Positions 1 through 33,364 are shown, numbered from the stretch's first letter. The stretch is 33,364 bases of DNA from an uncultured Ectothiorhodospiraceae bacterium (GCA_964614545.1 CAZTPE010000002.1:1-33364), one strand, 5' to 3'. The notes: a model not told the origin generated them from the letters alone. Numbers and translations: made by a program.

Positions 1-1196
1 CCGCGCGCGGGCGCCCCACTCTTAAGGTGGCCGGTATCCAGGGCGACGGTCATGTCGGCGATGAAGCTGTCCACTGTTTCTCCCGAACGGTGTGAAACAA
101 AAGCGCCCCAGCCGTGATTGCGAGCCAGTCGCGTGGCGGCAATGGTCTCCGTCAGGGTGCCGATCTGGTTGAGTTTGATAAGCACGGCGTTGGCGATCTT
201 GTCTTTGATACCCCGGGCAATAATCTCCGGGTTGGTGCAGAACACATCGTCACCCACCAATTCGATACGTTCACCCAGTTCAGCAAAATGAATCTTCCAG
301 CCCGACCAGTCGTCCTGTGCCATGCCGTCTTCCAGCAACACCAGTGGATAGCGGTCGATTAGCTTCGCGTAATAGGCCGTCATCGCAGCGGAGTCCAGGC
401 TACGATTCTCACTCCGTAAGTGATACTCGCCGTTTTCATAAAACTCGCTGGAGGCCGGATCACAAGCAATGCCCACATCCACTCCCGGTCTCAGGCCCGC
501 ACTGCGAATCGCCTGAACGATCAGTTCAAAAGGCTCTTCGTTGGATGATACCTGCGGCGCAAAACCACCTTCATCGCCGACACCGACGGAAAGGCCTTTT
601 TTTTCCAGTAATGCCTGCAATGCATGATAGACCTCGCTGCCCCATTCAAGGGCCTGGCGGAAACTGTCTGCGCCAAAGGGAGCAATCATGAATTCCTGAA
701 AGTCCGCCCCCTGCCAGTGGGCGTGAACGCCACCATTGAGAATATTCATGTGTGGCACCGGCAGGCGCGTGGCGCCCGGGCCACCGAGGTACTGGTATAA
801 CGGCAATTTGCTGGCAGCAGCGGCCGCGCGCGCCACGGCCAGGGAGACACCCAGGATGGCATTGGCGCCCAGACATGCCTTGTTCGGCGTCCCGTCCAGC
901 GCAATCATGGTCTGGTCGATCACGGCCTGCCGCCGTGCATCCATGCCCTGGAGTTCTGACGCGATGACCTCGTTGATGTTGGTGACCGCCTGCAAGACAC
1001 CTTTACCGCGAAAGCGTTTGGCATCACCGTCACGCAGTTCTACCGCCTCGCGGCTGCCGGTCGAGGCCCCGGAAGGTACGGCGGCACGGGCGCAGGTGCC
1101 ATCCTGAAGCTCGCATTCCACCTCCACGGTGGGGTTGCCGCGGGAATCGAGGATTTCACGGCCAACCAGTGACTGAATATCGAAGGAACGATTCAT
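1..1196 (-). CDS. eno: Enolase (phosphopyruvate hydratase). 5' part only; the C-terminus lies beyond the window edge.
   Basis: This ORF is not in the supplied track because it runs off the window. My reverse-strand translation from the ATG at 1196..1194 gives MNRSFDIQSLVGREILDSRGNPTVEVE...PSGASTGSREAVELRDGD...NILNGGVHA...DFQEFMIAP...GDEGGFAP...LVGDDVFCTNP...LIKLNQIGTLTET...SHRSGETVDSFIADMTVA. These are classic enolase motifs. The ATG overlaps the upstream gene's TGA (ATGA at 1193-1196). Confidence 0.9.
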   Translation of the reverse strand, partial: MNRSFDIQSLVGREILDSRGNPTVEVECELQDGTCARAAVPSGASTGSREAVELRDGDAKRFRGKGVLQAVTNINEVIASELQGMDARRQAVIDQTMIALDGTPNKACLGANAILGVSLAVARAAAAASKLPLYQYLGGPGATRLPVPHMNILNGGVHAHWQGADFQEFMIAPFGADSFRQALEWGSEVYHALQALLEKKGLSVGVGDEGGFAPQVSSNEEPFELIVQAIRSAGLRPGVDVGIACDPASSEFYENGEYHLRSENRSLDSAAMTAYYAKLIDRYPLVLLEDGMAQDDWSGWKIHFAELGERIELVGDDVFCTNPEIIARGIKDKIANAVLIKLNQIGTLTETIAATRLARNHGWGAFVSHRSGETVDSFIADMTVALDTGHLKSGAPAR

Positions 1197-1741
1197 TGTT
1201 GTTCACCTTTACGCAACATCCAACCAATAGTGACCAATGCCCAACCATCGAACAGCAGGCTGATGCCGACATACAGCCCCACCAGCCACAGGGACGTGGT
1301 TGGCCAGCCGATCAGAAACAGGGTGGCCAGCAGGGCCGAGATGACACCATTGAAGGTCATCCAACCCCAGCCCTTGGCGGGATGGATTGACTGGGCAAGG
1401 GTGAAGCTGCCAAAGGCATCCAGTAACAGATAAAGTGCCAGCAACAGACCCACCGCCTCCACGCCGGAAATAGGATAGAACAACAACAGGCCACCGGTTA
1501 TAAGCAGCAAGGTCGGCTTGAGCCAGTCCATGACGCTCTTCGGACTATATTTATAGGTGTGAATGGCCCAGAAGACACCGCCGATGAGCAGCAGCCAGGT
1601 GACGAAGATACTGGTCGCCAGGGACATCAAGACAGGAAATGCAATGCCAACGATACCCAGAATAATCAGCAGAACACCCGTCACCAAGGTATAGGGACCA
1701 AATTTTTTGAACACATTTTTATCAACGGGTAGAATATTCAT
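1193..1741 (-). CDS. HdeD-family (DUF308) integral membrane protein
   Basis: ORF 1193..1786. The first codon of the tracked ORF is GTG; I prefer the ATG at 1741 (MNILPVDKNVFKKFG...). The protein has six hydrophobic segments with repeated G-x-L-L-I-x-x-G spacing (TGVLLIILGIVGIAFP, LLLIGGVFW, LLITGGLLLFYP), typical of HdeD/DUF308. It resembles E. coli HdeD in architecture. Confidence 0.7.
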   Translation of the reverse strand: MNILPVDKNVFKKFGPYTLVTGVLLIILGIVGIAFPVLMSLATSIFVTWLLLIGGVFWAIHTYKYSPKSVMDWLKPTLLLITGGLLLFYPISGVEAVGLLLALYLLLDAFGSFTLAQSIHPAKGWGWMTFNGVISALLATLFLIGWPTTSLWLVGLYVGISLLFDGWALVTIGWMLRKGEQQ

Positions 1742-1846
1742 TTTAATCTCTGAGAGTTCAATTCCCCGCAGCTCAGCTAAATGCACCTACTTTTGGTACT
1801 TCTGCGGGGGTGTGTATTTATCTCGGTTTCCAGATTCAGAAACAGC

Positions 1847-2281
1847 TCAATTATGTTCTACCGACATGACGATACCATTTTTCGTCATGATTCTGACGTG
1901 CTGCCCAACAGCAAATTGCTGGCCTTTGGCAATAACAACAACCGAGTCGCCGTTATCCAGATCAACCATCAGCTCCTGTGCATTCGCCTTGCCAGCTTCA
2001 TTGCCGGCATAAGCACCCAGCAATCCGCCAGCCAGTGTTGCCAGCGTATTACCGCGCCCCCGGCCCATAGTCGATCCGAGCACAGCGCCCGTGATGGCGC
2101 CCAGAAAACCGCCCGTTCCACTATCCTTGATGATGACAGGCTTGATGTCTGTAATCCTGCCGTCTTCATAGTGCATGAGGTAGGCCGTTGATTCAGGGCT
2201 GACCTCACTTATCCCGCTGGTAGCACATGCACCCAGAGTCAGTAGCATCATGATCAGGGTAACGGAAAATAGTCTACTCAT
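1847..2281 (-). CDS. Glycine-zipper outer-membrane lipoprotein (SlyB/Pcp-like)
   Basis: 144 aa. Signal peptide plus lipobox LTLGAC. Glycine-zipper segment GGFLGAITGAVLGSTMGRGRGNTLATLAGGLLGAYAG. ATG start preceded by GAGAGGA. Confidence 0.7.
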   Translation of the reverse strand: MSRLFSVTLIMMLLTLGACATSGISEVSPESTAYLMHYEDGRITDIKPVIIKDSGTGGFLGAITGAVLGSTMGRGRGNTLATLAGGLLGAYAGNEAGKANAQELMVDLDNGDSVVVIAKGQQFAVGQHVRIMTKNGIVMSVEHN

Positions 2282-2322
2282 AACATCCTCTCACCATAAT
2301 TAAGTTGTACTCCGCCTGTTGT

Positions 2323-2358
2323 CGATCACCGATGGTGATCGGGTTCAGAGACCCGATC
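2323..2358 (-). other. Two overlapping, mutually exclusive 8-bp hairpins in the BON / lipoprotein spacer
   Basis: Hairpin A: cgatcacc (2323-2330) / gat / ggtgatcg (2334-2341). Hairpin B: gatcgggt (2337-2344) / tcagag / acccgatc (2351-2358). Both stems are perfect and share 2337-2341. There is no U-tract on either strand. Three GATC sites lie in 36 nt. Confidence 0.3.
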
Positions 2359-2373
2359 CCGTCCAAACAAAGT

Positions 2374-3924
2374 TCAGCTGTTATCCCACAAATACGGATG
2401 CTCGTAGTATTTCCACATATGGTCAGGATAGTAGGTCGGATCCCATTGCCCGGGTATACTCTTGTCGAACCATTGATCCCATGGATAATTGGTACCATAA
2501 CTGGTCACCGTTAGTTGGTTGTCCACCGCCCAAATACCCGCGGTACGAAACGCGACACGACCAGCTTCGCGGCGTTCGGATCCGCTATCGACTTCCCCTT
2601 TCAGAGTAGCGATACCGTTGATTGTGCTGACCTTGATACCATTAAGTACGGGCCGGGTGGTCCAGTTCCAACGAAGATTGTTAATAACATCATCAGTCAG
2701 TGCCTGGTCACTCTTGATACTCGTTCGCAGGACAGCGATCCGATTGATGACCTGCTTGACACCAAGAACATCGGCCGCCACATTTCCAGCATGGTACTTT
2801 TCGAAGCTGTTGTTTACCTCACCGGTGAGACTAACCACGCCATTCTTGACCTTGCTCTTGAGCTGGAAGCCTTCCAACACATAATCCGTATTGAAATTAA
2901 AAGCGACATCATCCTCGATCAGCCAGTCGGAGCGGCTGGTACCACCAACCAATAGGTTATTAACCACCCAGCCCACACCAACCACGTTATTGGCATCCTG
3001 TCCGGCGATAAGCGCTTGATAGTAACTGTTGACGGTGCCATCCAGCGTAATAGACCCGAGGCTGGCACGAACAGTGATATCCGTGGCAACGACGTACGGA
3101 TCCTGATTCAGTTCGGCCCAGACGGCACGCTTCAATGCATCATCCGAAGGCCAGACTTTTTCCTTGCGCGCGCCGCGATTCTCCCAACCTTCGATCCTGA
3201 GATCGCTCACAACACCTTTAACATTCGAGATCAAGCGTACCTTCTGCATGGCGCGATCACCTTCGAAGACGCTACCGACCGAGCCCGTCAGGTTAACGAT
3301 GCCGTCATTGACGGAGACTACGATAGGCAGGCCGCTCAGATAGACATCACGTTGCAGTGCAGCGATAGCATCCTTTTTGATGGCCGGATCACTCCGCTTA
3401 ACCTGCCAGACAGCGACAAGATCATTCATCACCTGACTTACGCCACGAACCTCACTGGCCAGCAATCCAGCCTGTTGTACTTCCCCCCAGTCAGAGACTT
3501 CGCCTGAGAGGGTGACCCGGCCATTTTTGCTAGTAACTCTGATACCCTCCGATGTTATGACCGCGCTATCCAGAATACGGCGCTTTACTGCGTGCCTGAT
3601 ATCAGTATCCGAACGCCAGACAGGCATCACCACAATCTCATTAATGACGCCAAGAACACCGTTGATCTTCTTTGCTTCAAGATTGGCATATTGCTTCGCT
3701 GCCAGATTGTCCACACTGCCGGACAGAGTAACAATGCCCTGCTCGCTGGCCACACCAATCTTCGATGCATCCACGCGTGGATCAATGCGAAGGGAATCGC
3801 GCACCCAGTAGCTGATATCAACATCAGCCAGCTGTTCAGCGGCGAATAATGAGGTTGTTGTCAAAGAAGCCAACAGAATCACTATCACCATTATACCAAT
3901 TCCTTTTCTGTGCTTAATCATCAT
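2374..3924 (-). CDS. Secreted protein with six tandem BON domains (OsmY-like) and an aromatic-rich C-terminal tail
   Basis: ORF 2374..4005. Preferred start is ATG 3924 (MMIKHRKGIGIMVIVILLASLTTTSLFAAEQ, a signal peptide) with GAGGAAA 7 nt upstream. Six repeats of about 70 aa each end in a G-x-V-T/S-L-x-G-x-V...V-x-N-x-L/I pattern (GIVTLSGSV, GRVTLSGEV, GIVNLTGSV, GSITLDGTV, GVVSLTGEV, GIATLKGEV), which is the BON domain signature. Confidence 0.85.
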   Translation of the reverse strand: MMIKHRKGIGIMVIVILLASLTTTSLFAAEQLADVDISYWVRDSLRIDPRVDASKIGVASEQGIVTLSGSVDNLAAKQYANLEAKKINGVLGVINEIVVMPVWRSDTDIRHAVKRRILDSAVITSEGIRVTSKNGRVTLSGEVSDWGEVQQAGLLASEVRGVSQVMNDLVAVWQVKRSDPAIKKDAIAALQRDVYLSGLPIVVSVNDGIVNLTGSVGSVFEGDRAMQKVRLISNVKGVVSDLRIEGWENRGARKEKVWPSDDALKRAVWAELNQDPYVVATDITVRASLGSITLDGTVNSYYQALIAGQDANNVVGVGWVVNNLLVGGTSRSDWLIEDDVAFNFNTDYVLEGFQLKSKVKNGVVSLTGEVNNSFEKYHAGNVAADVLGVKQVINRIAVLRTSIKSDQALTDDVINNLRWNWTTRPVLNGIKVSTINGIATLKGEVDSGSERREAGRVAFRTAGIWAVDNQLTVTSYGTNYPWDQWFDKSIPGQWDPTYYPDHMWKYYEHPYLWDNS

Positions 3925-4059
3925 GCGTATTTCCTCTGATTTTCTCAAAAAACCAAACTTTTCATTTAGTTGTGTATTCGAGAGACACTTACTTTGAAAA
4001 TACAATTTCGGTTAAACCTCTCGCTTGCATGCATGCTAGTCTCGTCAGGGTCGGAGGGA

Positions 4060-4137
4060 TGTAACCCTAGTTACAGTCAGGTAATTTTCTGTAGCATTGG
4101 TAACTCTGTCTGTGATTTTTCTGTAGCAAAATCACAG
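4060..4137. promoter_or_regulatory. Cluster of dyad and direct repeats in the AT-rich region upstream of the BON gene (candidate operator sites)
   Basis: Three elements. TGTAAC-ccta-GTTACA at 4060-4075. A 12-nt direct repeat ttttctgtagca at 4085-4096 and 4117-4128 (32-nt period). A perfect 10-bp inverted repeat ctgtgatttt (4110-4119) / aaaatcacag (4128-4137). Confidence 0.3.
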
Positions 4138-4354
4138 AATCCTGTCAGGCGAAAGGAACCAACTCGGAGGAAGGACATTTTGGATTAAAATTTTCGATCG
4201 TTCGCGGCGAATAGCAATCGCTGCTTTAACGGATAATGATCGAAAATAAATCTGACCGACATGGATTATCTTCAGCAGATATCTCAAAAATCCAACAGGC
4301 ACCTGATCACGACAACTTCTGACCAGGCCGGAGCCGGTATGTGTGTTCACCTGG

Positions 4355-6793
4355 CTATCCATCAGAGCGCTCCCGCAGGCGCTGTTCCACCTCTAGCACA
4401 TGACGTGTTGTGGTAAGTACTGTGTCCGGATTGAGGCTCATGGAGTCAATGCCGATTTCCACCAGATACTCAGCCATCTCGGGATAGTCCGATGGCGCCT
4501 GCCCACACAGCCCAGAATGGCGGCCGTTGCGCTTGGCTCCTGTCACCGCCAGGCGGATCATCTCTTTTACACCGGGATCACGTTCATCAAAATCAAAGGC
4601 GACAATTTCCGAATCACGATCGACACCAAGGGTCAACTGAGTGAGGTCATTGGAACCGATGGAAAAGCCGTCAAACAGCTCGGAAAACTCATCAATGAGG
4701 ATGACGTTATTGGGAATCTCACACATGACGTAAACCTCAAGACCGTTTTCACCGCGCGCTAGACCGTTGGCGGCCATGGCCTCCAATACCCTTTCTCCCT
4801 CTTCTACCCGTCGGCAGAATGGAATCATCAATTTGACGTTAGTCAGACCCATATCATCACGCACCCGCTTCATGGCCATGCACTCCAGGGCAAAGCCCTC
4901 GGCATAAGCAGGGTGCGCGTAACGGGATGCACCACGAAAACCGATCATCGGATTATCTTCTTCCGGCTCAAAAAAAGCACCGCCCAGCAAGGTTGCATAT
5001 TCATTACTCTTAAAGTCACTCATGCGGACCACACAGGGTTTGGGATAAACCGCAGCGGCAATCGTGGCGACACCCTCAGCAAGAGTTTTAATGAAAAAGT
5101 CTTCAGGATCATCATGGGCGATACTGATGACCGCGATCTTCTCACGGGTCTCATCATCCACCTTTTCCGGGTGTTTGAGCGCCATCGGGTGAACCTTGAT
5201 GTATTCATTGATAATAAATTCCATCCGCGCCAGGCCGATGCCATCCACAGGCAGTGAGGCGAGGCTGAATGCCTGATCCGGATTACCCAGATTCATCATT
5301 ATCTCGGTGTTGGGTTTCCCCAGTTGACTGAGATCCGTCTGCTGAATTTCAAAATCCAGAATACCTTCATAGACATTGCCGGTTTCGCCTTCGGCACAAC
5401 TGACGGTGATTTCCTGCCCGTTTCTCAATAACTCGGTCGCACGCCCGGATCCAACAATGGCGGGAATTCCCAGTTCACGTGAAACGATAGCGGCGTGGCA
5501 GGTACGGCCACCACGATTAGTAACGATCGCGGCTGCCGTTTTCATCACCGGCTCCCAGTCCGGTGTCGTGGTATCGGCCACCAGGATTTCTCCCGGCTGA
5601 AAGTCGTTAAGATATTTAACCTCAGTGATGGCACGTACTTTTCCGCTGCCAATTTTGGTACCAACGGCTCGACCCTGGAGAACAACACGGGATCTTTCAT
5701 TCAGGTGATATATTTCAAGCACGCTGCCTTTTTTTTGCGATGCCACCGTCTCCGGTCTTGCCTGCACCATGTACAGTTGTCCGTCATTGCCATCCTTTGC
5801 CCACTCCATATCCATGGGCTTATAAAATCCGGCTTTCTGTGAATAATGTTTTTCCACACGAATGGCATAATCCGCAAGCACCATGATATCCACATCGGTG
5901 ATACAGAAGTGATTTCTTTCCTCGTTAGTGGTGTCAATATTTCGGGTATACTCCACAGCGATGTTGCCGGTATTGAGGGTATCGGTAAAAATCATCTTCT
6001 TTTCTTTTTTTCCCAGGCGGCGTTTCAGAACGGCCCGATAATTCTTTTCAAATGTGGGTTTGTGCACATAGAAACTGTCGGGATCAATCGTTCCCTGCAC
6101 CACATTTTCACCAAGCCCCAGTGCGGCATTGATAAAAACGACATCCTTGAAGCCGGTTTCTGTGTCCAGCGAAAACATTACGCCGCTGGCCCCCAAATCA
6201 CTGCGCACCATTTTCATCACAACAACAGAAAGGTAGACTTTGTAGTAGTCAAAACCATTATCGTATTTATAGTGAATGGAGCGGTCAGTAAAATTGGAGG
6301 CCAAGCAGCGTTTATAGGCATCAAGCAGTGCATCCACATTGCTGACATTGAGGTAAGTATCATTTTGTCCGGCAAAGGAGGCCTCTGGTGAGTCCTCCGC
6401 CGTGGCCGATGAGCGCACTGCCACGGAAAAATTCTCGCCGTATTCCCGCTTTAATCGCTCATAGCCTTGAGAAATTTCCGCTTTCAGATCATCCGGCAAT
6501 ACACAGCCATCGACGATCGTCCTGGCTGTTTCACCGCGAGCCTGCAAGTCCTTAATATTATCCGGGTCCAGGCCATCAAGTGCCTTATGTAATAACGGCC
6601 AGGCATTGTTGTGATCAAGTACATAACGATATGCCGTTGCGGTAATGGCAAATCCATTGGGAACTCGCACGCCTTCTGAACGCAGGTTTTGATACATTTC
6701 CCCCAACGAGGCATTCTTGCCGCCAACCAGTGGTACATCATCAATACTCATTTCAGAAAACCAGCGAATATATTGATCAGATCCATTACTCAT
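4355..6793 (-). CDS. ppsA: Phosphoenolpyruvate synthase (pyruvate, water dikinase)
   Basis: 812 aa. N-terminus IRWFSEMSIDDVPLVGGKNASLGEMY. Phospho-His loop GGRTCHAAIVSRELGIPA. C-terminal PEP-utilising motif GSNDLTQLTLGVDRD. AGGAGA SD upstream of ATG 6793. Confidence 0.95.
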   Translation of the reverse strand: MSNGSDQYIRWFSEMSIDDVPLVGGKNASLGEMYQNLRSEGVRVPNGFAITATAYRYVLDHNNAWPLLHKALDGLDPDNIKDLQARGETARTIVDGCVLPDDLKAEISQGYERLKREYGENFSVAVRSSATAEDSPEASFAGQNDTYLNVSNVDALLDAYKRCLASNFTDRSIHYKYDNGFDYYKVYLSVVVMKMVRSDLGASGVMFSLDTETGFKDVVFINAALGLGENVVQGTIDPDSFYVHKPTFEKNYRAVLKRRLGKKEKKMIFTDTLNTGNIAVEYTRNIDTTNEERNHFCITDVDIMVLADYAIRVEKHYSQKAGFYKPMDMEWAKDGNDGQLYMVQARPETVASQKKGSVLEIYHLNERSRVVLQGRAVGTKIGSGKVRAITEVKYLNDFQPGEILVADTTTPDWEPVMKTAAAIVTNRGGRTCHAAIVSRELGIPAIVGSGRATELLRNGQEITVSCAEGETGNVYEGILDFEIQQTDLSQLGKPNTEIMMNLGNPDQAFSLASLPVDGIGLARMEFIINEYIKVHPMALKHPEKVDDETREKIAVISIAHDDPEDFFIKTLAEGVATIAAAVYPKPCVVRMSDFKSNEYATLLGGAFFEPEEDNPMIGFRGASRYAHPAYAEGFALECMAMKRVRDDMGLTNVKLMIPFCRRVEEGERVLEAMAANGLARGENGLEVYVMCEIPNNVILIDEFSELFDGFSIGSNDLTQLTLGVDRDSEIVAFDFDERDPGVKEMIRLAVTGAKRNGRHSGLCGQAPSDYPEMAEYLVEIGIDSMSLNPDTVLTTTRHVLEVEQRLRERSDG

Positions 6794-6811
6794 GTTGTCT
6801 GTCTCCTGTGA

Positions 6812-7093
6812 TTACTCAAGGTGTTCGACCAGTTTTTCCAGCCGCTTGGCGACAATATCCCAAATCACCATTGGGCCACCTTCCTTTGCCCATTCCTCTG
6901 CGGACAGTGCCTTGATCTCATCGAGGTGGCCCGCCAGCTTGTTACGTTCCTGTTTCAGGCCAGATAGTTCAGACTGGTGTTCCACCTTCTGAAAATACGT
7001 TTTGCTCGCACGCGCGATGAGTTCATCAATATGTTTCAGACGTGACTCATACTCTCTGACATGAGATTCAACTAATTGTTCTTCATTGGTCAT
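6812..7093 (-). CDS. Small hypothetical coiled-coil protein
   Basis: ORF 6812..7171. Preferred ATG is 7093 (MTNEEQLVESHVREYESRLKHIDELI...) with GAGGAG SD. The sequence is heptad-like and charged. It lies 18 nt upstream of ppsA. I recognise no family. Confidence 0.5.
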   Translation of the reverse strand: MTNEEQLVESHVREYESRLKHIDELIARASKTYFQKVEHQSELSGLKQERNKLAGHLDEIKALSAEEWAKEGGPMVIWDIVAKRLEKLVEHLE

Positions 7094-7170
7094 TGTTTTC
7101 TCCTCAGTATGATTGAGAGGTTGACGATCACTCATGGGACATCTAACAATTCCAGCATGTGGCAGATCCA

Positions 7171-7198
7171 TATTTAATAAACCTGATCGATTACCAGG
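7171..7198 (-). terminator. Weak candidate intrinsic terminator or attenuator after the DUF1003 gene
   Basis: On the minus strand: cctggt-aatcg-atcagg (6-bp stem including one G.U; plus-strand coordinates 7182-7198), followed by TTTATTAAATA (7171-7181). Confidence 0.25.
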
Positions 7199-7205
7199 GA
7201 AAAGG

Positions 7206-7913
7206 TCAGCTCACTTTGTCATGCAGTTCATTCAACATCTCCATCTGTATCTGCTGAACTTCCATGAAACGTCGCATCTCCTGATGTAGCAGCTGGTCGA
7301 GTTTTTCATTGATGAGGCGAACTTCCATTTCGGATTTCAGATTCACCTGATAGTCATTTTCTGCACGAATACGGTCGCGGTCTTCCTGCCGGTTCTGGCT
7401 CATCATGATAATCGGGGCCTGGATTGCCGCCAGAAACGAGAGCATGAGATTGAGCAGAATGAAGGGATAAGGATCAAATGGCCCGGTAAATGCGAGCACC
7501 GTATTGATGACTATCCATGCAGCGAGAAAGATGCAGAACCAGATAATAAACCGCCAGCTGCCGCCAAATTCAGCCACTTTGTCAGCGAAGCGATCACCAA
7601 AGGTCAGGGTCTGTTCGTATTCCTCATTAAGGTTTTCGGAAAGCAGGGCATTGTCCTGCAGACTCGACACAACCTCCTTCTCCAGCTCATCCAGTTCACC
7701 CAGATCCTTCTCCATCAACTGCCGCACATAGTCGGTGCGATACCGGTTTAGGCACGCAAAACAGATCTGGCCGCTATCCTTCCAGTCGGGGTGGTCCTCA
7801 CGGATCAGACTCAACACACCACCCCTGACCATTCTTGCCGGCAGTAGCTGACTCATCGGTTTATCTTGTCGGCAAACCTGGCAGATTCCGATATGTGACT
7901 TATCAAGACTCAT
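7206..7913 (-). CDS. DUF1003 family membrane protein with N-terminal CxxC...CxxC zinc-ribbon-like module
   Basis: 235 aa. N-terminus has CQVCRQDK...CFACLNRY. The DUF1003 core is FGDRFADKVAEFGGSWRFIIWFCIFLAAWIVINT...FDPYPFILLNLMLSFLAAIQAPIIMMSQNRQEDRDR...DYQVNLKSEMEV. Its ATG overlaps the E2 stop (ATGA, 7910-7913). Confidence 0.8.
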   Translation of the reverse strand: MSLDKSHIGICQVCRQDKPMSQLLPARMVRGGVLSLIREDHPDWKDSGQICFACLNRYRTDYVRQLMEKDLGELDELEKEVVSSLQDNALLSENLNEEYEQTLTFGDRFADKVAEFGGSWRFIIWFCIFLAAWIVINTVLAFTGPFDPYPFILLNLMLSFLAAIQAPIIMMSQNRQEDRDRIRAENDYQVNLKSEMEVRLINEKLDQLLHQEMRRFMEVQQIQMEMLNELHDKVS

Positions 7914-9121
7914 GGTTCCGCCTGGGCCAGGCCTTCAGGCTCACCCAGTAACAGGGCCAATGTCTCCAGAAAACGCGCCGCATCGGCACCGTAAACCACC
8001 CGATGATCACAACTAAGAGTAAATTCGGCAAAGCCATTCTGTGTCGCGGCCACGGCAAGAATGGCCGCTGCCCCAACGGGAACCACGGCATCGAAACGGG
8101 AAATCATGCCAAACATACCGAGATTGGACAGATAGAAAGTCGCACCACGGTAGTCTCTTGGAGCCAACCTTAGGCGAGGAGTTTTTCCCATCGCTCGCGC
8201 CTTTAAACTGCTCCAATCCTCGGCAAGCTCCTCCACGGGCCGACGGGCGACATCACGCAGAACGGGTGTTACCAAGCCGTTAGGCACATCCACAGCGATA
8301 CCGACATCAACCTGTCGTCGTTGGGCCAAACCCTGTGATGTGTAGACGGCATTGAAGCGCGGGTGTGCCTCCACCGTTAGTGCACAGGCACGAGCCATTA
8401 GCAGGGTCAGAGAATATTTTTCCTGATGCGCAAGCGTGCTCAATGACTGGAGGGAAAGTCGGGCACTAACGTGAAATACGGGAGTCGCCGTGGCCGCAAT
8501 CATATTATTGGCGACGGCCCGCTGCATCGGCGTCAGGGTCAAGAGCTCATAGTCAGGACCATCATCAAGATTCGGCTCTGGCCTGCCCAATGCAGCAGCC
8601 ACCACCTGGACAGCGCGAATACTGCCGTCCGGCCCCGGTGTTAGCCCCGCCAGATTGATCCCCAGTTCACGTGCCAAACCACGGGCATAGGGTGAAGAGG
8701 GTACGTGGATGAATGATGTCGACGAGGGCGTGTTGCCAGTCTCCGGATCGCTGCTTGATGCGGGGGGCACGGCTAACGGAGTCGGCGCTTTTGCTTCAAT
8801 GGTCTGAGAGGCTGTTATCTTGGCGCCCTGTGTATCATTCGATCTCTTTTGCGTTGGTTCTGCTTTATCTTCCCCCCTCTCAAGATTATCGACGATATAG
8901 CCGATTACCGCACCAACCGGAAGATCCGTATCTGCCGCCGCCAGGGGACCAGCCAGATAACCATCATGGAAGACTTCCACCTCCATGACTGCCTTATCAG
9001 TTTCGACTTCGGCAATGGCATCACCTTTTTTCACCACATCGCCCGGCTGTTTCAACCACTGTATGAGATGACCGGTTTCCATGGTGTCGGAAAGGGTCGG
9101 CATCAAAATGGGTTCCCGCAT
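7910..9121 (-). CDS. 2-oxoacid dehydrogenase E2 (dihydrolipoamide acyltransferase), single lipoyl domain
   Basis: ORF 7910..9130 (GTG). Preferred ATG is 9121, with AAGGAG 8 nt upstream. Lipoyl-lysine motif AEVETDKAVMEVE. E3/E1-binding motif SPYARGLARELGINL. Catalytic motif SCDHRVVYGADAARF. Confidence 0.9.
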   Translation of the reverse strand: MREPILMPTLSDTMETGHLIQWLKQPGDVVKKGDAIAEVETDKAVMEVEVFHDGYLAGPLAAADTDLPVGAVIGYIVDNLERGEDKAEPTQKRSNDTQGAKITASQTIEAKAPTPLAVPPASSSDPETGNTPSSTSFIHVPSSPYARGLARELGINLAGLTPGPDGSIRAVQVVAAALGRPEPNLDDGPDYELLTLTPMQRAVANNMIAATATPVFHVSARLSLQSLSTLAHQEKYSLTLLMARACALTVEAHPRFNAVYTSQGLAQRRQVDVGIAVDVPNGLVTPVLRDVARRPVEELAEDWSSLKARAMGKTPRLRLAPRDYRGATFYLSNLGMFGMISRFDAVVPVGAAAILAVAATQNGFAEFTLSCDHRVVYGADAARFLETLALLLGEPEGLAQAEP

Positions 9122-9147
9122 GACTGACACTCCTTGGTTAACCGAAG

Positions 9148-10128
9148 TTAGTTGGAACAGAGGGTTTGCGCGGCATCCATGATGTCAGCGATTTGAGGGA
9201 TGCTGGCGGCCTCCAGACCGGCGTTATACGCGATGGGCAGTTCCCTTCCCGCTACCCGCCGTGGTGCCGCATCCAGAGTCAGGAAACAGCGTTCGGTCAG
9301 TCCGGCGGTAATCTCGGCACCAGCGCCTGCAAAACCCGTATCCTCCTCCACTATCAGCAGACGGTGAGTCTTTTCCAGTGACGCCACGCAAGTATCCCAG
9401 TCGATGGGGCGCAGGCTGCGCAGATCGATGACCTCCGCCTCAATACCGCTTGATGCCATCTGCGTCGCCGCTTGCAGGGAGAGGTCACGCATCCGTGAAT
9501 AGGTGACAATCGTAAGGTCACTCCCCTGCCGACAAACCTGAGCACGATGCATAGCTGGCGCCTGTCGCGACTCATCCAGTGACCCTTTGCTGAAATAGAG
9601 CAGTTCGTGTTCAAGTAGCACAATGGGCTCGTTACTACTAAGCGCCTGACGCAATTGCCAATAGGCATCCTGTGGTGTCGCGGGAACGGCGATGCGCAGC
9701 CCCGGCACATTCATCAGGGTCTGTTCCAGCCGTTGCGAATGTTGCGCGGCGAGTTGCTTGGCCACCCCGCCGGGCATGCGCACCACCAGTGGCATAGGAA
9801 ACTGTCCCCCGGACATGAAAGGGATCTTGGCCGCCATGTTGATGATGGCATCCAGCGCGAGTAACGCAAAGTTGATGGTCATGATTTCTACCACCGGGCG
9901 CAGGCCGACCATTGCCGCACCCACGCCAAGGCCGGTGAAACTACCCTCGGAAATGGGTGTGTCACGCAGTCGCCATTCACCATATTTGGCATATAAGCCT
10001 TCGGTCACACGGTAACTGCCACCATAAAGTCCCACGTCTTCGCCCAACACGATAACTGACTCATCCACGGCCATCTCGGCATCCAGGGCACGATTGAGCG
10101 CTTGCCAGTAATAGACAGTGTTATTCAC
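9148..10128 (-). CDS. 2-oxoacid (pyruvate/acetoin-type) dehydrogenase E1 beta subunit
   Basis: ORF 9148..10164. The ATG at 10164 has no SD. The GTG at 10128 is preceded by GGGAGGAA plus 6 nt and gives VNNTVYYWQALNRALDAEM, the usual short N-terminus. Other motifs: VLGEDVG.YGG, RLRDTPISEGSFTGLGVGAAM. Confidence 0.85.
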   Translation of the reverse strand: MNNTVYYWQALNRALDAEMAVDESVIVLGEDVGLYGGSYRVTEGLYAKYGEWRLRDTPISEGSFTGLGVGAAMVGLRPVVEIMTINFALLALDAIINMAAKIPFMSGGQFPMPLVVRMPGGVAKQLAAQHSQRLEQTLMNVPGLRIAVPATPQDAYWQLRQALSSNEPIVLLEHELLYFSKGSLDESRQAPAMHRAQVCRQGSDLTIVTYSRMRDLSLQAATQMASSGIEAEVIDLRSLRPIDWDTCVASLEKTHRLLIVEEDTGFAGAGAEITAGLTERCFLTLDAAPRRVAGRELPIAYNAGLEAASIPQIADIMDAAQTLCSN

Positions 10129-11332
10129 TCCGCATTCCTCCCTCAGGGGTTCTGCTAATTCCATTTTTGGTTAATGCTACTGATTCAGTAACAGGTCGAT
10201 AGTCAATCTCCACCGTATCGAGCATTTCGACCAGGGTGTCGGGAATTTTTCCGGGCAATAGATGCACTTCACTCACCCGGTTTCTGAGTAGCCAGGCAAT
10301 CAGTTTCATGGCCTTGCCGTGTTCATCCTCACTGAAGGGATTGCTGTACCACGACTGTGTCCGGCCCTCCGCAGAACCCTCCTCAAGGCGGATGTAGCGC
10401 GCCTTGCCAAAGTGGTGGGCGGGAGTCTTGCGGTCGGCTTCAAACAGAGTAGCGATGCGCTTGTATCGCTGATGCACAGGTTCATAGTGCAGAGTGACTT
10501 CCTCAATGCGTGGTATCTTCTGTTTGAGTTGCTCGGCAATGTCGTCTACCAGTTGATGTGCCTTGTTGAAACTTTGCACGTCCAACACCAGGGTTGCACG
10601 AACAAAGAGTACGCTGCCCGCGCTGCGGATATAGAGGTCTCTGACCTCTTCCAACGCAGGGTGAGAAGACAGATAACGCTGTATTTCCTCACGATCATTA
10701 CTCGTCGCGGAAGCATCTAACAATGAAAAGAGACTGTCGCGAATCACTTCATAGGCACCATAAAAAATCATCGCAGCGATAACGACAACAGCCACTTCCT
10801 GTGCGTAAGGAACACCCAGCAAATGGCCACCAATGCCAGCCATAACCACCAGCCCGGCACCCATATCACCCAACCAATTGACCACATCACTGTTCAGGCC
10901 GGGAGAATTCAGGCAGGCAGCAGCACGTTTTTCCCGAAGATAGAACACCGTCTGCACCCATAACACCAGGGCCATGAAACCCAGAGTGGCAAAGGGTACC
11001 GAGGCGTTTGTTACACCACTGCCAAAGAAGACGGAGCGCAGAATTTCATAACCCGCGAACAGTACAGCCAACCCGCCCAGCAGCGCTGCCATATCCTCCA
11101 GCTTGTACATGCCGAGAGGAAAGCGACGGGAACGGCGTGTGGAAAAACGCACGGCACCATAGACCAGTAGCGCACCCAGCACATCGGTAAAACTATGAAT
11201 GGCATCCGCCAAGACCACGGTGCTACCGGAGAACAATCCCCAAGCCAGTTTGAACATCGCCAGCACGGCATTCAGCAGTGTGGAGATCAGCAGCCAGCGA
11301 CGTGTCTGCGCCAATGCGCTGGCAGTCGCCAT
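10121..11332 (-). CDS. Cation diffusion facilitator (CDF) family metal transporter with an additional C-terminal NifX/NifB-like (Nitro_FeMo-Co type) domain
   Basis: ORF 10121..11362. The tracked start is TTG; I prefer ATG 11332 (MATASALAQTRRW...). CDF transmembrane-domain motifs: LADAIHSFTDVLG, FPLGMYKLEDMAALLGG. CDF cytoplasmic domain: ...IRSAGSVLFVRATLVLD...IEEVTLHYEP. An extra ~115 aa follows: KRIATLF....HHFGKARYIRLEE....NPF...HGKAMKLIAWLLRNRVSEVHL..GKIPDTLVEMLDTVEI. Confidence 0.8.
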   Translation of the reverse strand: MATASALAQTRRWLLISTLLNAVLAMFKLAWGLFSGSTVVLADAIHSFTDVLGALLVYGAVRFSTRRSRRFPLGMYKLEDMAALLGGLAVLFAGYEILRSVFFGSGVTNASVPFATLGFMALVLWVQTVFYLREKRAAACLNSPGLNSDVVNWLGDMGAGLVVMAGIGGHLLGVPYAQEVAVVVIAAMIFYGAYEVIRDSLFSLLDASATSNDREEIQRYLSSHPALEEVRDLYIRSAGSVLFVRATLVLDVQSFNKAHQLVDDIAEQLKQKIPRIEEVTLHYEPVHQRYKRIATLFEADRKTPAHHFGKARYIRLEEGSAEGRTQSWYSNPFSEDEHGKAMKLIAWLLRNRVSEVHLLPGKIPDTLVEMLDTVEIDYRPVTESVALTKNGISRTPEGGMRSE

Positions 11333-12393
11333 CAGATCAGGACCTCTCCCCGACGATTGCAATCCAACGCCGCCTGCGCATCAGCCAGCGTGGGCTCGGG
11401 GCTTTCACTGGCGAAACGCACGGCCGCCTCCACCTCAGCGGTGATTTCCGCCTGCATGGCATCGAGATGTTCGGGTGGAAAATGTCCACCACTGCGCAGA
11501 CTGCCCGTCAGGCTGTCGATATTGTCCGAGCCGACGGCCGCAATCTGCTCTGCCGTGGGATAGGCGGTCACGGTCTCGGCGATGGCAATCTTTACCGGGT
11601 CCTCGGTATTTTCGAAGGCCTGCAATTCCACCTTGGGACGGTAACTGCCGGGGTCGGCCATGGAATGACCACGAAAACGGTAGGTCTCGCATTCGATGAA
11701 TTGTGGTCCATTGCCAGCACGGATTTGCGCCAGGGCCTCTTCGGTCGCATGATGCACGGCCAGCACGTCCATGCCGTTAACCCGGCGGGCCGGAATGCGA
11801 TATCCACAGGCGCGCTTGTAAACCTCGGTAACCGCTGAATGGCGGTGAATCTCGGTACCTATCTGGTAATGGTTGTTCTCGCACACGAACAGCACCGGCA
11901 GTTTCCACAGCGCCGCCATGTTGAGACTTTCGTGGAAGGTACCCTGATTAACAGCGCCGTCGCCGAAGAAACAGATTACCGCCTCGGGCAGTTCACGCAT
12001 GGCGATGGCATAGCCGATACCGGTGGCGATGGGAAAGGTCTCGCCGACGATGGCATAACCGCCCATGAAACGGCGCTCGCGATCGAACAGATGCATGGAG
12101 CCCCCCATGCCGCCGCTGCAACCGGTCTTGCGCCCAAACAACTCGGCCATCACCACCCGGGCCGGTACGCCACGCACCAGGGCGTGGACATGTTCCCGGT
12201 AAGTAGAGACGACATAATCGGCGGGCTCCACCGCATGCAGTACGCCCACGCCCACCGCCTCCTCACCCGGATAGAGATGTAGAAAACCGGCGATGTTGCC
12301 CTGGGCGTATTCCTGCGCCGCCCGCTCTTCGAAGGCCCGCGCCAGCAGCATGTCGCGCAGCATCGTCCTTAAGCGATCCGATTCCATGTTCAT
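11332..12393 (-). CDS. 2-oxoacid (pyruvate/acetoin-type) dehydrogenase E1 alpha subunit, TPP-dependent
   Basis: 353 aa. Motifs: FLHLYPGEEAV, and TPP motif GDGAVNQGTFHESLNMAALWKLPVLFVCENNHY. Its stop TGA shares one base with the CDF ATG (TGATG, 11330-11334). Confidence 0.9.
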   Translation of the reverse strand: MNMESDRLRTMLRDMLLARAFEERAAQEYAQGNIAGFLHLYPGEEAVGVGVLHAVEPADYVVSTYREHVHALVRGVPARVVMAELFGRKTGCSGGMGGSMHLFDRERRFMGGYAIVGETFPIATGIGYAIAMRELPEAVICFFGDGAVNQGTFHESLNMAALWKLPVLFVCENNHYQIGTEIHRHSAVTEVYKRACGYRIPARRVNGMDVLAVHHATEEALAQIRAGNGPQFIECETYRFRGHSMADPGSYRPKVELQAFENTEDPVKIAIAETVTAYPTAEQIAAVGSDNIDSLTGSLRSGGHFPPEHLDAMQAEITAEVEAAVRFASESPEPTLADAQAALDCNRRGEVLI

Positions 12394-12457
12394 ATTTCCC
12401 AGTGTTACAGCGATCGATAGATGTACCTGCCGGTGGCACGAAAAGGGTTATGTATTC

Positions 12458-12808
12458 TCACGATTTCTTATCCTGGCAAAACTCATCCGCTGCTGCGAAC
12501 AGCGGTGTCATATACATATAGGCCGGCCCGCCGTGCATCACGACCGCCATGAAGCCAGCCTCAATCAAGTCATCACGACTGGCACCGGCCCTGGCTGCCT
12601 GTTCGACATGGAAGGCAATGCACCATTCACATTGACCTGCGACCGCCAGAGCGACATTGATCAATTCCTTGACACGCAGATCCAAAGCCTTTCCTTCTTC
12701 AGCCTTTTGCAGAAAGCCAAGAAAGGCCCCTGTCTCTGCGGGATAATCTTTGCGCAGGCGACGGGTCAACTCCCCCACTTGGTCAAGCTTGGTGCGCATC
12801 GTCCCCAT
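12458..12808 (-). CDS. Carboxymuconolactone decarboxylase (CMD) family / AhpD-like protein with CxxCxxxH motif
   Basis: 116 aa. Contains GQCEWCIAFHVEQA, a C-x-x-C-x-x-x-H motif. GAGGAG SD 8 nt upstream of ATG 12808. Lies 64 nt upstream of E1 alpha on the same strand. Confidence 0.85.
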   Translation of the reverse strand: MGTMRTKLDQVGELTRRLRKDYPAETGAFLGFLQKAEEGKALDLRVKELINVALAVAGQCEWCIAFHVEQAARAGASRDDLIEAGFMAVVMHGGPAYMYMTPLFAAADEFCQDKKS

Positions 12809-12981
12809 GGCATTACTCCTCTGGTCAATATGCGAGCCTATGCACTTTAGGACAGCTCGCCCCGGGCATCAGTAACCCAGGTTGCAGTTAGTCACATTTT
12901 GTTGAGGCAAAATGTTACAAACTCACAGAGGGGCAGTTTGACCTGTGCCCCGGCCCGCCAAGATCAATCAGGAGAACAACC

Positions 12982-13305
12982 ATGCGCGACTACAGCAACA
13001 TACCAGCCCTCGCCTGGACAGGAGCGATCAGCGCCAAGAAGGCCATCGCGCAGGTTCACCATGCCGAGCCGGTGATTCTGCAGATGCCGGAAGACTTCGT
13101 GATGGCCATCGATGCCCCCGCCTGCGGCTGCAAGGCCGGTGCGGGAGCGATGCAGCACATCGACTGCCATGCCGAGGACACCTTGACAACATTGGCGGAG
13201 GCGAACAATGAGCCCACATTGGTTGAATTGGCGGAAGTCGCCCATGAGGCCGGCCAGGTGGTGGATATCGACACCGATACCCGGCGAATCATCATCCACG
13301 ACTAG
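12982..13305 (+). CDS. Hypothetical small acidic protein with CGC...C cysteines
   Basis: 107 aa. AGGAGAA SD 7 nt upstream of the ATG. G/C-rich third codon positions are consistent with the neighbouring genes. Motif DAPACGCKAGAGAMQHIDCH. I recognise no family. Confidence 0.5.
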   Translation: MRDYSNIPALAWTGAISAKKAIAQVHHAEPVILQMPEDFVMAIDAPACGCKAGAGAMQHIDCHAEDTLTTLAEANNEPTLVELAEVAHEAGQVVDIDTDTRRIIIHD

Positions 13306-13392
13306 TACTCCGTCCAGGCAGTGCATCAGCCAGTTGATCACTGAAAGCACGTCAAGCAAGGATCAAGGTGTGCACGCTACGGGTGAATGTAG

Positions 13393-13409
13393 TGTGCGCC
13401 GCGCGCACA
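13393..13409. other. GC-rich hairpin between convergent genes
   Basis: tgtgcgc (13393-13399) / cgc / gcgcaca (13403-13409). There is no U-tract on either strand, so it is not a canonical terminator. Confidence 0.2.
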
Positions 13410-13465
13410 AGACTGAGTCGGCCAATTTCCCCGTGAACGCCATACCCCTGTAGTGAGCTGAATAA

Positions 13466-14224
13466 TTAGCTTTTCTTCCTGCTCAGAAGATAGTGCAAAC
13501 CCAGTGCCGCCAGCAGCAGGGCGAACAGGGAACGCAGGTGCAATTCCGGCAGCGCAAGGGCCAGGCGGCTGCCCAGCCAGGCACCGATCAGACCACCGCC
13601 AACCAACCCGGGCAGGAGCTGGAAGCGGATGTGCCGGTGAAAAAAGTTCTCCACACCGCCGGCCACCACCGCGGGAATGCGCGCCGCCAATGAACAGCCC
13701 TGCGCCAATTGTTGGGGCATACCGAGACCCAGCACCAGCAGGGGCGCCAACACCGGGCCACCACTGACTCCCACGCTGCCCGCCACCAGACCTTCCAAAA
13801 TACCGATACCGATCAAATAGACGGGGCGGGCAGTGCCTTGCAGCGCCCAGTCGCCCAGTAATTGATCCCGCAACAACAGCATCAAGGCCCCGCCCACTAC
13901 CACAGCACCGAACAGGCGCCGCAGACGCTCCCCGGAAAGACGTTCACTCCACAGACTGACCAGCGGCGTCACAATCAGGGCGGGTATGGCGATCAGCGCC
14001 ACCGCCAGCCAGTCCATCTGTCCCGCCTGCTGATAGATCCAGGTACCCAGCAAGGCCGGAAAAAAGGCCGCCACCAGTGCCGTGCCACGCGCCTCGAACT
14101 CCGTCAGCTGCAACCAGTACAGCATCAGCGGGATGGTCACGGTGCCGCCACCGAGACTGAACAGGCCGCCGCCGAAGCCGGCCAGCAGACCGATCAGCAG
14201 GGATTTGGGGTGAGTGGTTTTCAC
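13466..14224 (-). CDS. TauE/SafE (DUF81) family anion (sulfite/sulfonate-type) export permease
   Basis: 252 aa, GTG start. Two internally repeated halves with the glycine motifs GFGGGLFSLGGGTVTIPL and GSVGVSGGPVLAPLL. About 8 hydrophobic helices. Confidence 0.8.
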   Translation of the reverse strand: MKTTHPKSLLIGLLAGFGGGLFSLGGGTVTIPLMLYWLQLTEFEARGTALVAAFFPALLGTWIYQQAGQMDWLAVALIAIPALIVTPLVSLWSERLSGERLRRLFGAVVVGGALMLLLRDQLLGDWALQGTARPVYLIGIGILEGLVAGSVGVSGGPVLAPLLVLGLGMPQQLAQGCSLAARIPAVVAGGVENFFHRHIRFQLLPGLVGGGLIGAWLGSRLALALPELHLRSLFALLLAALGLHYLLSRKKS

Positions 14225-14251
14225 GATGCGCCAGTCGAAGGCTACATGCAG

Positions 14252-15217
14252 TTAGATATCTAGGCAGCGTATCTCGATGCCATCGAGATAGACCTCCACG
14301 TCCGCCGCGGAGAACAGCTCTGTGCCCGGCTGGCTGACCGTGCCGGCGGCGCAGGCGATACCCAGACGCAGGGCCTCCGCCGCCGTCTGGCCATGGGCAA
14401 AAGCGGCCACCAGCGCCGCCACCATGGAATCCCCGGCGCCGACACTGGAGCGCACGATCACTTCCGGTGCGGCGGCGTGATAGCTGTTGTCCGGCCCGAC
14501 CAACAGGGCGCCATCTCCATCCAGGGAGACGCAGACATGATCCACGCCGCCTTGCTGCAATTCACGGGCCTCGCTCGCCACCTTTTCGAGACTGTCGAGC
14601 GAACGGCCAAGCAATGCCTCCAGCTCGTGGCGATTGGGTTTGATGAGGAAGGGCCGGGCATCGATGGCATGGCGCAGGGCCTCATCGTGGGAATCCACCA
14701 CCGCCCGGCCGCCTGCCTCACTGATGCGCCGGGCCAGCTCGGCGTAGAGCGTGGGCGGCAATGTCCGCTGCAGGGAACCGGTCAGCACACCAATGCCTTG
14801 GGCGCTGTGCGCGACGAAGCGCGCCAGTAGTTCATTGAGCTGGGTGGGCGGAATCTCGGGGCCGATGCCGTTGACCTCATACTGCCGCCGGGTCGAGAGC
14901 TCGATGAAGGTGCCGTTGATGCGGGTCTCACCCGCCACCTCCTCGCGGTCCACCCAATCCAGTTGATCGTGTAGCAGGCGCTGCAGCAACTGGCCGATTT
15001 CACCGCCGGTCGTACAATAGCTTTGTGCCTGCGTATTCAGCCGCTTCAGCGCCCGGCCGACGTTGATGCCGTTGCCGCCGGGATCGAAGCGGGTGGTCAC
15101 GGCATGGGCCTTCTGATCCTCCAGCAAACGGGGAATCTCGTAGGTCATGTCCACCGCCGGATTGAGCGACAGCACGCCGATGGGCAGGGACTCCCCTGTG
15201 AGCACCTCACCCGTCAA
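14252..15217 (-). CDS. PfkB-family sugar-phosphate kinase (1-phosphofructokinase / Pfk-2-like hexose-phosphate kinase)
   Basis: 321 aa. TTG start preceded by GGAGG plus 7 nt, overlapping the aldolase stop (TTGA, 15214-15217). Motifs: LSLNPAVDMTYEI, DPGGNGINV, PfkB signature SSVGAGDSMVAAL. Confidence 0.8.
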   Translation of the reverse strand: MTGEVLTGESLPIGVLSLNPAVDMTYEIPRLLEDQKAHAVTTRFDPGGNGINVGRALKRLNTQAQSYCTTGGEIGQLLQRLLHDQLDWVDREEVAGETRINGTFIELSTRRQYEVNGIGPEIPPTQLNELLARFVAHSAQGIGVLTGSLQRTLPPTLYAELARRISEAGGRAVVDSHDEALRHAIDARPFLIKPNRHELEALLGRSLDSLEKVASEARELQQGGVDHVCVSLDGDGALLVGPDNSYHAAAPEVIVRSSVGAGDSMVAALVAAFAHGQTAAEALRLGIACAAGTVSQPGTELFSAADVEVYLDGIEIRCLDI

Positions 15218-16239
15218 GGCGAGGCCTCCATGGCTTCTCCGTACTCACCGCGCTGGGCCGCACCGTTGAGCCGCGCGCGCTTGAGCAGCGCCTGCTGCGC
15301 CGCCGGCACGTTTTCCGCCTTGCCCTGCCAAGCCTGCAGCACCGGCTGCTGCAGGGCGCGGCCATAGGAAAACGACAGCAGCCAGGGTTCCAGCGGGAAA
15401 CCGGCATTGATGGCATTGAGGTTGACCGTAGCCTGCTGCGGGCTCAGGCCACCGGAGAGAAAATTGATACTCGGCACCGCCGCCGGGACACAGCGGCGCA
15501 GCACCCGCACCGTGGCCGCGGCGACCTCTTCGGCGCTGGCCTGTTGCGGGCAGTCCTTGCCCGGCAACACCATATTGGGCTTGAGTACCATGTGTTCGAG
15601 CACCACGTGGTAACGATGCAGGGCGTGAAAGACTGCCTTCTGCACCGCCTCGGTCACCTCGGCGCAGCGGGCCAGGCTGTGGTCGCCGTCCATCAACACC
15701 TCCGGCTCGACGATGGGCACGATGCCCTGCTCCTGACACACTGCCGCATAACGCGCCAGCATCTCGGCATTGGCGCTGATGCCCAGGGGCGAAGGATTGC
15801 GCCTGCTGATGGGATAGACCTCACGCCACTTGGCGAAGCGCGCGCCCTGCTGCTTGTATTGCTGCAGCCGCTCGGCCAGTCCGTCGAGACCATAGGTGAT
15901 GAGATCACCCGGCGACAAAGCCAGCGGCCCCTTGCCTTTGTCCACCTTGACGCCGGGAACAATATCCCGCCGCGCCAGCTCTTCGGGCAGGCTCGTGCCG
16001 TCATCCGCAACCTGTGTCAGGGTCTCTTCAAATTCGATCACTCCGCTGATGTAGTCCTCGATACCCGGTGCGGTAAACAACAGGGCGCGATAGGCACGGC
16101 GACTCTCCTCAGTGGATTCCACACCAATAGGCGAAAAACGCTTGGCAATGGTGGGCAGACTTTCGTCAGCGGCGAGAATGCCCTTGCCCGGTTGCACCAT
16201 CTGCTCAATGGTGGCCCGGAGTTCACCTACAATGGTCAT
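15214..16239 (-). CDS. fba: Fructose-bisphosphate aldolase, class I
   Basis: 341 aa. Motifs: GKGILAADES, FEETL, Schiff-base lysine region VLEHMVLKPNMV, and FLSGG. Confidence 0.9.
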   Translation of the reverse strand: MTIVGELRATIEQMVQPGKGILAADESLPTIAKRFSPIGVESTEESRRAYRALLFTAPGIEDYISGVIEFEETLTQVADDGTSLPEELARRDIVPGVKVDKGKGPLALSPGDLITYGLDGLAERLQQYKQQGARFAKWREVYPISRRNPSPLGISANAEMLARYAAVCQEQGIVPIVEPEVLMDGDHSLARCAEVTEAVQKAVFHALHRYHVVLEHMVLKPNMVLPGKDCPQQASAEEVAAATVRVLRRCVPAAVPSINFLSGGLSPQQATVNLNAINAGFPLEPWLLSFSYGRALQQPVLQAWQGKAENVPAAQQALLKRARLNGAAQRGEYGEAMEASP

Positions 16240-17204
16240 GATTTATCTCCTCTGGCTGATACACTACTTGTTGATAGACCATCGCCATCCCAATGCTGAT
16301 GCAACAACACCGCGATGGCGGCTGAAACCAGACGTGCAAGAGGCGGGTCAGAGCGGGACGGGAGCATCACCGGCACCTTGGCGCCAATGACAATACCCGC
16401 CAGTGTCGCCCCAGCAAGATATTCCAGATTCTTCGCCAGGATATTTCCTGCATCCAGATCGGGGGCCAGCAGAATGTCCACATCACCTGCCACTGGACTC
16501 ACAATTTGTTTTACCTTCGCCGCCTCACGCGAAATGGCATTATCAAAGGCCAGTGGCCCGTCCACCTCGGCACCACGGATTTGGCCACGCTGGGCCATCT
16601 TGCAGAGACAGGCGGCATCCAGTGTGGAAGGAATGCTGGGCTTGACCAATTCCACCGCCGACAGCACCGCAACCTTTGGCGTCGTCACCCCCAGAATGCG
16701 TGCCAGATCAATGGCATTTTGCAAGATCGCCGCCTTGGTGGTGAGATCGGGCGCGATGTTGATGGCCGCGTCGGTGATAAATAACAGCTTGTGATAATCG
16801 GGCAAATCGGCAATAAAAACATGACTCACACGCCGGCTCGTGCGCAACTGACGCAGCACCGGATGCATCAGTTCATCGGTGTGTATCCAGCCCTTGACCA
16901 GCGCCGCTGCCCGCCCCTCCAGCACCTGTTGCACCCCAATATCAGCAGCCTGAAAACCCGAAGATACATCGAGAATTTCAAACCGCTCTACGGGACAACC
17001 CAGTTGCCGGCATACCGCCTCTACTTCACTTCGGGGACCCACCAGCAACGGTTCAATAAGTCCACGATCACTGGCCTCCACGACGCCGGCCAACACATGA
17101 GCCTCCTGCGCATCCACCACCGCCACTGGCAGTGGTGAATATTGCCGCGCCGCGTCAATAATTTTCTGCATGTGTTCGGGGATTTGCTTTTCCAAGATAT
17201 TCAT
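16236..17204 (-). CDS. Phosphate acetyl/butyryl-transferase family protein (PTA_PTB)
   Basis: ORF 16236..17348. I prefer ATG 17204 (MNILEKQIPEHMQKIIDAAR...), which lies downstream of the peroxiredoxin stop. Motifs: VAVVDAQEAHVLAG, EPLLVGP, HVFIADLPDYHKLLFITDAAINI, MLPSRSD. Its stop overlaps the aldolase ATG (ATGA). Confidence 0.8.
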   Translation of the reverse strand: MNILEKQIPEHMQKIIDAARQYSPLPVAVVDAQEAHVLAGVVEASDRGLIEPLLVGPRSEVEAVCRQLGCPVERFEILDVSSGFQAADIGVQQVLEGRAAALVKGWIHTDELMHPVLRQLRTSRRVSHVFIADLPDYHKLLFITDAAINIAPDLTTKAAILQNAIDLARILGVTTPKVAVLSAVELVKPSIPSTLDAACLCKMAQRGQIRGAEVDGPLAFDNAISREAAKVKQIVSPVAGDVDILLAPDLDAGNILAKNLEYLAGATLAGIVIGAKVPVMLPSRSDPPLARLVSAAIAVLLHQHWDGDGLSTSSVSARGDKS

Positions 17205-17238
17205 CCCTCTTTCGAGCACGCTGACAGGTCCGCTGGAA

Positions 17239-17889
17239 TCATTTCTGTAAAGGTTTATGGCAGAACCACCAGTCATAGCAATCATGTTCCTGCATGCGCT
17301 TGGCAGCAGTTGCCTCATCGGTGGCCGGTGGAACGATGACCTGATCACCGATCAATTCATTGTTTGGCCAGCCGGCCGGAATAGCGCCCTGGGCATCGGA
17401 AACCTGCAAGGCCTGCAGGGCCCGCAGCACCTCATCGATATTTCTGCCAATCTCCTGCGGATAGTACAGCACCAACCTGACCTTGCTTTTCGGGTCGACA
17501 ATGAAAACAGCCCGCACCGTATTACTGCCCTTTTCCGGATGCAACATGCCCAGCGTGCTGGCAATGCGATCATTGGCCGCAACGATGGGGAAGGTGATTT
17601 CGATATCGAGGTTTTCCTTGATCCACTGCGTCCACTTGATATGCGAAAAGACCTGATCCACGGACATGCCGATCAGCTTACAACCAAGTTTCTCGAACTG
17701 TTCACAGCGCTTCTGAAAAGCGAAGAATTCCGTGGTGCAGACGGGCGTAAAATCGGCAGGATGGCTAAACAAGACAAACCATTGGCCTTTCATGTCTTCG
17801 GGAATATTCATCGGGCCGTGGGTGGTCTGCACGCTCAGGCTGGGAAAGTCGTCGCCCAGCAAGGGAATAGATGTCTGGTTTTCTTGCAT
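17239..17889 (-). CDS. Peroxiredoxin, Prx6-subfamily type with C-terminal CxDWWFC motif
   Basis: ORF 17239..17976. Preferred ATG is 17889, with GGAGAA SD. Motifs: [26 protein letters not shown] (peroxidatic Cys), and the C-terminal [13 protein letters not shown]. Confidence 0.9.
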
Positions 17890-17938
17890 AATGTTCTCCG
17901 TGGCTTGTTGTCTTAGTCTTGCTGTCTTAGTAAAGGCA

Positions 17939-19354
17939 TCAATGCCCCACAGGCCCGTGCGCGGCCAGTGCCACACGCGCGGCCTGCGCGAAGGATTCCG
18001 TTAGCGTCGGATGAGGATGGATCGCCGCAGCAATGGCTTCCAGTGGCAGACCGGCATGAACCAGCAGCGCGGCCTCGCCCATCAGATTCGCAGCACCATC
18101 GACCAGTGCATGCACGCCAATAATTTTTCTGTCTAACGTATTGTAGACAATCTTGAGCAGACCGCTGTCGTGTCCGCCGATCTGCGCGCGGGCATCCTGG
18201 GAAAAATCGTAGCGGGCCACTGCGACATCCATGCCCGCTGCCTTGGCCTGCTCTTCGGTCAGGCCGGCCATGGCCAGTTCCGGGGTACTGAAAATGACGG
18301 CGGAATTGTGCATGGGCTGCGGAAATGGCGCGGGCTGGCCCAGCAGGTGACGCGCCAGAGCCAGCCCCTGCGCGGTGGCCCAGTGCGCAAACATGGGCTG
18401 CCCCGCCACATCGCCCACAGCATAGATACCCGGCTCAGTGGTCTGCAGAGCCTCATCAACGGTAATGCCATGCGGGGTTGCGCTGATTGCTGTGGTCTCC
18501 AGACCCAGTCCGTCGATGTGCGCGTGTCGACCTGCGGCCGTCAATACGGCGGTGGCAAAGGATTGGTCACAGCCGCCCTCCGCCAGGTCATATTGCACAA
18601 ACAGCCCCTTGCCGGTGTGGCAGATGGTCTTGACCGAAACATTGAGCTGCAGCGTAATGCCCTGCACAATCAAGTGCTGCTCCAGCAGTCGGGCCAGCTC
18701 CTCGTCAACGCCACTCAGAATACGTGGCCCGCGCTCCAGCAGGGTAACGTTTGCCCCCAAGGCACGAAAAACCTGTGCCAGTTCCACGCCGATGGGCCCA
18801 CCGCCAATAACCGTTAAATATTCAGGGATGCACTCGATATCGAGAATGGCGTCGCTGCTGAAGACGCGAGGCAGATCGGCACCATGTACAGGCAGGCGGT
18901 TGGGTCGGGATCCCGTGGCCAGAATGCACTGCTCGAAGTGCAACGTGAAGGGTTCACCCTCGTGCGGCTGAATCTCTGCCTGTCGCGTCCCTTGTAGTTG
19001 TGCATGCCCAAACAGCAGATCCAGCGTCTTTATTTGCGCCACCCTATTGATGGCTGCCCCACTGCGGCGCTGCAGGATCTCTCGTTTGCGCGCCTGTACC
19101 TTGCGCCAATCGAGTTGCACCAGCTCGGTGGGCAGCCGGATGCCAAACTCTGCCGCGCGGGTGATATCACGCAGGCGGCGCGCCGTCTCGTGAAATATCT
19201 TCGACGGAATACAGCCCTCGAACAGACAGGTGCCGCCCAAGCCGGTTCCCGCCTCCACCAGCAGCACCTTCTTGCCGGCCTGCGCCAGCGCCATCGCTGC
19301 AGGTGTTCCACCGGGCCCGCCACCGATCACCAGAATATCGTATTGCTTGTCCAT
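17939..19354 (-). CDS. lpdA: Dihydrolipoyl dehydrogenase family flavoprotein (E3-like class I pyridine nucleotide-disulfide oxidoreductase)
   Basis: ORF 17939..19372. The start is either ATG 19372 or ATG 19354 ([16 protein letters not shown]). Redox disulfide [13 protein letters not shown] (CxxxxC). Second Rossmann fold [13 protein letters not shown]-terminal HPHPTLTES His-Pro motif. Confidence 0.85.
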
Positions 19355-19442
19355 GGCTGTTGCTATCCCCATATTTTGTCAGGCAACGAAAAGAGCGAAG
19401 ACAAACACTAACACCGCCCGCACCCGGCATCTGTAACTCAGG

Positions 19443-19474
19443 TTGCACACCCCTGCGTCATCCACCGGTACAAT
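19443..19474 (+). promoter_or_regulatory. Weak sigma70-like promoter candidate upstream of the DUF360 gene
   Basis: ttgcac (19443-19448) and tacaat (19469-19474). The spacer is 20 nt, which is longer than optimal. Confidence 0.2.
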
Positions 19475-19511
19475 GCGGCAACTACCACATCAAAAACAGA
19501 AAAAGGAACAC

Positions 19512-19913
19512 ATGCTGATGGGATTTCTTTTTATCTGGCTGATCACGGCCCTGGGGCTGTGGATAGTGACCCGTATCGTGCCGGGCGTGCGCGTCAATTC
19601 CACCGGCGGACTGTTTTGGGCGGCACTTGTGCTGGGCCTGGTCAACGCCTTCATCCGCCCGATTCTATGGATTCTGACCCTGCCCTTGACCGTCTTCACC
19701 TTCGGCCTGTTCGCCCTGGTGATCAACGCCTTCACCCTGTGGCTGACCGCGGCAATAGTGAAAGACTTTGAGGTCGATAGTTTCGGCAGCGCCCTGCTGG
19801 CGGCACTGGTAATGGCACTGCTAGGCGTGCTCGGCTTCATCCTGCTGAGCTGGATGATGATGGGCGAGGTGCACTGGATCATGTACCGAAGTGGATCCGG
19901 CATGTATTTCTAA
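19512..19913 (+). CDS. DUF360 / phage-holin-4 superfamily small membrane protein (YvlD-like)
   Basis: ORF 19443..19913. Preferred ATG is 19512, with AAGGA SD. The segment LVNAFIRPILWILTLPLTVFTFGLFALVINAFTLWLTAAIV.DFEVDSFGSA closely parallels the conserved core of B. subtilis YvlD-type proteins. Confidence 0.8.
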   Translation: MLMGFLFIWLITALGLWIVTRIVPGVRVNSTGGLFWAALVLGLVNAFIRPILWILTLPLTVFTFGLFALVINAFTLWLTAAIVKDFEVDSFGSALLAALVMALLGVLGFILLSWMMMGEVHWIMYRSGSGMYF

Positions 19914-20032
19914 CAGGTCTTTATATCTAACCTTAATTGGTTGCCCGAAAATATACCGGAACAATATGAAGGGAATACAGTCTGAAATTAATGGGTCTTG
20001 CTACGGCCGTACGTTAATTTGAGACTAACACT

Positions 20033-20722
20033 ATGCGCATCCTGGTCATTGAAGACGACATTGAAACAGCAAGCTATATTGCCAAGGGCCTGAAAGAGCA
20101 TGGCCACACGGTCGATCAGTCCACGGATGGCAGGGATGGCCTGTTCATGGCGCTGGAGAATGACTACGACATCATCATCCTCGATCGCATGCTGCCTGCG
20201 CTCGACGGTCTGTCGATACTGAAAACCCTGCGTAGTTCGAACCGGCAGACGCCGGTGATCATCCTCAGCGCCCTGGGCGAAGTGGACGACCGGGTGCAGG
20301 GGCTGAAGGCCGGCGGCGATGACTATCTGGTCAAGCCCTTTGCCTTCTCCGAATTACTGGCACGGATCGAGGTGCTGCTGCGGCGCGGCGATATGAAGCC
20401 CGATAACAGTCAACTGAAGGTGGCCAACCTGGAACTGGATCGCCTTACCCATGCGGTCAAGCGGGCCGGCAAGACCATTGACCTGCAACCGCGCGAATAT
20501 CTGATCCTCGAATTTCTCATGCAGCACGCCGGCCAGATTGTCACCCGCACCATGCTGTTGGAAAGCGTCTGGGATTATCACTTCGATCCACAGACCAACA
20601 TCATTGATGTACACATCAGCCGCTTGCGTAACAAGATCGACAAAGGCTTTGAACTCGCCCTGTTGCAGACCGTTCGCGGCGCCGGTTATTGCCTGCGCGA
20701 ACCCGCAGCGAAATCGGAATAG
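20033..20722 (+). CDS. OmpR/PhoB-family response regulator (receiver + winged helix)
   Basis: 229 aa. Motifs: MRILVIEDD, phospho-acceptor region DIIILDRMLPALDG, LVKPF, and wHTH segment LQPREYLILEFL...IIDVHISRLRNKID...TVRGAGY. Confidence 0.9.
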   Translation: MRILVIEDDIETASYIAKGLKEHGHTVDQSTDGRDGLFMALENDYDIIILDRMLPALDGLSILKTLRSSNRQTPVIILSALGEVDDRVQGLKAGGDDYLVKPFAFSELLARIEVLLRRGDMKPDNSQLKVANLELDRLTHAVKRAGKTIDLQPREYLILEFLMQHAGQIVTRTMLLESVWDYHFDPQTNIIDVHISRLRNKIDKGFELALLQTVRGAGYCLREPAAKSE

Positions 20723-20725
20723 TCC

Positions 20726-22096
20726 GTGCAACACCGCCTCCTGCGCAGCTTCAGTTTCCGCCTCGCCTTCACCTACATGGCACTGTTCGGAGCCTCAGTA
20801 TTGGTACTGCTGGGGTTTATCTACTGGTCGACAGCAGCCTATATGTCGCAGCAGACCGACGCCACCATTGACGCCGAGATCACCGGCCTGGCGGAACGTT
20901 ACGATATGGGCGGGCTCGACGGGCTCATCGACGTCATCAATGAACGGCTTTCGCGCAAGCCCACCGGCTCCTCCATCTATCTGCTCACCACTGCGCTCAA
21001 CACCCCCATCGCCGGCAACCTCAATCGCTGGCCAGCGGTGCAGGCTGACAAGGATAGCTGGCTGAACTTCCGGCTTGAAAACGCCGGCCGCGACAAGGAT
21101 GAAGTCCACCTGGCCCGGGCGCGTAGCTTTACCCTGTCCGGTGGTTTTCACCTGCTGGTCGGCCGTGACATCTACGAACTGGAAGAGACCCAACAGCGCA
21201 TCATCCGCGCCTTGATTCTTGGCTTTGTCATCACCCTGGTCCTCGGTGGCGTCGGCGGTGTGGTCCTCAGCCGCCAAGTCATGAAGCGCCTCGAATCCAT
21301 CAACACCATCAGCCGCGAGATCATCGAAGGCGACCTGTCACGGCGCATTCCCCTGCGCCACAGCGGCGATGAATTCGACTCACTGGCCAGCAACCTCAAT
21401 GCCATGCTCGACCGTATCGAGGAGTTAATGGACGATGTGCGGCGCGTCTCCGACAGCATCGCCCATGACCTGCGCACGCCGCTGGCGCGGCTGCGCAACC
21501 GGCTTGAACTGCTGTGTATCGATACGGAAAAACACGACGGCGATGCCGTTCTGGCCAAACAGGCCATGAGTGATGCCGACGGCCTGCTGGAAACCTTCAA
21601 TGCCCTGCTGCGCATCGCCCGCATCGAAACCCGGCAGCGCCGCGAGGCCTTCGACAAACTGGATATGGGCACTCTTCTACACGACGTGGTTGAACTTTAC
21701 GAACCACTGGCGGAAGAAAAGGGTCAGTCGTTGAAACTGCAAATAGACGATATTGTGCACTTGCACGGCGACCGTGACCTGCTGTTCCAGGCAATGGCCA
21801 ACCTGCTCGACAACGCCATCAAATATACCCCATCGCAGGGACGGATTCGGGTCACCCTTGAGGCGAGGGACGGACATGGCCGGATCACCCTGGCCGACAG
21901 CGGCCCCGGCATTCCAGAGACGGAACGGCAACAGGTGTTGCAACGTTTCTACCGGCTGGAAAAGAGTCGCACCAGTCCCGGCAGTGGACTGGGGTTGAGT
22001 CTGGTGAAGGCAGTGGCGAAAATCCACGGCATGACGATGAAACTGGAAGACAACCGGCCGGGCCTGCGTGTGGTATGCGAATTTCCGGCCAGTTGA
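20726..22096 (+). CDS. Sensor histidine kinase (2 TM, periplasmic loop, HAMP, HisKA, HATPase_c)
   Basis: 456 aa. GTG start 3 nt after the response-regulator stop. H-box SDSIAHDLRTPLA. N-box NLLDNAIKYTP. G-boxes DSGPGIP and GSGLGLSLV. Confidence 0.9.
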   Translation: MQHRLLRSFSFRLAFTYMALFGASVLVLLGFIYWSTAAYMSQQTDATIDAEITGLAERYDMGGLDGLIDVINERLSRKPTGSSIYLLTTALNTPIAGNLNRWPAVQADKDSWLNFRLENAGRDKDEVHLARARSFTLSGGFHLLVGRDIYELEETQQRIIRALILGFVITLVLGGVGGVVLSRQVMKRLESINTISREIIEGDLSRRIPLRHSGDEFDSLASNLNAMLDRIEELMDDVRRVSDSIAHDLRTPLARLRNRLELLCIDTEKHDGDAVLAKQAMSDADGLLETFNALLRIARIETRQRREAFDKLDMGTLLHDVVELYEPLAEEKGQSLKLQIDDIVHLHGDRDLLFQAMANLLDNAIKYTPSQGRIRVTLEARDGHGRITLADSGPGIPETERQQVLQRFYRLEKSRTSPGSGLGLSLVKAVAKIHGMTMKLEDNRPGLRVVCEFPAS

Positions 22097-22109
22097 GGGG
22101 GATATTACA

Positions 22110-22177
22110 TTGTGGGAGCGGCTTCAGCCGCGATACCCCTGGCAAAAGGTTATTCGCGGCTGAAGCCGCTCCCACAA
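22110..22177. repeat. REP-like extragenic palindrome (24-bp perfect inverted repeat, 20-nt loop)
   Basis: ttgtgggagcggcttcagccgcga (22110-22133) is the exact reverse complement of tcgcggctgaagccgctcccacaa (22154-22177). Each arm contains its own gcggc-ttca-gccgc sub-hairpin. A 12-nt partial copy, tgtgggagcggc, occurs at 30765-30776. Confidence 0.75.
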
Positions 22178-22359
22178 AAACGCTGCACCCATCCAGGCGA
22201 GCAGCGGGATATTCAATCCGCAAACATTAACAAAACTTAATCTTCCCTCCACCTGCAGTTAAACCGTGAAGCGCTAATGTAATCCCCGAAGTTGGTGTTC
22301 AATGCGCCAACCATCAGAACAACCCCATTGGGTTTTTCAACAGATACGAGGATATTCAC

Positions 22360-23031
22360 ATGAAGACCACCGCAAAACATTCGTTAAGTGCATTAGCTCT
22401 GGCCATCACCCTGGGCCTGGGCGCCACAGTCAGCCTGGCCGCCACACCGGTTCAGGCAAAGCCGGCCACGGCGATAGACGCTGCCGCAAGCCACTCAAAG
22501 ACAGCGAGTCCCGAGCAACAGCAACTCCAGCACGCCGATGCTCTTGCCCAAAACGGTCGCGAGGCCATGTCGTACATTGTCGCGGCGCGCCAACTGCTTA
22601 CCGACCAGCATGGTGAAGAGGCCCGCCAGTACCTCGAAAAGGCCAAAGGCCTGTTGACGGAACTGAACACCGAAATCACTGCCGAAGGGAACAACGGCAA
22701 CGGCCTGCTACCCATCTATTCACAGTTGGGCCTCACGGAGGAAGTGGAAATCACCGACCAAGTCAAACAGAAACTGCACGATATCTATCCTGATGTCATC
22801 CGTGGTAAGCACGAACAGGTTGTCGAGGCCCTCAAGGCCGTCGGTATTGAGCTACAGTACCGCTTTGTCGACATGCCCGTTGCAGCCACCCTTGGAAAAG
22901 TGGAATCCGCCCTCAAATCTCTTTCAGCACAAGACACCGAACAGGCCGGCCAGGCACTGGCCGATGCCCAGCAAGGCCTGATCCACGACAGCATTATCAT
23001 CAATGAGGTCGATGACAACCCGGCCGGATAA
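22360..23031 (+). CDS. YfdX-family periplasmic protein
   Basis: 223 aa. Signal peptide MKTTAKHSLSALALAITLGLGATVSLAA. The segment LAQNGREAMSYIVAARQLL..QHGEEARQYLEKAKGLL and the C-terminal ALADAQQGLIHDSIII parallel E. coli YfdX ([29 protein letters not shown]...ALADAQKLL...GIIVDSEAL). GAGGA SD. Confidence 0.65.
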   Translation: MKTTAKHSLSALALAITLGLGATVSLAATPVQAKPATAIDAAASHSKTASPEQQQLQHADALAQNGREAMSYIVAARQLLTDQHGEEARQYLEKAKGLLTELNTEITAEGNNGNGLLPIYSQLGLTEEVEITDQVKQKLHDIYPDVIRGKHEQVVEALKAVGIELQYRFVDMPVAATLGKVESALKSLSAQDTEQAGQALADAQQGLIHDSIIINEVDDNPAG

Positions 23032-23074
23032 ACCGGTCGTGCGGCGCACCGAACCTTTACAAGGAGCCAATAAC

Positions 23075-24085
23075 ATGAATGCAAACATCGCCCCGGCCGC
23101 CACAAATACCGCCGACAGTGCGGCCTATCAAGCCTTTCATCAGGTTCGCCAACACCTGCAAGGACGCATCATTGGCCAGCAGGCGCTGGTCGAGCGCCTG
23201 CTGATTGCGCTGCTGGCCGACGGCCATCTGCTGGTGGAAGGTGCACCGGGGCTGGCCAAGACCACCGCCATCAAGGAACTGGCCGCGGTGCTGGAGGGCG
23301 ACTTTCACCGCCTGCAATTCACCCCGGACCTGCTACCCAGCGACCTCACCGGCACCGACATCTACCGCCCGGAGAGCGGCGACTTTCATTTCCAGCCGGG
23401 GCCACTGTTCCACAACCTGATCCTCGCCGATGAAATCAACCGCGCCCCGGCCAAAGTGCAGTCGGCACTGCTCGAAGCGATGGGGGAAAAACAGATCACC
23501 GTCGGCCGTCACACCTATCCCCTGCCGCGCCCATTTCTGGTTATGGCCACACAAAACCCCATCGAGCAGGAAGGCACCTACGCCCTGCCCGAGGCCCAGC
23601 TGGATCGTTTTTTGATGCACGTGCGCATCGGTTATCCCGACGTCCAGGCGGAACACGCGATTCTGAAACTGGCCCGCCAGCAGGCGGAGCGCGAAGACAT
23701 CGCCCCGGCGGCCACTGAGGTGGCACTGAGCAAGGCACAGATCTTTGCCGCCCGTCAGGAGGTGTTGCACATCCACATGGCCGAAGCGGTGGAGGAGTAC
23801 CTGGTGCAACTGGTACTCGCCAGCCGCGACCCGGCGCCCTACAGTTCGGCGCTGGCCCGCTGGGTGAGTTATGGCGCCAGCCCGCGCGCCACCATCGCCC
23901 TCGATCGCTGCGCCCGCGCCCATGCCTGGCTGGACGGCCGCGACTATGTGTCGCCGGCCGACGTGCAGGCGGTGGCCTTCGACGTGCTGCGCCATCGGGT
24001 GCTGATCTCCTTCGAGGCCGAGGCCGAAGGCATGAACGCCGATGATGTGATCCGCGAGCTGCTGAAACTGATCCCGGTTGCCTGA
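23075..24085 (+). CDS. MoxR-family AAA+ ATPase
   Basis: ORF 23003..24085. Preferred ATG is 23075, with AAGGAG 8 nt upstream. Walker A EGAPGLAKT. Walker B and sensor LILADEINRAPAKVQSALLEAM. Also ATQNPIEQEGTYALPEAQLDRF. Confidence 0.9.
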   Translation: MNANIAPAATNTADSAAYQAFHQVRQHLQGRIIGQQALVERLLIALLADGHLLVEGAPGLAKTTAIKELAAVLEGDFHRLQFTPDLLPSDLTGTDIYRPESGDFHFQPGPLFHNLILADEINRAPAKVQSALLEAMGEKQITVGRHTYPLPRPFLVMATQNPIEQEGTYALPEAQLDRFLMHVRIGYPDVQAEHAILKLARQQAEREDIAPAATEVALSKAQIFAARQEVLHIHMAEAVEEYLVQLVLASRDPAPYSSALARWVSYGASPRATIALDRCARAHAWLDGRDYVSPADVQAVAFDVLRHRVLISFEAEAEGMNADDVIRELLKLIPVA

Positions 24086-24086
24086 A

Positions 24087-25106
24087 ATGAAACTGCTGGA
24101 CAGACTCTTCCCGGGACGGAAACAACACCGCGACACCCGCGCCGCCGATGCGACAACTGATCTGGCCCTCAATCCGGCCACGCGGGCCGGCCTCGACGAG
24201 CTCATCGCCCTGCGCCAGCAGGCCCGCAAGCTCAACCTCGGCCGCAAGCAGGCGGCACTGGCGCAGCTGGCCGGCGGCCATGCCTCACGCTTTCGCGGCC
24301 GGGGCATGGACTATCAGGAATCACGCATCTATCAGCCCGGCGACGATATCCGCAGCATGGACTGGCGGGTCACCGCACGCACCGGCCGACCGCATACCAA
24401 GCTCTATCAGGAAGAGCGGGAACGCCCGGTGGTGCTGTGCGTGGATCTGAATCCAGGCATGTTTTTTGCCAGCCGGGGCGCTCTCAAATCGGTGGTCGCC
24501 GCCCGCGCCGCCAGCCTCATCGCCTGGGCGGCCGCCGCCCACGGCGATCGTATCGGCGCCCTGCTGTTCAACGGCAACCATCACGAGCTTCCACCGCGTG
24601 GCGGCAAGCACGGCGTGCTGCGCCTGATCCGTCAGCTGGTAGCGCAGAGCGATCCACTGGAGAACCTCCAGCGCCCGCCCCACCCGCAGGGACTCAATGC
24701 GGCGCTGGCCCGCCTGCGCCGGGTCAGCCGGCCCGGCAGCCTGATCTTTCTGCTGAGTGACTTTTATGGCATCGACGAGGAGACCGGCAAGCACCTGATG
24801 CGGCTGCGCCAGCATAACGACGTGATCGCCATCCAGCTGCTCGATGCGCTGGAGCTTGCACCGCCGCCTCCGGCGCGTTACGGCGTCAGTGACGGCCAGC
24901 ACACGGGTATCCTCGACACCCGTTCGGCCGTGGCGAGAAAGGCCTACAGCGATTTCTTCAGCCAGCATCACCGGGCGCTGCAGGAACTTATGCGCAGCCG
25001 GGCCATCCCGCTGCTGCCACTGTCCACCGACGATGACGTGGCCAGTGTCCTGCGTCGCCGCCTTGGCGCGGCACAGACCAAACCCGCACAGGAGACGGCG
25101 GCATGA
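24087..25106 (+). CDS. DUF58 domain protein (vWA-like, MoxR partner)
   Basis: The ATG at 24087 lies 1 nt after the MoxR stop; the tracked TTG start at 24078 is rejected. Motifs: FRGRGMDYQESRIYQPGDDIRSMDWRVTARTGRPHTKLYQEE, VVLCVDLN, IFLLSDF. Confidence 0.9.
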   Translation: MKLLDRLFPGRKQHRDTRAADATTDLALNPATRAGLDELIALRQQARKLNLGRKQAALAQLAGGHASRFRGRGMDYQESRIYQPGDDIRSMDWRVTARTGRPHTKLYQEERERPVVLCVDLNPGMFFASRGALKSVVAARAASLIAWAAAAHGDRIGALLFNGNHHELPPRGGKHGVLRLIRQLVAQSDPLENLQRPPHPQGLNAALARLRRVSRPGSLIFLLSDFYGIDEETGKHLMRLRQHNDVIAIQLLDALELAPPPPARYGVSDGQHTGILDTRSAVARKAYSDFFSQHHRALQELMRSRAIPLLPLSTDDDVASVLRRRLGAAQTKPAQETAA

Positions 25107-25591
25107 ACCCAGCCAGCCAACCGGTATTGCAACTGCGCGACATCCACCTGCCCGCCGAACCCGGCTGGTGGCCACCGGCCCCCGGCTGGTGGGTGGTCGC
25201 CGCGCTGTTGCTGGCGCTGCTGGCCTGGACGGCACGCATTGCCCTGCGCCACTACCGCCTGCATAAACAACGCCAGCACATCCTCGCCATGCTCGACACG
25301 CTGACGCAGCGACCCGACGACGCAAGCCCACAAGCCATCGCGGAGATCTCCACCCTGCTGCGCCGCCTGGCGCTGATGCGTTATCCCCGCCAGCAGGTCG
25401 CCGCCCTGACCGGCGCCGACTGGTTGCAATTTCTCGACCGTTCCGGTGGCGAGGGACGTTTCAGCCAAGGCCCCGGCCAAGTGCTGGCCACCGGCCCCTA
25501 TCAACCCAATCCGCCCACCGACCTGGACATCGCGGCGCTGAGTGCGCTGGTACGCGAGTGGGTAAAGAAGAACACGGATCGCCAAAAATGA
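25103..25591 (+). CDS. DUF4381 domain membrane protein
   Basis: 162 aa. Motif LRDIHLPAEPGWWPPAPGWWVVAALLLALLAW (the characteristic WWP.APGWW followed by a TM helix). ATGA overlap with the DUF58 stop. Confidence 0.75.
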   Translation: MNPASQPVLQLRDIHLPAEPGWWPPAPGWWVVAALLLALLAWTARIALRHYRLHKQRQHILAMLDTLTQRPDDASPQAIAEISTLLRRLALMRYPRQQVAALTGADWLQFLDRSGGEGRFSQGPGQVLATGPYQPNPPTDLDIAALSALVREWVKKNTDRQK

Positions 25592-26604
25592 GTATTGAAT
25601 TCGCCTGGCCCTGGTTGTTCGCCACCCTGCCCTTGCCACTGCTGGCCCTGTTGCTGCCACGCGCACCCAGCGCCGCCCCGGCCACGCTGCGCTTCCCCTT
25701 TTATGACGCCCTACAGGCCAGCCTGCAAAGCCACGCCGGCCGACGTTCCCGGCTGCGACTGACCCTGGCGGTGCTGGCCTGGCTTCTGCTGGTGCTGGCG
25801 GCGGCGCGCCCGCAGCTGATCGGCGAGAGCGTACACCTACCGATCAGTGGTCGCAGCCTGATGCTGGCAGTGGACATCTCCGGTTCCATGCAGAACGAGG
25901 ACATGCAGATCCGCGGCCGTCAGTTGAGCCGCCTCTCTGCCGTCAAGCGAGTAGCCGGTGATTTCATCGAGCAACGCAAGGGCGACCGCATCGGCCTGAT
26001 CCTGTTTGGCGACGAGGCCTATCTGCAGGCACCGCTGACCTTCGATCGCAACACGGTACGCACCCTGCTGGATGAGGCACAGATCGGCCTGGCCGGGCAA
26101 CAGACCGCCATTGGTGACGCCATCGGCCTGGCCATCAAACGCCTGCGCAAGGAGCCAGCCAGCAACCGGGTACTGATCCTGCTCACCGACGGCACCAACA
26201 CCGCCGGAAACGTCGACCCGCTCAAGGCCGCCGACCTGGCCGCCCGCGAAGAGGTGCGCATCTACACCATCGGTATCGGTAGCGGCGAAATGCAGGTACA
26301 GACGCCCTTCGGCCTGCGCCGGGTGGCGACCGGTGATCTCGACGAGGCCAGCCTCAGGACCATCGCCGAGAAGACCGGCGGGCGTTATTTCCGTGCCCGC
26401 GATACCACTCAGCTGGCGGAAATCTATGACCTGCTGGATCGCATCGAGCCGGTTTCCGAAGACGAGCAGACCTGGCGGCCGGTGGATGAACTCTATTTCT
26501 GGCCGCTGGGTGCCGCCCTGCTGCTCAGCGTACTGATCGCCCTGGGCATCGCCTTCGGCGGACGCGCGTCCACCGTGCCCAGCACCGAGGTACCCCATGC
26601 CTGA
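25588..26604 (+). CDS. batA: vWA-domain membrane protein BatA-like
   Basis: The ATG at 25588 overlaps the DUF4381 stop (ATGA). N-terminal TM segment FAWPWLFATLPLPLLALLL. MIDAS motif LAVDISGSM. Also LLTDGTNTAG, and a C-terminal TM helix. Confidence 0.85.
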   Translation: MSIEFAWPWLFATLPLPLLALLLPRAPSAAPATLRFPFYDALQASLQSHAGRRSRLRLTLAVLAWLLLVLAAARPQLIGESVHLPISGRSLMLAVDISGSMQNEDMQIRGRQLSRLSAVKRVAGDFIEQRKGDRIGLILFGDEAYLQAPLTFDRNTVRTLLDEAQIGLAGQQTAIGDAIGLAIKRLRKEPASNRVLILLTDGTNTAGNVDPLKAADLAAREEVRIYTIGIGSGEMQVQTPFGLRRVATGDLDEASLRTIAEKTGGRYFRARDTTQLAEIYDLLDRIEPVSEDEQTWRPVDELYFWPLGAALLLSVLIALGIAFGGRASTVPSTEVPHA

Positions 26605-28642
26605 GCAATTCCATTTCCTCCAGCCCCTGTGGCTACTGGCCCTGATCCCGCTGGCCCTGCTGGTCTGGCGTCTGCGTCGGACGGCGACGGGCGACAACCC
26701 GTGGGCCCGCATTATCGATGCCCGTCTGCAACCGCTGCTGCTGATGGGGCAGACACACAGGGTCGGCCATTTCCTGTTATGGCTGCTCGGCCTGGGCTGG
26801 CTGCTCGCCACCCTGGCACTGGCCAACCCGGTGTGGGAAAAGCAGCCGCGGCCGCTGTTTCAGACCAGTGCGGCACGGGTCATCGTACTGGATCTGTCGC
26901 GTTCCATGCTCGACCGGGATATCAAGCCCTCACGACTGGCGCGGGCACGTTTCAAGATCGAGGACATCCTTGCCCACAACGACGAAGGACAGACCGGCCT
27001 GGTGGTGTTTGCCGGTGATGCCTTCACCGTCACCCCGCTGACCCGCGACACGGATACCATTCGCGCCCTGCTCAAGTCGCTCGACCCGGACCTGATGCCC
27101 GTGCAGGGCAGCCGCGCCGATCTGGGCCTGCAAAAGGCCGGCGAGCTGTTGCGTCAAGCGGGCCTGGGCAATGGCCAGATCCTTCTACTGGCCGATGGAG
27201 TAACGGGCGACAAGGCCCGCGAGGTCGCCGCGCAATTGTACGACAAGGGCTACCGCGTATCGGTGCTCGGCATCGGCACGGAAAATCCTGAGCCGCTAAC
27301 CAATGCGCAGGGGCAACTGCTGCGCACCCGTGATGGTCAGCTCATCCTGCCGCCGCTGGAAAGTGACGCACTCCAGGCCGTGGCCGAGGACGGTGGCGGC
27401 CGCTACCGCCGCTTCAGCAGCAGTGATACCGACATCGCCGCCCTGCTGAGAGACGACACGCCCCTGTCCGCCGAAAAGCCCCTTCGCAGCGACCAGCAGG
27501 GACAGGATTGGCAGTCACGCGGCCCCTGGTTGGCGGTGTTACTGCTACCGCTGGCGGCACTGGCCTTCCGCCGTGGCTGGCTGCTAAGCCTGGTATTGCT
27601 GGTCGGTGTGCTGTCGCCGCCGCAGCCGGCCATGGCCGCCGGTTGGAACGACCTCTGGCAACGCCCCGATCAACAGGCGGTAAAGGCCCTGTCGGCAAAA
27701 GACTACGAACGCGCCAGCCGGATCGCGCAAGACCCCCTGCTACGGGGCAGCGCCGAGTACCGGCGCGGCAATTACGCAGAGGCGCTGGAGGCCTTTTCCC
27801 AAGCCAGCGGCGCCAGCGCCGATTACGACCGGGGCAATGCACTGGCGAAACTCGGGCGTTACAAAGAGGCCATTAGCGCCTACGACAACGCATTGAAATC
27901 GGCGCCGGGCATGGAAGATGCGCAAGCCAACAAGGCTGCGGTCGAGGCCCTGCTGCGCCAACAGCAGCAAAAGAAAGATCAGTCGCAGGACAAGCAGGAT
28001 AAGGCGAACAAAGAGGGTAAAGAAGGCAAAGAGGGCCAGCAATCCCAACAGGACAAACCATCTCAGCAGGATGGGCAAGGCAAACAGTCTCAGCAAGGCA
28101 AGGACTCGCAGGCGAGCAAACCGTCCGGGCAGGATCAACAGTCGGAACAGGATCAACAGTCCGCGCAGGAAGAACAGTCCCAGCAGGGCAAGTCGTCCGA
28201 GCAAGACAAACCCTCGCAACAGGGCAAGGCATCGCAGCAGGACAAACAGGGCGAACAGGGTGAGGCACAGCCAAAAGATGACGCCGCCGACAAGAGCACC
28301 TTTGCCGATGCTGCAAGGGCACTGGAAGAAAAAGAGGCTGAAAAAGACGCGCCGGAAGAGCAGAAACCCACCGACCACGCTGCAACAGAAAAGCAGCCGG
28401 GGAAGCGGGCCGAACAACAGACAGCGAACGGTAAGCCATCACCATCGCCCCGGCAGCAGACACCGCCGGCAGACGGCCAACCAGTTCGTGCCCAACCCCT
28501 TAGCAGCGAGGAACAGATGGCGGCCGAACAATGGCTGCGACGCATCCCGGATGACCCCGGTGGCCTGCTGCGGCGCAAGTTTCTTTATCAGTATCAGCAA
28601 CGGGCGCAGCGTGAAGGCACCGGCAGCCCTCAGCCCTGGTAA
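26597..28642 (+). CDS. batB: vWA + TPR fusion protein (BatB/BatC-like) with long Q/K/D/S/E low-complexity linker
   Basis: 681 aa. 8-nt overlap with the batA stop. N-terminal TM helix. MIDAS motif VLDLSRSM. Second TM helix near aa 310-340. TPR repeats: YRRGNYAEALEAF...GNALAKLGRYKEAISAYDNALK. Low-complexity region at aa 455-558. Conserved tail EQWLRRIPDDPGGLLRRKF. Confidence 0.85.
   Translation: MPEQFHFLQPLWLLALIPLALLVWRLRRTATGDNPWARIIDARLQPLLLMGQTHRVGHFLLWLLGLGWLLATLALANPVWEKQPRPLFQTSAARVIVLDLSRSMLDRDIKPSRLARARFKIEDILAHNDEGQTGLVVFAGDAFTVTPLTRDTDTIRALLKSLDPDLMPVQGSRADLGLQKAGELLRQAGLGNGQILLLADGVTGDKAREVAAQLYDKGYRVSVLGIGTENPEPLTNAQGQLLRTRDGQLILPPLESDALQAVAEDGGGRYRRFSSSDTDIAALLRDDTPLSAEKPLRSDQQGQDWQSRGPWLAVLLLPLAALAFRRGWLLSLVLLVGVLSPPQPAMAAGWNDLWQRPDQQAVKALSAKDYERASRIAQDPLLRGSAEYRRGNYAEALEAFSQASGASADYDRGNALAKLGRYKEAISAYDNALKSAPGMEDAQANKAAVEALLRQQQQKKDQSQDKQDKANKEGKEGKEGQQSQQDKPSQQDGQGKQSQQGKDSQASKPSGQDQQSEQDQQSAQEEQSQQGKSSEQDKPSQQGKASQQDKQGEQGEAQPKDDAADKSTFADAARALEEKEAEKDAPEEQKPTDHAATEKQPGKRAEQQTANGKPSPSPRQQTPPADGQPVRAQPLSSEEQMAAEQWLRRIPDDPGGLLRRKFLYQYQQRAQREGTGSPQPW
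27959..28270 (+). repeat. Degenerate coding low-complexity repeat (SQQ[DG]K-type) inside batB/C, including an 18-nt tandem duplication
   Basis: Encodes QQQQKKDQSQDKQDKANKEGKEGKEGQQSQQDKPSQQDGQGKQSQQGKDSQASKPSGQDQQSEQDQQSAQEEQSQQGKSSEQDKPSQQGKASQQDKQGEQGE. The 14-mer caggatcaacagtc occurs at 28130-28143 and again at 28148-28161. Confidence 0.7.
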
Positions 28643-28667
28643 GCAATGAATAAATGGAGAGTGTGAA

Positions 28668-30551
28668 ATGAAATCCAGGCCAAATAACCCAACCCGGCAC
28701 CTTCGTCGCAATCCCCTGTGGCCAGCTTCCCTGCTGGTGCTGGTGCTGATGCTGCTGGCGGCCGGTCCCGGTGCGGCAGCCGTGCGCGCCAGTCTCGACC
28801 GCAACACAGTCTACGCGGGCGATGTCTTCACCCTGACCATCGAGAGTGACGGTCAGTCATCGGACCAGCGGCCAGACCTTACGCCCCTGGAAAAGGACTT
28901 TGAGGTGCGGGGCACCAGTACCAGCACCCAGGTGAGTATCATCAACGGCCGACGCAGCGACAAGACACGGTGGCATGTGCAACTCCAACCGCGCCATCGT
29001 GGCCAGCTGCGTATCCCTCCCCTCCACGTCGGTGGGCAACAGACCGCCGCTATCGAAGTGAAGGTCAGCGAGCCCCCGCAGCAGGCAGCGGCCCAGGCCG
29101 GCCAGCACGTCTTCATCGAGACCGAGGCCAACACCGACGGCAAGCCGGTCTATGTGCAGCAGCAGATCCCCTACACCGTGCGCCTCTACTACGATGACCG
29201 GCTGCAGGAGGGTGGGCTCAGTGCACCAGAACCGGAAAATGCCGTGGTCGAACGGCTGGGTGAAGAGAGGCGTTACGACACCGTGCGCAATGGTCGCCAG
29301 TACCACGTCATCGAACGCAATTACGTGATCTCGGCGGAGAAGAGTGGCACCCTGACCATTCCGCCCGCCCTCTTCCGTGGGCGTATCGTGGTCCCACAGC
29401 AGGGCGGGCGCACGTCTCGGCCGAGCAGCCCGATGGAGGAATTTCTCAATAACAGCCCCTTTGCCAATGACCCTTTTTTCCGCAACCGGCTCGGGGGCGG
29501 CGGGCTGTTTGGCGGCCCATTTGCTAACCCAGGCCAGCCCATCACTATCCGCAGCCGCTCGCTTGATCTACAGATCAAGCCCCGACCCGCGACGGCTGGC
29601 CACAACTGGCTGCCGGCCGAGGCAGTGACCCTGAGCGACAGCTGGACGGAAAACCCGCCACAGCTCAAGGTCGGCGAGCCTGTCTCACGCACCATTACCC
29701 TTCAGACCAAGGGACTGTCCGGTTCGCAGATCCCCGAACTGACCATCACCGCCCCGGCCAATACCCGCCTGTACCCGGAGGCATCGACACAGGAAAACCG
29801 TACCGATGGCACAACCATCTACGGTGTACGCACCCAGACCCTGACTTACATTGCCGGTGCGCAGGGCATGCTGGACATACCGGCCATCACCCTCAACTGG
29901 TGGGACACACGCCATGACAAGCCGGCCAGCAGCACCCTGCCCGCCTGGCAGTTCAATGTGCTGGCGGGCGCACCCGGTACCACAAGCGAGACGCAGGCAA
30001 CCATTCCCACCCCGGCTGCACAAACAGCACAGACGGGGCGCAGTCTGGAGACGATAATCCGCGAAGCTATACAGACAAACCGGCACTGGCTGATGATTGC
30101 CGGCGGCGGCTCATTACTTGCCCTGCTAATTATTGTTATGTTGGTCCGGCGCGTAAAACGGCGGCATTTGGCCACTACACCGGCCAGCAAAAAACCCGAT
30201 TCACAGACTGCCGGGCAAAGCAAACAGCCGGGGCGAAAACCCGCCCTGCGGCAACTGGAAAAGGCCTGTGCGGCCAATGATCGACAAGCCGCCGCGCGGG
30301 CACTGTTAAGCCTCGCTCACAGCGACTGGCCAGATGATCCGCCGCGCAGCCTGGGGGCACTGGTGGCACGCATCGAAGCGGGACAGACGCAGCTGCTCCG
30401 CGAACTGGACCGCAGCCTCTACGCCACCGGCACCACAGACTGGAATGGCGCCGCACTGTGGCATGAATTCAGACAAGGCCTGCAGGAAAAGAAAGCTGCC
30501 AGGCAACACCGGGATGACGGGCTGAAACCGCTTTATCCGCAACGTTCTTAA
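28668..30551 (+). CDS. batD: BatD-like (oxygen tolerance family) membrane-anchored protein
   Basis: 627 aa. GGAGAG SD. Signal peptide, then ASLDRNTVYAGDVFTLTIES..., typical of the BatD N-terminus. Single TM helix near aa 480-500 (WLMIAGGGSLLALLIIVMLV). It is the last gene of the MoxR/vWA operon. Confidence 0.75.
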   Translation: MKSRPNNPTRHLRRNPLWPASLLVLVLMLLAAGPGAAAVRASLDRNTVYAGDVFTLTIESDGQSSDQRPDLTPLEKDFEVRGTSTSTQVSIINGRRSDKTRWHVQLQPRHRGQLRIPPLHVGGQQTAAIEVKVSEPPQQAAAQAGQHVFIETEANTDGKPVYVQQQIPYTVRLYYDDRLQEGGLSAPEPENAVVERLGEERRYDTVRNGRQYHVIERNYVISAEKSGTLTIPPALFRGRIVVPQQGGRTSRPSSPMEEFLNNSPFANDPFFRNRLGGGGLFGGPFANPGQPITIRSRSLDLQIKPRPATAGHNWLPAEAVTLSDSWTENPPQLKVGEPVSRTITLQTKGLSGSQIPELTITAPANTRLYPEASTQENRTDGTTIYGVRTQTLTYIAGAQGMLDIPAITLNWWDTRHDKPASSTLPAWQFNVLAGAPGTTSETQATIPTPAAQTAQTGRSLETIIREAIQTNRHWLMIAGGGSLLALLIIVMLVRRVKRRHLATTPASKKPDSQTAGQSKQPGRKPALRQLEKACAANDRQAAARALLSLAHSDWPDDPPRSLGALVARIEAGQTQLLRELDRSLYATGTTDWNGAALWHEFRQGLQEKKAARQHRDDGLKPLYPQRS

Positions 30552-30559
30552 AGGGGAGT

Positions 30560-30706
30560 TTCCAATGCTATTAAGTTAGCCTGACGTCCTGCTTATTGTA
30601 GGTTGGCGGTGACGCAGGAACCCCAACATTGTCGGTTTCGTTGGGGTTCGCAAGCTCACCACCAACCTACAAAACAGTCATAATTTTTAACTTAATGGCA
30701 TTGGAA
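30560..30706. repeat. Three-tier nested palindrome (REP/MITE-like element, possible bidirectional terminator)
   Basis: Outer arms: 30560-30578 ttccaatgctattaagtta vs 30688-30706 taacttaatggcattggaa (18/19 plus a G.U). Middle arms: 30596-30612 ttgtaggttggcggtga vs 30656-30672 tcaccaccaacctacaa (16/17). Inner arms: 30618-30627 gaaccccaac vs 30640-30649 gttggggttc (10/10, 12-nt loop). Followed on the plus strand by the T-rich tttctatttattttg. Confidence 0.7.
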
Positions 30707-30734
30707 GAGTTTCTATTTATTTTGATAATGAACC

Positions 30735-30757
30735 ACCCCGTAGCAAGCTGACGGGGT
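30735..30757. terminator. Short GC hairpin between the convergent batD and glgP genes
   Basis: accccgt (30735-30741) / agcaagctg / acggggt (30751-30757). The flanking T-richness is modest, so assignment to either strand is uncertain. Confidence 0.3.
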
Positions 30758-30803
30758 ATCGTGTTGTGGGAGCGGCCTCTTGACTACCTGCGGAAAGACA
30801 TCA

Positions 30804-33323
30804 TCACCGATACCAGAGAATCATGTTCGCCTCCAGCGGCACACTGGCCAGCGGATGCGCCGGGACAATGCGAGGGGTGTAGTCTGAAAGCGGCCGATCG
30901 GCAGCGACGCTGCCGGAATAGAGCCAGGCATTGGCGGTGCCCGCGAGTGCCGTGCCTCGTTGCAGTGGCCGGCGTCGTGGCGCACCACCGTTCTCGGCGT
31001 CGGCATACAGCTCGACGCTCACCGCTTGCGGCGGGATATCGTCGAGATAGACCTGCACCTCGACCTGCCAATCGTCATTGTCTTTCCGTGTAATCACATT
31101 GCCGAAGTGAATACGCGGCCAGTGCTGTTGCAGACGCTGGTGCCAATCCTCCAGTTCAGTGGCAACAGCCGGTTCACTACTGCGCTGCTGCCAGGCCTTG
31201 GCCAACGGCACGTAATAGTTCTCGGTGTATTCGCGCAACATCCGGTTACTGGAAAACTGAGTGGTGAGGCGGGCCATGCTCTCACGTATACGACTGACCC
31301 AGGCCTGCGGAATGCCATCCTCATCGCGCTGATAGAAACAGGGCACCACCTCTGCTTCCAGCAATCGGTAAAGCTGCTCCGTCTCGGCAAGATCCCAGGC
31401 CGTGATGTCGGCATGCTCGCGGCCATCGCCCAGCGCCCACCCCAGTTCCGGCGCATACGCCTCGGCCCACCAACCATCCAGTTCCGACAGATTGAGCCCG
31501 CCATTGACCAGTACTTTCATGCCACTGGTGCCGCTGGCCTCCCAGGGACGGCGCGGGGTATTGATCCACACATCGACGCCCTGGGTCAATTGGGCCGCTA
31601 CCTGCAAATCATAATCCTCGACAAATACCACCTGTCGCCAAAGGCTATATTGCTCTAAAAATTGCTGCCATTGTTGCAGCATTTGTTTGCCGATATTGTC
31701 TTGGGGATGGGCCTTTCCGGCGATGATCAGTTGTACCGGACAATCACGGTTGGTAAGCAGGCGTACCAGCCGATGCGGGTCATGGAGCAACAGATTGGGA
31801 CGCTTGTATTCGGCAAAACGGCGGGCAAAGCCCAGCGTCAAGGCATCGGGCTCGAGGGCATTGGCATATTCCCGGCTGCGAGATTCCTCCGACCCTCGGC
31901 CACGGTATTGATGCACCAGACGCTGGCGCAGGTAGGCCACCAGCCGCTGACGGCCGTGGGAGCGGAAACGCCACAGCGCCGCATCCGGTAGCTGGCGCAG
32001 ATCCACCTCCACGGTTTCCAAAGTGCCACGCCAACGATGCTTTCCGCAGGCCTCGGTCCACAGGGAATCCGACTCGGGGGAGTCCCAGCTCGGCACGTGA
32101 ACACCGTTGGTGACGTAGCCTACCGGCACCTCGGCCTGCGGCCAGCGAGGGAATAACGGGGAAAAGATACTGCGGCTGACCTCGCCATGCAGGCGACTCA
32201 CGGCATTGCTTGCCCCTACGCCGTGCAAGGCCAGATAGGCCATATTGAACGGCTCGCCGTCATCATCGGCGTGAGTTCTCCCCAATGCCAGCAGGCTGTT
32301 CATTTCAATACCCAGCTCAGTGGCCATGGACTGGAAATACTGTCTGACCAATTGAGGTGAGAAGCGGTCGAAGCCCGCCTCCACCGGCGTGTGGGTGGTG
32401 AACAGGTTGCCCGCACGGGTGGCCCGCAGTGCTTCGCCAAAGGTACAGCCCGCACGCTGCATGTGGTAACGCGCCCGTTCAAGAATGGCGAACGCCGCAT
32501 GTCCTTCGTTGAGATGACAGACGGGACAGTGGATGCCCAGCGTTTCCAGCAGCCGCCAGCCACCGATACCCAGCACCATTTCTTGCTGCAGGCGCTTCTC
32601 TTTGCCGCCACCATAGAGTTCACTGGTAATACCCCGGTCGCCTGGATCGTTGAGTGGGTCATTACTGTCGAGCAGCAACAGCGAGCGGCGCCCGACCTGC
32701 GCGCGCCAGGTACGCAGGTGCAGGGAACGGCCGGGCAGCCCGATGCTGATGCGCACCCACTCACCCTGATCGTCGCGCAGCGGCACCACCGGCAACATGG
32801 TCGGGTCGTTGTAGGGATAAAATTCAATCTGTTCGCCTTCGGCACTTAGCGCCTGGCGAAAATAGCCCTGCTGGTAAAGCAGGCCAACGCCGATCAGCGG
32901 CACGTCCAGATCGCAGGCGGTTTTGAGATAGTCCCCTGCCAGCACACCCAGCCCTCCGGAATAGATGGGCAGCGATTCACAAATGCCAAATTCCATGCTG
33001 AAGTAAGCGACATAACCATCAATAGCGCCATCGATGGTTTCCGAGAACCAGGATTTTTCACTGAAGTGGGCCTCGCGCGCATCAAGCTGCTGTTGCAGCA
33101 TGTCGAGAAACGCCCCATCCGTGGCCAGCGCCCGCAGACGCCGGTCGGAAACCGTCTCCAGAATCAACCAGGGATTGGCCGTCGCCTCCCACAGCTTTGG
33201 GGCCACCTGGCGCCACAGGACATCCGCACCATGATTCCAGCTCCAGCGCAGGTCCAGTGCCAGCGTTGCCAGCCCCTTCAGGGGATCGGGTAAGGCACGC
33301 GGGAGGTAGTGGTTCATCTGCAT
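30804..33323 (-). CDS. glgP: Alpha-glucan (glycogen/maltodextrin) phosphorylase, GT35 family, long-form with DUF3417-type N-terminus
   Basis: 839 aa. GGAGA SD. N-terminus LALDLRWSWNHGADVLWRQVAPKLWEATANPW. Motifs: YFSMEFG, GGLGVLAGD, and PLP-lysine region WEASGTSGMKVLVNGGLNLSELDGWW. Confidence 0.9.
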   Translation of the reverse strand: MQMNHYLPRALPDPLKGLATLALDLRWSWNHGADVLWRQVAPKLWEATANPWLILETVSDRRLRALATDGAFLDMLQQQLDAREAHFSEKSWFSETIDGAIDGYVAYFSMEFGICESLPIYSGGLGVLAGDYLKTACDLDVPLIGVGLLYQQGYFRQALSAEGEQIEFYPYNDPTMLPVVPLRDDQGEWVRISIGLPGRSLHLRTWRAQVGRRSLLLLDSNDPLNDPGDRGITSELYGGGKEKRLQQEMVLGIGGWRLLETLGIHCPVCHLNEGHAAFAILERARYHMQRAGCTFGEALRATRAGNLFTTHTPVEAGFDRFSPQLVRQYFQSMATELGIEMNSLLALGRTHADDDGEPFNMAYLALHGVGASNAVSRLHGEVSRSIFSPLFPRWPQAEVPVGYVTNGVHVPSWDSPESDSLWTEACGKHRWRGTLETVEVDLRQLPDAALWRFRSHGRQRLVAYLRQRLVHQYRGRGSEESRSREYANALEPDALTLGFARRFAEYKRPNLLLHDPHRLVRLLTNRDCPVQLIIAGKAHPQDNIGKQMLQQWQQFLEQYSLWRQVVFVEDYDLQVAAQLTQGVDVWINTPRRPWEASGTSGMKVLVNGGLNLSELDGWWAEAYAPELGWALGDGREHADITAWDLAETEQLYRLLEAEVVPCFYQRDEDGIPQAWVSRIRESMARLTTQFSSNRMLREYTENYYVPLAKAWQQRSSEPAVATELEDWHQRLQQHWPRIHFGNVITRKDNDDWQVEVQVYLDDIPPQAVSVELYADAENGGAPRRRPLQRGTALAGTANAWLYSGSVAADRPLSDYTPRIVPAHPLASVPLEANMILWYR

Positions 33324-33364
33324 CGCGTCATCTCCAGAAACTCAACAAGCACCAGCCACACTGG

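Follow-up and report, generated by a model that had tools for sequence, protein, structure and literature searches.

In this study, a complete 403-aa gene for a CDF-family cation transporter was found between the genes for the alpha and beta subunits of the E1 component (E1-alpha and E1-beta) of a pyruvate dehydrogenase (PDH) operon in an uncultured Ectothiorhodospiraceae bacterium, and comparison with related operons makes it rather likely that a functional metal exporter was inserted at the E1-alpha/E1-beta junction and now sits there as accessory cargo in a reusable slot. The window, that is, the whole stretch of DNA analysed, comprises 33,364 nucleotides (GCA_964614545.1, CAZTPE010000002.1:1-33364), and its features are collected in Table 1. 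All coordinates of the original prediction, which had placed the transporter between the two E1 genes, hold. The gene order on the minus strand is AhpD-like gene, E1-alpha, CDF, E1-beta, E2, DUF1003, a 119-aa gene without a Pfam family in the domain scan, and PpsA. The AhpD-like gene is the first operon gene in the window and also lies upstream of E1-alpha in many related loci (designated here by L numbers), a DUF1003 gene follows E2 in L002, L029, L031 and L042 as well, and a peroxiredoxin gene adjoins the E3 gene. The assignment to PDH comes from the E1-alpha and E1-beta models alone, both of which pass their NCBIfam PDH cut-offs, E2 scoring 220.6 bits, below the TIGR01349 cut-off of 445. 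The locus resembles heterotetrameric (alpha2beta2) pdhA-pdhB-pdhC operons in its E1 pair, in an E2 with lipoyl, E3-binding and catalytic domains and in the presence of E3 in the window, but pdhA and pdhB are normally adjacent, whereas 1.2 kb of transporter gene separates them here; we found no account in the literature of a transporter gene in that position.

Table 1. Genes, protein domains and junction signals in the window, numbered from its first nucleotide
Feature	Position	Strand	Basis or remark
PEP synthase (PpsA) gene, cluster end	4355..6793	-	PPDK_N, PEP-utilizers, PEP-utilizers_C
119-aa gene between DUF1003 and ppsA	6812..7171	-	65-77% conserved in related loci
DUF1003 membrane protein gene	7206..7913	-	PF06210 7e-42; start overlaps E2 stop
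E2 dihydrolipoamide acyltransferase gene	7910..9130	-	Biotin_lipoyl, E3_binding, 2-oxoacid_dh domains
PDH E1-beta gene	9148..10128	-	Transket_pyr + Transketolase_C; NF006667 360.7 bits vs cut-off 321
GTGAATAA, 8-nt overlap of E1-beta GTG start with CDF TAA stop	10121..10128	-	sequence
GGGAGGAA, Shine-Dalgarno for E1-beta	10135..10142	-	within CDF 3' tail; read from sequence
CDF-family cation transporter gene, 403 aa	10121..11332	-	Cation_efflux 7e-36, ZT_dimer 7e-14, TIGR01297
CDF NifX/MTH1175-like domain	residues 291-387, 10462-10172	-	disordered tail follows
CDF cytoplasmic domain	residues 206-290, 10717-10463	-	
CDF six-helix membrane domain	residues 1-205, 11332-10718	-	
Island of 95-99% nucleotide identity to L029	10500..11800	-	sliding-window identity; background 70-85%
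TGATG, E1-alpha stop and CDF start with one common base	11330..11334	-	sequence
Shine-Dalgarno-like GGGGAGAGG	11343..11351	-	in final E1-alpha codons, 10 nt upstream of CDF ATG
PDH E1-alpha gene	11332..12393	-	Pfam E1_dh 1e-84; TIGR03182 409.5 bits vs cut-off 393.85
AhpD-like gene (CMD family, CxxC)	12458..12808	-	Pfam CMD 9e-18; TIGR00778 AhpD core domain 4e-12
107-aa Cys-containing gene, divergent from operon	12982..13305	+	77-80% amino-acid identity in CDF-bearing loci
E3 dihydrolipoamide dehydrogenase gene	17939..19372	-	Pyr_redox_2, Pyr_redox_dim; 5.5 kb upstream, same strand

The two overlaps predicted at the CDF boundaries, TGATG with E1-alpha and 8 nt with E1-beta, were both recovered, the CDF reading from an ATG at 11332-11330 to a TAA at 10123-10121. 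The E1-beta start had been placed at GTG 10128 with a Shine-Dalgarno inside the CDF 3' end, and the relatives agree: L031, L112 and L118 have ATG at the same codon, which identifies it as the homologous start, and L002 is without an upstream in-frame start. A homologous GGGAGG(A/G)-N7-8-start lies ahead of E1-beta in L002 and L029, and downstream of a permease in L031 and L118. The CDF/E1-beta boundary is lineage-specific: the genes overlap by 8 nt here and by 4 nt in L002, and L004 and L112-L117 have a spacer of 52 nt; the overlap of E1-alpha stop and CDF start is kept in every CDF-bearing copy as T(G/A)ATG. Both junctions fit the layout of a coupled pair, with a stop/start overlap and a Shine-Dalgarno inside the upstream gene (GGGGAGAGG and GGGAGGAA), and a scan of the sequence gave promoter- and terminator-like matches at no more than the shuffled expectation. 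We infer that operon read-through and translational coupling to E1-alpha account for CDF expression.

In the closest CDF-free operons (L040, L042, L044, L048, L061 and others), CTGATCTGATGGC joins E1-alpha to E1-beta, and the same CTGATCTGATGGC string stands at the E1-alpha/CDF junction of the CDF-bearing operons. At the position of GGGGAGAGG, uninterrupted operons have GGAGG or GAGGAGG preceding the E1-beta ATG. Since the closest uninterrupted operons use the same TGATGGC junction, the CDF took over the ancestral E1-beta start. E1-beta itself begins MNNTV here versus MA(E/D)(Q/E)V in uninterrupted operons, and in CDF-bearing operons generally it begins MN(N/D)(T/K)V behind its own GGGAGG. On the favoured reading, the CDF inserted into the ancestral overlapping E1-alpha/E1-beta stop/start in one clade of hydrothermal-vent Gammaproteobacteria. 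The comparison shows its start codon at the old E1-beta start site (TGATGGC), behind the Shine-Dalgarno in the final E1-alpha codons, and shows that E1-beta gained a new N-terminus, a new Shine-Dalgarno and a new start where the cargo has its 3' end. In agreement with the original prediction of no IS remnants or repeats at the junctions, no direct or inverted repeats flanking the CDF insert were found, and domain scans of the operon genes and checked window ORFs gave no transposase or integrase families. A mobile element (IS, transposon or integron cassette) was rejected on these two grounds, no flanking repeats and no recombinase family in the genes scanned.

A search for this gene order across genomes, which had been proposed as a check, found it in relatives, in at least 11 contigs and at least four hydrothermal-vent lineages (L001 with L014, L002, L004, L029 and L112-L117) from independent samples; the E1-alpha-CDF-E1-beta order is neither chance nor an assembly feature. 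E1-alpha and E1-beta are adjacent in about 65 of 70 related operons, with something between them in only about 5. Between lineages synonymous sites are near saturation (dS ~1-2), and dN/dS is 0.10-0.15 for the CDF and 0.04-0.10 for E1 (E1-alpha 0.05-0.10 between lineages), thus the arrangement is old and maintained, with purifying selection keeping the cargo. This divergence, the low dN/dS, the retention of the E1-alpha/CDF overlap in every copy and the lack of IS scars bear out the earlier view of the CDF as an integrated, long-retained member and not a fresh insertion. The absence of a compositional break had also been claimed: the profile is not perfectly flat (GC/GC3 of 0.533/0.57 for the CDF, 0.608/0.71 for E1-alpha and 0.578/0.63 for E1-beta), yet the CDF falls inside the range of the downstream operon genes (GC 0.47-0.56).

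The transporter passes the CDF superfamily models PF01545 (124.3 bits vs 26.6) and TIGR01297 (159.5 vs 82.35) and scores 52.1 bits with the dimerisation-domain model PF16916. Its AF2 model (pLDDT 86.6) has six long helices (residues 2-205) followed by an alpha/beta domain, and Foldseek matches it to YiiP/ZnT structures (E ~5e-15). With YiiP/FieF-type exporters (TC 2.A.4; PDB 5vrf, 8f6e, 3h90) it has the six helices and the ferredoxin-like cytoplasmic domain in common, at 23-25% identity. D47/D51 and H155/D159 of Shewanella YiiP align with H46/D50 and N152/D156, which are conserved in 59 CDF family members; TM2 is canonical (H46xxxD50), and TM5 (N152xxxD156) has Asn in place of His/Asp. This Asn at one TM5 site position, the addition of a NifX/MTH1175-like C-terminal domain of ~100 residues and the location inside a PDH operon set it apart from YiiP/FieF. 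Identity as FieF, ZitB, MntE, MamM/MamB, DmeF or Cdf31 was rejected, the best score being 94 bits against NCBIfam equivalog cut-offs of 250-500. The whole-model fold search gave CDF structures only, therefore a sequence profile was used for the extension, and it matches MTH1175 (PDB 1eo1) at 5.5e-8; PF02579 is matched by 17 of 28 family members (best 3.8e-8), the window CDF alone reaching 16.6 bits, under the 26.3-bit cut-off. Searching a 1.8-billion representative library with the 118-aa extension by phmmer gave 7 matches and added nothing. The extension has the FG...NP...G...L...GI pattern in common with MTH1175 and NifX-NifB C-terminal proteins (PF02579, "dinitrogenase iron-molybdenum cofactor"), but unlike in the small MTH1175/NifX proteins it is fused to a membrane transporter; no nitrogenase genes were found near the CDF. 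The role of the CDF itself is probably divalent-metal efflux in metal-rich vent habitats, independent of the dehydrogenase, with Fe(II), Mn(II) or Zn(II) as conceivable substrates to judge from its His-Asp/Asn-Asp site.

Most relatives have nothing in the slot, which is occupied by the CDF here and by a split UPF0718-type permease, unrelated to the CDF, in sister lineages. In L031 and L118 the order is E1-alpha, permA, permB and E1-beta, with stop codons overlapping start codons. One contig (L120) carries both cargos, in the order E1-alpha, permA, permB, a 61-aa in-frame remnant, CDF and E1-beta, and the remnant joins residues 1-12 and 97-119 of E1-beta to residues ~203-211 and 338-353 of E1-alpha. 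The first arrival in the slot may have been the CDF, the permease or a composite. While permA and permB of L031 have no Pfam or NCBIfam match of their own, permease homologues carry PF03773, those of the 192-aa half-protein having PF03773 or a YraQ/UPF0718 label. Compared with ArsP/UPF0718 (PF03773) permeases, the cargo of L031, L118 and L120 is split into two half-size genes. ArsP is defined by a vicinal cysteine pair, and each half of the L031 permease has a single Cys; because it has no such pair, the permease is not ArsP in the strict sense, and that identity was rejected, also for want of a family match of its own.

Homologous recombination, for which the highly conserved E1 genes on either side serve as arms, probably reshuffles the cargo between related genomes. 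The island of high identity to L029 spans the 3' half of E1-alpha and the 5' two-thirds of the CDF, and dS against L029 is 0.20 for E1-alpha, 0.19 for the CDF, 0.77 for E1-beta and 1.49 for E2. In bootstrapped neighbour-joining trees on short alignments, the CDF-bearing operons are monophyletic for E1-alpha (90%), whereas their monophyly receives 1% for E1-beta, in which the window locus, L029 and L004 group with the permease operon L031 (91%). Together the gene trees and the identity island show recombination through the conserved E1 flanks. In a first single neighbour-joining tree the CDF-bearing operons were not monophyletic; the bootstrap places the conflict between the E1-alpha and E1-beta halves.

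Away from PDH, CDF orthologues at 47-64% identity adjoin the mercury-resistance genes merT/merP/merA, MerR/HMA, a MacB-type ABC exporter, a second CDF, OsmC or multihaem cytochromes, and among the few dozen contexts inspected PDH genes were never beside the more distant orthologues. One MAG contig (L003), 98-99% identical to L004, lacks most of E1-alpha through an in-frame 801-bp deletion, and a further loss extends from early E1-beta up to the 119-aa gene that precedes ppsA; its CDF copy is intact (99% identical) with the TGATG junction still there. A protein search of PLSDB with the CDF gave only distant CDFs (<30% identity), thus there is no sign of plasmid carriage. The divergent 107-aa gene was considered as a possible regulator or CDF-PDH link. 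It adjoins PDH operons in the window and in L062, and in Thiohalobacter a 44% homologue immediately precedes a CDF orthologue. The wider contexts of the 107-aa gene are variable and resemble conserved synteny; the AF2 model of its product has a pLDDT of 93, and Foldseek found no significant fold match (best E 0.17).

The original prediction had drawn from the gene order a functional link between exporter and dehydrogenase. Such a link is possible, but cargo in only about 5 of 70 operons, orthologues without PDH, a permease in the same slot and the L003 contig go against it. In its broader form, which we regard as unlikely, the embedding would be adaptive: exporter or permease would be co-expressed with PDH, shielding the metal- and arsenical-sensitive lipoyl/dithiol chemistry of E2/E3 in metal-rich vent fluids or controlling Fe/Mn under peroxide stress, and PDH would form a stress-hardened cluster with the AhpD-like protein, peroxiredoxin and E3. 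Two unrelated transporter families occupy the identical slot, conserved across lineages, which could mean selection for co-expression and not mere permissiveness; however, more than 90% of closely related PDH operons are without cargo, CDF orthologues elsewhere never adjoin PDH genes in the contexts inspected, and the permease lacks the cysteine pair that defines ArsP, which leaves the arsenical link unsupported. Because the deletion derivatives keep the reading frame, coupled translation would still run through to the CDF, but L003 retains its CDF without PDH. Together with E2, the AhpD-like protein and the peroxiredoxin beside E3 make up the gene set of a lipoamide-dependent peroxidase relay, known from mycobacteria. 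The conserved 107-aa gene, found beside both the CDF in Thiohalobacter and PDH operons, also fits, although its variable, synteny-like contexts weaken the point. More doubtful still is the specific version in which the pdhA/pdhB junction would be a selected expression slot, exporters of thiol-reactive metals or metalloids being made in fixed proportion with the lipoamide-dependent PDH/AhpD/peroxiredoxin machinery as a "metal-hardened" module, with the CDF and its NifX-like sensor domain guarding the enzyme. If true, the adaptive embedding would point to a new route by which bacteria of metal-rich habitats protect their lipoamide enzymes.

A direct mechanistic role, in which the CDF would anchor PDH at the membrane, or supply or withdraw the divalent cation that E1 requires alongside thiamine diphosphate, with the NifX-like domain docking or binding cofactor, seems very improbable to us. 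The gene does lie between two subunits of an obligate heterotetramer, its additional cytoplasmic domain is conserved and confidently folded in the model, and the operon has a second conserved gene for a membrane protein (DUF1003); on the other hand, the NifX-like domain occurs in all CDF family members irrespective of genomic context, most E1 genes of this PDH family work without cargo, the CDF family exports from the cytoplasm, and no sequence feature ties the CDF to E1. A recent insertion, a misassembly or a functionless, decaying pseudogene has next to no probability left: the GC content of the CDF is modestly lower than that of the E1 genes and metagenome assemblies are the source of all data, but assemblies made independently from many samples concur, every copy has an intact ORF, the AF2 model is of high confidence, and conservation together with that dN/dS at near-saturated dS rules it out.

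The transporter, which combines a NifX/MTH1175-like cytoplasmic domain with an unusual His-Asp/Asn-Asp site, defines a so far uncharacterised CDF subfamily. If the CDF is accessory cargo in a reusable slot, as we favour, accessory genes can colonise the 4-nt overlap of two essential, translationally coupled genes with neither broken, the cargo taking the old start site and supplying a new ribosome-binding site for the downstream gene, and the findings suggest that conserved core genes serve as homology arms moving such cargo between related genomes.

The original prediction placed a CDF transporter gene between E1-alpha (pdhA) and E1-beta (pdhB) of a 2-oxoacid dehydrogenase operon, here PDH, with overlapping borders, and this arrangement is real and its coordinates hold (see table). 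One base is common to the E1-alpha TGA and the CDF ATG (TGATG, 11334-11330), with GGGGAGAGG lying within the final E1-alpha codons 10 nt upstream of the CDF ATG; at the other border the CDF TAA (10123-10121) falls in codons 2-3 of E1-beta, and GGGAGGAA (10142-10135) precedes the E1-beta GTG (10128). This GTG is the true start of E1-beta, because the codon is ATG in three related operons (L031, L112 and L118) and a fourth, L002, has no in-frame start upstream. No repeats flanking the CDF insert were found, and promoter- or terminator-like matches were no more frequent than the shuffled expectation. The GC content of CDF (0.533, GC3 0.57) is somewhat lower than that of E1-alpha (0.608, 0.71) and E1-beta (0.578, 0.63), and does not fall outside the values of the operon genes downstream. 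The window as a whole has a marked GC step between positions 1-9000 and 13000-30500, with the PDH operon straddling the transition: GC is 0.47-0.56 (GC3 0.46-0.63) for genes of the first 9 kb and 0.60-0.67 (GC3 0.68-0.79) for most of those from 13 to 30 kb, the lower exceptions being PTA, the response regulator and YfdX at 0.56-0.57.

Features of the PDH operon and its surroundings in the window
Feature	Coordinates	Strand	Remark
AhpD-like (CMD) CxxC protein gene	12808-12458	minus	first in transcription order, 5' of E1-alpha
E1-alpha	12393-11332	minus	second
CDF transporter, 403 aa	11332-10121	minus	third, between E1-alpha and E1-beta
E1-beta	10128-9148	minus	fourth
E2	9130-7910	minus	fifth
DUF1003 membrane protein gene	7913-7206	minus	sixth; N-terminal Cys-rich segment
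119-aa gene	7171-6812	minus	seventh; coiled-coil-like
PEP synthase	6793-4355	minus	eighth, last
107-aa gene	12982-13305	plus	divergent from operon; highly conserved; no Pfam family
Peroxiredoxin (AhpC/1-Cys Prx) gene	17976-17239	minus	overlaps end of E3/Lpd gene
E3/Lpd gene	19372-17939	minus	
YfdX gene and two-component system	20033-22096		5' of Bat-like operon
Bat-like (aerotolerance-type) operon	23003-30551	plus	MoxR AAA ATPase, DUF58, DUF4381, VWA, VWA-TPR, BatD

The CDF protein passes PF01545, PF16916 and TIGR01297 (159.5 bits, cut-off 82.35) and matches none of the named CDF equivalog models. A C-terminal extension is present in 59 of 59 relatives, its profile matches MTH1175 (PDB 1eo1, E 5.5e-8), and PF02579 is matched in 17 of 28 family members; the protein therefore belongs to a CDF subfamily that is as yet uncharacterised and that carries a putative NifX/MTH1175-like domain as a fusion. 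The AlphaFold model (59 homologues as input, pLDDT 86.6) matches YiiP and ZnT structures; its six membrane helices are followed by the cytoplasmic domain typical of CDF proteins and by an additional alpha/beta domain, folded with confidence, at residues 291-387. Alignment to Shewanella YiiP places the transport site at H46/D50 in TM2 and N152/D156 in TM5, residues invariant or near-invariant among these family members.

The same gene order was identified in vent MAGs by a species-level genome scan with CDF as query (L001+L014, L002 and L004, with CDF identities of 97%, 80% and 73%), in further samples by exact-protein look-ups (L112-L117), and in the contig L029 by a metagenome scan. In every CDF-bearing copy the stop codon of E1-alpha has one base in common with the start codon of CDF (TGATG or TAATG), and the CDF/E1-beta border varies from an 8-nt or 4-nt overlap to a 52-nt spacer. 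Among these lineages dS is about 1-2, with synonymous sites near saturation, and dN/dS is 0.10-0.15 for CDF compared with 0.04-0.10 for E1-alpha and E1-beta, which indicates that the arrangement is old and that CDF is under purifying selection.

The metagenome scan with E1-beta as query returned 80 loci at 73-90% identity, and in about 65 of the 70 readable junctions E1-alpha and E1-beta are adjacent (overlapping by 1-4 nt, or at most 20 nt apart). In the nearest uninterrupted operons (L040, L042, L044, L048, L061 and others) the junction reads ...CTGATCTGATGGC... and E1-beta begins with MA(E/D)(Q/E)V; the identical string occurs at the E1-alpha/CDF junction of the window (...CTGATCTGATGGCG), and E1-beta of CDF-bearing operons begins with MN(N/D)(T/K)V and has its own GGGAGG ahead. 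Most simply, these junctions can be read as an insertion of the cargo at the ancestral E1-alpha/E1-beta overlap, where it would have captured the former E1-beta start together with its upstream Shine-Dalgarno sequence and provided E1-beta with another ribosome-binding site and start codon. In several related operons, ppsA directly follows the E1 genes without E2 (L033, L035, L036, L037, L039, L040 and L041), a deletion has fused E1-alpha to E1-beta (L038), or E1-beta is fragmented (L124, L125), and it seems that these two E1 genes are easily lost, or that they tend to work with an E2 encoded elsewhere. Many related operons have conserved DUF1003 and 119-aa genes in the interval from E2 to ppsA.

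A second cargo occupies the same slot in L031 (identity 80% for E1-alpha, 84% for E1-beta) and L118, where two small membrane-protein genes (permA and permB, 141 aa and 185-192 aa) separate E1-alpha from E1-beta with all stops and starts overlapping. Neither protein has a Pfam or NCBIfam match of its own, homologues of the larger carry PF03773 or a YraQ/UPF0718 label, and neither has two vicinal cysteines as in ArsP (background on ArsP in PMC6205960). Permease-type and CDF-type operons have in common GGAGGATTGTC(C/T)AA plus the start directly upstream of E1-beta. Both cargos are found in L120, in the order E1-alpha, permA, permB, 61-aa ORF, CDF, E1-beta; the 61-aa ORF is pieced together in frame from E1-beta residues 1-12 and 97-119 and E1-alpha residues ~203-211 and 338-353, terminates in TAATG at the CDF start, and is a scar left when two versions of the operon recombined. 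Further variable membrane-protein cargo of this operon, absent from the window, is a rhomboid-family membrane protease gene that close relatives have between the AhpD-like gene and E1-alpha (L001 1088-1750, also L029, L002 and L118).

Between the window and L029, most of the cluster is 70-85% identical, whereas from ~11800 to 10500 (the 3' half of E1-alpha and the 5' two-thirds of CDF) identity is 95-99%, and dS is low for E1-alpha (0.20) and CDF (0.19) compared with E1-beta (0.77) and E2 (1.49). In bootstrapped NJ trees, CDF-bearing operons are monophyletic for E1-alpha (90%), whereas for E1-beta their monophyly has 1% support and the window, L029 and L004 group with the permease operon L031 (91%). 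This island of identity, the dS contrast and the conflict of the trees show that related genomes exchanged the cargo together with adjoining E1 sequence.

The divergent 107-aa gene (MRDYSNxP...EPVILQ...CxC...C...RIIIHD) is real and is the coding frame: its amino acid identity in relatives is 77-80%, while the antisense ORF (12964-13359) reaches 51-56%. Its AF2 model (pLDDT 93) gave no significant fold match. In Thiohalobacter, the gene immediately upstream of the CDF orthologue is a homologue at 44% (L026 3467-3787), and in L062 one at 38% is divergently oriented to an E1 operon that lacks CDF.

The original prediction also suggested a functional link between the transporter and the dehydrogenase. 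The use of the same slot by two unrelated transporters speaks for this idea, as do the deletion derivatives L003 and L120, both in frame through to the CDF start. Lipoamide-dependent peroxidase relays are known from mycobacteria, and the AhpD-like protein, E2, E3 and peroxiredoxin encoded in the window cluster make up, at the level of genes, all parts of such an Lpd-E2-AhpD-AhpC relay, which also counts for the idea. The orthologues speak against an obligate tie: among the contexts inspected, PDH genes were never found beside those at 47-64% identity, whose neighbours are MerR/HMA/DsbD genes and a multihaem cytochrome in Thiohalobacter and elsewhere merT/merP/merA, MacB-type ABC exporters, a second CDF, OsmC or an isoamylase gene, nor beside Bacteroidales orthologues (42-45%). 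So does L003, which differs from L004, a MAG with 98-99% nucleotide identity, by three deletions: a 732-bp segment that holds the 107-aa gene and that in L004 lies between direct repeats of ~25 nt; an in-frame 801 bp covering E1-alpha residues 35-300; and a stretch from ~64 nt into E1-beta as far as the 119-aa gene. CDF is untouched (99% identical, TGATG junction retained). We regard the functional link as an unlikely, minority possibility.

In full-text literature searches, neither a transporter gene (CDF or other) lying between pdhA and pdhB nor a CDF/NifX-like fusion was found described; the pdhA/CDF/pdhB arrangement is real and undescribed. CDF is best explained as accessory cargo, maintained over a long time in a slot of a core operon that is reusable and apparently coupled in translation, and spread through recombination via conserved flanks.
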